A stretch of DNA of 46,390 nucleotides from Candidatus Alectryobacillus merdavium (GCA_017694735.1 JADIMN010000040.1:1-46390), one strand, 5' to 3'; counted from the stretch's first letter, positions 1 to 46,390 are shown. The notes: generated from the letters alone by a model not told the origin. Numbers and translations are program-made.

Positions 1-14
1 TAATATTACTTATT

Positions 15-860
15 ATGAAAGAACAAGATAAAATTTGTGAAAATTGTAATAAAACATATAATGAAAATTTCTATGAATGTCCATTTTGTAGAACAAAAAA
101 TTTAAATGGAAATCCAAAATCTATAAATAATCCATTTAATTATTTAGACTTTACAAGATCTGTATTAGTTTTATTATTTGGACTTATTATTCTTTATCTT
201 GTACAAATTCTTATCCAAGTTATTGCTCAAACAGTTTTGCTACAAAATGGTTATGATTTAGAGTACATTGAATCATTTTTATTAAATGGTAATTTTCAAT
301 TTAGCGCTAGTTTAGTTTCATATTTACTTGTTATTGGATCGTTTATTTTTATTACTTTTCCATATTTAAAATACCTTAAATCTTTTTTTAAAAAGTGGAA
401 AGAAATTATTTATACAATTTTGCTTACTGCTGCTTCAATTTTAATAAGTTTACTATACTCATATTTAATAGAAAATTTTACTTTTGTTAAAGATTCTATA
501 AACGAAAATCAAAGTTTGATAATATCAGCTATTCAAGATAATAACGCTCTTAGTTTTTTCTCAGTTGTTATTTTTGGTCCTATTGCTGAAGAAATCGTAT
601 TTAGAGTTGGCTTATTTAATTCTAGTAAAAAATTAAACAAAATCGCTGGATATATTATCACAACTGTAATTTTTGCGCTTCTTCATGTTTCTTTTACTGG
701 GGATTTAGCAGTTGAATTTATTTACTTTCCAAGTTATTTAATCCTATCTTTAACTTTAGTTTTTATCTATGACAAATTCGGATTTGAAAACGCAATTATT
801 AGTCATATTTTAAATAACTTAGTTTCATACATTGGTGTTATGGTAAGTATTTATGGATAA
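15..860 (+). CDS. CPBP-family (CAAX/Abi-type) intramembrane protease with N-terminal zinc ribbon
   Basis: CENC...CPFC zinc-ribbon at the N-terminus; multiple hydrophobic helices; EExxxR motif (GPIAEEIVFRVG) and a later FALLH motif typical of CPBP proteases. Confidence 0.75.
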   Translation: MKEQDKICENCNKTYNENFYECPFCRTKNLNGNPKSINNPFNYLDFTRSVLVLLFGLIILYLVQILIQVIAQTVLLQNGYDLEYIESFLLNGNFQFSASLVSYLLVIGSFIFITFPYLKYLKSFFKKWKEIIYTILLTAASILISLLYSYLIENFTFVKDSINENQSLIISAIQDNNALSFFSVVIFGPIAEEIVFRVGLFNSSKKLNKIAGYIITTVIFALLHVSFTGDLAVEFIYFPSYLILSLTLVFIYDKFGFENAIISHILNNLVSYIGVMVSIYG

Positions 861-1743
861 TGTTCAAATTAATAACAAACCTTTAAAAGATAGAATATTT
901 TGTATTAATTCTTTTGTATTAAAACTAATTGCTATTATAACAATGACTCTTGATCATATAGGAATTTTTTTATCTTTTATTCCTGGAACACAAGAAGCTG
1001 TATCTATTTTAAGACTATTAGGAAGAATATGCTTTCCAATAATTTTATTTTTAATTATTGAAGGCGCTAAATATACTAAAAATCAAAATAAGTATTTGAT
1101 TAGAATTGGCATCATGACCGCAATAATAACTGTTGCTCAACTTATAATGCAATACGCTTTAAGAATAATTGCTTACAACATATTTTTACAATTGTTTTTA
1201 GTTTTATTAACAATTATATTATTAAAAAGTAAAAAAATTTGGGTCAAATTATTATCAATATTGCCATTAATTTATGTAATTATTACAACTTCTATTTATG
1301 TATACCAGATAAATATGTCGTCTTATTTCTTTCCATCTGCTTTAATTCCAGATTATTTCTTATATGGATACTTAATGGGGATTTTAATGTTTGCCTTCAC
1401 TTATACATTTGATAATTATCTAAAAAAGAAAAGCGATACTATAGATATACCTTTAGATGAAATTAAGGAACAATACAATTATAAATTAACCTATAATTCT
1501 TTAATTTGTTTAAGTGTCATTATAATTGAAGTTATATATCTTTTTATAAAATATGTTTTTCCATTTATCAATTTATTTGGAGTTTTACAACAGTCTTATT
1601 CTATGCTAGCCTGCATATTTATATTTTTCTATTCTCATTCACTTGGAATAAAAAACAAAATTGTTCAATACGGTTTTTATTTATATTATCCGGTGCATAT
1701 TGCTTTTATTTATTTAATTTTTCAATTAATATCTATACTATAA
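853..1743 (+). CDS. TraX-family integral membrane protein
   Basis: N-terminal LKLIAIITMTLDHIG motif characteristic of TraX family; polytopic hydrophobic protein; 8-nt overlap with upstream gene. Confidence 0.65.
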   Translation: MDNVQINNKPLKDRIFCINSFVLKLIAIITMTLDHIGIFLSFIPGTQEAVSILRLLGRICFPIILFLIIEGAKYTKNQNKYLIRIGIMTAIITVAQLIMQYALRIIAYNIFLQLFLVLLTIILLKSKKIWVKLLSILPLIYVIITTSIYVYQINMSSYFFPSALIPDYFLYGYLMGILMFAFTYTFDNYLKKKSDTIDIPLDEIKEQYNYKLTYNSLICLSVIIIEVIYLFIKYVFPFINLFGVLQQSYSMLACIFIFFYSHSLGIKNKIVQYGFYLYYPVHIAFIYLIFQLISIL

Positions 1744-1763
1744 ATATTTAAGGAGAACAAAAT

Positions 1764-2081
1764 ATGTTAATACATTATTCAAATCAAGATAATCTTAAAA
1801 ATTTAATTGAAACTAATAAACTTTTAGTTGTTGACTTCTATGCTGATTGGTGTGGACCATGCAGAAGACTTGGACCAATCATTGAAGAACTTGCTGAAGA
1901 ATATAAAGATGTTACTTTTGTAAAAATTAATGTTGATAATTTTGCTCAAGAAGCAGCAATGTTCAGCGTTTCAAGCATTCCTTCAGTTTTTTACTTTAAA
2001 GATGGTAAGGTAGTAAATAATACAATTGGATTACTTCCTCATGATTCTTTAAAAGAAAAAATAGAAGCTTTAAGAAAATAG
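1764..2081 (+). CDS. trxA: thioredoxin
   Basis: 105 aa, WCGPC active site, AAGGAG RBS 7 nt upstream of the ATG. Confidence 0.95.
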   Translation: MLIHYSNQDNLKNLIETNKLLVVDFYADWCGPCRRLGPIIEELAEEYKDVTFVKINVDNFAQEAAMFSVSSIPSVFYFKDGKVVNNTIGLLPHDSLKEKIEALRK

Positions 2082-2087
2082 TTGAAA

Positions 2088-2125
2088 AAATGCGCTTTCT
2101 TATATTATAATTATAAAGCGCATTT
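2088..2125 (+). terminator. stem-loop after trxA (11-bp arms aaatgcgcttt / aaagcgcattt, 16-nt loop)
   Basis: perfect 11-bp inverted repeat read directly; lies between the trxA stop and tRNA-Gly; no strong T-run, so it could be a processing structure instead. Confidence 0.45.
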
Positions 2126-2128
2126 AAT

Positions 2129-2202
2129 GCGGCTGTAGTTCAGTGGTAGAACATCAGACTTCCAATCTGATTATGCGGGTTCGATTCCCGTCAGCCGCTC
2201 CA
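2129..2202 (+). tRNA. tRNA-Gly (anticodon UCC), CCA encoded
   Basis: Cloverleaf folded by hand: 7-bp acceptor gcggctg/cagccgc, D arm gttc/gaac, anticodon stem tcaga/tctga with loop cTTCCaa (UCC), T arm gcggg-ttcgatt-cccgt, 3' tCCA. Confidence 0.93.
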
Positions 2203-2218
2203 GTAATAAAAATTATTT

Positions 2219-2238
2219 AGAGGGAAACCTCTTTTTTT
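2219..2238. terminator. rho-independent terminator (agagg-gaaa-cctct plus T6), bidirectional position
   Basis: 5-bp GC-containing stem with GAAA loop followed by a T-run; sits between tRNA-Gly (+) and the convergent hydrolase gene (-). Confidence 0.6.
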
Positions 2239-3145
2239 ATTTATCTTTTTCAATAGAATTCAAAAAAGAAACAACAAGTTTTATAAATTCAATATTGTAA
2301 TCATAGTAAGTCATATGTCTTGAATTTTGGAATAAATGCCACTTTTTAAAACATTTTAAATGATCATACATTATTTTATTTTGATAAGGAGTAGATTCAT
2401 CCTCACTTCCAGAAATTAAAAGTGTTGGAACACTAATGTTTGAAAGTTTATCGGTATACTCATAATTTTTTAATTCACCCGTTACACTAAATTCACTTTT
2501 ACCCCATAACTTTTCATAAGAATAAGAATCATTTCTTCTTTCTAACTTTTTACAAGCAAGAACATTTTCTGGAATTTCTTTTTCATCTAATTTAGATGCT
2601 AAAAACATTTTTATATATAATTCTGTGGCCTTTTTAAACTTTTTATTGTCAAAATCCCCTTTATTTTCACACTTTTTTATTATTTTCTTATATTTATTTG
2701 GCATATAAGAGTCTATTAATCTATGAGATTCTTCGCTCCATAAAGAAGCAGATGATAAAGAATCAGCTAAAATTATAGAAGATACATACTTAGGTTTTCT
2801 ATCACACATCAGCATTATTATAAGCATACCGCCAAAAGAATGACCTAATAAGTGAACTTTGTGAAAATTAAAATAAACAATTATATTTTCAAGTTCATCC
2901 AAATAATTATCTACGCTTACTTTCTCTTTACTTCCACCAATTGACTTTCCACATAAATATTGGTCATACATTATTATCGTTCTATCATCATAATTAGACA
3001 TTATATCTAAACATTCAAATGAATTATGAGTTGATCCAGGCCCTCCATGTAGCAAAATAAGTGGCGTTTTGCGTGGATTTCCGACAATCATTCTCACATA
3101 AGTTTTACTATCTTTGTAAGGTATAAATAATTCTTTTATTTCCAT
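2237..3145 (-). CDS. proline iminopeptidase-family alpha/beta hydrolase (S33-like)
   Basis: LLHGGPGSTH oxyanion motif and GHSFGG nucleophile elbow. I place the start at ATG 3145 (MEIKELF) because the longer track ORF would run through the upstream gene's terminator hairpin at 3182-3210. Confidence 0.8.
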   Translation of the reverse strand: MEIKELFIPYKDSKTYVRMIVGNPRKTPLILLHGGPGSTHNSFECLDIMSNYDDRTIIMYDQYLCGKSIGGSKEKVSVDNYLDELENIIVYFNFHKVHLLGHSFGGMLIIMLMCDRKPKYVSSIILADSLSSASLWSEESHRLIDSYMPNKYKKIIKKCENKGDFDNKKFKKATELYIKMFLASKLDEKEIPENVLACKKLERRNDSYSYEKLWGKSEFSVTGELKNYEYTDKLSNISVPTLLISGSEDESTPYQNKIMYDHLKCFKKWHLFQNSRHMTYYDYNIEFIKLVVSFLNSIEKDK

Positions 3146-3181
3146 ACTAAAATTATATGATAATTTAAAAACACTTAAAAT

Positions 3182-3210
3182 AAAAATCCTCAAATTAATT
3201 GAGGATTTTT
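3182..3210 (-). terminator. terminator hairpin (aaaaatcctc ... gaggattttt) downstream of the 3239-4165 gene
   Basis: 10-bp perfect inverted repeat flanked by A/T runs. Confidence 0.65.
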
Positions 3211-3238
3211 TAAAAACCATTGCAATTCTTTAATATTT

Positions 3239-4165
3239 TTAAATTAATTGATATGTAACATTGCCATTTTCATCAATTACTTTTCTAAAAATTAAATCGG
3301 CTTCTTCATCTGTGTTGTCGTTTTCGACTTCTACATAAAATAATGTTTCACCATTTCTTTCAATTTTGTCAATTTCGTATTCGATATTATTTAATTCAAG
3401 TTCAATTTGTTTTTCGTTTCTTCTATCATCAAATTCTACGCTGATTTCATATTCATATACTTTTCTATTATTATTATAAATTGTGTATTCATAGCTATCT
3501 TCAACTTCACTACCTTCAGTTTCGTTTTCTTTTTCAATTATAATATAATTTGAAGGGTTATTTTCTTCTCTTAATCTAAAAGTTGATTCGATTTCTATTT
3601 CATCATCTTCTTCTGAAACAGTTGTAATAGAATTAAAGTTATACTTAACTTCACTTCCTTCAATAGAATATAGTGCAATTCCTTCATATAATGTAGTAGT
3701 TTCAGTTTCTAATTCATCATCATCGTGTTCAACATCTGTGAATGAATTTGTTTCATTATAATATAATGTATAGCTTTCTTGTTTTCCATTGATATCTTTT
3801 AAAGTAATAATTTCTTTAACAGAATACTCAGCTATATCACTTTCACTAACACTTGATTCAAACATATTATTATTTTCAAGAATCATATCAAATTGAGATA
3901 ATAATTGTTGAATTGTATCAATATCATTTTGACTAATATTATTTTTAGAATTTCTTAATTTTAAATTTTGTGTTCCAGAAATGTTTTGCATTAACTTCAT
4001 TGCTTCTAATCCAGTTGATGCTTGTTTAGCTAAAATTGATTCTTTTACCTCATCAACGTTTCCTTGGCTAATATCGGTTCCACCTAAACTTGAATTTCCG
4101 CATGATGCTAAACTTCCTGCGACGACTAATAATGCTAATCCTTTTAATAAATTTGTTTTTTTCAT
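3239..4165 (-). CDS. acidic lipoprotein, unknown function (paralogous to the ectodomain of the adjacent anti-sigma-like protein)
   Basis: Signal peptide with lipobox LASC-G; GGAGA RBS; D/E-rich; shares the NNISQN-containing segment with ORF 4288-5355. Confidence 0.7.
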   Translation of the reverse strand: MKKTNLLKGLALLVVAGSLASCGNSSLGGTDISQGNVDEVKESILAKQASTGLEAMKLMQNISGTQNLKLRNSKNNISQNDIDTIQQLLSQFDMILENNNMFESSVSESDIAEYSVKEIITLKDINGKQESYTLYYNETNSFTDVEHDDDELETETTTLYEGIALYSIEGSEVKYNFNSITTVSEEDDEIEIESTFRLREENNPSNYIIIEKENETEGSEVEDSYEYTIYNNNRKVYEYEISVEFDDRRNEKQIELELNNIEYEIDKIERNGETLFYVEVENDNTDEEADLIFRKVIDENGNVTYQLI

Positions 4166-4239
4166 ATTTAATTTCTCCTTTTCTTTTCCTTTATACTAAT
4201 TAATACGACTAAGTTTTAATTTTTATTGGAAAAAATAAA

Positions 4240-4269
4240 AAAATTCTTAAGTTTTTTCTTAAGAATTTT
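4240..4269 (-). terminator. terminator hairpin (aaaattcttaag-tttttt-cttaagaatttt)
   Basis: 12-bp perfect inverted repeat after the stop of ORF 4288-5355. Confidence 0.65.
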
Positions 4270-4287
4270 ATTTATTGTATTTTTTTA

Positions 4288-5355
4288 TTACTTTATTATG
4301 TCTTGCAAACCCGGACTTGAATAAATTCTTGAGTTTTCAATAAAATTAAGGTCGAATTTAAATCCTTCATAGTCGTCGTCATCTATTAAAATTTGATAAT
4401 AATCAGAATTTACTATTTTAGTAAAAAATTCAAATTCAGAATTTCTTGTTTCAACTTCTACACTAATTTGATTTGTATTTAAAAATGTAGACGAATTTTC
4501 AGATTCATATTGAAAGCTATATAAAGGATTATCTTCATCAAATCTTGTATTATCATTACTTATGTATTCAAAATATGAAAATTGATACTGACTTTCATCG
4601 TTTTCAATTTCTTTTGAAACACTTGCAACAAACTCCTTATAGAAAATGTAAGATTCAATTTCATATTCATCTTGTTCTATATCTTTTTCTAATAATACTT
4701 GATAATAATTATCATTATCTTGAATATATCCTCTATAATACCAACTTTCCTCGTCGTCATCTAATTCATTAAAAACTTCATTAATATATAAAGAATATAA
4801 TAATTGATCATTTAAGGTAACTTCACTTCTGATATCAAAAAGTTCACCTTTAATATTAAATTCTCCACTAAAAGATTTAATATCATAGACATTTTCCTTA
4901 TTAAATAAAGAATGAATACTTGGAGCAGCTAGATCAAAACCATTAACAATGTTTTGAAATTGGTTTTGACTAATATTATTCCTATTTAATTTTTTAAGTC
5001 TAGCTAAAGAATATGTTGAATCATTCTCATTATTATTCATTAAAGAAGAAATCTCACTAGCTAATAATTCACTTTCATTAGCATTAAGAATTTCAATAGG
5101 AGTATCAAAAATACCATTTGAAGTAGAATTACTAGAAGTTTCATCGTTTAAAGAAGTAAAGACAATTGCAACGACAGCACCGGTCAAAACAAGACTTCCT
5201 AAAATAGAAGATAAAGTTATTTTGCTTTTTCTTGATAAATGCTTTTTGTTTTTATTTGCAATAATTGAATATGATTTTAAAATATCATCTGCAGATGTTT
5301 TAATTTCATAATTTGTAATGTTGTTTTTTAATTTTTCTTCGTATTTATCTAACAT
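4288..5355 (-). CDS. single-pass membrane protein, putative anti-sigma factor
   Basis: 7-nt overlap with the upstream sigma gene; ~45-aa cytoplasmic head, one TM (ITLSSILGSLVLTGAVVAIVF), large acidic ectodomain. Confidence 0.55.
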   Translation of the reverse strand: MLDKYEEKLKNNITNYEIKTSADDILKSYSIIANKNKKHLSRKSKITLSSILGSLVLTGAVVAIVFTSLNDETSSNSTSNGIFDTPIEILNANESELLASEISSLMNNNENDSTYSLARLKKLNRNNISQNQFQNIVNGFDLAAPSIHSLFNKENVYDIKSFSGEFNIKGELFDIRSEVTLNDQLLYSLYINEVFNELDDDEESWYYRGYIQDNDNYYQVLLEKDIEQDEYEIESYIFYKEFVASVSKEIENDESQYQFSYFEYISNDNTRFDEDNPLYSFQYESENSSTFLNTNQISVEVETRNSEFEFFTKIVNSDYYQILIDDDDYEGFKFDLNFIENSRIYSSPGLQDIIK

Positions 5356-5888
5356 ATGTCTTCCTCCTTTATAATAGTTTTTATTTTTTTAATCGAATTA
5401 TTATAAGTGTAAGTTGCGGTGCCAAGTGGAATTTTAAGAAATTTAGAAATCTCCTCAAAGGTCATTCCATTTATTATATGCAAAACAAATATTTGAAATT
5501 CCTTATCATTTAATATTACTTTTAATTTATTCAATATGTTTTCTTGATTTACATCTGAAACAACGTTATCTTCGCTTTTTAAATGATGTGTTTCATCTTC
5601 TTCAATAAATCTTTCTTTTACTTTTTTTAAATAATCTAAAGCAATATTTTTTGAAATTACCATTAAATATCCTAAAATACTCTCCTTTGGTTTAATTTTG
5701 TGAGAGTTAGATAAAAATCTTACAAAAGTATCTTGAAGTAGATCCTCTGCTACTAAATGGTCTTTAACAATGGCTAAAATATTGTAAAAAATAGGATTTT
5801 TTACATCTTCATACAATATTTTAAAAGCATGCTCATTACCATTTTGGAAGCTAACAAGCAAATCATAAAGCTCAAAATTACTTTTCAT
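5349..5888 (-). CDS. RNA polymerase sigma-70 family (ECF-type) sigma factor
   Basis: 179 aa; region-2-like AEDLLQDTFVRF...ILGYLMVISKNIALDYLKK and region-4 HTH (MTFEEISKFLKIPLGTATYTY). Confidence 0.8.
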   Translation of the reverse strand: MKSNFELYDLLVSFQNGNEHAFKILYEDVKNPIFYNILAIVKDHLVAEDLLQDTFVRFLSNSHKIKPKESILGYLMVISKNIALDYLKKVKERFIEEDETHHLKSEDNVVSDVNQENILNKLKVILNDKEFQIFVLHIINGMTFEEISKFLKIPLGTATYTYNNSIKKIKTIIKEEDIC

Positions 5889-5953
5889 AAAGATCTTTAC
5901 ACTAATAAATACGAATTATATTAATATTTTATTGGAACAAAAATACATTTATC

Positions 5954-5981
5954 AAAAAAAGAGGAAAAATCCTCTTTTTTT
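5954..5981. terminator. terminator hairpin (A-run agagga-aaaa-tcctct T-run) after malQ
   Basis: stem-loop flanked by A7 and T7 runs, read directly. Confidence 0.65.
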
Positions 5982-5982
5982 G

Positions 5983-7452
5983 TTAATTATTACGACCTGA
6001 ATTATTTATAAGTTCACTTAAATATCCAAGTCTATTTTCAAAATCTTCAAAATCAACCATCTTATACTCCCAGTTAGGACTTCCAATAGTTGAAGGAGTA
6101 TTCATTCTTGCAGAATTATCTAAAGAACAAATATCTTGCATTGGTAAAATACAATAATTTGCTTTATTAAACAATGCTAATCTGCAGAAAGAATAAGCAA
6201 AGTCAGGATATGAAAAACCAAGTCTTTCAAGTTTTCTTCTAACAGCATTTCTCTCATCATCACTAATTCTATTAATCCAGCCATTAATAGTTTCATTATC
6301 ATGAGTACCAGTATAAATAATTTGGTTTTCAATATCTTTTGTACCATATGATTCTTTATATGGTTCAAAAGTAAATTGTAAAATATTCATTCCTGGGAAA
6401 TTATAATGATCTCTTAATACTAAGACAGAATTAATTAAGTCACCTAAATCTTCAGCAACAATTTTTAAATCTTTATGTTTTTCAAAAAGAGTATCAAAAA
6501 ATTCATATCCAGGACATTTTAGCCACTCACCAACTTCAGCAGTTGGACATGATGCAGGAATACACCAGTATGTATCAAATGCTCTAAAGTGGTCAATTCT
6601 TATAATATCAAAAAGCGAAGCATTAAATGTAAGTCTATCAATCCAGAATTTAAAATTAGTCTTTTTGATATACTCCCAATTATAAATTGGATTTCCCCAT
6701 CTTTGTCCAGTTTTACTAAATACATCTGGTGGTACACCAGCAATAAAAGCAGGATTATGGTTTTCATCTAATAAGAAGCATTTTTGATTTTCCCAAACAT
6801 CGATACTATCAGCACCAACATAAAATGGAATATCGCCCATTATTTCAATTTCATTTTGATTTGCGTATTCTTTTAATTTAGCAAATTGATTAAATGCAAC
6901 ATATTGATACCACATTTCTCGATTAATTTGATTTTCATATCTTCCAAGCTTAAACTTTTTATCAAGAATCCAGTCTTGTTGTTCTTTTGGCCATTCAGTC
7001 CACATTCTTAAAGAATTATTCTTTTTTAATGTTACAAAAACAGCATAATTATAAACCCAAGAATTGTTTTTCTTCCATTTTTCAAAATCTTTAAAATCTT
7101 CTTTAGCTTTGTATTTAAGAAAAGCTTTTTCAAGTAGTTTTTCTTTGAAAGGTCTAACCTTATCATATTCAACTATTGAATAGTTTTCATTAATAGTTGG
7201 AACTTTAATAAGAAGTTTTTCTTCTTTTAAAAAATCAAGAGAAATATAAATTGGATCAATTGCTTTACTAGATAATGGTTGGTATGGTGAATTTCCAAAA
7301 CCAAGTGGACCGAGAGGCAATATTTGCCAAATTTTAAAATTTGCCTTTTTTAAATCATCAATAAATCTATATGCGTTTTTTCCAAAATCACCTATTCCAT
7401 AATTACTTGGTAAAGATGAAATCGCAAGTAAAACGCCAGCACATCTTTTCAT
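5983..7452 (-). CDS. malQ: 4-alpha-glucanotransferase (amylomaltase, GH77)
   Basis: 489 aa; N-terminal AGVLLAISSLPSNYGIGDFG and RIDHFRAF, TGTHDN motifs typical of MalQ. Confidence 0.9.
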   Translation of the reverse strand: MKRCAGVLLAISSLPSNYGIGDFGKNAYRFIDDLKKANFKIWQILPLGPLGFGNSPYQPLSSKAIDPIYISLDFLKEEKLLIKVPTINENYSIVEYDKVRPFKEKLLEKAFLKYKAKEDFKDFEKWKKNNSWVYNYAVFVTLKKNNSLRMWTEWPKEQQDWILDKKFKLGRYENQINREMWYQYVAFNQFAKLKEYANQNEIEIMGDIPFYVGADSIDVWENQKCFLLDENHNPAFIAGVPPDVFSKTGQRWGNPIYNWEYIKKTNFKFWIDRLTFNASLFDIIRIDHFRAFDTYWCIPASCPTAEVGEWLKCPGYEFFDTLFEKHKDLKIVAEDLGDLINSVLVLRDHYNFPGMNILQFTFEPYKESYGTKDIENQIIYTGTHDNETINGWINRISDDERNAVRRKLERLGFSYPDFAYSFCRLALFNKANYCILPMQDICSLDNSARMNTPSTIGSPNWEYKMVDFEDFENRLGYLSELINNSGRNN

Positions 7453-7462
7453 AATTTTCTCC

Positions 7463-9121
7463 TTATTTTAAAATAACACTCGCATATGGCATCAAAATTA
7501 ATTTTCCATCTTCAATATATGAAGTTTCATTAATAACTCTGACCTCATCACTTATTTTAACATCGCTTGATATTAAAGACAAATCAATGGTTGCTTTATA
7601 ATAACCAACATTAGTTAGTGAATAAATAGTTTCTTCACCATTGCTATATTTTAAGCAAGTGTTAACAAGATTTGGAAGTTCAACACTTTCAACACTTCCA
7701 TTTAAAAATAAATCTGCATATTTATTTCTTAAGTTAATTACTTTCTTATAATGATATAAAAGACTTGTTTTATCAACTAATTGTTGATTAACTCCATCTT
7801 CAGGTTGCAAGCTTATATCATAATTACTTCCAACAGGATCTTTAGTTTCTCCTTCATGGGTTAAACTATCCCATATCATATGAAGTCTTCTATTGGCATC
7901 AGTATTTGATGAACCTCTAGTTCCATTTAATCCAATTTCTTCACCATAATATAAAAATGGATTGCCTGGAGATAAAAGAAGTAGTGATGCCATAACCTTA
8001 ACAGATTGACTGACATAATCCCCAGAAAAAGATCTTGCCCATCTATCTTGATCATGGTTTGAAATAAAGAATGCTGGATTACAAGTATCACTATTATTTC
8101 TTACAGCATTTGTAAAATCAGCAATACCTTTTGAAAGATCTTTTGCATTTCTTCTATTAACAGCACTCTTATAACCACTTTGGTCACTATCAGAAAAACC
8201 GAAAGCAAAATATGAATTATTAGATTCATAGTAACTTGTAATTGTAGCATTATCGGTCCATGCTTCACCGACAATATAAACACCATCTTTAATTGAATCA
8301 CAATATTCTCTTAGCATAGATAAAAATTCAATATTTTTTGCATTATTGCCATAAAAATAATAAATAACAGCATCTAATCTAAATCCATCTACTCCTGCAT
8401 CAAGCCAAAACTTTAAAATGTCTTTAATTTCTTCGATAACATATTCATTATCTAAATTTAAGTCTGGCATCGATGTATCAAATCTAGACTCATAATATAA
8501 TTCTCCGTATTTGTTATAACCAGTTTGTGGTGTTGTACTCCAATTATAATAATCTTTATATTGTCCACTACCAGTTAATGCTTGGTCATATGAATAAGAA
8601 AACCAAGGATGTTGTAAACTAGTATGATTTAAAACCATATCAATTATAACTTTTATCCCTTTTTCATGAGCAGAAGTTACTAAATTTTTAAAATCCTCTA
8701 AAGTACCATAATCACTATCTACATCTTTGTAATTAGTAACATCATATTTATGATAAGATGGCGAAGGAGAAATAGGCATTAACCAAATTCCATCGACACC
8801 TAAATTAGCTAAATAGTCAAGTTTAGATGTAACACCATTTAAATCTCCAATTTCATCTCCATCACTATCACAAAATGAATGAACAAAAATTTCGTAAAAA
8901 ACACCAGATTGATTTTCATAAATCTCACCAATATCATCGCTTGGAGCAGTAAAATCATAATCCGCTGAAATATTTGATGAAGAAGTTATGCCTATATCAA
9001 AACTAGTTGATCTTGTAGTATCATCACTAGAAGTAGATAAAGAGGTTGTGGTTTCGCCACAACCTCCTAATGAAACAATACTTAAGGATAATACGATTAA
9101 ACTTAAATATTTACTTTTCAT
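7463..9121 (-). CDS. extracellular GH13 alpha-amylase-family lipoprotein
   Basis: Lipobox LGGC-G; the four GH13 regions DMVLNHTS, GFRLDAV, VGEAW, FISNHDQ. Confidence 0.85.
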   Translation of the reverse strand: MKSKYLSLIVLSLSIVSLGGCGETTTSLSTSSDDTTRSTSFDIGITSSSNISADYDFTAPSDDIGEIYENQSGVFYEIFVHSFCDSDGDEIGDLNGVTSKLDYLANLGVDGIWLMPISPSPSYHKYDVTNYKDVDSDYGTLEDFKNLVTSAHEKGIKVIIDMVLNHTSLQHPWFSYSYDQALTGSGQYKDYYNWSTTPQTGYNKYGELYYESRFDTSMPDLNLDNEYVIEEIKDILKFWLDAGVDGFRLDAVIYYFYGNNAKNIEFLSMLREYCDSIKDGVYIVGEAWTDNATITSYYESNNSYFAFGFSDSDQSGYKSAVNRRNAKDLSKGIADFTNAVRNNSDTCNPAFFISNHDQDRWARSFSGDYVSQSVKVMASLLLLSPGNPFLYYGEEIGLNGTRGSSNTDANRRLHMIWDSLTHEGETKDPVGSNYDISLQPEDGVNQQLVDKTSLLYHYKKVINLRNKYADLFLNGSVESVELPNLVNTCLKYSNGEETIYSLTNVGYYKATIDLSLISSDVKISDEVRVINETSYIEDGKLILMPYASVILK

Positions 9122-9123
9122 AA

Positions 9124-10038
9124 TTATCCTTTTACAGCGCCTCCAGTAACACCACTTACATAGTATTTTTGCAAGAACATAAATAACAATGTAATTGGAA
9201 TTGCAATAACAACACTAGCAGCACAGAACTGCGTCCAATAAGTATTCTTGGTTTGAACATTACCAATCATTTTATTTAAAACAGTAGCAATTGTGGAATC
9301 ATATGGATGTAATGTGTATAAATATGAAGCAGTCATATAATCACCCCATGGACCCATAAATGCTAATAAAGCTGTATAAACAACAATAGGTTTAGAAAGA
9401 GGAATAATTATTTTATAAAAGATTTGTAATTGATTAGCACCATCAACCATAGCAGCTTCATCAATTGATTTTGAAATTGTATCAAAGAATCCCTTAGAAA
9501 CATAATATCCCATTCCAGCGCCACCGGAATAAATAATAATTAATGCGATTAAATTTTCTTTTAACCCGACTAAATCAGCCAATTGATAGAAAACAATTAA
9601 AGAAATAAAGCCTGGGAACATACCAATAACAAGAATAAACTTCATCATTAATTGTCTTGATTTAAATCTACATCTAGAAAATGCATAAGATGTAAATAAT
9701 GTCAATAATGTTGAGAAAATACAAACAAATATTGCAACAACTAATGTTTTACCAAAGGTAAGACCGAAGTTAACAGGGTTATTAGCACCAAGATCACCAT
9801 AAGTAAGCCATTTTCTTGTGGTACTATCAAAAACTCTATTATTAAATAAGTTTAAATAGTTGTCAAATGTCCATTTATCTGGAGCTGGCCAAAATTGACC
9901 CATACCAGTTACAGCGGCTCCATCATATTGACCAAGAGATTGTAAAATAATCCATACAATTGGTAATAACCAAATAATACATAAAGCAATAAGAACAATA
10001 TATATTATGGTATCAGTAATAATTCTACGAGTCCTCAT
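9124..10038 (-). CDS. maltodextrin-type ABC transporter permease (MalG-like)
   Basis: 6-TM permease with EAA loop DEAAMVDGANQLQIFYKIIIPLSKP; 4-nt overlap with the upstream permease. Confidence 0.85.
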   Translation of the reverse strand: MRTRRIITDTIIYIVLIALCIIWLLPIVWIILQSLGQYDGAAVTGMGQFWPAPDKWTFDNYLNLFNNRVFDSTTRKWLTYGDLGANNPVNFGLTFGKTLVVAIFVCIFSTLLTLFTSYAFSRCRFKSRQLMMKFILVIGMFPGFISLIVFYQLADLVGLKENLIALIIIYSGGAGMGYYVSKGFFDTISKSIDEAAMVDGANQLQIFYKIIIPLSKPIVVYTALLAFMGPWGDYMTASYLYTLHPYDSTIATVLNKMIGNVQTKNTYWTQFCAASVVIAIPITLLFMFLQKYYVSGVTGGAVKG

Positions 10039-13000
10039 TGGAATTGATCCTCCCTTTGTACTGCGCCAAGTCTTGAATACATTACTAAACTAAAGAACGC
10101 ACAGATAACGAATATGATGATACCAAGTGATGCAGAAATATTATATGAACGCGATACACCGGTAGTTAAAGTATATAACCAGTTAATGAGTAAGTCAGTT
10201 GACTTTGCTTGATAAAGTCTTGTGTCTTCTGTAGCCTCACCAGTTAAGAAGAATATAACATTGAAGTTATTAATGTTAGAAACAAAACTTGTAATTAAAC
10301 TTGGTCCGGTAATAAAGAACATGTATGGCATTGTAATCTTAAAGAATTGTGTTGTAGGACCAGCACCATCAATTCTGCTTGACTCATATAAGTCAGTTGG
10401 AATATTCATTAAAATACCAGTAGCCATAAGCATTGTATAAGGAACACCAACCCAGCAGTTAATGACGATAATCATAAACTTAGCCATATATTCTTCTGTT
10501 AAGAATGGTATCTTTGCTCCACCTACATCAGAAATAAACATATTTATTGGTCCATATTCTCCAAACAAGTTAGCAACACAGAGAAGTGAAATAAATTGTG
10601 GGATAGCAATTGTTAAAACAAAAATTGTTCTAAATACTTTCTTAAATTTAATACTCTTCTTATTGATAACTAATGATAATATGATACCAAGGAAATAGTT
10701 AGTAAATGTTGCAAAGAATGCCCAAATAAGAGTCCATAATAACAAATAGCCAATTGTATATGGAATTCTTTCAATACCAGCAACACCGCTACCAAATACA
10801 GCGCTATCGCCAGTAAACATACCAATGAAGTTATTTAAACCAACCCATTTAAATAATTCAGGATAAGTATGTGAACCATCAAAGCTAGTAAATGCAATAA
10901 GCAATGATGAGAAAAGTGGAATAATAGTTACAATTAATGCACCTAGAACAGGTAAGAATAAGATAACTGAATGGAATTGGTCAGTTAATAATGAATTAAC
11001 AGTCTTCTTAAATGGCTTACATTGACCACAATAATGGACATCGCCATATCTTGCTGTGAAATCAGAAATTCTATTTTCTGTTCTTGCAATAATTTTTTGA
11101 CTAACTATTGAAGAAATTACTTCGTAAGGAATATCTTCACTTAATAATCTAGATAAATCGAAATTAACTTCGATTTTCATCTTGTTAGCAATAATCTCAG
11201 CAATTTCTTCATCAGATTTACTTTCATGAAGTTTTAAATAAGCATTCTTAATATTTTTAACAATATTAATAGCTTTCTTGTATGATTTAGCAACAGCTTT
11301 AGCAATTTGGTTAGAACAGGTGAAGTTTGAAATAATGTTTGATTCAACACCTCTCAAACCAAGTTCCTTTCCAAATGTGTAAGTTTCAACTGCCTTATTA
11401 ATTCTAACTGATCTTTGATATGCACTCTTTGCTTGTTGAAGTTCTTCTTTATACATTGACTTAATAAGCTTATCAGCTTGCATACCATTATATTGACCAT
11501 CAAGTTTATTAACATCAAGAGTCATTTGTTCTTTAATTTGATTACATTTTTCAATAAATAACTCTTTTTCGTTAACAATCTTATAGGCAGGAGCACCTTC
11601 TGCTTTAAATTCTTCAACTTTAGCTAAATAACTAGCTTTAAGTTCTGCTAAATCTTGATTACATTTAAGTTTTCTATTTTGAATATCTTTTAAAATATTT
11701 GCTTTTATATCAAATATTTCATGATATCTTTCATGAATCTTGTTAACTTTCTCGTTATATAATGCTAGTTTTTCATCATCAGTTAAAAACTTAGTATTTC
11801 TATTATAATCAACGTTTTTGCTATCAAGATTATAGAAACAGTTAACTATTTCTCTGCTATTTCTAGCAACATTTAAAAATGCGTTATTAAAATCAAGATA
11901 TGTTTGATAAATATTGTACTTATCAAATGCAAAGTGGAAATTCTTTTCTTCAATTGCAAAGTCATTTAGAAATTTATCTTTATTTGATTTTAAATAATCT
12001 TTTGATTTTGTAAGTTTGTCAACATAAGCCTCATAGAATTCATCTTCTACATCAAGACTTGGATTAGCATTTAATCTGTTGACTAACTCTTTTAAGCCGT
12101 TAGAAACAGCTTTATTTTTCAAACTAGAAAGAATATAAGTTTCTTTATCTGCTTTATCAAATGTTGGAGTATAAATTCCTTTAACTGCATTAACTTTATA
12201 CTTAACATCATCGATATCAAAGCAAACAAGTAAATTTAATATTAATTCTTCACTCCATTTTACATCTGGATATAAAGATTTATAAGTATCAATTCTACTT
12301 GCGATAAGATTTTTAGTTTGTTTATTAAACTCTTCAACAATATTTTTTGAGGAATTTAAGTTATATGTTTGTTTTTGTAAGATACTTACAAGTTCATTAG
12401 CAACTTTGAAATATTTATCATCTAAACCAATATCTTCACTTGAAATATCATAGTATTTAAATATTGCATTAACAATTTGTGTTTTATCATTCAAATCGTT
12501 ATTTAAGAAAATATTTAAAACATTCACTAAATCATTTTCAACGTCAAATAATGGAATAGCAAGATTATTCTTAAGAAGATACTTTTTATAGAATGATTTA
12601 AAATTAACTTCAACATTGCTCATTAATAAATCATTGTATCTGTCATTGTTAAGGAATACTTCTTCTCTATATTTAATATAGTTAACAAAACTTAATGCAG
12701 CTTCTTTTGCTTCTTCTCTAGTTAAAGCATAATCGCTTTCAAGTTTAAGAATAGTTGTATTCAAATTAACAAATTTTAAAGAATTTTTCTCAAATCTTAA
12801 GAATTGTAAAATGTCTTTATAATTTTCAATTGTAATTTTTTCTGCAAAGCTTGAAGAAATTGTTTTATAGAAATCTTCAACACCAACTAATAAAGTCGAT
12901 TTAATTAAATTAGTCTTTTCTTTATAGAAAAGTTCTTTTTGATAATATTTTAAGAAATCACAATAAACATTAAATAAAGTTTCTCCAATACTAGAGTCAA

Positions 13001-14099
13001 CTTTAGAATAACTTCTAATCTTTAAAAGACTTGATTTCTTATCATGTTTAATATTGACTTTGAAAGTTAAATAATCAGCAAAATTAATATCACCTAAAGA
13101 TTCTTTTGCTTCAAAATAATCAAATACATGATCTTTATATGCTAAATAATCTTTATAAAAATCTTTAGTTGGTTTTTGAGAAACTTTTAAACCACCATTA
13201 ATAAAATAAGCTTTATACAAACTTGGATAATCACGGAATAATTTAGCAAAATCAGAATAACAAATTAAGCTAGAAGCTTCCTTGCTTAATCCAACTTGTT
13301 TTTTAAGGTAACTATCAACTGATAAGCAAAATCTTCTTTTTACTTTACCATTAACTTTTACTTTTGTAACATTTGCAAAAGTATCTAAATTTTCATCTTT
13401 AAGCAACTCTTTAACAGTTTTATAACCATCAAAATACTTGTTACCTCTTCTAACGATAGAATTATTATGTGCTGCGTTGATATTTCTATACCAAACATAA
13501 ATAAATAGTAATACAAATATAACAGCGATGATGCCAAGAATCAAACATTTAATACTATTATCTCCAGGTACTGTTTGAATGACTCCAGTAATAGGATGTT
13601 TAATATCGGTTGGACCAGTTAAACCAGGACCACTTAGTAAGTACAAGTCAAATCCGCCCTGTAAAACCATATAAACAATGAATAATATCTCAAATCCAAT
13701 GTATAAAAAGCCATTTACAAATTGTCTATTTGCCAATGATGAAGTTCCCATAAAAATATAGGAAAGTCTTCCAAAAGCATCATCTTCTTTAAAATATCTG
13801 AATATTTTAACAGTAAAAAATTTGTAAATGCCAACAAAGATGCCAACAATAATTTTTGCCAAACCAACAAAAAGATTTAAAAAAGCTCTGCCAACATCTA
13901 CACATAAACTACCAAGCCATACACCTAGTTTTTTCATCATAGAGACAAAGCCAGTTAAATAATATTTGAAATTTGACATTGGTACGAAATCTTCAAAAAT
14001 AGATAACTTACCATCGGCATTTTTTAGAGAATTAAAATCAATATCGCTAGAATTTTCCAAAACTGTTGCGCTTTTTTCATTCTTTTTTGTAGGGCTCAT
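10035..14099 (-). CDS. MalF/MdxF-like ABC transporter permease carrying a ~830-aa hydrophilic insertion
   Basis: N-terminal TM helices (to about residue 205) and C-terminal permease core with EAA loop ESSRIDGAGPTTQFFKITMPYM; a K/E/N-rich, TM-free region lies between them; good RBS (AAGGAGA). Confidence 0.8.
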   Translation of the reverse strand: MSPTKKNEKSATVLENSSDIDFNSLKNADGKLSIFEDFVPMSNFKYYLTGFVSMMKKLGVWLGSLCVDVGRAFLNLFVGLAKIIVGIFVGIYKFFTVKIFRYFKEDDAFGRLSYIFMGTSSLANRQFVNGFLYIGFEILFIVYMVLQGGFDLYLLSGPGLTGPTDIKHPITGVIQTVPGDNSIKCLILGIIAVIFVLLFIYVWYRNINAAHNNSIVRRGNKYFDGYKTVKELLKDENLDTFANVTKVKVNGKVKRRFCLSVDSYLKKQVGLSKEASSLICYSDFAKLFRDYPSLYKAYFINGGLKVSQKPTKDFYKDYLAYKDHVFDYFEAKESLGDINFADYLTFKVNIKHDKKSSLLKIRSYSKVDSSIGETLFNVYCDFLKYYQKELFYKEKTNLIKSTLLVGVEDFYKTISSSFAEKITIENYKDILQFLRFEKNSLKFVNLNTTILKLESDYALTREEAKEAALSFVNYIKYREEVFLNNDRYNDLLMSNVEVNFKSFYKKYLLKNNLAIPLFDVENDLVNVLNIFLNNDLNDKTQIVNAIFKYYDISSEDIGLDDKYFKVANELVSILQKQTYNLNSSKNIVEEFNKQTKNLIASRIDTYKSLYPDVKWSEELILNLLVCFDIDDVKYKVNAVKGIYTPTFDKADKETYILSSLKNKAVSNGLKELVNRLNANPSLDVEDEFYEAYVDKLTKSKDYLKSNKDKFLNDFAIEEKNFHFAFDKYNIYQTYLDFNNAFLNVARNSREIVNCFYNLDSKNVDYNRNTKFLTDDEKLALYNEKVNKIHERYHEIFDIKANILKDIQNRKLKCNQDLAELKASYLAKVEEFKAEGAPAYKIVNEKELFIEKCNQIKEQMTLDVNKLDGQYNGMQADKLIKSMYKEELQQAKSAYQRSVRINKAVETYTFGKELGLRGVESNIISNFTCSNQIAKAVAKSYKKAINIVKNIKNAYLKLHESKSDEEIAEIIANKMKIEVNFDLSRLLSEDIPYEVISSIVSQKIIARTENRISDFTARYGDVHYCGQCKPFKKTVNSLLTDQFHSVILFLPVLGALIVTIIPLFSSLLIAFTSFDGSHTYPELFKWVGLNNFIGMFTGDSAVFGSGVAGIERIPYTIGYLLLWTLIWAFFATFTNYFLGIILSLVINKKSIKFKKVFRTIFVLTIAIPQFISLLCVANLFGEYGPINMFISDVGGAKIPFLTEEYMAKFMIIVINCWVGVPYTMLMATGILMNIPTDLYESSRIDGAGPTTQFFKITMPYMFFITGPSLITSFVSNINNFNVIFFLTGEATEDTRLYQAKSTDLLINWLYTLTTGVSRSYNISASLGIIIFVICAFFSLVMYSRLGAVQREDQFQ

Positions 14100-14129
14100 A
14101 TTTTTTTAATCTCCTTTATTAAGAAAATA

Positions 14130-14151
14130 AAGGGCATCAAAAGATGCCCTT
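14130..14151 (-). terminator. intercistronic hairpin (aagggcatc-aaaa-gatgccctt) between the binding-protein and permease genes
   Basis: 9-bp GC-rich perfect stem followed by a T-rich tract on the minus strand; classic position for partial termination after an SBP gene. Confidence 0.6.
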
Positions 14152-14167
14152 CTTTAAAAAAATTTAA

Positions 14168-15619
14168 TTAAGCAAGAACGCCGCCTAATGCACTAAATAA
14201 TGCATCAACAGCACTTGTTGCAGCTTCTTCTTCAATTGTTCCGTTAACACCAAAAGCAGTACCAAAAGTAGTTAAACCTTTCCAGACTTGGTCGCCAGTT
14301 AAACCTTGTGCTTGAGAGTGAGTATATGGAGCAATAGCACTTAATGCTCTTGTAAGTTCAGAACTATTAACTGTTTCGTTTTCTAATACTTCTTTATTTG
14401 TTGGGAAGTATTGTCTAGCATTAAAGTGTTCAAGTTGAGAATTTGGACTTGTGTACCAGTATGCAACTAAGTTAGCAAGAGTTGGAAGTGAAGTGACTCT
14501 GTTAACAGCATAAACTTTATATGAATCCCAAGTTTCTAATTGAACTTCTTCGCCCTTATATGTAACTGTAGGAATTTTTGCAATACCAATCATGTCTTTG
14601 GCTTCTTCTTCAGTATGACCAGCATTAACTAATGCACTGATAATACCATTGTAGTTATTCCATGATACACCACCCCAGCATTTTCCAGCAGCCATGTCAT
14701 TTTGCATAAGAGTAGTAATGTTGGTACCATTTGTAGTTAATAAAGTACCGTCATATTTGGTGAAATAACCATTAAGTGCGTCACCAACTTCTCTTAAACC
14801 TTCTTTTGTAAAAGTAGTTGTTTGAACTGCTTTAAGAGTTTTTTCTCCTGTTTCTGGATCTTCGACTTCTTGAATATCAATCTTCATATCACCTTCAGAA
14901 AGCCATAGCCAGTCAGAAATATACCAACCTTCTTGTAATGGGAAGTAGAATGTTTTTCCAGCAGCTTTACAAGCTTCAAGAATATCATCTAAACTATCAA
15001 CTGTTTCTAAATCAATCATGTCTTTTCTATAAAGAACGATTTGTGAGTTTCCACCAACTGCTGGGTAGCCATAATGCTGACCCTTAACTTCAACAGCAGT
15101 TAATGAAGAAGCAGTTAATTCTTGTCGCAATACATTAACCATTAGTTCTGGAATTGGGTTAACATAATTAGCAACAATACAGTTAACTAATTGGTCATCA
15201 GCAGATAATACGACATCTGGTGCAGCATCAGCATCATTTGCAAATGCTTTAAAAGTATCAGCTTCACCAACTTGATTGTTAAATTCAAAAGTAACAAGTT
15301 CAGCTAATTCTGGGAATTCAGTTTTAAAATCTTCAATAACTGATCTTGCAAACTCTTCATCCTCTGTTGAACAACCGATTGTAAGAACTTTTTCTTCTTC
15401 AGAAACAGCATTAATTTCAGTTTCTGCATATTCAGCATAAGTATCAAGCACAGCTTGAACATCAACGGAAGTTGTATATTCTTCAGTTGTTTGCTTAGTC
15501 TCATCAGTGCCTTGAGTACCAGTTGTTGAAGTACTTGGGTCACCACATGATACGACTCCTAATCCTACTCCGACGGTAAGAATAGCAGTACTAAGAATTC
15601 TTAATTTTTTATTTAACAT
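14168..15619 (-). CDS. maltodextrin/oligosaccharide ABC transporter substrate-binding lipoprotein
   Basis: Lipobox VVSC-G; 483 aa; heads the permease genes; GGAGGA RBS. Confidence 0.8.
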   Translation of the reverse strand: MLNKKLRILSTAILTVGVGLGVVSCGDPSTSTTGTQGTDETKQTTEEYTTSVDVQAVLDTYAEYAETEINAVSEEEKVLTIGCSTEDEEFARSVIEDFKTEFPELAELVTFEFNNQVGEADTFKAFANDADAAPDVVLSADDQLVNCIVANYVNPIPELMVNVLRQELTASSLTAVEVKGQHYGYPAVGGNSQIVLYRKDMIDLETVDSLDDILEACKAAGKTFYFPLQEGWYISDWLWLSEGDMKIDIQEVEDPETGEKTLKAVQTTTFTKEGLREVGDALNGYFTKYDGTLLTTNGTNITTLMQNDMAAGKCWGGVSWNNYNGIISALVNAGHTEEEAKDMIGIAKIPTVTYKGEEVQLETWDSYKVYAVNRVTSLPTLANLVAYWYTSPNSQLEHFNARQYFPTNKEVLENETVNSSELTRALSAIAPYTHSQAQGLTGDQVWKGLTTFGTAFGVNGTIEEEAATSAVDALFSALGGVLA

Positions 15620-15664
15620 TAATTATCCTCCTATCCTGCCTAAAACAGGTTTAATGTTATCAAT

Positions 15665-15693
15665 AGTATAAAATTATTTAAATTGAATTGCAA
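15665..15693 (-). promoter_or_regulatory. sigma-A-type promoter for the transporter operon (-35 TTGCAA, 17-bp spacer, -10 TATACT)
   Basis: hexamers and spacing counted directly on the minus strand, ~45 nt upstream of the ATG. Confidence 0.5.
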
Positions 15694-15700
15694 TATAAAA

Positions 15701-15716
15701 ATGAAAGCGTTTTCAT
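15701..15716. promoter_or_regulatory. cre / LacI-family-type operator palindrome ATGAAAGCGTTTTCAT
   Basis: matches the TGAAAGCG-TTTCA-type cre core; lies 8 bp upstream of the -35 hexamer. Confidence 0.55.
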
Positions 15717-15767
15717 TTTTTTTAAAATCAATAAAAAATTGACACAAAATCACAATAAAATCAATAA

Positions 15768-17477
15768 TTAATTACTAGAAATTATTAAAAATCCCTTGTT
15801 ATAAAAATGATCTTCTTGGAAGTTATAAGAATAAATAATTTTTTCCTTTTTTAGCTTAATAAGCTTCTTATCTGCTGTGTTATTTATAATTAAAGTAAGT
15901 TTTTTATTATTTAATTCTCTTTCTATATATAATAAGTCGTCTTTACTATAAGATTTAAAATCTCCACTCTTCAAACATTCATTTTCTTTTCTTATAGAAA
16001 TAAGTTTTTTAATCGTCTTATAAGTCTTCATATCCCATAAATTTTTATCCCAAATCATTGCTCTTCTGCATAATGGATCATATCCTCCATCTATACCAAT
16101 TTCACTACCATAATAAAAGAAAGGCATACCAATGTAAAAAATGGTAATAGCACTTGCAAGAATATAAGCTTGTTTATCATTGTTTGCAAGCGTGCTAAGT
16201 CTATGAGTATCATGATTTTCTACTTCATTCATCATCATATAATTAGCATTCATATTATTGTAGAAAAGATTTCTTGTTATTTGGTTTGCAAAATCTTGAG
16301 AATTAATTTTGTTATAAGCTAAATAATCAATTATTGAACTATAAAACTTATAATTCATTACACTATCAAGCATATCGCCTTGTAAATACTTAGTTGGAAT
16401 TCTCCAATTTTCTCCAATTATAATTGCATCTTTTTTAATTTTTTTAACTTCATTACGCATTTTTCTTAAACACTTAAATGAGATTTCATCGCTGACATCT
16501 AATCTCCAGCCATCTATATCATATTCTTTAATCCAATATGTACAAATTTTACAAATATATTCAATTGCTTCATCATTTTCGGTATTGATTCTTGGCATAT
16601 TTTTTACACTAGCAAAACAAGAATAATTGACATTTTCTTGATCTATTTTATCGCCCCAAATAATAAAGAAATTAAAATATTTTGATTTTTTGCCTTTTTT
16701 AATTACATCTTGGAAAATTTTATTTTCGTCAGACATATGATTGAAAACACCATCAAGAATAACTTTAATTCCATTTGCATGCATTTTATTAACAAATTCT
16801 TTAAATAGTTTATTATCTCCAAAATGATGATCAATCTTAAAATAATCTACAGTATCATATTTATGATTACTTGGAGATTCAAAAATAGGATTTAAATAAA
16901 TACAGTTTATTCCTAAATTAAGAAAATAATCAATATGATTTAAAATTCCTTGCAAATCTCCACCATAAAATGAATTACTTTTTGGAGTATCTAAAGTATT
17001 TAATGTTTTATAAGATAAGTCTTTTTTAAAGTCTCCAATATCAAATCTTTCAGGAAAAATTTGATAACCAACACAATCTTTTACCCAAGATGGTAAATTT
17101 AAAAAATCATCTTTAAAATTATATGGATATTCAAACCTAGAAGTATGATTGATCGAAAAATCATAATCCTTGCTAAATCCACTTTCACAATAATAATACT
17201 TATTTTCTCCATCACTTAATAAAAATACATAACCAAAACGAGTATCATCTAATTTTTTTCTAAAAACAAAATAATCATATAAATCATCGCTATATTTATT
17301 TGTAATTTCTTCACTAAAACGATGACCATCTAGTCTCATATCATATTTATTTCCATAAATTATAATAACTTTTTTTAAATCATCTTTTTTTGCTCTTAAA
17401 ACGATATTAATTGTAGACTCATCGCTAAAATAAGCATAGTTAGACATTGGTATGTGTAAAATTGACTCAAAATTCAT
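15768..17477 (-). CDS. intracellular GH13 neopullulanase / cyclomaltodextrinase / maltogenic amylase-like enzyme
   Basis: No signal peptide; N-domain HIPMSNYAYF; GH13 regions DGVFNH, GWRLDV, GENW, VENHD. Start placed at ATG 17477 (GAGAGG RBS 8 nt upstream) rather than the track's TTG at 17492. Confidence 0.85.
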   Translation of the reverse strand: MNFESILHIPMSNYAYFSDESTINIVLRAKKDDLKKVIIIYGNKYDMRLDGHRFSEEITNKYSDDLYDYFVFRKKLDDTRFGYVFLLSDGENKYYYCESGFSKDYDFSINHTSRFEYPYNFKDDFLNLPSWVKDCVGYQIFPERFDIGDFKKDLSYKTLNTLDTPKSNSFYGGDLQGILNHIDYFLNLGINCIYLNPIFESPSNHKYDTVDYFKIDHHFGDNKLFKEFVNKMHANGIKVILDGVFNHMSDENKIFQDVIKKGKKSKYFNFFIIWGDKIDQENVNYSCFASVKNMPRINTENDEAIEYICKICTYWIKEYDIDGWRLDVSDEISFKCLRKMRNEVKKIKKDAIIIGENWRIPTKYLQGDMLDSVMNYKFYSSIIDYLAYNKINSQDFANQITRNLFYNNMNANYMMMNEVENHDTHRLSTLANNDKQAYILASAITIFYIGMPFFYYGSEIGIDGGYDPLCRRAMIWDKNLWDMKTYKTIKKLISIRKENECLKSGDFKSYSKDDLLYIERELNNKKLTLIINNTADKKLIKLKKEKIIYSYNFQEDHFYNKGFLIISSN

Positions 17478-17514
17478 AATAAAACCTCTCAAATTATAAT
17501 TATATTTTACTTAA

Positions 17515-17550
17515 TAAAAAAAGAAGTGCAATTTAAATTGCACTTCTTTT
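17515..17550 (-). terminator. terminator (28-bp perfect palindrome aagaagtgcaatttaaattgcacttctt plus T-run) after the pullulanase gene
   Basis: read directly. Confidence 0.75.
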
Positions 17551-17561
17551 GATTAATTTAA

Positions 17562-20234
17562 TTATTTTACGATTACAATTTGACAAGGAGCAACACTGCT
17601 TGTGCTACTTAGTTGTAATTTATCTAAGTTATCTGCAATTATTTCAGAATATGAAGATAGATCAAGAGTTAAATTACTACCACTTCTTGGATTAATAATT
17701 ACTCTATACTCTTCACTATTATGAGTAATTGTTAAATCAATATAATTATCTGTTGATGTTGTGTTTGCAACAACTTCTTCAGAAATTAATGTATTAGAAT
17801 CAAGTTGGAATGCTTCAATGCCTGTTTTTACAGCAATAAATTCTTTATATTGCTTAAATACATCTTCATAATCGATTAATCTTGAATAATCAAGCTCATT
17901 AGTCTTATATGAACTTGCATAAGAATTGCTATCAAGTGTGCCATCTTCTTTTACTTTGCTTCTTAAGAATTCTTCACCAGCTAACATAAATGAAGTACCT
18001 TGTGATGCAAAGACAATACCATTTGATAATGTTGATAATTTCTTTAATAAATTGATATCATTTTCACCAACACTTAATTGTAATTTATCAAATAAAGTAT
18101 TGTTATCATGAGCACTAACATAGTTTACAGTCTTATTTGGATCAGTTGAAATAGCACCAGTTTTTCCAAGTAAACCATTTAATACATCGCTATAATTTAA
18201 GGTAGAAACACCTGGTCTTGTAGCCCAACCAACACTAGTTGCTTCAAATACGCCACCTCTAACGCCATCTCTAATCTTATCATTGAAAGCACCATATCCA
18301 TCATATTGAGCCATATTTGCTTGACCAGCTAAGACAGTAGAACTATCTACAGCAGTTGAACCAGCTGTCCAAGGTTCACCATATACAACAATATTAGGAT
18401 TAATAGTTTGTAAATTATCAACTAATTGATTCATGGTTTCAACATCATGAAGTCCCATTAAGTCGAATCTAAATCCACCAAGTTTATATTCACTTGCCCA
18501 GAATTCAGTACTATCAATCATAAATTTTCTAAACATTGGCATTTCACTTGCAGTATCATTACCACAACCACTACCATTAGAAGCTGTTCCATTTGCATTA
18601 TATCTAAAATAATATCCTGGAACTAAATAGTTAAAGCTACTTTGATCAAGAGAATTCATATGATTATAGACAACGTCCATAATAATTGAAATTCCTGCTT
18701 GATTATATTTCATTACTAATTCTTTGAATTCTTTAACTCTAACTGCGCCATCATATGGATTGCTTGAATAAGAACCTTCCACAACATTATAGTTAAGTGG
18801 ATTATAACCCCAGTTAAATGATTTATTAACTTCATCATTTGCTTGGTCGAATAATGGAATAATTTGAACTGCGTTAACACCTAATTCTTTAATATGATCA
18901 AATCCGGTTTTTACAGTTTTACCATTTTCAGTATATGTAGTACCTTCTTCAGCCATACCATTAAATAAAAATCTATTAGCTTCATTTCCAGTCCAAGTTT
19001 CGCTTGAAGTAACATCAGCAACATGAGTTTCATAGACTACTAATTCAGTTTTCTTATAATCAAGTGGACTAATCTCATTCCAACCTTCTGGATCAGTGGT
19101 ATCAAAGTCTAATATCATACCTCTTTCACCATTTACACCAGCTGATTTAGCATATGGATCAACTACTTCTTTTTCGCTGTATTTACTATTGCTAACAACA
19201 TAAGTATAGTATTTACCATTTAAATCACCAAGAACTTCAGCACTATAAACACCTTTTTCACCAAGTGTCATTTCAGATTCAATATACCACTCATCATCAC
19301 CTTTTTCAGGATCAACACTTGTTGGAGTACCGCTATCATAAATTCTAACTTTTAAACTAGTTGAACCAGGTGCCCATACTTTAAAAGTAGTTTTCTCTTT
19401 AGTATAATTTGCACCTAAATCATCACCAGTGTAGGTATATTGAGCATCGAATTCATCTGTTTTAAATAAAACGTTTTTATCAATTTCGCTTTCTTTTACT
19501 TCACCATTTTCAAATGTAACAACAACTTTATAATTAGAAGCAAATACAGCATTTTCAGGCAATGTTATTCTTCTAACATTATTTGGTTTATCAAGAGTTG
19601 AAGTAGTTAATAATTCATCATCTTTATAAACTTTAACTTCTGTAAAATCTAAATTTGCATTTACAACAACTGTCTTTACATCAAAGAATGTTGCTCTTGT
19701 AATATTTGCAGTTGTTATAACATCAGCACTATCATAAGTACCAGCCCATCCAGAAACGATATAGACATGATAGATATTATTTTCATCTTTTACAAAGTCT
19801 GATAGTAAAAATGACTGATCAGCATCGTAATCTTTTGCAGTCCAATCATCTCCACCTTGTCTAATGATGAAGAAAATTTCATCTATATCAGCAGTAAAAG
19901 TTGTTTCTAATGGGATTGCACTAATTGCTCCAAACTCATCAAAACCATTAAATGAATATGCAGCGCCCTCTTTACCTTCAGTCCACAACCATGCATCCCA
20001 ACCACTATAATCCATATCATCTCTATGATAATGAATTTGAAGAGTATCTTCATCATAGGTTGGTGGTTCTACAAATTCATAAGGATGAGATTCAGTTTGA
20101 CTTGTACTACTGCTTGTTTCAGTAACATCGCTTGTTCCAGTATCACTACTTGTTGTACTTGGATGATCTCCACAAGAAGATAAAGATAAAAGGGCAACAA
20201 GAGAAAAAATAAGACCAATTTTATTCTTTTTCAT
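17562..20234 (-). CDS. type I pullulanase lipoprotein (GH13 with N-terminal carbohydrate-binding modules)
   Basis: Lipobox LSSC-G; 890 aa; FNWGYNP (YNWGYDP-type pullulanase signature), VVYNHM, GFRFDLM, YGEPW, YVSAHDN. Confidence 0.88.
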   Translation of the reverse strand: MKKNKIGLIFSLVALLSLSSCGDHPSTTSSDTGTSDVTETSSSTSQTESHPYEFVEPPTYDEDTLQIHYHRDDMDYSGWDAWLWTEGKEGAAYSFNGFDEFGAISAIPLETTFTADIDEIFFIIRQGGDDWTAKDYDADQSFLLSDFVKDENNIYHVYIVSGWAGTYDSADVITTANITRATFFDVKTVVVNANLDFTEVKVYKDDELLTTSTLDKPNNVRRITLPENAVFASNYKVVVTFENGEVKESEIDKNVLFKTDEFDAQYTYTGDDLGANYTKEKTTFKVWAPGSTSLKVRIYDSGTPTSVDPEKGDDEWYIESEMTLGEKGVYSAEVLGDLNGKYYTYVVSNSKYSEKEVVDPYAKSAGVNGERGMILDFDTTDPEGWNEISPLDYKKTELVVYETHVADVTSSETWTGNEANRFLFNGMAEEGTTYTENGKTVKTGFDHIKELGVNAVQIIPLFDQANDEVNKSFNWGYNPLNYNVVEGSYSSNPYDGAVRVKEFKELVMKYNQAGISIIMDVVYNHMNSLDQSSFNYLVPGYYFRYNANGTASNGSGCGNDTASEMPMFRKFMIDSTEFWASEYKLGGFRFDLMGLHDVETMNQLVDNLQTINPNIVVYGEPWTAGSTAVDSSTVLAGQANMAQYDGYGAFNDKIRDGVRGGVFEATSVGWATRPGVSTLNYSDVLNGLLGKTGAISTDPNKTVNYVSAHDNNTLFDKLQLSVGENDINLLKKLSTLSNGIVFASQGTSFMLAGEEFLRSKVKEDGTLDSNSYASSYKTNELDYSRLIDYEDVFKQYKEFIAVKTGIEAFQLDSNTLISEEVVANTTSTDNYIDLTITHNSEEYRVIINPRSGSNLTLDLSSYSEIIADNLDKLQLSSTSSVAPCQIVIVK

Positions 20235-20266
20235 AATTATCTTTATATTTATAATCTAGATTAAAA

Positions 20267-21415
20267 TTAGATTCTTTCTTCTGTTTCAACATTGAAGAAA
20301 TGAACTTTATTTAAATCAAATTTCATCTTAACGTTTTGATGCAAAGCAATCTTTTTATCAGCTGGGAATTTAGCAACTAAATCAGCGCCGCCAAAATCAG
20401 CATGAACATAATATTCATGTCCTAAAAGTTCAGCAACTTTAACTTCGACATCAAAAACTCCATTACCATCTTCGCCACTTGTTTGGTGAACATCTTCTGG
20501 TCTAATACCTAAATAAATTTCTTCAGGCATATTCTTTCCTTCATATGTACTTGGATTTAAAGTTAATTTATGGCCATCACTGAAAGTAATAACACCATTA
20601 TTAAATTTGACTTTAAAGAAATTCATACTTGGAGAACCAATAAATCCTGCGACAAATAAATTCTTAGGATTATTATAAATTTCAATTGGAGTACCAATTT
20701 GTTGAATTCTACCTTTTGACATAACAACAATTCTTGTAGCCATTGTCATAGCTTCTGTTTGGTCGTGAGTAACATAAATTGTTGTTGCACCAAGAGAATC
20801 GTGAAGTTTAATAATTTCAGATCTCATTTGGACTCTTAATTTAGCATCTAAGTTTGAAAGAGGCTCATCCATTAAGAAGACTTTTGCATTTCTAACAATA
20901 GCTCTACCTAATGCGACTCTTTGTCTTTGACCACCAGATAATGCTCTTGGTTTTCTATCTAAATATTCTTCAATTTGAAGAATTCTAGCTGCTTCATTAA
21001 CTCTCTTATCAATTTCGTTTTTAGGCATATGTCTAATTTTTAAACCAAACGCCATATTATCGTAAACACTATAATGAGGATAAAGAGCATAGCTTTGGAA
21101 GACCATTGCGATATCTCTATCTTTTGGAGATTTATCATTACATAATTCTCCATCAATATAAAGTTCACCATTTGTGATTTCTTCAAGACCAGCAATCATT
21201 CTAAGAGTAGTTGATTTACCACATCCAGAAGGACCAACTAAAACAATAAAATCATGTTTTTTGATTTCAAGGTTAAAATCAAAAACAGCTTGAACGTTAT
21301 TGTCATAAACCTTATCAATATGTCTTAATGAAACATATGATTTTTCAGTTTTGACTTCTGCTTTATTGCCAACAGCTGGAGTTGGCTTTACAGCATCTTT
21401 TGTAATTTTTGGCAT
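20267..21415 (-). CDS. sugar ABC transporter ATP-binding protein (MsmK/MalK-like)
   Basis: Walker A GPSGCGKST, signature LSGGQRQRVALGRA, Walker B VFLMDEPLSNLD. Start placed at ATG 21415 (AAGGAG RBS), not the extended track ORF. Confidence 0.9.
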   Translation of the reverse strand: MPKITKDAVKPTPAVGNKAEVKTEKSYVSLRHIDKVYDNNVQAVFDFNLEIKKHDFIVLVGPSGCGKSTTLRMIAGLEEITNGELYIDGELCNDKSPKDRDIAMVFQSYALYPHYSVYDNMAFGLKIRHMPKNEIDKRVNEAARILQIEEYLDRKPRALSGGQRQRVALGRAIVRNAKVFLMDEPLSNLDAKLRVQMRSEIIKLHDSLGATTIYVTHDQTEAMTMATRIVVMSKGRIQQIGTPIEIYNNPKNLFVAGFIGSPSMNFFKVKFNNGVITFSDGHKLTLNPSTYEGKNMPEEIYLGIRPEDVHQTSGEDGNGVFDVEVKVAELLGHEYYVHADFGGADLVAKFPADKKIALHQNVKMKFDLNKVHFFNVETEERI

Positions 21416-21475
21416 AATAAACTCCTTTAATAAAAATAATTTGATTATATTAAACCATAATACCGATATAATGTT

Positions 21476-21492
21476 TTGTGCACGATGCACAA
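21476..21492. promoter_or_regulatory. 7-3-7 perfect palindrome TTGTGCA-CGA-TGCACAA upstream of the ATPase gene (candidate operator)
   Basis: read directly; ~60 nt upstream of ATG 21415 and just downstream of the PucR-type regulator gene. Confidence 0.35.
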
Positions 21493-21569
21493 ATATCTTT
21501 AAAACATAAAAAAATTAAGATTTTAAATATTAATCGATTTAGAAATATTAAAATAAAATTATTATTTTT

Positions 21570-22133
21570 CTAATTTTTAAAAATTGAGTAAATGTAGAAA
21601 ATTAAAGAATTTTTGTAATTTCTTATGTCTAGTTTTGATAACTCGATAAATTTATTTAATCTATAATTAAACGTATTTCTATGCAAATATAAGGAATTTG
21701 CAGCTAATAATGCATTCAAATTACATTTTAAATAATAAGAAGCACAATCTAATAAATCCTTATCAATATTATCAAATATTTTTTCTAAAGCATTAACGAT
21801 GTCTTTATTTTTATATAAATAGGCTTTTAATATTACTTCATCTAATGAAAAAACACCTTTTTTTTTATTTAAAATTAAGCTTTCCATAGATAATTCACTT
21901 AAATTATTTAAATCAAAAGTTTCTAAAAAAACTACTGCAATTCCTAAATCATTTAATAAAATATTATAAATATTTAATAGTCTAACAGAAAAGTTTTCAT
22001 CAGCCATTATAATTCCATTATTATCATCGGAAAACTCAATATCTATATAATATGAGTAGGATTTTCTAATTATTTCATTAAAACTAGATTTATCTAGTTT
22101 TGAATATGAATGAAAATAGTAATACTTAAACAT
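21570..22133 (-). CDS. PucR/CdaR-family transcriptional regulator (short form)
   Basis: C-terminal HTH LYLHRNTFNYRLNKFIELSKLDIRN matches the PucR_C (HTH_30) signature xHRNTxxYRLxK. Confidence 0.7.
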   Translation of the reverse strand: MFKYYYFHSYSKLDKSSFNEIIRKSYSYYIDIEFSDDNNGIIMADENFSVRLLNIYNILLNDLGIAVVFLETFDLNNLSELSMESLILNKKKGVFSLDEVILKAYLYKNKDIVNALEKIFDNIDKDLLDCASYYLKCNLNALLAANSLYLHRNTFNYRLNKFIELSKLDIRNYKNSLIFYIYSIFKN

Positions 22134-22250
22134 AATTTTATTTTATCAAATTGTATCGTTTTATAAAATCACAAAAATTAAAATAAATTATATTAGAAAA
22201 GGTAAAATTAAAAATATATTAGAAATGCTGGGAATTTTAAAAATTAAACA

Positions 22251-22712
22251 TTAATTATTTGGTGCTACATAATAAGCAATATCTAAATAACTTTGAGATT
22301 TTACAATAATTAAAATTTCTGCAGGACTACCATTATAGTAAATTGATAACTCACCTCTTTCATTGCTATCGCCAATTAATATATCAAAATTAATAAAATA
22401 ATTTGTTTTAGAATTAAATAGACTTGTCTCTGGCATAGTATCATCAATCATTGTAAAATCTATAATAAGATTATCAAAATTTAAATAAATTAATCCATAT
22501 TCTTGTTCACATACTAATTGATATTCTTCTGGTTCACTTTTATAAGTATATAAAACCGAACTACTATCCTCTTTTGAAGAAAAAACTACATTGTTTGATT
22601 CAATACATTCATAATTTACGTCGTAGCATAGAATTCCAGGAGCACAAATATTTGGATATGAAGGAGCTTCCATAAAACTAGATATAATAAATAATACTAT
22701 AAAAACAATCAA
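22251..22712 (-). CDS. Cys-rich single-pass membrane protein, anti-sigma-like; real N-terminus probably lies upstream (frame open to 22883)
   Basis: The track start is a TTG inside a hydrophobic helix. The same frame is open back to 22883 and encodes a ~38-aa head plus a full TM (LFILIGAIFGALLLLTPLIVFIVLFII), but has no ATG/GTG/TTG. See the frameshift finding. Confidence 0.5.
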   Translation of the reverse strand: MIVFIVLFIISSFMEAPSYPNICAPGILCYDVNYECIESNNVVFSSKEDSSSVLYTYKSEPEEYQLVCEQEYGLIYLNFDNLIIDFTMIDDTMPETSLFNSKTNYFINFDILIGDSNERGELSIYYNGSPAEILIIVKSQSYLDIAYYVAPNN

Positions 22713-22846
22713 AGGAGTTAAAAGTAATAACGCACCAAAAATAGCTCCAATTAAAATAAATAAATTTCTTTTATTTAAAATAGATACATTTTGTAAAACC
22801 GAAAAATCAATTTTATTATAATCAACAAATTCAGAAGAGATTGATT

Positions 22847-23278
22847 TTAAAGAATATCCACTAATATCAAAAGTTTTTTTATTTTAATATATTCTGAACG
22901 TGTCAAATTTAAAATTTTTCTTATTTTTTTATCAGAAATTTCTAACTTTTTTAAAAGTACATAGTACAAATTTCTGCTTGGCTCAATATTCTCATACTCT
23001 TCAAAAACATTTTCTAAATAAAATGGAACTCTTTTCCCATTGCCAGTTGATAATGAAAATATATAATCTATTATGTCTCTTTTTTTAATATACTTATAAT
23101 TTTTTAAGAAAACATTTATATTATCAACAATTTCTTTTTCTGCTATTTTTATATCAGCGTTACAACAAAGAGAAAAGTAAATAAAATATTTTATATATTT
23201 CTTATTACTTTTTAAAAAAGCAGACTTAATAATTGAAATATTTTCATATTTTTGAAAAATGACGAAATTATTATACAT
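22847..23278 (-). CDS. divergent sigma-70/ECF-like protein
   Basis: Aligns by eye to the bona fide sigma at 5349-5888 (ADIKIAEKEIVDNINVFLKNYKYIKKRDIIDYIFSLS vs DHLVAEDLLQDTFVRFLSNSHKIKPKESILGYLMVIS) and has a region-4-like HTH (ISDKKIRKILNLTRSEYIKIKK). Start placed at ATG 23278, preceded by AAGGAG. Confidence 0.5.
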   Translation of the reverse strand: MYNNFVIFQKYENISIIKSAFLKSNKKYIKYFIYFSLCCNADIKIAEKEIVDNINVFLKNYKYIKKRDIIDYIFSLSTGNGKRVPFYLENVFEEYENIEPSRNLYYVLLKKLEISDKKIRKILNLTRSEYIKIKKLLILVDIL

Positions 23279-23289
23279 AACGGACTCCT

Positions 23290-24588
23290 TTAACATGTCA
23301 TTAATTTTCCACACGAACACCTATATCTATAGTGATTTATATAAAACTCCTTATAATAGATTCTGTGATTATCGTGATTAGTATAACTATCTATCCAAAG
23401 TTTTGAGCCATCATGATCAAAGCTTGCTTGACTAATAATAATTTGAGATGAACCTGGATACCCATAATGAACCAATAACTTGCCACTTTCATACATTCCA
23501 TAAGCAATAATTCCATGAGAAATATATTGATTTTCATTCGTATTTTCAACACTATCTAAGCTTGGATACCATCCACATAAAACAACTGGCTTGGATAAAA
23601 ATGCTTTTAGCATATTTTCTACTCCCCAAAATTTTGAGACACTTGTTTTACAATTATAACTTATATTTTTACCATTTAAAAATTCATCAACTTTATCCCC
23701 CATAGGAACAGCCCAGGTACTGCCTGCTTCAGGCCAATTATCAAAAATTATTTCATTGCTTAACCCTGGCACATCATTATTTTCTTCATTTGCCAAAATT
23801 ACATATTTATTAAATTCTACATCACTTAAAAAACCAGGTGTTAAAATGTCGTTATAAAGAATAATCATCATTGTAGCAACATAAACACAAATATTATTTA
23901 CATTGATTGGAACTTCGTTTTCACTATTTGCGTTTCTAAAATAGTCAGAATAAGGAACTTCATATTCAGCCTCTGGCGCGTCAGTAACGTCATATATTTC
24001 TAAATAAGAGTCTGTATATTGTTTTATAGGCGAAGAGAAATAAGAATTATCGTAATAATTTCTAACAGTTTCACAATTTTTGATATTCATATAATGTTTA
24101 TAATTTTTACTTAGCTTATTAGAATGTTTCGACAAATAATCAAATTCTGCATTAGTCAAAAATTGCTTATTTTTTAGATTCAAAATCTTTCCTTTTTCTT
24201 TTCTTATAAAGCCATACGTCGGAACATAATATGAATTTCTCAAATCGTTTTTTGTATAGTTAAATTCTGCGTTTGTCGACAACTCCATTATATCGCCATT
24301 CATTATATTATAAATTCCATAACCAGCCGGCTTGAATTTAGCGACTATAAAATCATTACCTTCCAAATCATTTACCAAAACCGAGAAATGTATCTTGTAT
24401 GTATCATTAGCGACATCTCTTATTTCATTTAATAATATAAAATCAATAGCATCTAATTGCTTTTCTCTAATAGATTTAACGTTTGACAAATAAACGTTTT
24501 TATCCTCTTCAGTAAAAGTTAAATTAGCGCAAAAAGTTTGCAACAAAACAGCGGATAAAGTAAAAACCCTAAAAATTGTATTTTTCAT
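23290..24588 (-). CDS. secreted streptopain-like (clan CA, C10-like) cysteine peptidase zymogen with Cys-rich C-terminal tail
   Basis: N-terminal signal-like segment; candidate nucleophile NICVYVATMMIILY and His block ISHGIIAYGMYESGKLLVHYGYPG resemble SpeB GCVATATAQIM / GHAFVIDG..FYHVNWGW; tail RCSCGKLMTC; GGAGG RBS. Confidence 0.5.
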   Translation of the reverse strand: MKNTIFRVFTLSAVLLQTFCANLTFTEEDKNVYLSNVKSIREKQLDAIDFILLNEIRDVANDTYKIHFSVLVNDLEGNDFIVAKFKPAGYGIYNIMNGDIMELSTNAEFNYTKNDLRNSYYVPTYGFIRKEKGKILNLKNKQFLTNAEFDYLSKHSNKLSKNYKHYMNIKNCETVRNYYDNSYFSSPIKQYTDSYLEIYDVTDAPEAEYEVPYSDYFRNANSENEVPINVNNICVYVATMMIILYNDILTPGFLSDVEFNKYVILANEENNDVPGLSNEIIFDNWPEAGSTWAVPMGDKVDEFLNGKNISYNCKTSVSKFWGVENMLKAFLSKPVVLCGWYPSLDSVENTNENQYISHGIIAYGMYESGKLLVHYGYPGSSQIIISQASFDHDGSKLWIDSYTNHDNHRIYYKEFYINHYRYRCSCGKLMTC

Positions 24589-26008
24589 AAATTTCCTCCA
24601 TATATTCTAAATTAACACTCCCAAACAAATGTTGATTTTTATCCTGATTAATTATTCTATAATAATACTCTTTGCATTCCTTAAAAGTTTTATCTTTATA
24701 CTTATTTACAATTTTCTTATAAATATTATCCATATAGGTATTTCTAAATTTAAGATCAATAAAATTTAGTATCTTTTCAAAGCAATAATTATTTTCACTG
24801 ATTTTTAAAAAAACATACTTTGATAACAAAACTAAATGCTTTTTAATTTTACACATACTATTATTAACTCCTAAATTAATTTCTTTTTCAACAATACACT
24901 CTCCGCCGCACAATTTAGCAAAATCACATTTGCTGCAATCGCTTTTATTTAGACCATCATAATATAAGTTTTTTAAAAAATTTTCATTAAAAAATATACC
25001 GTTTCCAATCCGATAATTAGAGTATTTTGCTAAAGGAGCACAAGGAAATATATCATAATTTTGATTTATAAAAATTCTTCCAACACCAGCATCGCATCTA
25101 TTAAATGGTAAATTGTTCTTAAAAGATAAACATAAAAACTTTCCAAAATAGTCGTCTCCGTTTAAAAGACTAAAAATCGGTCTAAAATTGCGATTTAAAG
25201 TTTCTGAAACTAAGAAAGAAGCTAATTTGTTATACTCGTATATCCATTTATCGACAGCATCGTCCGTTAATTTGTTTTCCTTTTCATATCTAACAAACTT
25301 ATAAGAAATCGTTCCAAAATAATTTAAAAATTCAATAAAATTTTTAGTCAAATCAAATACATCATTGGTTAAAGTTACTGCAGCTCCTAAAAATTCCTTA
25401 TGTTTAATTTTCTTAATATTATTTAAAATTAAATCATACGTCTTGCTACCGTCCGCATTTATCCTATTTTTATTGTGAATCTGTTTAGGCCCATCAAAGC
25501 TAACTCCAAAGATAATACCGTTTTTTTGTAAAAAATTGACAATATTTTCATCTAGTAATGACCCATTGCATACGAACGAAATATTAATTTCCTTTCTTAT
25601 TTCTTCTTGTTTTTTTTCTACGTAGTCAATTAATTTTTTTATAAAATTTATATTCAGCAGCGGCTCCCCATCACCGCTTAAATCTATGAAGAACTTTTCA
25701 GAATTTTTATATCTTTCAAAAATTGAGTTTAATATATGTTCTATTTTTTTATCATATTTAAACAAAAAATTACCTTTTTGCTTATTAAAACAATACTTGC
25801 AATTAAAATTACACATATCTGTCGATTCAATACAAATAGTTATTTTTTTGTATAAATCAAGAGAATATTCAGGAGGTGTCAAACTATTTTCATCTAAAAA
25901 AAAGAGTAGGTCTTCTATTTTTTTTGAACATTGCCCATTATCAAAATCTAAATAAAAAAATTCATCAAAAATTAAAATTTTTTTATATTCATAAATAATT
26001 TTTAACAT
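24569..26008 (-). CDS. radical SAM enzyme with C-terminal SPASM domain
   Basis: CNFNCKYC (CxxxCxxC) cluster motif; SPASM cysteines CDAGVGRIF...FPC and CSKCDFAKLCGGEC (Cx2Cx5Cx3C) plus a downstream Cys; 20-nt overlap with the downstream gene. Confidence 0.85.
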   Translation of the reverse strand: MLKIIYEYKKILIFDEFFYLDFDNGQCSKKIEDLLFFLDENSLTPPEYSLDLYKKITICIESTDMCNFNCKYCFNKQKGNFLFKYDKKIEHILNSIFERYKNSEKFFIDLSGDGEPLLNINFIKKLIDYVEKKQEEIRKEINISFVCNGSLLDENIVNFLQKNGIIFGVSFDGPKQIHNKNRINADGSKTYDLILNNIKKIKHKEFLGAAVTLTNDVFDLTKNFIEFLNYFGTISYKFVRYEKENKLTDDAVDKWIYEYNKLASFLVSETLNRNFRPIFSLLNGDDYFGKFLCLSFKNNLPFNRCDAGVGRIFINQNYDIFPCAPLAKYSNYRIGNGIFFNENFLKNLYYDGLNKSDCSKCDFAKLCGGECIVEKEINLGVNNSMCKIKKHLVLLSKYVFLKISENNYCFEKILNFIDLKFRNTYMDNIYKKIVNKYKDKTFKECKEYYYRIINQDKNQHLFGSVNLEYMEEIYEKYNF

Positions 26009-26028
26009 AAAAATCGACCTTACACAAT

Positions 26029-26058
26029 ATAATATTTATCTTAATTGTTAAATTGCAA
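26029..26058 (-). promoter_or_regulatory. putative promoter of the radical-SAM operon (-35 TTGCAA, 18-bp spacer, -10 TATTAT)
   Basis: hexamers counted directly; the -35 sits at the centre of a 20-bp perfect palindrome (26046-26065). Confidence 0.4.
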
Positions 26059-26064
26059 TTTAAC

Positions 26065-26148
26065 ATTGACACCTATAAAATATAGACACCAATCCCTAAA
26101 TAATGTAATATTAAATTAATTTTACTTCAGTCCAACTTTAATGGTTCA
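26065..26148 (+). mobile_element. solo 3'-end remnant of the IS3-family element found intact-length at 40521-42030
   Basis: ~84 bp with about 4 mismatches to the reverse complement of 40521-40604. Includes the last codons of the transposase (TPIKYRHQSLNNVI) and the terminal inverted repeat ...agtccaactttaatggttca. Confidence 0.85.
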
Positions 26149-26243
26149 CCCTAAAGGCATTATAGCCGTTTTTTTAAAATGTGATTGGAAAACGCCTTTA
26201 ATGCCATCAAACTTAGAAAGCGAACCCCTATAATGCCTAAATT

Positions 26244-28433
26244 TTATAAATTTAAGCCTTTTTTTACTTTAGATATTATTTCATCACAAAGTGAAATAAT
26301 GTAATTTGGTATATCAGTAATGCAAAAATCTTTTATTGAATATATGTATTGTGTTTCTACATGAAAAGAATTGCACATATAATCCCACATCACGTCAAAC
26401 TCGTTGTTGTCTTTTATATTTGGTAATCTAGTATTTAATTGTTCAACTAAACACCTTGTTATGCATGTTTTTGAAAAGTTAGTTGCTTTAGGACTTTCAT
26501 ACCATTCAATCGATTTTCGAAAATTAGAAATTTGCGAATATATCTCTTGATATTTGCATTTTTCACCTAGTAATTCGGATAATTCAGAATCGTATTGATG
26601 AAGTTCTATATCAGAAAAGTCCAACCCATTTTTTGAATGTTTAGGTTTGACAGTAGGATGAATAAGGCCGGACAAGTAATTATATAAATCAGCGGTCGTT
26701 CCGTCTTGTATTTCAACAATTCTACGTGCTGCAACTATTCTGCTATATATATCGTTAGCGCTATTCTTTGCGTATTCCTTATACCACAGTAAACTACTAT
26801 AGACATCATATTCGGAAAATGTTTTTTCGTTTAAAAAATGATTTACATTATAAAGATAAGAGAAAGACTTTTTATAGTTTTTAAATCTGCTATTTTTTGC
26901 AAAGGTAACAACTGTTTGAAAATCATGTGTCATTAAAAGAATCGTTTTTCCATATAATAAACTCTTTGTATTACCAAACAAGTAATTAAAAATTGCATAT
27001 CTTTTGTTATTATCAAAAGACGAAACTGGATCATCAAGAACCATTAGTGAAACGTTATCTTTGTTTTCAATAGCAAAGATAATAATAGCCAAAGCATTAG
27101 CCTCACCAAAACTTAAATAATTCAACCTATCTTCAATGATATTTGGGTCGTTTTTATATTTAAAGAATGTCTTAAAACTTTCATCACTTTCGGCGCTTAT
27201 ATTTACCCCATATGGTAAACCAGCAATTTTCAAAAAATCATTAATTATTTTCTCGTTTTTTGTTATTTTTGCTGCTAAGTTTTTAGTTAATTCACATAAA
27301 ATGCTTTTTAACGATTCAGCCATCCCAATAAGTGAATCTATCTCGGAATTTAATACTTTTACCAAATCTCCTAAAGAATCATTTTGAATCGAAACCACAC
27401 AAATAATTTTGTCGTTTAATTTTAAAGATTTAATATACTCAATTAAATTCTCAAACTTTTTATTATTGTCGAGAAAGGCATTAAAAAGTGCAATAGCACC
27501 TTGTCCCCTTATATTATTAATTTTTTCAATTTCTAACTTAATTTCATCAATAAATTTTTGTAAAGGGACGAAAATGTCCTTGTTGGCTTTACCTTTAAGT
27601 GAATTGATTTTAGATATACTTTCACTAATTAACAAATCAGAACAATATGATGCGGAATCGTTGATGTATTTTTGTTCTTTATTGTGCTGCATTACTTCCT
27701 TACTAGTTCCAAATTTCTCTATTTCCTCTACATTTTCTTTCAATGAAAAATCTTCTTTTTCAAACCTTTGACCACAAAATGGACAAATGTTTTCAACCGT
27801 CCACTTTTGGTCGTATGATTCAATCCATTTAAGCCAATTAGCCCTATATGGGCTAGACATATATTTTGACAGCTCAAAAATAGGAGATTGAGAATCAAGC
27901 AGCTTTAAATCGATTCCATTAGAAGAAAAAGCAATGAACAAACTATTTCTAGAATTGATGTCCTTCCCATTCTTTTTATATTCGATAAATTTCTTCGCTG
28001 TTAATTCGTTATATAGTTGAATTAAAGTACTAAATTCATTGCGCCATGCAATTTCACATACTTTTTTAAGAGAATCATTTATGCGTTCAACTTCTTTATC
28101 GTAAGTGTCATCTTTAATTGCAAACTGATATGTATCGTTTAATAAATCAACTCTTTTAGTAAATAATTTATCAAAATAAGCCTTATCGTAAACAACTACA
28201 TTTTGAATTTCTTCTGTAACTTCGCAAGTAGGTTCAATTTCAGGATTGTCTAAAGACGTTATTACATTTTTTAAATCTTGCTCACCATTAATTTTGTACT
28301 TGAGAGCCTTAATTATAGTTGTCTTCCCTATTCCATTGGGACCAAACTTAATATTCAGTTGATTAGCATTGACACTTATTTTTCCTTCTTTTATGCAACC
28401 AACATTTTGTAATTCAATAGAAAAATTATTCAT
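26244..28433 (-). CDS. RloC/PrrC-like ABC-type (AAA_13-like) ATPase with CxxC hook
   Basis: Walker A GPNGIGKTT; long helical insert containing CPFCGQ; signature-like LSFGE; Walker B MVLDDPVSSFD; H-loop LLMTHD; ~200-aa C-terminal domain with RRIVE...LIHP. Confidence 0.6.
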   Translation of the reverse strand: MNNFSIELQNVGCIKEGKISVNANQLNIKFGPNGIGKTTIIKALKYKINGEQDLKNVITSLDNPEIEPTCEVTEEIQNVVVYDKAYFDKLFTKRVDLLNDTYQFAIKDDTYDKEVERINDSLKKVCEIAWRNEFSTLIQLYNELTAKKFIEYKKNGKDINSRNSLFIAFSSNGIDLKLLDSQSPIFELSKYMSSPYRANWLKWIESYDQKWTVENICPFCGQRFEKEDFSLKENVEEIEKFGTSKEVMQHNKEQKYINDSASYCSDLLISESISKINSLKGKANKDIFVPLQKFIDEIKLEIEKINNIRGQGAIALFNAFLDNNKKFENLIEYIKSLKLNDKIICVVSIQNDSLGDLVKVLNSEIDSLIGMAESLKSILCELTKNLAAKITKNEKIINDFLKIAGLPYGVNISAESDESFKTFFKYKNDPNIIEDRLNYLSFGEANALAIIIFAIENKDNVSLMVLDDPVSSFDNNKRYAIFNYLFGNTKSLLYGKTILLMTHDFQTVVTFAKNSRFKNYKKSFSYLYNVNHFLNEKTFSEYDVYSSLLWYKEYAKNSANDIYSRIVAARRIVEIQDGTTADLYNYLSGLIHPTVKPKHSKNGLDFSDIELHQYDSELSELLGEKCKYQEIYSQISNFRKSIEWYESPKATNFSKTCITRCLVEQLNTRLPNIKDNNEFDVMWDYMCNSFHVETQYIYSIKDFCITDIPNYIISLCDEIISKVKKGLNL

Positions 28434-28468
28434 ATAACTTTTATCTCACAATCATAATAGATTAATTA

Positions 28469-28693
28469 ATCAACTTTCTAAATCATTCAAATTGTAAATC
28501 GTTTCTAGCACATCAAACGTCTCTTCAAGATTATATTTTGCTGAGTTTCATCCCGTTTCATCAGTAGACCAAACGAATCTGAAATTAGGAACATCTTTGG
28601 CATTCAATGCTAAAGTCTTATAACTTCTCTCGGTCTCATTTAGTTTAGAACCACTTCATATTGATTGATTTCTAATTACTATAGTAAGAAACT
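28469..28693 (-). pseudogene. 75-codon gene remnant with two internal TGA codons
   Basis: minus-strand frame KFLTIVIRNQSI(TGA)SGSKLNETERSYKTLALNAKDVPNFRFVWSTDETG(TGA)NSAKYNLEETFDVLETIYNLNDLES; protein-like composition, no start codon. Confidence 0.3.
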
Positions 28694-28704
28694 TCTAGTA
28701 ATTC

Positions 28705-31062
28705 TTACTCACTCCAAGATGATACTTCAAAATATAAAGCAGTTTTATTATAATTTCCTAAATTACAATCGTATGGATCAACAATTAAATTGCCATCAAA
28801 ATCTACATTGATTGCAAAAGATGTATTATTTGGCTTATAAGACCAAAGTCCATCACTACCTTGTCTAAACCAGTATGTTGTTGTTCCAGCAGTTACAATC
28901 GCTATTTTATATGAATTATCGCCAGGAATACTATATCTGTTTATTTGTTTTACTTCTAAATTTTTCCCTGAAACAGAATTAAATACATGGTAATCTAAAA
29001 ATAAGTTTTCTATCATAGCAGAAGTAGTTCCACTTGTACTTATACTCTCTCCCATAAATTTTGCAAAATCTCCAGGCTTCTGATTTTCATAATCACTATA
29101 ATCAAACTGGCTTTTATAGTTATTAATAGCATAAGCATAAGAACTTAATTCAGCGAAAGAATTGCAAAAATCTAATTCCGAACCAGACAAACCCATAAAA
29201 TTCTCATCAATTGGATAAAAGGCCATATTTCCTATACAAATTCTGCCTCGGTTATCATCACTGCTAGAAACAAATTCAGTTTCCATATAAAACCTAATAC
29301 GATATGTAGGTACTTCAAAATTTATAGTATATATCCTCTGGTCATTCCTATCTACAGGCAAATTAGTACTTTCAGCAAGTAAATCTAATTCTGTCACATA
29401 ATTATTTCCTTCAAGTCTTTGCAATAGAGCAGTTGTTTGAGAATTATTAATCCATTCACTATTTGGATCTCTCCAATATGATAAATTAACATCAAGTCGA
29501 GAAACGGGATTTTTAAATCTATATTCAATAAACGCCTTATTAATATCTTCATGAATAGGAGACAACACTATATATTCATCTTGTATATACCCTGCTCTAT
29601 AACGTCTAGTTTCAAATTCAAAACCATTAGTAGCGATATGCTCAGTAAACTCAGTCCAAATACTATCATCTTCTTTATTCAATTCGGATGGATATACATC
29701 TTCTTCAAATTCATATTGATCAGGAGATATGTACGGAACATTAGAATAAGTATTAGGAATTTCAAAAAATTGACGACACCAATAATCGTCCCAATAAGTT
29801 CCATCGGTGGAATTTAAAGTTAAATAAACATAAAATCCATCATGTAAATTTTGTTTAATTTGCGTCCATTCACTATCTGATAAAGTAAATGTGTTGGAGT
29901 ATAAAGGATAACTAAGTTCAATATATGGATGTTTTTCACTATCAAGAATTGAAAGCGAAATAGATAAATTACTATATTCAAACCATTTTTCATCAAACAG
30001 GGAAACCCATTTGAAGGTAGGATTTAAATCAAAATAATATCCGCCTATAGTGGTGATTTCGTTTGGCATCACATAAAAGCAAGAACAATATTTCTCACCA
30101 TTGCTACATGAATAATTATCGCAATGTACATGATATGTATTCATTTCAAATGTTATGACAGAGGTCATTTTTTCATATCCAAGTTGTTCAAGAGAAACAT
30201 GAGTTAATGTAATCCCATTCTCTTCATCACGCCAGCCAGTGTGAACGTATATTTCATCATTAATTTCATCATAATCATAACCTATAACGGAATGCACATC
30301 GCCATTAGATAGTTCAACGTTTATAATAACAGGCTTTCCATTTACTATATTTTCTATTGCTTTAGTTTTCATATTAGTTTCATTTCTAGCAATTGTACTT
30401 ATGGAAAAATCACTATTTTCATAATTCAAATAATCCAGCAAATAATAATCAAGTAATTGGCCAAAATCAGTAGCGAACATTCCAAGCTCATCTTCGGTAT
30501 CAAAATATAAATCGCCAAAGCAATCTTTTCCTAAAGAAAGTAATTTCAATTGGAAATAAGAGTTCGAATTTTGTTCAATAAAATAATCATAATCTTCTAT
30601 ACTTATTACATCTTCTAGCAGATCTTGCGATTCAAATCTTATTCCAGGAGAAGAAATATTTGATGGTAATAAATCAAAGTCAGCTCCTGACTGTCGCAAT
30701 TGATTAAAATTTGCTACAGCATCATATTCTTCAGGAATAATATCATCATCCCAATATGTATCATAAAACGACAATAACATTCCTATAGAAACATAGGAGC
30801 AAGTTCCAAATATATTATTTCCAAAATTTTCAGTAAGATTATAAAAATAATAGCTTGCATAGTTATTTTCAATAAATATTGGTTCTTGTTCATTACTAGA
30901 AAAATAATTAAACTTTTCATTAACTATTTCATCGCCAAATTTAGAATGGGCAACCTGCTTAGAGCTATTGATTTCTTTAGCAACCATCATTGCATTATTC
31001 AAGTCAAAAGATGGAAAAATAGCTAATAGAACAAGAGTAAAACTTTTATATAATTTTTTCAT
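28705..31062 (-). CDS. large secreted streptopain-like (C10-like) cysteine peptidase with ~450-aa C-terminal extension
   Basis: Signal-like N-terminus; GTCSYVSIGMLLSFYD (Cys block) and GKPVIINV..GDVHSVIGYDYDEINDEIYVHTGW (His block) resemble SpeB motifs; GGAGG RBS. Confidence 0.55.
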   Translation of the reverse strand: MKKLYKSFTLVLLAIFPSFDLNNAMMVAKEINSSKQVAHSKFGDEIVNEKFNYFSSNEQEPIFIENNYASYYFYNLTENFGNNIFGTCSYVSIGMLLSFYDTYWDDDIIPEEYDAVANFNQLRQSGADFDLLPSNISSPGIRFESQDLLEDVISIEDYDYFIEQNSNSYFQLKLLSLGKDCFGDLYFDTEDELGMFATDFGQLLDYYLLDYLNYENSDFSISTIARNETNMKTKAIENIVNGKPVIINVELSNGDVHSVIGYDYDEINDEIYVHTGWRDEENGITLTHVSLEQLGYEKMTSVITFEMNTYHVHCDNYSCSNGEKYCSCFYVMPNEITTIGGYYFDLNPTFKWVSLFDEKWFEYSNLSISLSILDSEKHPYIELSYPLYSNTFTLSDSEWTQIKQNLHDGFYVYLTLNSTDGTYWDDYWCRQFFEIPNTYSNVPYISPDQYEFEEDVYPSELNKEDDSIWTEFTEHIATNGFEFETRRYRAGYIQDEYIVLSPIHEDINKAFIEYRFKNPVSRLDVNLSYWRDPNSEWINNSQTTALLQRLEGNNYVTELDLLAESTNLPVDRNDQRIYTINFEVPTYRIRFYMETEFVSSSDDNRGRICIGNMAFYPIDENFMGLSGSELDFCNSFAELSSYAYAINNYKSQFDYSDYENQKPGDFAKFMGESISTSGTTSAMIENLFLDYHVFNSVSGKNLEVKQINRYSIPGDNSYKIAIVTAGTTTYWFRQGSDGLWSYKPNNTSFAINVDFDGNLIVDPYDCNLGNYNKTALYFEVSSWSE

Positions 31063-31079
31063 ACAATCTACCTCCTTTA

Positions 31080-31694
31080 TTAAAAATTCGAATTAATATG
31101 AACCAAAATACTATTACTTACTCCATCGCCTGCTGTTACAAAAAATGAAACATAGCCTTCTTTTCCATAAGTTTGAATTCTAAAATTTCCAAAAGGATCA
31201 CGAAATTGTGTTAACATTGAATAATTTGAGGATTCAATATATTTTGTACGATCGCCTTGATAAGAACTTCTCACCGCATATGATTTATTAATAGTTAATT
31301 CTGTTTGTTCCATACTAATAGTAAAGTCAGGTTCAGGATTAGGTATAACATTTATGGTTATAGAATCTTGATAACCACCGCATTCAACTCTAACTACAGT
31401 GCTTCCTTGATAATATCCACAAACCATTCTCGAATCTCCAAGCGTAAAATTTGCGATATATGTTAAATCACAAGAGTAAGTAATTGGTTCAGATAAATTA
31501 CTTACTAAAGTTTCAATTTTGACTTTTTCTCCTACTTCTATAGTTAAATTATCATCATTTAATATTTCTATAAATTTATTTTCATTATAAGAAGATGTAT
31601 CGCTAGAACTTGAATCGTCATAAATATTACACGAACACAAGCAAAAAATAGTTACAAATGTAAAAATTATATTTCTAAAAAGATTGGCTTTCAT
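31080..31694 (-). CDS. lipoprotein with bacterial Ig-like (Big_2-like) domain
   Basis: Start placed at ATG 31694 (GGGAGG RBS); lipobox-like CLCSC-N; LTIEVGEKVKIE...STVVRVECGGYQDSITINV resembles Big_2. Confidence 0.55.
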   Translation of the reverse strand: MKANLFRNIIFTFVTIFCLCSCNIYDDSSSSDTSSYNENKFIEILNDDNLTIEVGEKVKIETLVSNLSEPITYSCDLTYIANFTLGDSRMVCGYYQGSTVVRVECGGYQDSITINVIPNPEPDFTISMEQTELTINKSYAVRSSYQGDRTKYIESSNYSMLTQFRDPFGNFRIQTYGKEGYVSFFVTAGDGVSNSILVHINSNF

Positions 31695-31759
31695 ATATAC
31701 CTCCCATATCAATTTTATTTCATTTATTTTAGCATGAAAAAGTTTATAAGTACAAGTTC

Positions 31760-31810
31760 TTAACAATTTCACATCATTTATTAAAGAACATTAACAATTT
31801 CACATCATTT
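31760..31810. repeat. two perfect 20-bp direct repeats ttaacaatttcacatcattt (31760-31779, 31791-31810), 31-bp period
   Basis: read directly; immediately upstream of a possible promoter (TTGTAC-18-TAAAAT) for the lipoprotein/protease operon. Confidence 0.8.
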
Positions 31811-31819
31811 GATATTAAA

Positions 31820-31875
31820 CACAATATGGTTATAAAAGATCTTTGTCTAGAAAGGGACGTTCCCAGACAATCAAT
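31820..31875 (+). mobile_element. ~55-bp fragment of an IS3 orfB (YGYKRSLSRKG.FPDN) in opposite orientation, abutting the IS end
   Basis: near-identical to the minus-strand coding sequence at ~32115-32175 (YGYKRSMSRKGCFPDN). Confidence 0.65.
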
Positions 31876-33501
31876 TGTAAATGTCAATCTCAAATGGTAG
31901 TTTTGAGGATGCGGATATTTTTTTGGACTAATATTGATTATAATTTAACACAATTTCTTTCGGTGATAAATATCCTAATCTTTTCTTAATTCGTTTATTT
32001 TTAAACCAATTTAGATATTTTTCTAATTCAGTAATAAAATCATCACATGTTGTATGTTTCCAATTATTTGGATAAAAGAACTCATTCTTAATTGTTCCAA
32101 AGAATCCTTCACACATTGAATTGTCTGGAAAACATCCCTTTCTAGACATAGATCTTTTATAGCCATATTGTTCCATAAGCTTTATCCAGGAATCAATTCT
32201 ATAATGAAAGCCCCTATCGCTATGAATTAGTATCCCGGAATTACCAATTATTTCATGAGTTTCCTTTAACATTTTATTAGTTAATTCAGAATTAGGTGAT
32301 TTACCAATTCTCCAGGTAATAGGAGAATCGTCGAAGCAATCAATAAAAGGAGACAAATAAACCTTACCATCTTTTAATGCAAATTCAGTTATATCTGTAA
32401 GAGCTTGTTTATATGGTTTATTCTCAATAAATTTTCTATTAACTATGTTTTCAACTTGTGGACTTATTTCTCCTTTATAAGAAGAATACTTGAGTTTTGT
32501 TTTTGGCATATAAACAAATAATTTTTCTTCTTTTATTAACCGAATAATTACTTTTTCAGAAATAACAATTCCATACGATTTAGACAACTCTTGTTTTACT
32601 CTTCGATACCCATAACATTCTTAATTATTAAGAAATATTTCTTTAATGATTTTCCTTATAGTTAAGTATTTATCAAAGTTTACTCTTTTTATTTAATAAA
32701 AATATGTTGAACGTTTTAAGCGAATTATTTTAAGCAACTCATTAATTTTATATTCTTCCCTTAAGGTGTTGACTATTTGAGTTTTTTTATTGCCTAATAG
32801 ATAATAATCAACGCCTATTTCTTTTTTTAATATTTCGTTTGCTTTTTTTAGAACTTTGTTTTCAAGCTCGAGTTTTAAATGTTCTTTTCGAAACATTATT
32901 ATTTCTTCTTCAAGTTATTGTTTTGATTTATCTTTCTTTTTCATAATTGGTTCACCAGTTAGTTCTTTTTGCCATTCATATAAAGTAACTCTAGTAACAT
33001 TATACTTATTAGCAACAGTAATTGCTGATGATTCTCTCGACAGTAAATCAACAATTGCTTTTTTCTTATCTTCATCATTTAATATCGTTGCCTTTTTATG
33101 AACTTAGTGTTTTCTTATCCATCTTTTATCTTTTTTTACCCATAGTTTTAATGTTGAAGGGGATGGATAGCCTAATATTCGGCATGTTTTAGTTATATTT
33201 TCACCATGACTAAAGTAGTATTCTATAACCGGCTCTTGTTCGTCTTTACTCGATCTAGATGATTTATTTCTCTTCCCTGAAATTAAAGGTTGCCCTTTTT
33301 TTCTTTTATCTCTCCAAGATCTCAATGTGTAACGATTAATTCCTAATGCTCTTGCAGTCTTAGATAATTGTCCATCATAGGTATCTAATAAATTTAATGC
33401 TTTCTCAATTTCTTCAATTTTGTGCATACTTGTCCTTCCTATTTTAGTCCAAGTTTTTGTCCGCACCCCCTTTTTCCTACATTTTGAGTTTACTATTTAC
33501 A
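31876..33501 (-). mobile_element. IS3-family insertion sequence, decayed
   Basis: Imperfect terminal inverted repeats TGTAAATGTCAATCTCAAATGGTAG / TGTAAATAGTAAACTCAAAATGTAG (19 of 25 match) with an inner GG(A/G)TGCGGA match; HTH, leucine-zipper and DDE (HSDRGFHY, DNSMCEGFF) segments. Confidence 0.8.
31928..33466 (-). pseudogene. IS3 transposase reading frame interrupted by four in-frame TAA codons
   Basis: Track ORFs 33104-33466, 32693-32896 and 31928-32587 are all in one frame; TAA at 33104, 32915, 32693, 32621; no frameshift seen. Confidence 0.75.
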
Positions 33502-33908
33502 TTTATTCAAAATAAATAATTAAATAATTATAAAACGCAAATTCTTTTTCTAAACTCTCAAAACATAAATAAAAATTACTATTAGTCAGACATGGATGTT
33601 TATTAAAAATCTCTACAATTATTCATTATTTTCAAATAAACACACATAGATTGTAATTTTCCGAAGGAATACAAGAATATTATATAAAATATCAAACAAG
33701 TCATTAATAAATCCACTATCGTCAAACGCAAAACAATAAAAGAAAACTAAACAATATAATTAGCGTTGAATAGGAAAGTACTTTTTAAAACTCACATGAA
33801 ATTTTTATGTTTTAATATTTTTTAAAAATGTAAATATGTACAAAACGATTGTTAAAAATGCAATCCAGTTGAAACTATCTACAATAAAAATAAAAAGTAA
33901 CAATAAAA

Positions 33909-36905
33909 TTATTTTCTAGATATTACTTTACTAGCTACATATTGAACTGCTTGTCTAGAAGAAGAGAAAACGAGATCGATAAAGTCACGATACTTTTTAG
34001 TACATAATTGATAATTCTCAGTAATGTATCTTTTAGCAATTAATCTAGCGGACATCTTCACAAAAGAATTGTCCCTATACTCTTTGCTCTTTAATATAGA
34101 ACTACACGAAGTAATAAATTCATCTCCCGAAACTAAAAAAGACTCAAACATTAAATTTTGTACTATACTTAACTCGCTTTTTGGATCTGATCTAGCGTTC
34201 CTAAGCAAATCTTTACTCGCTTTATCATTAAAAAATCTTGAACCATAATCGTATATTGACAAAATAAAAGCTCTTTTTAAATCGATGATTAAGTTATTTA
34301 AATCGGACAAAATCAATGAATCAGTTTTATCATTTGATATTCCTTTGAAAAACGCATATAAATTATCTAACTCTTTAAAAAGATACTCATTGTATTGATA
34401 TAAAATGATATTTGGCAAAGTTACAATTAATTGAATCAATTTTTCTTTTGATTGCTTTAATAAACTTGAACCAAAACTTTTCAAAAGAACACAACAAATT
34501 TTTAATTCATCTAACAAGGTCTGAATTTCTTTTATTTTTTCAGAAACAGGTTCTTCATAATATAAATTATCCTTATTTTCAACATAATTAATATGTTTTT
34601 CGCTTTCCTTTTTATCCTGTTTTTCATTTATCTTAACAATATCATCATCTGTTAATTTCTTTAGTTCCTCTTTTTTCTCCATTGTAATACCAGAAATGGT
34701 AAAATTTTCTTCCGATAATAAAGGTAAATCTTTTGTCTTGTTATTTATTAAATCAATAATCTTATTTGGAACTATTACGCTATTATATAAAGATGACAAA
34801 CACATTAAGATATTAAAATTTAGGGGCACAAATATATCTTCTTTTAATAATTTAATAAATTCGTCATTATTTCCTTGTCCTAAATTAAGATTAATAAAAT
34901 AAGCTATATAATAAGAAAAAATATCACGATTTAAAAACATAAATTTATTGTCATTCGTTCTTTTGGCAATGAACGACTCTAGCATCAAATTTATAATATT
35001 TTTTTCATTAACGCCCGGAGCACCATAGTATTCATTTTCGTATTTTAATGAATCTTTTATTTCTTTGAATTCAAAAGTACTTTGTTTTTTATCATAAAGA
35101 TTATATGCAATAAATGACAGAATTCTCTTTATTACTTGTATATCACTATTAATTTTATTGCGCTCAATAATTTTTACAAGTTTTAATATAGATTTGGCTT
35201 GGTTAACACTTGAAAACAATAAATTATCAAAGGAATCAGAATTCCTAAAAACATATAATTCAATGTATCCTAGAGAAATTGGATCGCAGATATCGCTAAA
35301 AGACAACGTACTTAATTGCTTTTCTACACATGAAAAGAATTGTTCTTTTGATAAACTAGACTTATCTCCGCTTTTCATTAATAAATCATAAAATTTATAA
35401 GTAAACTCTTTTCTTTTAGATTTTAACATCGGCTGAATTGTATATTCAAGTACTTCAATTTGGTCAATATAGATTGGTTTATTCAATAAATTATTTTCAT
35501 CGGTTCTTAAAAAAACAATTATATGATCAAAAAATTCCCGCGCCTTAGACAAAAAATCAATATCCGAAGGAGAAAAATCATCAATAATAATTACTCTTTG
35601 AGACTTTAAAGTTTCGTTTTTAAATATACTTTTTTCTTTTTCAGAATACATAGATCTAATTTTGCTATTGATAAGTCTTTCAATTTCATTAATCTTATGA
35701 AAATCATCTCCAGAAAATAAAAGAGGAAAATAATTTTCATTAAAAAATAATAAAGTTAAATATTTTGATAACGACGTTTTTCCACTGCTTTCATCACCAT
35801 ATATAAAAATAAAAGGATGACTATTTGATTTAATCAATAACGAATTGAAATCTTTTATTGAAGATTCTTTATCGTCGAAGTTCAAGTATTTAGCTTTATT
35901 CAGATAAGGAAAAACAAAAAGATCCTCAATGTTAAATTGTCTTTCTTGAACTTCAAATTTTTCCAAATCAACAAAACAATCATCATTGAAAGAAATATTA
36001 AGTGAGTTCCATCTAGATGATTTTAATTCTAACTTATGTTGAACATTTTCTTCAATATAGGATTTTGACTCATCGTCCCATTCAAATTTTCCATAATAAT
36101 TTGAATTTAAATCAATCTTAACAAACGAACTTTTATTTGATCCTTTTTTGCAAAAATAGTTTCCTTGGATAATGTTAGTTGTTCCTTCATCAAAAATTAA
36201 TTCGTTTTCAGGAACATGCAAATGGCCGTTTAATACTACATCAACATTCTTTATTAGTTTTGTTTTTAATTTATGACCAATTTCATCATTAAAATAACTT
36301 ACTGGGAAATGCATAAGCAAAAAAACAATTTGATTTGGGCTTTTTCTTGAAATATTTGAAATTGTTGTTTCTGATAAATACGCATAATTCTTTGTATCGC
36401 TACTTTTATTTTCTGTTCCAAAACAAGAAAAAAATACATTATCTAAAGAATAAAAAACAATTTCTTTATTGTCATCCTTAAAAACTAAGGATGTTAAAAA
36501 ATTATTAATAAAGTTAGATTGAACATTTTCTTTTTCAAAAGATAAATATGATGATATATATTGTTTTCTTTCATTATATATATCATCAACATTCTCTTTT
36601 TGAGTATCTCTTATGAGAGAACTTAAGTTGTAATTTTTTTCCTTAAAGTCAATATCATGATTTCCTGGACAAGTAATTAACCTAATTTCTTTTTTGCTTC
36701 TTTCTTTTAATCTATTGAAAAAATCAATGAATAAATTGTATTCATCTGTTTTTCCGCTAAAAGCAATATCACCGCTAACTGCTAGATAAATATAATTATT
36801 TGAGTCGTTTTGTATAATCCTAGCAAAAGATAATATTTTGTCATTATTAATAAAATTTTCTTCAGAACAATGACAGTCCGTTATGAAATAAACGCTGCTT
36901 CTCAT
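33909..36905 (-). CDS. 998-aa fusion: calcineurin-like metallophosphoesterase, P-loop NTPase and long alpha-helical C-terminal region
   Basis: All five MPE motifs (DCH, GDIAFSG, GNHD, LLMHFP, GHLHV) in residues ~1-240; Walker A GDESSGKTS and Walker B RVIIIDDF around residues 370-450; ~520-aa helical tail; GGAGGTGA RBS. Confidence 0.8.
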   Translation of the reverse strand: MRSSVYFITDCHCSEENFINNDKILSFARIIQNDSNNYIYLAVSGDIAFSGKTDEYNLFIDFFNRLKERSKKEIRLITCPGNHDIDFKEKNYNLSSLIRDTQKENVDDIYNERKQYISSYLSFEKENVQSNFINNFLTSLVFKDDNKEIVFYSLDNVFFSCFGTENKSSDTKNYAYLSETTISNISRKSPNQIVFLLMHFPVSYFNDEIGHKLKTKLIKNVDVVLNGHLHVPENELIFDEGTTNIIQGNYFCKKGSNKSSFVKIDLNSNYYGKFEWDDESKSYIEENVQHKLELKSSRWNSLNISFNDDCFVDLEKFEVQERQFNIEDLFVFPYLNKAKYLNFDDKESSIKDFNSLLIKSNSHPFIFIYGDESSGKTSLSKYLTLLFFNENYFPLLFSGDDFHKINEIERLINSKIRSMYSEKEKSIFKNETLKSQRVIIIDDFSPSDIDFLSKAREFFDHIIVFLRTDENNLLNKPIYIDQIEVLEYTIQPMLKSKRKEFTYKFYDLLMKSGDKSSLSKEQFFSCVEKQLSTLSFSDICDPISLGYIELYVFRNSDSFDNLLFSSVNQAKSILKLVKIIERNKINSDIQVIKRILSFIAYNLYDKKQSTFEFKEIKDSLKYENEYYGAPGVNEKNIINLMLESFIAKRTNDNKFMFLNRDIFSYYIAYFINLNLGQGNNDEFIKLLKEDIFVPLNFNILMCLSSLYNSVIVPNKIIDLINNKTKDLPLLSEENFTISGITMEKKEELKKLTDDDIVKINEKQDKKESEKHINYVENKDNLYYEEPVSEKIKEIQTLLDELKICCVLLKSFGSSLLKQSKEKLIQLIVTLPNIILYQYNEYLFKELDNLYAFFKGISNDKTDSLILSDLNNLIIDLKRAFILSIYDYGSRFFNDKASKDLLRNARSDPKSELSIVQNLMFESFLVSGDEFITSCSSILKSKEYRDNSFVKMSARLIAKRYITENYQLCTKKYRDFIDLVFSSSRQAVQYVASKVISRK

Positions 36906-37420
36906 TAATCACCTCCATAAATTAATAATATCTTAAATAAAATATTAAGAAAAATGAACAAACAATTTTTCTTAAACCTTGATAAATTATTATATTATAA
37001 AGAATTTTTGTTTTAAATATTTTTTATGATATAGAACGAACCTTACTATTTCAATCCAAGTTTTAATTCTTAATTAAAAACCGATAATATTTTTATTTTT
37101 TATGTTAAAAATTTGAAGAAATTGCCAAGGTTCAATAGCAACAATTTTGACTAATTAAAAAATTCAAATCTATTATTTCGATTTTTACTTTTAATATTTA
37201 GACCAGCTAGACATCTTTCTATTTATTATTTTTCGCAATTAAATTTTGTATTAAATTTTTTTAAAGTGACTCTTTTAAAATAATGTATTTTTTTGTTTTA
37301 AATTTAGTTGAATTATTTATAACCCCGCAGATTTAAATTAAACTCGTCTTATGTTGGCATGAAAATTAAAACATTTATTTATTTCTGTTTATCACTATAA
37401 AATAAAAATAGAAAAATAAG

Positions 37421-37791
37421 CTAATAATTTAGATATTTGTTAGATAGTTTATTACCAAACAACTCAGTATAAAAAGAATAGTAGCTGATATTGTGCTTGA
37501 ATCTATAGTTACCAAAGCATCCACACCAAATAATGCTTGGAAGCCCAATAACGAATATCCAAAGCGGACCTAAAATAATTCTTTGGATCGTATTTCCGTA
37601 TTCGTGTTTTAACAACTGATGATCTTTCTGATATTTATTAACAAAAATAAATAACCAAAATAAACACTGCCACAATAGTTCCATTCAATTACTATGGCAC
37701 CATGAAATAAAAAGTGTTTCTTCCTTATGTTTAATAGAAAAACAAAAAAACCTATAAGAGTATGAATAATTCCATGGGTGCAAGATAACAA
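37421..37791 (-). pseudogene. small polytopic membrane protein split across two overlapping frames (possible frameshift)
   Basis: Track ORFs 37609-37791 and 37421-37684 overlap by 76 nt in different frames, both hydrophobic; T-runs lie in the overlap. Confidence 0.3.
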
Positions 37792-37950
37792 ATAAAATAA
37801 AAATTTCCTTATAATTTCTCCTTTAAAGCAAGAAAAAAGAGCATTTCTGCTCTAATTTCATATAATTTTTCGGAATTTCTAGTTTTTCAAAAAAAATGCC
37901 TCACGCATTTCAAGAGTGGGGGCGGACGGTACTTTTCAAATTCAAGAGTT

Positions 37951-38727
37951 TTATGATGGGGAGGGGCTATATTTTTTTATAAGTCTCTCCAATTCTTCGC
38001 TCTTATTTGAGAAAACATATTTATTTCCATCATTCATTGCTGACTCAATCATTTTGTTATTATGCTCAATCACCACTATATCTTCTACAATCTCTGCACC
38101 ATTATTATGTTTGTAAAGTTGCTCAAAAACACCTTTATCAACAAAGTGAATAGCTAATGTTGGAGTAACTGGAAACCACCAGTTTAAATCATTGAATATT
38201 GATTTCCATACATAAAATCCTTTTATTGAAGAAATGAATGATGTATTTGTTTTGTTAAAAACTATAACTGGATAATGATTATCAAAGAAAGTGTCTACTA
38301 AAGTTGTTTGTTCAAGTAACTTAACAAACTCTGAAGGTGTAGGCTTGATCCCTAATTCTTTTGCAATAATTGTTTTTGCGACAGTTTTTTCAATCAAAGA
38401 TGGCTCTCTAACCATGAGCATAGCTAAGTATCTTTTTATATCTAATATTTCACTTGCAGTAAGAAGTTCAATTGTATTATTGCTTTCAAATTCTTTGATT
38501 CTTTTAACCACATTTCCAATTGGAGTCTCATATTTAGAACTTAGAAATAATTCAGTTTCCTTATTGAAATACCCATAAATAATCCCTATTTTACTTGGTC
38601 CTCTTTTTTCATCAATCTTCCATGTTGTTAAATCTAAAGCACAAGTGTTTCCGTCTTCTTCAGATTTTTTGAAGTTCTTAATAATTGTTCTAGAGTTTTG
38701 AACATGAGAATCAATTTTCTTTCCCAT
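37951..38727 (-). CDS. hypothetical protein, possibly DUF4238-like
   Basis: Start placed at ATG 38727 (AGGTGA RBS); N-terminal SHVQNSRTIIKNF loosely resembles the HYVPQFYLKNF motif of DUF4238; no TM. Confidence 0.35.
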   Translation of the reverse strand: MGKKIDSHVQNSRTIIKNFKKSEEDGNTCALDLTTWKIDEKRGPSKIGIIYGYFNKETELFLSSKYETPIGNVVKRIKEFESNNTIELLTASEILDIKRYLAMLMVREPSLIEKTVAKTIIAKELGIKPTPSEFVKLLEQTTLVDTFFDNHYPVIVFNKTNTSFISSIKGFYVWKSIFNDLNWWFPVTPTLAIHFVDKGVFEQLYKHNNGAEIVEDIVVIEHNNKMIESAMNDGNKYVFSNKSEELERLIKKYSPSPS

Positions 38728-38767
38728 AAATATCACCTAGTCTTTCTAGATGATTATACCATAAACA

Positions 38768-39064
38768 CTACCTTTTTACCATATTTCCATCAGCATCAAA
38801 TTCATATTCTTTCTTACCTTCAAACCTTCCATGCTCTTTGTTATGGCATTCATTACATAAAAGCATCAGGTTATCTTGGTTCAAAGAGATTTAAGGATTA
38901 TTCACATTGTCAGGAGTTAAATTAATTTTATAGTGAACTTCAATTCCAATTGCATCACATTTCTCACAAAGCTCTCCAACTGAAGCAATCTTTATGGCTC
39001 TAGCAATTTTCCATTTGTCACTTCGATAGAATCTTCTAATTGTTATATCTTGCTTGCTTTCCAT
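38768..39064 (-). pseudogene. phage-type HNH endonuclease with one in-frame TAA
   Basis: MESKQDITIRRFYRSDKWKIARAIKIASVGELCEKCDAIGIEVHYKINLTPDNVNNP(TAA)ISLNQDNLMLLCNECHNKEHGRFEG: CxxC...H...N...CxxCHxxxH layout; stop at 38891-38893. Confidence 0.7.
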
Positions 39065-39169
39065 ACTTTTCTCTCAAGTAAGCTCTAATGATATAAGCTT
39101 TGTTAGTTTTTTCCCATGGAAGACAAATGTCACTGATTATTCTAGTGCTTGGGAGCCCCCAATTTAGAG

Positions 39170-39217
39170 CTTGAGAGCCATACCTAAAAAATCTGTTAAT
39201 TTTATCCTTGAGAGCCA
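39170..39217. repeat. 11-bp direct repeat cttgagagcca x2 (39170-39180, 39207-39217), possible IS21 subterminal transposase-binding repeats
   Basis: read directly; located ~80-125 bp upstream of the istA-like start. Confidence 0.35.
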
Positions 39218-39295
39218 CTCGAAAATTTAATCCTCTAAAATATTAGTACTTGAATTTTATTTAACTTATTTCAAGCAGAAAAGGAGGATTTTTTT

Positions 39296-40520
39296 ATGTT
39301 TAAAAAAACAAAAGTTAAACAAATTTTATCTATGATATTTCTTAATGCTAGTAATTATTTGATTTCAGAAACATTAAGTGTATCAAGAAACGCTATTTCT
39401 TTAATAAGAGAAAAAATTGACAATTTTGACCTTAATAAAGATAATTTGGAAAATTACTCGGATAATCAACTTTATTCAATGTTTTTTCCGGATTGTTTTA
39501 TTAGAAAAGTTTTATATGAAAAAGTTGACTTTGAATATGTCCATAAAGAACTTAAAAAAGTAGGTGTAACTTTAAAATTATTATGGGAAGAATATGCGAA
39601 TTATCGTAAAAAAGAAGGCTTGAAATATTGTAGTTATCCTACTTTTGTTGTAAATTACGAGAAATATACTAGTATTCAAAAATACACTTCACGTCTAACA
39701 CATAAACCCAGAGAAGCAATTGAAGTTGATTGGTCTGGATCTACTATGAGCTTTATCGATAGAGATACTAATAAAAAGATTACAACATATTTATTTGTCG
39801 CATGTTTGCCTTATTCTCAAAAGATATATGTTGAAGCAACAACTTCAATGAAGCAAGAATCATGGATGAACTGTAATGTTAATATGTTAAATTATTTTGG
39901 TGGATCTCCTTTAACAATAGTTTGTGATAATTGCAAAACCCCAGTAATCTCTCATCCAAGATGTGGTGACATCGAACTTAATGAAGAATATTAAACATTT
40001 TGTGAGTATTATGGAATAGTTGTAAAACCAGCAAATGTTAGAAAGCCAAAAAAAGCTTCTGTTGAAGGAAATGTTGGAAAAATAGCTACAAAGATAATTG
40101 CAAAATTAAGAAATGAAACTTTTTATTCACTTAATTCTTTGAATAATGCAATTTAAAATGAATTAAATATTTTTAATAGCGCTCCATTTCAAAAAAGAAA
40201 TGGTTCAAGAAATTCTATTTTTGAGTTTGAAGAAAAGAGATATCTAAAACCTCTTCCAAGAGTGCCTTATGAAGTTAGTACATGGTATTATTCATTAAAA
40301 GTAATGTACAATTCACACATTTCATTTAGAAATAATTTTTATTCTGTACCTTATAAATATATTAATAAAAATGTAGATGCAAAAATATATAATTCAAACT
40401 TATATGTTTACTATAAAAAAGAATTAATTGCATCTCATCCTTTGATTTTAAGTAACGAAAAAAATAAATATATTACTAATAAAGGTCATCTTGATGAAAA
40501 AAAGAATTTAAAAAGTAGGG
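39296..40520 (+). pseudogene. IS21-family IstA transposase, two in-frame TAA codons and 3' truncation by IS3 insertion; no istB
   Basis: HTH N-terminus; DDE core (EVDWSG...LFVACLPYSQKIYVEA...GGSPLTIVCDNCKTPV); TAA at 39992 and 40154 in one continuous frame; the frame runs into the IS3 terminal repeat at 40521. Confidence 0.8.
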
Positions 40521-40555
40521 TGAACCCTTAAAGTTGGACTGAAGTAAAATTAATT

Positions 40556-41460
40556 TTATATTACATTATTTAGGGATTGATGTCTATATTTTATAGGCGT
40601 CAATCCTTTTAATTTTGTTATAATTCGTTGATTACTGTAATAACTTATATATTTATGCATAGCTTTTTCTAAATCATCAAGTGTTTCAAATTCATATTCA
40701 TGACCATAAAACATCTCATTCTTCATAGTTCCAAAGAATATTTCTATTACACAATTGTCGTAACAGTTACCTTTTCTAGACATACTTTGTCTTATACTTT
40801 TTTGGATAATTTATCTCTATATGGTTTCATTTGATACTGCCATGCTTGGTCAGAATGGAAAATTAAATTGTCTAAATTCTTATATTTTATAAAAGCTGTA
40901 TCTAGCATATCCATAACCTGCAAAAAGTTAGGAGAAGTAGAAATTGAATAAGATATTATTTCTCGATTATGTACATCAATTATTGGTGATAAATAAAGCT
41001 TACCTGCTGCGATATGAAATTCTGATATATCAGTACTCCAAATTTGATTTACAGCTGTTGTTTTAAAATTTCTTTCATAATATGTTTTATTATTTTTTTC
41101 ATCAACAATCTATTTAAGAAGTAGATTCTTACAAACTTTTCCAACTTCACCTTTATATGATTTATATTTGGCTTTTGGACGTACACCAAAAAGCCCTAAT
41201 ATTTTCATTAATCTTTTTACTCTCTTATGATTGATGTAATGACCTCTATTTTTAAGTTCTAAAGTTATCCTTCTATAGCCGTATCTTGCTTTATTTTCGT
41301 TAAAAATTGTTGTAATTAAGTCTTTAACTTGTTTATCGGGATCAACTCTATCTAGTGTTTTAATAGTGTAAAAATAAGTTGATTTAGCTATTTTAAAGAA
41401 TCTTAACATCTTGTTTAATGGATATTTATGCCTTGATTCATAGACAACAATTATTTTTTC
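40556..41460 (-). pseudogene. IS3 OrfB (DDE transposase) with in-frame TAG and one frameshift
   Basis: TAG at 41110-41112; frame change in the homopolymer at 40798-40803; motifs NQIWSTDISEF, HSDQAWQY, SRKGNCYDNCVIE. Confidence 0.8.
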
Positions 41461-41987
41461 TCGTTTTGTTGCCCGTTCCTTTGTTGAACCAAGGCTCTCA
41501 ATTTTTTTAATAGATAATTCTCCATTTCTAACTGAGTATTTCGTTCCTCGAGTTCTTTAATTATTTTATCTTTATCATCTAATTTATTAGAGTTATTAAC
41601 TATTTTTTGTTGTATATTTTTATCTTTCATTTTTCTTGGCCTTCCTTGTTTTGTAGTAAGACCATTATATCCTAATTCCTGATATTTTTTAACCCAAGCA
41701 TGAATCATTCCTACGTTTACGCAAAGTTCAGATGCAATACTGTTTTTTGAATCACCATTTAAAACCCTATTAACTATTTCCATTTTAAATTCTGGTGAAT
41801 ATTTCATATTTTTTCCTTTAGCTTTAAATGACTCAATCCCATGCTCTCTATATTGACGTTCTATCCCTCTGATAACTGATTCGCAAACTTTAAATTTTTT
41901 ACTAATTGATGATATTAAATCACCACCTTCATACATTGTAATTATTTTTAGTTTATCTTCTAACTTTAATTTCATAAAAACCCCCAT
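41451..41987 (-). CDS. IS3 OrfA (HTH plus leucine zipper)
   Basis: 178 aa; two HTH-like segments and a C-terminal heptad region LEERNTQLEMENYLLKKLRAL. Confidence 0.8.
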   Translation of the reverse strand: MGVFMKLKLEDKLKIITMYEGGDLISSISKKFKVCESVIRGIERQYREHGIESFKAKGKNMKYSPEFKMEIVNRVLNGDSKNSIASELCVNVGMIHAWVKKYQELGYNGLTTKQGRPRKMKDKNIQQKIVNNSNKLDDKDKIIKELEERNTQLEMENYLLKKLRALVQQRNGQQNEKK

Positions 41988-42164
41988 AAGTCTTTCTAGT
42001 ATTTTCTACTAGTCCAACTTATGGGGTTCACTATAATTTTGAATGTTTTTATTTATAGCATTGAAAATTAAAATAATTTAAATATTGAAATTATCATCAA
42101 AAGATAAAATTATTTATTTATAATAAAATAAATAGTTAAAGCCATCTAAGTTAATAATTATAAT

Positions 42165-42590
42165 TTAGTTATTATAGAATAAAACATCATAGTAAAGTGT
42201 ATTAAAGGCATAAATACTATCATATTTTTGATAATCATATACTTGATTGCCTTCTTCATCAATATATATTTCTACATAAAATCCATCATTTACATCATCT
42301 ATATTTAAATTTAATGTTTCATAATTTAGTTCTACATATTCTTCCAAAAAGACTCTAGCAGATGAGTAATCAAAATAACATTCATATCCTAAAGAAATAG
42401 ATATTACTTTAGTTTTGTCTTTTAAGTAAATCAAGTCAAAATTATTAAGACTTGTTGTATTTTCTTGTTCGTCACTAGAAGTTATTTTATTCTCACTACT
42501 ATTACTTGTTAGTGGTAACGATTGATAATCAGAACAAGAAGTTAAAGATATAACAGATATAAATAAATATAAAAATAAACTTTTTTTCAT
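42165..42590 (-). CDS. small lipoprotein
   Basis: Start placed at ATG 42590: MKKSLFLYLFISVISLTSC-S lipobox. Confidence 0.65.
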   Translation of the reverse strand: MKKSLFLYLFISVISLTSCSDYQSLPLTSNSSENKITSSDEQENTTSLNNFDLIYLKDKTKVISISLGYECYFDYSSARVFLEEYVELNYETLNLNIDDVNDGFYVEIYIDEEGNQVYDYQKYDSIYAFNTLYYDVLFYNN

Positions 42591-42600
42591 ACTATAATAC

Positions 42601-43011
42601 CTACCCTCTATAATCAAAGAAATACATTCTTGTATCTTCATTAATTGGAGAACCATCATATGCTACTAATGGATAAATACTTAAATAAACAAAAACTTCA
42701 GTTGAAGAAGGAGTTAATAACAAATCAGCACCAAAAATTACAAAAAATCTTGGACTTATGCAACTTCCTTTTTCTATTTTAAGTTCTCCTCTAAATTCAG
42801 TTCTAATACTAGATGCTTTCTCATCATTAACTGATAATCCGTATACTTCATATATATCTATTAATACTGTATCTTGGATATTTTCACTTAAAGATAATTT
42901 TTCACCATTACTAGTTGTATCAGTGTTTGTACTATCTAAAGGTAATTTTTCATTTAATGTACAACTACTTAAAAACAGCGAACATAATAATAAGATAATA
43001 TTAAATTTCAT
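42601..43011 (-). CDS. small lipoprotein
   Basis: MKFNIILLLCSLFLSSC-T lipobox; GGAG RBS. Confidence 0.65.
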   Translation of the reverse strand: MKFNIILLLCSLFLSSCTLNEKLPLDSTNTDTTSNGEKLSLSENIQDTVLIDIYEVYGLSVNDEKASSIRTEFRGELKIEKGSCISPRFFVIFGADLLLTPSSTEVFVYLSIYPLVAYDGSPINEDTRMYFFDYRG

Positions 43012-43241
43012 AAATTAACTCCTTATAATAAAAAATAACTTATAAAATACATAATAAATAAAAAAGTAAAAATTTATAAAAAATTTAACCTATTTATTAC
43101 ATTTCTAATTTTAACATCTTTTTTTATAAAAAAAATTCGAAACTTTACTTTAATTAAATTATTTAAAAAACTTACTTAAAGTTTTTCTAATTTTTTATTA
43201 AAAATAGTAAAAACGATAAATTATATGAAAATTTTTAAAAG

Positions 43242-43266
43242 AAAAAACCACATTCAATGTGGTTTT
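43242..43266 (-). terminator. rho-independent terminator after rplQ (aaaaccaca-ttcaa-tgtggtttt)
   Basis: 9-bp stem with flanking A/T runs. Confidence 0.75.
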
Positions 43267-43290
43267 ATCTTATTTAATTATTAATTTAAC

Positions 43291-43689
43291 TTATTTAGAC
43301 CAAGTAACAAGTCTTACTTCAGCGCCATCTCCTTTTCTTGGAGCAAGTTTTAAGACTCTTACATATCCACCGTTAACACCATCAAATCTTTTAACTAAAT
43401 CATTGAATAATTTATCAACAGCACTAGTTTTTTCATCAACCATCTTATTTCTTAATAATGAGATAGCTTGTCTTCTAGCATGTAAGTCGCCTCTTTTTGC
43501 TAAAGTAATAAGGTGACTTGCTTTTTTAACTAAATCTTTAACAACACTTGTTGTAACACTAACTTTTTCGTATACAACTAAATCTGTTAAAACATTTCTT
43601 AATAAATTTTTATGTTTACTGGAGGTAAAGCCAGTTTTAAATCTAACTCCACCTTTACCATGTACATTTTTTCTTCCAATTGTAGCCAT
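43291..43689 (-). CDS. rplQ: 50S ribosomal protein L17
   Basis: position after rpoA; conserved L17 core (HARRQA..., GGYVRVLKL). Confidence 0.9.
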   Translation of the reverse strand: MATIGRKNVHGKGGVRFKTGFTSSKHKNLLRNVLTDLVVYEKVSVTTSVVKDLVKKASHLITLAKRGDLHARRQAISLLRNKMVDEKTSAVDKLFNDLVKRFDGVNGGYVRVLKLAPRKGDGAEVRLVTWSK

Positions 43690-43704
43690 ATTTCCCTCCT
43701 ATCA

Positions 43705-44682
43705 TTATGCCTTTTTAAAAGACAATCCGATTGCAGCAAGTTTATCTTCAATTTCTTTAAAGGATTTCTTTCCTAAATGTTTTAATTTTAAGATTTCTTC
43801 TTCACTGACTTGAGTTAATTCTTGTACAGTTTGGAAGCCTTCTCTTTTTAAACAATTATATGATCTAAGACTTAAATCAAGATCTTCAATTGTCATATTA
43901 ACAAATTCACTGACGCTCTTTACTTCTTCTTCTTTAAATGCATCAATTTTTTCTTCAGCAACCTTTTCGAGTTCTAATACCTTTTCAAAATGAGCAATTA
44001 AAATTTGACTAGCAGAAGTAATTGCATCAACAGCGCTAATAGATCCATCAGTTGTAACTTCTAGTTTTAATGAATCGAATCTAGAATCTTGATCAACTCT
44101 AGTTGGTTCAACTTCATAATTAACTTTAACAACTGGTGAGTAATTTGAGTCTGTTGCAATTAATCCAGCTTGTTTAGAATTTGTTTCATCTAAATTTTTC
44201 TTATTTTCTTCATTTGTTAAATAGCCACGACCATTTTTAGCAAATAAAGTCATTTTTAAGTGACCATTTTCTTCTAAATGAGCAATTTCAAGTTCTGGAT
44301 TAATAACTTCTACATCAAATGGAAGTTGTAAATCTCCAGCATGAACAGTGCATGGTCCAAAAGCTTCTAATTCTAACTTTTTGGTTTCTTCATTATTTCC
44401 ATCTATTTTTAAGATAAGTTGTTTCAAGTTTAAAATAATTCTTGTAACATCTTCATCTACTCCATCAATAGCAGAAAATTCATGTAAAACACCATCAATA
44501 TGAATAGCATATACACTAGCTCCTGGAATAGCACTTAATAAAACTCTTCTTAAAGCATTACCAAGGGTTAATCCAAAACCTTTTTCAAGAGGTTCTAAAA
44601 TATATTCTCCATATACTTTATTTTCAGATTGTTTAACAATTTTAAAACTTGGTTTTTCAAATGGTTGTATAATTTTGTCCAT
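43705..44682 (-). CDS. rpoA: DNA-directed RNA polymerase alpha subunit
   Basis: 325 aa; GNALRRVLLSAIPG motif and C-terminal domain LSLRSYNCLKREG. Confidence 0.95.
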   Translation of the reverse strand: MDKIIQPFEKPSFKIVKQSENKVYGEYILEPLEKGFGLTLGNALRRVLLSAIPGASVYAIHIDGVLHEFSAIDGVDEDVTRIILNLKQLILKIDGNNEETKKLELEAFGPCTVHAGDLQLPFDVEVINPELEIAHLEENGHLKMTLFAKNGRGYLTNEENKKNLDETNSKQAGLIATDSNYSPVVKVNYEVEPTRVDQDSRFDSLKLEVTTDGSISAVDAITSASQILIAHFEKVLELEKVAEEKIDAFKEEEVKSVSEFVNMTIEDLDLSLRSYNCLKREGFQTVQELTQVSEEEILKLKHLGKKSFKEIEDKLAAIGLSFKKA

Positions 44683-44738
44683 ATATTTCCTCCGATAATG
44701 TTTGATTTAATAAATATTAAAATTTAAATCAAAATAAA

Positions 44739-45128
44739 TTAACCACGTGGTCTTTTTGGTGGACGGCATCCATTATGTGGAATTGGAGTTACATCTGTAA
44801 TAGAAGTAACTTTAAGTCCAGCTACTTCAAGACTTCTAATTGCGGTATCTCTACCACTGCCAGTACCCTTTACAAATACATCAACGCTTCTAAGACCTTG
44901 ATCAAATGCGGCTTTTCCAGCTGCTTCTGCAGCATTTTGAGCAGCAAATGGTGTTCCTTTTCTTGCGCCTTTGTATCCAATTGCTCCAGCACTAGACCAA
45001 GCAATTGCATTACCTTTTTCATCAGTAATTGTAACGATTGTATTATTAAAGGTAGCATGAATATGTGCAAGACCTTTACTAAAAGTTCTTTTTACTTTTT
45101 TCTTTTTTGCAATTGATTTTACAGCCAT
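44739..45128 (-). CDS. rpsK: 30S ribosomal protein S11
   Basis: [18 protein letters not shown]..., C-terminal [12 protein letters not shown]-like tail. Confidence 0.95.
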
Positions 45129-45144
45129 ATTATTTCTCCTTTAA

Positions 45145-45519
45145 TTATTTAACAGCTTGCTTTTTATTAGCAATTGTCTTTCTCTTACCTTTTCTAGTTC
45201 TAGCATTAGTTTTAGTTCTTTGACCTCTGACAGGAAGACCTTTTTTATGTCTAATGCCTCTATAACATCCGATTTCAGTTAATCTTTTAATATTAAGAGC
45301 AACTTCTTTTTTAAGTTCACCTTCAACTTTATATTTTGAAATTTCACTTCTAATTAAAGATAATTGTTCTTCGCTTAAATCTTTAACTCTAATAGTTGGA
45401 TCAATTCCAACAGCACTTAAAATTTTCTTACTAGTTGAAATTCCAATACCATAAATATAAGTAAGTGAATAAGCAACTTGCTTATCATTTGGAATATCAA
45501 CACCAACAATTCTTGCCAT
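45145..45519 (-). CDS. rpsM: 30S ribosomal protein S13
   Basis: [10 protein letters not shown]... [26 protein letters not shown]. Confidence 0.95.
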
Positions 45520-45537
45520 ACTTTTTTAATCTCCTTA

Positions 45538-45651
45538 TTAACCTTGTCTTTGCTTATGTTTAGGATTAGAACAAATTACCATGACTTTACCATGTCTTCT
45601 AATAACTTTACATTTATCGCAAATTGGTTTAACACTTGGTCTTACTTTCAT
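45538..45651 (-). CDS. rpmJ: 50S ribosomal protein L36 (not in the ORF track)
   Basis: hand translation [37 protein letters not shown], 37 aa; GGAGAAG RBS. Confidence 0.93.
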
Positions 45652-45670
45652 AAAATAATTCTTCTCCTTT

Positions 45671-45889
45671 TTATCGATAACGATAAGTAATTCGGCCCTG
45701 TTTTAAATCGTATGGACTGATTTCAACACTAACTCTATCACCTGGAAAAATGCGAATATTATTTAGACGGATTTTACCAGAAACAGTGGCCAAGATAGTG
45801 GCGCCATTTTCTAATTCAACTTTAAACTTTGCATTAGCTAAACTTTCTTTGACAACAGCCATACAAGTAATAACGTCTTCTTTAGCCAT
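45671..45889 (-). CDS. infA: translation initiation factor IF-1
   Basis: MAKEDVI...[16 protein letters not shown]; start at ATG 45889 (GGAGG RBS) rather than the TTG one codon upstream. Confidence 0.93.
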
Positions 45890-46390
45890 CAAGCTCCTCC
45901 TTAGATATTGTTAAAATTTCTACCCCATCTTTTGTTATTGCAATTGTATTTTCATAGTGAGCAGTTAATCCTTTATCAACAGTTTTTGCTCCCCAACCAT
46001 CTTTAATTACATACAATTTAGCACTTTTTTGACATACCATTGGTTCAATCGCTAATGTCATGCCTTCTTTTAAGATTAATCCAGTTCCTTTAATTCCATA
46101 ATTTGGAACATAAGGATCTTCATGAAGTTGTTGACCAACCCCATGACCAGTATACTCTTTTACAACACTGTAACCATTTGATTCAATTACTTCTTGGATT
46201 CTTGCTCCAATATCTCCTAAATGAACTCCTGGTTTGATAAGCTTAATGCCTTCAAAGAAACTAAGCTTTGTGACTTCAGCAAGTTTTTTTGCCTCATCAC
46301 TAACTTCTCCAACGAAGTAAGTTCTAGCTGCATCTGCAACATATCCATGAAGAGTAACACCGGCATCTACCTTTAATAAGTCACCATTTT
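45882..46390 (-). CDS. map: methionine aminopeptidase, C-terminal part (5' end outside the window)
   Basis: hand translation ...[23 protein letters not shown]...[20 protein letters not shown]...; stop TAA at 45882-45884 overlaps the infA start. Confidence 0.85.

What the first reader, a model, noticed from the sequence alone, without database searches (positions are those of the whole stretch)
22251..26065. Orphan radical-SAM/SPASM enzyme coupled to a secreted streptopain-like protease, a degenerate sigma and a Cys-rich membrane protein, with no precursor peptide
Four minus-strand genes are packed without intergenic space. The radical-SAM stop overlaps the protease start by 20 nt. The protease stop is 11 nt from the sigma-like ATG, whose AAGGAG lies inside the protease gene. 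The sigma-like frame overlaps the membrane-protein frame.

The radical-SAM protein has the CxxxCxxC motif and a full SPASM cysteine set (Cx2Cx5Cx3C). That is the hallmark of peptide/protein-modifying maturases such as anSME, sactisynthases, ranthipeptide synthases and QhpD.

I find no short precursor ORF with an RBS, no exporter and no leader-peptidase arrangement typical of RiPP loci. The only obvious Cys clusters nearby are the protease tail (YRYRCSCGKLMTC) and the ectodomain start of the membrane protein (NICAPGILCYDVNYEC).

This suggests protein-level modification of a secreted cysteine protease or its regulator, under a dedicated sigma/anti-sigma pair. I do not recognise that combination as a described system. 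One caveat is that a solo IS3 end abuts the operon promoter at 26065, so an upstream precursor gene could have been lost.
Basis: partly seen in the sequence, partly recalled or inferred. Interest (0 to 1): 0.8.

Follow-up and report, generated by a model that had tools for sequence, protein, structure and literature searches.

The report
Radical-SAM enzyme paired with Cys-ended exoproteins
A radical-SAM/SPASM enzyme sits next to a secreted cysteine protease whose last residue is a cysteine, and the same pairing recurs in dozens of related uncultured low-GC bacteria with unrelated secreted toxins and hydrolases that also end in cysteine, which suggests an undescribed modification of whole exported proteins at their C-terminus.

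Summary
The genes are real, but there are three, not four. The 'sigma-like' and 'membrane' ORFs are one 342-aa gene, split here by a 1-nt deletion near 22880 and intact in all close relatives.

The radical-SAM protein is a full 7-Cys SPASM enzyme. It is closest to the thioether-forming maturases CteB and PapB but scores below every curated family cut-off. The protease belongs to NCBIfam Mplas_Cys_pep, has a papain-like fold, and resembles streptopain only weakly.

There is no precursor peptide, and none has been lost. IS-free relatives keep the same operon without one.

The main result is comparative:
- 53 of 84 homologous radical-SAM genes have, within two genes on the same strand, a large signal-peptide protein whose last residue is Cys. 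The tail consensus is hydrophobic-[P/M/S]-x-C-COOH.
- Near versus far ORFs gave Fisher p = 1.7e-13.
- These proteins belong to unrelated families: peptidases, MACPF, aerolysin-like proteins, a zincin and a subtilisin-like protein.
- Within the protease family, members ending in Cys had the enzyme next door (5 of 5). Members without the terminal Cys did not (0 of 4 with full flanks, plus 3 with partial flanks).

Best reading: the enzyme modifies the protease's C-terminal Cys tail before Sec export, probably by forming a thioether. I found no description of this pairing. The chemistry and the purpose are untested.

The parts
24569..26008 (-). Radical-SAM/SPASM enzyme, 479 aa. The radical-SAM cluster Cys are 66, 70 and 73. 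The SPASM Cys are 305, 323, 358, 361, 367, 371 and 386. The N-terminal domain before the cluster motif is only about 55 aa.
   Evidence: Pfam Radical_SAM, 59.7 bits. The best NCBIfam match is PapB, 150 bits against a cut-off of 340. The best PDB match is CteB (5WGG), profile E = 6e-47 and single-sequence E = 1e-19 over residues 49-374 versus CteB 89-419. The Cys are invariant in alignment A1.
23290..24588 (-). Secreted papain-like cysteine peptidase zymogen, 432 aa. It has a signal-like N-terminus and a prodomain of about residues 38-176. The catalytic residues are C234 and H358. The C-terminal knuckle is H405, H408, C424 and C426.
   Evidence: NCBIfam NF045837 Mplas_Cys_pep, 65 bits against a cut-off of 45. 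AF2 model with pLDDT 84. Foldseek finds papain-like toxins, prointerpain A and proSpeB. Invariant residues come from alignment A2.
23293..23319 (-). Codons for the C-terminal tail CSCGKLMTC (residues 424-432). The terminal Cys432 in the context L-M-T-C-COOH is the proposed target of the radical-SAM enzyme.
   Evidence: All 18 radical-SAM-adjacent proteases found in the related loci end in Cys. Homologues without the terminal Cys have no radical-SAM gene nearby. The tail consensus comes from 51 distinct tails.
22251..23278 (-). One gene for a 342-aa membrane protein, split here by a frameshift. It has a helical cytoplasmic N-domain of about 150 aa, one transmembrane helix, and an ectodomain of about 140 aa. 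It is a partner of the protease. Its role as regulator or inhibitor is inferred.
   Evidence: The ORF is intact at 342 aa in L006, L007, P0178-P0182 and L001, and at 334 aa in L008. A 316-aa homologue follows a protease in L090, where no radical-SAM gene was seen on the short contig. The AF2 model has pLDDT 50.
22874..22881 (-). Frameshift site. One T is missing compared with close relatives.
   Evidence: DNA alignment of the window with L006 and L007. Three-frame translation.
26009..26063 (-). The only upstream sequence shared with close relatives. It holds the RBS and a promoter-like site and is too short to hold a precursor gene.
   Evidence: BLASTN break points at 26063. The promoter-like match at 26058-26029 is no more than chance would give.
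26065..26153 (.). Solo fragment of an IS3-type element end, lying directly against the operon.
   Evidence: Inverted repeat with 40516-40604, 96% over 89 nt. IS3 OrfA and HTH_21 genes lie at 41110-41987.
21570..22133 (-). Small PucR-type HTH protein, 187 aa, downstream of the operon. It is kept only in the closest relatives, so its membership of the system is doubtful.
   Evidence: Pfam HTH_30, 47.8 bits. It is present in L006 and L007 and absent in L001 and L008.

Best explanation
This is a three-gene operon: a radical-SAM/SPASM maturase, a Sec-exported papain-like cysteine protease zymogen, and a membrane-tethered partner of the protease that is frameshifted in this genome.

The maturase's substrate is the protease itself. 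It is not a leader-bearing peptide. The recognised element is the extreme C-terminus, hydrophobic-hydrophobic-x-Cys-COOH, which here is L-M-T-C432.

Proposed mechanism, by analogy with CteB and PapB:
1. In the cytoplasm, before export, the terminal Cys thiolate binds the open iron of auxiliary cluster I.
2. The 5'-deoxyadenosyl radical abstracts a hydrogen from a nearby residue, most plausibly the hydrophobic residue at -3.
3. An intramolecular thioether forms and closes a small C-terminal ring.
4. The modified pre-protein is then exported.

What is shown: the gene architecture, the family assignments, the conserved pairing, and the link between a terminal Cys and the presence of the enzyme.

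What is inferred: that the tail is the substrate, that the chemistry is thioether formation, that the enzyme acts before export, and what the cap is for. Candidate purposes are protecting or locking the tail, or providing a handle for a surface partner.
For: - Enzyme class. All seven SPASM Cys are invariant. The best solved relative is the thioether synthase CteB, E = 6e-47. The best curated family is the PapB ranthipeptide maturase.
- No precursor. There is no small precursor ORF here or in the IS-free relatives L001 and L008.
- Conserved pairing. 53 of 84 homologous radical-SAM genes have a same-strand ORF within two genes that ends in Cys. ORFs ending in Cys number 57 of 293 near the enzyme and 24 of 616 further away, p = 1.7e-13.
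- Signal peptides. 39 of 43 distinct partners have a signal-like N-terminus.
- Unrelated partners. MACPF reaches 29 bits and DUF6973 44 bits. By motifs read from the sequences, the partners also include a second papain-like family, a zincin (HEFGH), a subtilisin-like protein and aerolysin/ETX-like proteins. All share only the tail [LWFIV]-[PMS]-x-C.
- Co-diversification. Clades of the radical-SAM tree track the tail type.
- Control within the protease family. H405, H408, C424 and C426 are invariant whether or not the enzyme is present, but the terminal Cys is not. Protease-anchored look-ups gave 5 of 5 Cys-ended members with the enzyme adjacent (L006, L094, L095, L098-100, L101). They gave 0 of 4 among non-Cys-ended members with full flanks (L088, L089, L091, L102), plus 3 more with partial flanks.
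- Not a recoding artefact. Stop codons after the terminal Cys mirror overall usage.
Against: - No biochemical or mass-spectrometry data exist. The target residue and the chemistry rest on analogy.
- The enzyme scores far below the cut-offs of PapB, SCIFF, QhpD and anSME, so its reaction could differ from all of them.
- Its N-terminal domain is about 40 aa shorter than the peptide-binding domain of CteB, so how it recognises the substrate is unclear.
- The AF2 model places the tail as a structured strand beside a probable zinc knuckle. The modification would then have to precede folding.
- About a quarter to a third of homologues showed no Cys-ended neighbour. Some are at contig ends, and one clade is linked to ABC transporters instead.
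- In L097, a Cys-ended protease is followed by an IS66 element where the enzyme would be expected.
Confidence: 0.55

Rival explanations
1. The enzyme uses the terminal Cys to make an intermolecular link, not an internal ring. It would attach the exoprotein's C-terminus to a lipid or to the small membrane or lipoprotein partner encoded alongside. This would act as a C-terminal surface anchor in organisms that probably lack a cell wall.
For: - The hosts are Acholeplasma-, Anaeroplasma-, Izemoplasma- and RF39-like Bacilli.
- A small lipoprotein or transmembrane protein of 85-230 aa usually lies between or beside the substrate and the enzyme.
- The only shared feature of the substrates is the very last residue.
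Against: - No SPASM enzyme known to me joins a Cys to a lipid or to a second protein.
- The small partners are not homologous across substrate families.
- In the protease family the partner persists in L090, where no radical-SAM gene was seen on a short contig.
- The closest relatives of the enzyme make intramolecular thioethers.
Confidence: 0.15
2. The enzyme modifies another site on the protease, such as the catalytic Cys234 (an anSME-like oxidation) or the knuckle cysteines C424 and C426. The terminal Cys would serve only for docking, or for an unrelated purpose.
For: - anSME is a recognisable relative, E = 1e-18, and it modifies full-length exported enzymes.
- The tail holds three Cys within nine residues.
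Against: - C234, C424 and C426 are invariant even in homologues that have no radical-SAM neighbour.
- Unrelated substrate families share only the terminal Cys.
Confidence: 0.12
3. This is an ordinary RiPP cluster whose short precursor and exporter were lost when the IS element inserted upstream.
For: - An IS fragment abuts the operon at 26065.
- The most distant homologue, L086, does lie next to a 57-aa Cys-rich peptide with a GG-type leader.
Against: - L001 and L008 have the same operon with no IS and no small ORF.
- The upstream region shared with relatives is only 55 bp.
- About 50 loci show the protein-partner pattern instead.
Confidence: 0.03
4. The radical-SAM gene is a housekeeping or unrelated neighbour, and the adjacency has no meaning.
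For: None beyond the lack of experimental data.
Against: - The genes overlap and are presumably co-transcribed.
- The pairing is conserved across gene orders and across substrate families.
- Several dedicated paralogues occur per genome.
Confidence: 0.02

Closest known systems
CteB / SCIFF and PapB ranthipeptide thioether maturases (radical-SAM/SPASM)
   Same: - The radical-SAM core and the seven-Cys SPASM domain are the same.
- These are the best structural and curated-family matches.
- A substrate Cys is the probable reactive group.
   Different: - Their substrates are peptides of 40-50 aa with a leader and several Cys, bound by a full N-terminal peptide-binding (RRE) domain.
- Here the partner is a signal-peptide protein of 250-900 aa with one critical terminal Cys.
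- The N-terminal domain is about 40 aa shorter.
- Scores are well below the family cut-offs (150 versus 340, and 95 versus 425).
Anaerobic sulfatase-maturating enzyme (anSME, AtsB type)
   Same: It is a SPASM radical-SAM enzyme that acts, without a leader peptide, on a full-length signal-peptide enzyme in the cytoplasm before export. This description rests on my own knowledge. It is detectably homologous.
   Different: - anSME oxidises an active-site Cys or Ser within C/S-x-P/A-x-R to formylglycine.
- Here the shared motif lies at the extreme C-terminus, and the enzyme is closer to the thioether formers.
- The NCBIfam score is 88 against a cut-off of 349.
QhpD acting on QhpC (quinohemoprotein amine dehydrogenase)
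   Same: It is a radical-SAM/SPASM enzyme that makes Cys thioether cross-links in a protein subunit which is exported afterwards (my own knowledge). It is the third-best NCBIfam match.
   Different: - QhpC is a small subunit with several Cys-to-Asp/Glu links.
- There is no C-terminal motif.
- The score is 106 against a cut-off of 453.
C-terminus-directed radical-SAM systems (MftC on MftA ...GVY-COOH; FxsB on FxSxx-COOH) and NxxcB (Asn at -3 linked to Cys)
   Same: They are precedents for SPASM enzymes that read the extreme C-terminus, and for a thioether between a Cys and the residue three positions before it. These are recalled from memory and were not tested here.
   Different: All act on short peptides. 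None uses a terminal Cys on large secreted proteins.
Cysteine protease plus cognate inhibitor operons (staphopain-staphostatin, SpeB-Spi)
   Same: A secreted papain-like protease zymogen is encoded next to a small dedicated partner protein. This is an analogy for the third gene and for the 190-aa lipoproteins in sister loci.
   Different: - Those partners are soluble cytoplasmic inhibitors.
- Here they are membrane-anchored, and no inhibitory function has been shown.
- No radical-SAM enzyme is involved in those systems.

Membership tests
Radical SAM superfamily with SPASM domain | A CxxxCxxC cluster motif, plus a C-terminal seven-Cys SPASM pattern that binds two auxiliary 4Fe-4S clusters. | tested here: met
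   Pfam Radical_SAM scores 59.7 bits against a cut-off of 29.5. C66, C70, C73, C305, C323, C358, C361, C367, C371 and C386 are invariant. The SPASM region aligns with CteB. The Pfam SPASM model itself gave no hit.
PapB-family ranthipeptide maturase (NF047865) | A score at or above the curated cut-off (340 bits), and a Cys-X3-Asp/Glu repeat precursor. | tested here: not met
   The score is 150 bits. There is no precursor peptide, and the tail has no Asp or Glu.
SCIFF maturase (TIGR03974) | A score at or above 425 bits, and an adjacent six-Cys peptide of about 45 aa. | tested here: not met
   The score is 95 bits. There is no such ORF.
Anaerobic sulfatase maturase (TIGR03942) | A score at or above 349 bits, and a sulfatase partner with the C/S-x-P/A-x-R motif. 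| tested here: not met
   The score is 88.5 bits. The neighbour is a peptidase, not a sulfatase.
QhpD (TIGR03906) | A score at or above 453 bits, and the qhp operon context. | tested here: not met
   The score is 105.8 bits. There are no qhp genes in the window.
Canonical RiPP gene cluster | A short leader-core precursor ORF next to the maturase, often with an exporter or leader peptidase. | tested here: not met
   No candidate ORF of 20 aa or more lies outside the main genes. None is present in IS-free relatives.
NCBIfam NF045837 Mplas_Cys_pep (putative cysteine peptidase) | A score at or above 45 bits. | tested here: met
   The score is 65 bits over residues 207-410. C234 and H358 are invariant.
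Peptidase C10 (streptopain) | A Pfam Peptidase_C10 match, with the catalytic Cys-His in a C10 fold. | tested here: inconclusive
   There is no Pfam hit at E <= 0.1. The profile hit to interpain A has E = 0.72. Foldseek matches to prointerpain (3e-3) and proSpeB (1.8e-2) run nearly full length but have TM scores of 0.3-0.4. The fold is papain-like, but C10 membership is not shown.
Sigma-70 / ECF sigma factor (the 'sigma-like' N-domain) | Sigma70_r2 and Sigma70_r4 domains. | tested here: inconclusive
   There are no Pfam or NCBIfam hits, even on intact homologues. The AF2 model has pLDDT 50. The top Foldseek hits are the PhyR sigma-like domain (E = 0.36) and SigH (E = 1.3). hhalign against real ECF sigmas from sister loci gave P = 0.022 and probability 2%.

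The most novel reading that the evidence does not exclude
Uncultured wall-less or Mollicutes-like Bacilli have an undescribed protein maturation system. In it, dedicated radical-SAM/SPASM enzymes modify the terminal Cys of a short C-terminal signal (hydrophobic-[P/M/S]-x-Cys-COOH) on full-length Sec-exported toxins and hydrolases. This would extend RiPP-type radical chemistry to whole proteins and define a new C-terminal tag, whose purpose could be stabilisation, activation or surface retention.
Probability: 0.5. Interest if true: 0.85.

Novelty: new variant of a known kind. Interest (0 to 1): 0.72.

Why it matters
Radical-SAM/SPASM maturases are known almost entirely as enzymes that act on short peptides. 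Only a few, such as anSME and QhpD, act on proteins.

This family is different in several ways:
- Many clades pair one-to-one with large, unrelated secreted proteins: proteases, pore-forming toxins and hydrolases.
- The only shared feature of these proteins is a terminal cysteine.
- That would make it a new class of substrate and a simple, transferable C-terminal recognition tag.

The hosts are gut and environmental Mollicutes-like bacteria that are barely studied, so the system may show how they arm or restrain their exoproteins.

The prediction is easy to test. It needs a co-expression experiment and an intact-mass measurement, and at least one host (Anaeroplasma bactoclasticum, L047) belongs to a named species, which I recall as cultivable.

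Tried and rejected
- **Word-indexed protease search.** It found only three near-identical proteins. The exhaustive HMMER search was needed.
- **Genome scan with one radical-SAM sequence.** It found nothing. The alignment-based scan worked.
- **Structure prediction with locus-derived sequences.** The 342-aa protein could therefore be modelled only from five near-identical sequences. The model was poor (pLDDT 50) and its fold search gave no significant match.
- **hhalign of the N-domain against genuine ECF sigmas.** The result was not significant.
- **Pfam SPASM and PqqD-like models.** On the isolated C- and N-terminal pieces of the enzyme they gave no hit.
- **Metagenome scan with the broad protease alignment.** A narrower alignment returned only 10 loci, several too short to be informative.
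- **Literature.** Five full-text searches found nothing on radical-SAM enzymes paired with Cys-ended exoproteins or in Mollicutes-like bacteria.
- **Rejected: the Cys-rich ectodomain of the membrane protein is the target.** Those Cys are not conserved.
- **Rejected: the terminal Cys is an artefact of TGA recoding**.
- **Rejected: a programmed frameshift in the third gene.** All relatives have an intact single frame.

Full report
**What is in the window**

The region has about 25% G+C and reads well with genetic code 11. Three features lie on the minus strand:
- a 479-aa radical-SAM protein (24569-26008);
- a 432-aa protein with a signal-like N-terminus (23290-24588), overlapping the first by 20 nt;

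Three-frame translation shows that the 'membrane' frame stays open upstream to about 22874 without a start codon. Contigs that are 94-96% identical in DNA (L006, L007) carry a single 342-aa ORF at this position. The window differs by one missing T next to 22881. Five further database clusters are all intact, at 342-354 aa. The operon therefore has three genes, and the third is frameshifted in this genome. I cannot tell whether the shift is a real mutation or an assembly error. It is not in a long homopolymer run.

**The operon boundary**

Homology with the relatives begins exactly at 26063. The next 89 nt (26065-26153) are an inverted copy of 40516-40604, which is the end of an IS3-type element.

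In the relatives, the window's segment 26064-31902 is absent and a different IS3 fragment lies there. That segment carries a candidate defence ATPase (PADLOC PDC-S06, 366 bits) and a 785-aa paralogous peptidase.

Only 55 bp upstream of the radical-SAM start are conserved. No ORF of 20 aa or more outside the main genes could serve as a precursor.

**The proteins**

*Radical-SAM enzyme.* It has the CxxxCxxC motif and all seven SPASM cysteines, invariant across 42 homologues. Its best curated match is the PapB ranthipeptide maturase, at 150 bits against a cut-off of 340. The nif11, QhpD, CcpM, SCIFF and anSME models follow, all far below their cut-offs. Its best solved relative is the thioether synthase CteB (profile E = 6e-47). 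The alignment starts at CteB residue 89, so the N-terminal domain is about 40 residues shorter than CteB's peptide-binding domain.

*Protease.* It passes the NCBIfam model Mplas_Cys_pep (65 bits against 45) and has no Pfam hit. An AlphaFold model built from 38 sequences is confident (pLDDT 84). Foldseek finds papain-like toxins and, over nearly the full length, the zymogens of interpain A and streptopain. The E-values are weak (2e-3 to 2e-2) and the TM scores are low. 'Papain-like zymogen' is supported. 'Streptopain family' is not established.

*The 342-aa protein.* It has no family hit. Its model is poor (pLDDT 50). The helical N-domain gives only non-significant matches to sigma-like domains.

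**The comparative pattern**

An exhaustive search found 62 relatives of the protease. The closer ones share H-x(1,2)-H ... Y-C-x-C-G, which looks like a zinc knuckle, and most then end in x-hydrophobic-hydrophobic-x-C-COOH.

A genome scan with the radical-SAM alignment returned 80 loci. They come from uncultured Bacilli labelled Acholeplasmataceae, Anaeroplasma, Izemoplasmatales, Haloplasmataceae, Erysipelotrichaceae and Mollicutes, often with several per genome. I take some odd organism labels in one dataset to be binning errors.

I called ORFs in all loci and found the following:
- 53 of 84 radical-SAM genes have, within two genes on the same strand, an ORF whose last residue is Cys.
- Among ORFs near the enzyme, 57 of 293 end in Cys, against 24 of 616 further away (Fisher p = 1.7e-13).
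- The partners are 106-918 aa long, and 39 of 43 distinct ones have a signal-like N-terminus.
- Two partner families have Pfam support: MACPF at 29 bits and DUF6973. By motifs read directly from the sequences, the others are this peptidase family, a second papain-like family, a zincin with HEFGH, a subtilisin-like protein and aerolysin/ETX-like proteins.
- The only shared feature is the tail [LWFIV]-[PMS]-x-C-COOH.
- Stop codons after that Cys match general usage, so the pattern is not a recoding artefact.
- In a neighbour-joining tree of the enzymes, clades follow the tail type. The window's clade is sister to one that pairs with a 275-aa protein ending ...IECFCEYC.
- A small lipoprotein or membrane protein usually accompanies each pair, but these are not homologous across families.

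**A control within one family**

H405, H408, C424 and C426 are invariant in every protease homologue, but the terminal Cys is not. I then looked up gene neighbourhoods starting from the protease, not from the enzyme.
- Cys-ended members with informative flanks all had the enzyme adjacent: L006, L094, L095, L098-100 and L101, which is five distinct cases.
- Members without the terminal Cys never did. L088, L089, L091 and L102 had full flanks. L090, L092 and L093 had partial flanks.
- Two Cys-ended cases were uninformative. In L096 the contig ends too soon, and in L097 an IS66 element lies where the enzyme would be.
- L090 lacks the terminal Cys. No radical-SAM gene was seen on its short contig, yet it keeps a 316-aa homologue of the third gene. 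That ties the third gene to the protease and not to the enzyme.
- The Cys cluster in the third gene's ectodomain is not conserved.

**Interpretation**

The most economical reading is that the enzyme modifies the C-terminal tail of its neighbouring exoprotein, and that the terminal Cys is the key residue.

By analogy with CteB and PapB, I propose three steps. The thiolate binds auxiliary cluster I. A hydrogen is abstracted from a nearby residue, probably the hydrophobic one at -3. An intramolecular thioether then forms in the cytoplasm before Sec export. From my own knowledge, anSME shows that a SPASM enzyme can act on a full-length signal-peptide protein before export, and NxxcB shows a thioether between a Cys and the residue at -3.

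These steps are inferred. The chemistry could be different, for example an intermolecular link used as a surface anchor. The purpose of the modification is unknown.

The most distant homologue, L086, lies next to a 57-aa Cys-rich peptide with a GG-type leader that also ends in Cys. This hints that the protein-directed clades arose from an ordinary peptide maturase.

**Novelty**

No curated NCBIfam model captures the enzyme. Five full-text searches found no description of such a system. The library is incomplete, so prior description cannot be ruled out entirely.

I class the finding as a new variant of a known kind: a Cys-directed radical-SAM/SPASM maturase with a new class of substrate and a new recognition tag.

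The reading of a sigma/anti-sigma pair, the membrane protein as a target, and the lost-precursor caveat are not supported.

Noticed in passing
window 26064-31902: This segment is absent from the 96%-identical relative L006 and is bounded by IS fragments. It carries a 729-aa AAA ATPase that matches the PADLOC candidate defence family PDC-S06 over its full length (366 bits), a 785-aa secreted paralogue of the cysteine peptidase, and a 230-aa ORF with no family hit.
   Followed up: partly
window 28705-31062 (-): The 785-aa paralogous peptidase gives weak Mplas_Cys_pep and Peptidase_C39_2 hits. It keeps an internal H-V-H ... Y-C-S-C knuckle but continues for about 450 more residues and does not end in Cys. 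This fits the knuckle being independent of the radical-SAM enzyme.
   Followed up: partly
window 31903-33466 and 39296-41987: This area is rich in IS elements. It holds an IS3 integrase fragment (31928-32587), HTH transposase fragments, an IS21-like transposase pseudogene (39296-39994 and onwards, with in-frame stops), and an IS3 OrfA with HTH_21 (41110-41987) whose end is the source of the solo repeat at 26065.
   Followed up: partly
window 33909-36905 and 37951-38736 (-): A 998-aa protein combines a metallophosphoesterase with an ATPase and gives a weak match to the PADLOC candidate PDC-S60. A DUF4238 protein lies nearby. Together with the PDC-S06 gene, this looks like a small defence island.
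   Followed up: no
window 4288-5888 (-): A genuine ECF sigma factor (179 aa, with Sigma70_r2 and r4 hits) is followed by an overlapping 355-aa ORF with no family hit. This may be a sigma/anti-sigma pair and is unrelated to the operon studied here.
   Followed up: no
L016 6068-11235: One radical-SAM gene is flanked on both sides by a protease plus lipoprotein pair, and both proteases end ...CGCGALMEC. One enzyme may serve two substrates.
   Followed up: no
L086 9892-10065: The most distant homologue (Halanaerobiales) lies near a 57-aa Cys-rich peptide with a GG-type leader that also ends in Cys, and near a second radical-SAM gene. This is a conventional RiPP layout and a possible ancestor of the protein-directed clades.
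   Followed up: no
L070, L073, L076, L077, L082-L084: One clade of the enzyme family has no Cys-ended neighbour. Instead it follows an ABC ATPase, an FtsX-like permease and a 260-285-aa membrane protein. Its substrate is unknown.
   Followed up: no
L097 4217-5648: An IS66-type element lies where the radical-SAM gene is expected, downstream of a Cys-ended protease and its lipoprotein.
   Followed up: no
L005, L018, L040 (upstream of the substrate genes): Some sister loci carry a genuine ECF sigma factor (171-181 aa) upstream of the Cys-ended exoprotein. In L018 and L040 a membrane protein of about 200 aa follows it. Dedicated sigma control therefore exists in some versions of the system, even though it is unproven for the window's third gene.
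   Followed up: partly

What the first reader, a model, noticed from the sequence alone, without database searches (positions are those of the whole stretch)
33909..36905. 998-aa single-gene metallophosphoesterase / P-loop NTPase / helical-sensor fusion (STAND/Avs-like layout) in an IS-flanked island
The N-terminal ~240 aa carry all five calcineurin-like phosphoesterase motifs (D-x-H, GD, GNHD, H, GH-x-H). A Walker A (GDESSGKTS) and Walker B (RVIIIDDF) NTPase module follows. The last ~520 aa form a helical region with no motif I recognise.

This order (effector enzyme, then NTPase switch, then large C-terminal sensor-like domain) is the logic of antiviral STAND (Avs) and related single-protein defence genes. 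I am not aware of a described family with a metallophosphoesterase effector in this arrangement.

The gene stands alone, with ~400-500 bp of non-coding DNA on each side, between an IS3 copy and a prophage-like HNH / DUF4238-like patch. That context is typical of a defence island.
Basis: partly seen in the sequence, partly recalled or inferred. Interest (0 to 1): 0.75.

Follow-up and report, generated by a model that had tools for sequence, protein, structure and literature searches.

The report
Divergent DS-8-type anti-phage NLR protein
This gene encodes a single large protein (phosphoesterase enzyme, ATP-driven switch, helical tail) that is a distant relative of DS-8, an anti-phage immune protein already tested in E. 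coli, so it is a new member of a known family and not a new kind of system.

Summary
ORF 33909..36905 (-) encodes 998 aa with all five metallophosphoesterase (MPE) motifs, a Walker A and a Walker B, all invariant across 17 relatives. A mostly helical second half follows.

The defence/STAND reading also holds, but the family is already described. The protein matches NCBIfam NF053861 "DS8_antiphage" almost end to end (E 7e-74) and PADLOC candidate PDC-S60. DS-8 (E. coli WP_032203427.1; DefensePredictor, Science 2026) is a single MPE + NACHT protein that protects against phage. Its essential residues D52, N84 and K375 align with D46, N82 and K376 here.

The score (249 bits) is far below the equivalog cut-off (790), and identity to DS-8 is about 25%. 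This is therefore a divergent subfamily, from an uncultured low-GC Bacilli.

The predicted structure matches NLRC4, NLRP1, Avs4 and Avs5 for the switch, and GpdQ and Rv0805 for the enzyme. The last 340 aa have no structural match in the PDB.

Relatives are solitary genes beside recombinases, restriction enzymes and conjugation genes. Here the neighbours are a DUF4238 gene, a PDC-S06 ATPase and decayed IS elements.

Likely mechanism (inferred): phage sensing, oligomerisation, then nucleotide hydrolysis and abortive infection.

Verdict: new member of a known kind; modest interest.

The parts
33909..36905 (-). Complete gene: 998-aa DS-8-like MPE-STAND protein (ATG start, TAA stop)
   Evidence: ORF list. 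NF053861 DS8_antiphage E 7e-74, residues 8-869 against profile 2-882/994. PDC-S60 E 3.6e-12. Stop codon.
36036..36905 (-). Residues 1-290: N-terminal calcineurin-like metallophosphoesterase, the putative effector. Motifs D10xH12, G45D46, G81NHD84, H199, G227HxH230.
   Evidence: Pfam PF00149 residues 5-232, E 1.1e-15. Motifs by regex, invariant in A1. Foldseek hits GpdQ, Rv0805, Lmo2642 and purple acid phosphatase. D46 and N82 align with DS-8 D52 and N84, which are essential for defence.
35856..36035 (-). Residues 291-350: beta-rich linker between the enzyme and the NTPase, including the conserved V331-F332-P333 motif
   Evidence: Secondary structure of the AF2 model. Conserved columns.
35436..35855 (-). 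Residues 351-490: P-loop nucleotide-binding domain of the STAND module
   Evidence: Weak Pfam ATPase_2 and nSTAND3 hits at 343-424. Foldseek NLRC4 E 6.5e-8, STAND-TPR 6mfv, NLRP1, Avs4, EfAvs5.
35775..35798 (-). Walker A, G370DESSGKT377
   Evidence: Regex. G375 and K376 invariant. K376 aligns with DS-8 K375, whose mutation abolishes defence.
35577..35594 (-). Walker B, V438IIIDD443
   Evidence: Regex. D442 invariant.
35151..35435 (-). Residues 491-585: helical domain after the NBD (HD1-like). It begins with the nearly invariant K497-R498, a possible sensor-1 arginine.
   Evidence: AF2 helices 495-582. Conservation. The sensor-1 assignment is an inference.
34878..35150 (-). Residues 586-676: winged-helix-like domain (three helices plus a beta-hairpin) with the conserved F657..Y665..A668 motif
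   Evidence: AF2 elements H589-605, H613-627, H634-643, E647-649, E655-657. The homologous stretch of the DS-8 equivalog P0017 (634-688) matches Pfam nSTAND_NTPase4, E 8e-14. Conserved columns.
33912..34877 (-). Residues 677-998: family-specific all-alpha C-terminal domain, the putative sensor or autoinhibitory domain
   Evidence: Separate AF2 model of residues 660-998: pLDDT 82.7, pTM 0.77. No PDB fold match; best E 0.94. As conserved within the subfamily as the enzyme domain, 50-60% identity.
36910..36916 (-). Shine-Dalgarno GGAGGTG, 4 nt before the ATG
   Evidence: Read directly from the sequence.
36989..37017 (-). Promoter-like TTTAAA-17-TATAAT about 85 bp upstream of the start codon (consensus match only)
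   Evidence: Such matches are not enriched over shuffles in this AT-rich region.
37951..38736 (-). Context: upstream neighbour, a DUF4238 protein (261 aa). This is a domain with a reported anti-phage phenotype.
   Evidence: Pfam PF14022 E 1.3e-8, profile 7-280/281. A single DUF4238 protein protects E. coli against T7 (PMC9122126).
31928..33466 (-). Context: downstream neighbour, a decayed IS3-family element with four in-frame TAA stops
   Evidence: Pfam rve, rve_2 and HTH_28. Frame analysis.
26244..28433 (-). Context: 729-aa SMC/ABC-type ATPase matching PADLOC candidate PDC-S06
   Evidence: PDLC04889 E 7.2e-110, residues 5-723 against profile 2-690/693.

Best explanation
The gene encodes a divergent member of the DS-8 / PADLOC PDC-S60 family. 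This is a stand-alone, NLR-like (STAND NTPase) anti-phage protein whose effector is an N-terminal binuclear metallophosphoesterase.

Proposed working (inferred from the family and from STAND proteins in general):
1. In the resting state, the C-terminal all-alpha domain and the NBD-HD-WHD module hold the protein in an inactive form.
2. A phage-derived or infection-derived cue is sensed through the C-terminal region.
3. Nucleotide-dependent oligomerisation brings the phosphoesterase domains together and switches them on.
4. The enzyme most likely hydrolyses phosphoanhydride or phosphodiester bonds of free nucleotides (NAD+, (d)NDP/(d)NTP or similar). That would collapse a pool the phage needs and abort the infection.

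What is shown here: domain anatomy, conservation, near full-length homology to DS-8, conservation of the three residues essential in DS-8, the STAND-like fold, and the solitary, mobile, defence-type context.

What is inferred: the trigger, the oligomerisation and the substrate. I put about 0.8 on 'DS-8-family defence protein' and about 0.45 on 'nucleotide-depleting effector'.
For: Homology to DS-8:
- NF053861 DS8_antiphage, E 7.2e-74, covering residues 8-869 against profile 2-882/994.
- P0017 passes that model's equivalog cut-off (896 against 790 bits). It aligns with the window protein at 25% identity over residues 1-675, E 3e-33.
- BLASTP against the published N-terminal 399 aa of E. coli DS-8 gives E 7e-18. 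The stretches SGDIAFSG, CPGNHD and GDExxGK[ST] line up, so D46/N82/K376 correspond to D52/N84/K375.
- Those three mutations abolish DS-8 defence.

Other support:
- PADLOC PDC-S60 is hit by the window protein and strongly by the DS-8 equivalog (E 6e-96).
- STAND fold: Foldseek NLRC4 6.5e-8, 6mfv, NLRP1, Avs4, EfAvs5. The top viral hit is an NLR-like phage protein.
- Large, uniform family: 599 clusters (50% identity) at E<=1e-10, nearly all about 1000 aa and aligned over most or all of their length.
- Solitary gene with no conserved partner.
- Neighbours in 22 genomes are dominated by serine recombinases, ResIII/SNF2 helicases, type IV and type I restriction enzymes, methylases, relaxases and T4SS genes.

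Substrate lead:
- The next-best NCBIfam family is DS9_1 (E 3e-10 here; up to 1.7e-15 over the whole MPE in relatives).
- A two-gene E. coli system of that same architecture (MPE-bearing protein plus HAD phosphatase), the PUA-Calcineurin-CE/HAD system, has been characterised. Its MPE converts (d)NDP to (d)NMP and on its own cleaves NAD+ to NMN + AMP.
- The closest solved MPE folds are small-molecule phosphodiesterases: GpdQ, Rv0805 and Lmo2642.
Against: - The score is only 249 bits against the 790-bit equivalog cut-off, and identity to DS-8 is about 25%. Functional equivalence is therefore an extrapolation.
- No phenotype exists for this clade or for any Bacillota member.
- The last ~130 residues are not aligned to the DS-8 profile.
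- The DS-8 substrate is unknown even in E. coli.
- The Calcineurin-CE precedent works with a HAD partner. None is present here or among the neighbours surveyed.
- The match to DS9_1 covers only residues 30-129 in this protein.
- The neighbour census has no matched control.
- Both flanking IS elements are pseudogenes, so recent mobility of this copy is not shown.
Confidence: 0.72

Rival explanations
1. Same DS-8-type NLR-like defence protein, but the metallophosphoesterase is a nuclease. Once activated it cuts phage and/or host DNA or RNA, in the manner of Mre11/SbcD or the P. putida MPE ssDNA endonuclease, and does not hydrolyse free nucleotides.
For: - The MPE domains of relatives match the PADLOC CBASS effector model PDLC00736, labelled 'Endonuclease': P0017 E 2.4e-15, P0022 E 2.6e-27.
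- The MPE superfamily contains bona fide nucleases (PMC7826289, listed).
- The viral fold library returns Mre11/SbcD-like exonucleases at E about 1e-5.
- Many bacterial NACHT and Avs effectors are nucleases.
Against: - The window protein itself does not hit PDLC00736 at E<=1.
- No Mre11 or SbcD chain is among the 50 best PDB fold matches, where the MPE hits are GpdQ, Rv0805, Lmo2642, purple acid phosphatase and CD73.
- The viral Mre11-like hits have rmsd 40-60 A and TM about 0.15.
- There is no SbcC/Rad50 partner.
- The closest family with a measured activity acts on nucleotides.
- The PADLOC label is an annotation, not a tested activity.
Confidence: 0.15
2. Same family, but the enzyme degrades a cyclic (oligo)nucleotide or other signalling nucleotide. 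This is what the DS-8 authors suggested by analogy with the cGAMP-degrading SMPDL3A. The protein would then act on a signal, from host or phage, and not on bulk metabolites.
For: - The DS-8 authors report HHpred and structural similarity of the MPE to SMPDL3A/3B and propose an unidentified cyclic nucleotide substrate.
- Foldseek here finds the class III cyclic-nucleotide phosphodiesterase Rv0805 and GpdQ among the best MPE matches.
- Kibby et al. class calcineurin-like phosphoesterases on bNACHTs as 'nucleotide-signal-generating/degrading enzymes'.
Against: - The gene is solitary, with no cyclase or nucleotidyltransferase partner in the window or recurrent among 134 neighbours of relatives.
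- Destroying a signal does not by itself explain how a one-gene system stops a phage.
- SMPDL3A is not among the 50 best PDB matches for this protein.
Confidence: 0.12
3. Not an immune gene: a housekeeping or regulatory phosphoesterase-NTPase (for example nucleotide metabolism or DNA repair), or a decaying relic that merely sits in a variable region.
For: - No phenotype is known for this clade.
- The score is below the DS-8 equivalog cut-off.
- The flanking IS elements are dead, so the region is old.
- The G+C content of the gene does not differ from its surroundings.
Against: - The ORF is intact and its product has the same amino-acid sequence on three contigs read, at least two of them from separate samples.
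- All catalytic and P-loop residues are invariant across the family.
- The family is patchily distributed and sits in different, non-syntenic contexts even among 58%-identical relatives.
- Neighbours are restriction, recombinase and conjugation genes, not a conserved pathway.
- The E. coli homologue is experimentally defensive.
Confidence: 0.04

Closest known systems
DS-8 (E. coli WP_032203427.1, 1014 aa; DefensePredictor, DeWeirdt et al., Science 2026, PMC13092281; NCBIfam NF053861)
   Same: - Single ~1000-aa protein with an N-terminal metallophosphatase, a central P-loop STAND/NACHT-type NTPase and a helical C-terminus.
- Homologous along residues 8-869.
- The three residues essential for DS-8 defence are conserved in identical local motifs.
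- Stand-alone gene.
   Different: - Only about 25% identity.
- 249 bits against the 790-bit equivalog cut-off.
- The last ~130 residues fall outside the profile alignment.
- Host is an uncultured low-GC Bacilli, not a proteobacterium.
- No phenotype has been tested.
PADLOC-DB v2 candidate system PDC-S60 (models PDLC05050 and PDLC05051)
   Same: The window protein hits PDLC05051 over residues 7-675 (E 3.6e-12). The DS-8 equivalog P0017 hits PDLC05050 at E 6e-96. PDC-S60 and DS-8 are therefore the same family.
   Different: The match is weak and does not reach the C-terminal third. PDC-S60 is a computational candidate for which I found no published description.
Bacterial NLR-related proteins (bNACHT; Kibby et al. 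2022/2023) and eukaryotic NLRs
   Same: - Tripartite effector / NTPase / C-terminal domain layout.
- The best PDB fold matches are NLRC4 and NLRP1.
- The DS-8 authors' HHblits links DS-8 to bNACHT01.
- Calcineurin-like phosphoesterases are listed as bNACHT effectors.
   Different: - No Pfam NACHT hit for this protein.
- Walker B is hhhhDD[FW], not the NACHT D-[GAS]-h-D-E pattern.
- No conserved WHD histidine in the alignment.
- The C-terminus is not LRR, TPR or WD40, and has no PDB fold match.
Avs / AVAST antiviral STAND proteins (Avs4 8dgf, Avs5 9jap/9nc9)
   Same: A single STAND protein with an N-terminal enzyme effector. Avs4 and Avs5 are among the best fold matches. The expected logic is the same: sensing, then oligomerisation, then effector activation.
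   Different: No Avs model in PADLOC is hit at E<=1. The effector type differs (MPE, not nuclease, SIR2 or protease). The C-terminal domain is unrelated, and the trigger is unknown.
PUA-Calcineurin-CE + HAD system (apparently the same type as DS-9: same architecture, shared mutated residue D207; bioRxiv 10.64898/2026.01.15.699771)
   Same: The MPE domain is the nearest NCBIfam family after DS-8 (DS9_1: E 3e-10 here, up to 1.7e-15 over the whole domain in relatives). It is an immune effector of the calcineurin-like superfamily with measured nucleotide-hydrolysing activity.
   Different: No PUA sensor, no HAD partner, and regulation by a STAND NTPase in place of ligand-driven filament assembly. 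Membership of the 'Calcineurin-CE' clade as defined by Nicastro et al. 2023 could not be checked, because the paper is not held.

Membership tests
DS-8 anti-phage protein (NCBIfam NF053861, equivalog) | Score at or above the curated equivalog cut-off (790 bits) | tested here: not met
   249.1 bits, E 7.2e-74. A metagenomic relative, P0017, does pass with 896 bits. The window protein is a homologue, not an equivalog by NCBI's criterion.
DS-8 anti-phage protein (family level) | One polypeptide of about 1000 aa with an N-terminal metallophosphatase, a P-loop NTPase and a helical C-terminus, homologous along its length | tested here: met
   Residues 8-869 align to profile positions 2-882 of 994. 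BLASTP to P0017 covers residues 1-675, E 3e-33. 599 family clusters are nearly all about 1000 aa.
DS-8 anti-phage protein (family level) | Conservation of the residues shown to be essential for defence (DS-8 D52, N84, K375) | tested here: met
   D46, N82 and K376 align with them within SGDIAFSG, CPGNHD and GDExxGK[ST]. All are invariant in A1.
DS-8 anti-phage protein (family level) | Confers phage resistance when expressed | not testable with these tools
   Known only for the E. coli protein (Table S7 rows shown give -log EOP 2.18 for SECphi17 and 1.22 for T5).
DS-8 anti-phage protein (family level) | Single-gene system without an obligatory partner | tested here: met
   No conserved adjacent ORF among the window, L005/L006 and L001/L009. 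Solitary ORFs of 989-1109 aa in 25 of 26 loci; L036 holds only a 460-aa fragment.
STAND NTPases (NLR-like) | Walker A and Walker B P-loop NBD followed by a helical domain and a winged-helix domain (NOD module) | tested here: met
   Motifs. AF2 topology: NBD 351-490, helices 495-582, three helices plus hairpin 589-657. Foldseek NLRC4, 6mfv STAND, NLRP1, Avs4, Avs5 at E 6.5e-8 to 1e-4.
NACHT clade of STAND | Pfam NACHT (PF05729) match and the NACHT-type Walker B extension D-[GAS]-h-D-E (the pattern is from my own knowledge of Koonin & Aravind 2000) | tested here: not met
   No PF05729 hit; only sub-threshold ATPase_2 and nSTAND3. Walker B reads VIIIDDFSPSD. Relatives carry Pfam nSTAND_NTPase4. 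One distant, domain-shuffled relative carries NB-ARC. A few DS-8-clade proteins carry PF05729. The clade within STAND is unresolved.
Avs / AVAST | Match to an Avs1-5 family model | tested here: not met
   PADLOC scan at E<=1 returns only PDC-S60 and PDC-S10. The similarity to Avs4 and Avs5 is at the level of the shared STAND fold.
Calcineurin-like binuclear metallophosphoesterases | Five metal-binding and catalytic motifs: DxH, GD, GNH[DE], H, GHxH | tested here: met
PUA-Cal-HAD / DS-9 (Calcineurin-CE effector systems) | PUA-like sensor fused to the MPE, plus an adjacent HAD phosphatase gene | tested here: not met
   No PUA or HAD domain in the protein or its neighbours. HAD is not among the 25 commonest neighbour families. 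Only the MPE domain is related.
Mre11/SbcD nucleases | Adjacent SbcC/Rad50 ATPase and an Mre11-type fold with a capping domain | tested here: not met
   No adjacent SMC-type gene; the nearest, at 26244-28433, is 5.5 kb away beyond an IS element and matches PDC-S06. No Mre11 or SbcD chain in the top 50 PDB matches.

The most novel reading that the evidence does not exclude
This Bacillota clade may not simply copy E. coli DS-8. Its family-specific all-alpha C-terminal domain has no fold match in the PDB, and its last ~130 residues lie outside the DS-8 profile, so it could sense a different cue. Its HAD-less metallophosphoesterase could kill by cleaving NAD+ or nucleoside di/triphosphates. That would make the family the first NLR-type immune receptors whose output is metallophosphoesterase-driven nucleotide depletion. 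The mechanism is still unknown even for DS-8.
Probability: 0.3. Interest if true: 0.55.

Novelty: new member of a known kind. Interest (0 to 1): 0.27.

Why it matters
The finding adds little that is conceptually new. The MPE-STAND architecture has been noted since 2022, catalogued as PDC-S60, and validated as DS-8.

Its value is practical in three ways:
- The DS-8 family is large (about 600 clusters at 50% identity with E<=1e-10). It extends, in divergent form, into uncultured gut and rumen Bacillota, where NCBI's equivalog model does not reach, so these genes are still annotated only as 'metallophosphoesterase'.
- It gives a compact alignment of invariant residues, and a confident model of a C-terminal domain with no solved relative.
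- It connects DS-8's orphan effector to the one calcineurin-like immune effector with measured chemistry (NDP/dNDP and NAD+ hydrolysis). That yields a directly testable substrate hypothesis for the whole family.

Tried and rejected
- **Full-length E. coli DS-8 sequence.** Only the first 399 aa are printed in the paper's supplement. None of the 436 fetched proteins has D52/N84/K375 at those exact positions. I therefore used the 399-aa fragment and the equivalog-passing P0017.
- **Nicastro et al. 2023** (the definition of Calcineurin-CE) is not held, by DOI or by PMC id. Membership of that clade is untested.
- **'PDC-S60' in the literature:** no paper found.
- **Composite transposon.** The two IS3-like elements on either side share no DNA repeat of 25 nt or more, and both are pseudogenes. 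Rejected.
- **Conserved small upstream partner gene.** The 87-aa ORF at 37421-37684 and the 113-aa gene upstream of P0002 are unrelated, and the upstream regions share no similarity. Rejected.
- **HNH neighbour.** Not found in any ORF scanned.
- **Phage or plasmid carriage.** No tblastn hit in 50,697 phage records. Only 5 weak partial hits in plasmids, all annotated metallophosphoesterase.
- **Sequence-level relatives with solved structures.** Only marginal MPE hits: GpdQ and Lmo2642 at E about 1e-5.
- **Alternative genetic code.** 19 of 23 long ORFs end in TAA, and the ribosomal and transport genes are intact under table 11. Rejected.
- **Neighbour census control.** It is offered as qualitative evidence only.


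Full report
**1. The observation**

The minus strand of 33909..36905 carries an uninterrupted 998-codon ORF with an ATG start and a TAA stop. The window has about 25% G+C. At that composition roughly one random codon in eleven is a stop, so an open frame this long cannot arise by chance.

- D10-x-H12, G45-D46, G81-N82-H83-D84 and G227-H228-x-H230.
- Walker A G370DESSGKT377.
- Walker B V438IIIDD443.

Pfam's Metallophos model covers residues 5-232 (E 1.1e-15). In an alignment of 17 relatives reaching down to 18% identity, the invariant columns are exactly these residues, plus H199, G375/K376 and D442.

A GGAGGTG Shine-Dalgarno sequence lies 4 nt before the ATG. A TTTAAA-17-TATAAT element lies about 85 bp upstream, though promoter-like matches are not enriched in this AT-rich DNA.

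The only detail that failed is the 'HNH' neighbour, which no Pfam scan found.

**2. What it is**

NCBIfam gives one strong answer: NF053861 'DS8_antiphage', E 7.2e-74. Residues 8-869 align to profile positions 2-882 of 994. PADLOC returns the candidate system PDC-S60 (E 3.6e-12).

DS-8 comes from the DefensePredictor study (PMC13092281). It is E. coli WP_032203427.1, 1014 aa. The authors describe it as a single-protein system with a metallophosphatase domain and a NACHT domain that reduces phage plating. Mutating two metallophosphatase residues or one P-loop residue abolishes protection. The strain table names those mutations as D52A, N84A and K375A.

The supplement prints the first 399 residues of DS-8. 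BLASTP against them gives 25% identity over 392 residues, E 7e-18. SGDIAFSG aligns with SGDIAFSG, CPGNHD with CPGNHD, and GDESSGKT with GDEFCGKS. The three residues essential in DS-8 therefore correspond to D46, N82 and K376 here.

A metagenomic relative, P0017, passes the curated DS-8 equivalog cut-off (896 against 790 bits, full profile).
- It aligns with the window protein over residues 1-675 (E 3e-33).
- It hits PADLOC PDC-S60 at E 6e-96, which shows that PDC-S60 and DS-8 are one family.

The window protein itself scores only 249 bits, so it is a homologue and not an equivalog.

**3. Size and spread of the family**

An exhaustive HMMER search of 1.84 billion representative proteins finds 1581 clusters at E<=1e-3, 599 at E<=1e-10 and 36 at E<=1e-30. 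Nearly all are about 1000 aa, and most align over most or all of their length.

The window's own clade (35-58% identity) is known only from metagenomes and MAGs. In one-genome-per-species GTDB contigs, relatives occur mainly in the following groups:
- Gut and rumen Clostridia: Oscillospiraceae, Lachnospiraceae, Christensenellaceae.
- Tissierella.
- Acholeplasmatales-like Bacilli.
- A few Bacteroidales and Verrucomicrobia.

The window itself comes from an uncultured low-GC member of the Bacilli. Its RpoA is 55-57% identical to proteins named 'MAG: Bacilli bacterium' or Erysipelotrichaceae. The island lies directly downstream of the rpoA-rplQ ribosomal operon.

**4. Anatomy from the predicted structure**

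AlphaFold2 on the 17-sequence alignment gives mean pLDDT 81.8. The domains are:

| Residues | Assignment |
|---|---|
| 1-~290 | Alpha/beta sandwich of the phosphoesterase |
| 291-350 | Beta-rich linker |
| 351-490 | P-loop domain |
| 495-582 | Helical bundle |
| 589-657 | Three helices plus a beta-hairpin (winged-helix-like) |
| 660-998 | All helical |

The winged-helix-like stretch corresponds to the part of P0017 that matches Pfam 'nSTAND_NTPase4'.

Foldseek against the PDB puts the following first for the NTPase part:
- NLRC4 (E 6.5e-8).
- A bacterial STAND-TPR protein (6mfv).
- NLRP1.
- Avs4 bound to phage portal.
- EfAvs5 (E 1.1e-4).

The best hit in the viral library is an NLR-like phage protein.

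Its clade within STAND is not settled:
- There is no Pfam NACHT hit.
- Walker B is hhhhDD[FW], not the NACHT D-G-h-D-E pattern.
- Relatives carry nSTAND4, and one distant, domain-shuffled relative carries NB-ARC. A few DS-8-clade proteins carry PF05729 NACHT.
- The DS-8 authors' HHblits links DS-8 to bNACHT01.

About 185 aa are the HD and WHD parts of the STAND module. About 320-340 aa form a separate C-terminal domain.

Modelled alone, that C-terminal domain is confident (pLDDT 82.7, pTM 0.77). It has no significant fold match in the PDB; the best E is 0.94, to generic alpha-solenoids. Within the subfamily it is as conserved as the enzyme domain, at 50-60% identity.

**5. Context**

In the window the gene is solitary.

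Downstream lies an IS3-family element (31928-33466). It is a pseudogene with four in-frame TAA stops.

Upstream lie:
- A DUF4238 gene (37951-38736). A single DUF4238 protein protects E. coli against T7 (PMC9122126).
- IS21 fragments.
- A second, frameshifted IS3-like element.

Further downstream is a 729-aa ATPase matching PADLOC candidate PDC-S06 end to end (E 7e-110). The whole variable stretch sits between maltodextrin-utilisation genes and rplQ. The two IS3-like elements share no DNA repeat, so there is no evidence for a composite transposon.

Close relatives (58% identity) lie in entirely different neighbourhoods, and no small upstream ORF is conserved.

I surveyed 22 genomic loci of more distant relatives, taking the 134 neighbouring ORFs of at least 160 aa within 5 kb. 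The commonest Pfam families were:
- Large serine recombinases (7).
- ResIII (6), SNF2 (5) and DEAD (5) helicases.
- GNAT acetyltransferases (5).
- C5 DNA methylases (3).
- DUF3427 and PLD nucleases (3 each).
- Relaxases and T4SS coupling proteins (2-3).

PADLOC hits included type IV restriction enzymes (4, E to 1e-221), type I REases, PbeA and type II methylases. No housekeeping pathway recurs and no HAD phosphatase appears. This is the pattern of mobile elements and defence islands. I could not run a matched control, so I count it as qualitative support.

The family is absent from the phage collection and rare on plasmids.

**6. How it most likely works**

Shown here:
- The anatomy, and the invariance of the catalytic and P-loop residues.
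- The STAND fold.
- Homology to a protein whose defence needs both activities.

Inferred from what is known of NLR, Avs and bNACHT proteins: the resting protein is autoinhibited. A phage or infection cue is read by the C-terminal region. ATP-dependent oligomerisation then activates the N-terminal enzyme.

The substrate is unknown even for DS-8. Two lines point to small nucleotides and away from nucleic acids.
- The closest solved MPE folds are GpdQ, Rv0805 (a cyclic-nucleotide phosphodiesterase), Lmo2642, purple acid phosphatase and CD73. No Mre11 or SbcD chain appears in the top 50.
- After DS-8, the nearest NCBIfam family is DS9_1. It scores E 3e-10 here over residues 30-129, and up to 1.7e-15 over the whole domain in relatives.

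DS-9A looks like the MPE-bearing protein of the PUA-Calcineurin-CE/HAD system of E. coli. Both have an MPE protein plus a HAD gene, and both studies mutate a D207. I infer from this that they are the same type of system. In the PUA-Cal-HAD system the MPE converts (d)NDP to (d)NMP downstream of HAD. On its own it cleaves NAD+ to NMN + AMP, and dNTP collapse aborts infection.

With no HAD partner here, a HAD-independent activity on NAD+ or another pyrophosphate-linked nucleotide is my leading guess, at about 0.45.

The rivals are a nuclease effector and degradation of a signalling nucleotide.
- The nuclease idea rests on relatives' MPE domains matching a PADLOC CBASS effector model labelled 'Endonuclease'. 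The window protein itself does not match that model.
- The signalling idea is the DS-8 authors' SMPDL3A analogy. It is hard to reconcile with a one-gene system.

**7. Comparison and novelty**

The protein works like an NLR or Avs-type receptor and belongs to the DS-8/PDC-S60 family at the level of homology. It fails NCBI's equivalog threshold, is not an Avs family member, and is not demonstrably NACHT in the strict sense.

The architecture was listed among bacterial NACHT effectors in 2022, catalogued by PADLOC in 2023, and validated in 2025/2026.

What remains open applies to the whole family and not to this locus in particular: the trigger, the substrate, and the nature of the C-terminal domain, which has no structural relative.

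**8. Verdict**

This is a real, intact and well-conserved gene. It is a new, divergent Bacillota member of a known single-protein anti-phage family. Interest is modest (0.27).

Noticed in passing
window 22251-28433 (-): A 729-aa SMC/ABC-type ATPase (26244-28433) matches PADLOC candidate PDC-S06 end to end (E 7e-110). On the same strand follow a 479-aa radical-SAM protein (24569-26008) and a 432-aa protein with no Pfam hit whose start overlaps the radical-SAM stop by 20 nt (23290-24588). Two more ORFs without Pfam hits come after. This could be a second defence system, or a peptide-maturation cluster beside a defence ATPase.
   Followed up: partly
window 37951-38736 (-): An intact DUF4238 gene (Pfam E 1.3e-8, profile 7-280/281) lies directly upstream of the DS-8-like gene. 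A single DUF4238 protein protects E. coli against T7 (PMC9122126). PADLOC v2 has no model for it.
   Followed up: partly
window 31928-33499 (-): The IS3-family element reads through orfA and orfB in a single frame with no frameshift. It is interrupted by four in-frame stops, all TAA (33104-06, 32915-17, 32693-95, 32621-23). TAA is also the normal stop here (19 of 23 long ORFs), so this looks like decay under AT pressure and not recoding.
   Followed up: yes
window 31821-31861 and 32131-32171: A 41-nt inverted repeat, 93% complementary. One arm lies inside the IS3 integrase-core ORF. The other lies just beyond its stop, so it is a short inverted duplicate of transposase coding sequence.
   Followed up: no
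window 39296-41987: IS21-type transposase fragments (rve, Mu-transpos_C_2) lie on the + strand. Next to them is a second IS3-like element on the - strand, broken by a stop and extra frameshifts. It shares no DNA repeat of 25 nt or more with the first IS3 element.
   Followed up: partly
window 28705-31772 (-): A 785-aa protein with a signal-peptide-like N-terminus and only a sub-threshold Peptidase_C39_2 match. It is preceded by a 230-aa protein with a hydrophobic N-terminal segment and no Pfam hit. Function unknown.
   Followed up: no
window 10035-14099 (-): A 1354-aa ORF whose only Pfam match is an ABC-transporter permease domain at residues 1136-1340. About 1100 residues before it are unexplained. 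It sits in a maltodextrin/amylase gene cluster.
   Followed up: no
relatives P0431, P0022, P0027: The same MPE module occurs in other scaffolds: TIR + MPE + nSTAND4 (P0431, 1233 aa), MPE + NB-ARC + TPR repeats (P0022, 1136 aa), and SIR2 + MPE (P0027, 640 aa, Butyrivibrio). This is effector and sensor shuffling typical of immune proteins.
   Followed up: partly
L005 5801-9352: Directly upstream of the 58%-identical relative P0002 lies an AAA ATPase (327 aa) plus Peptidase_S8 subtilase (849 aa) pair, along with HTH_3/HTH_19 proteins. This may be another conflict system.
   Followed up: no
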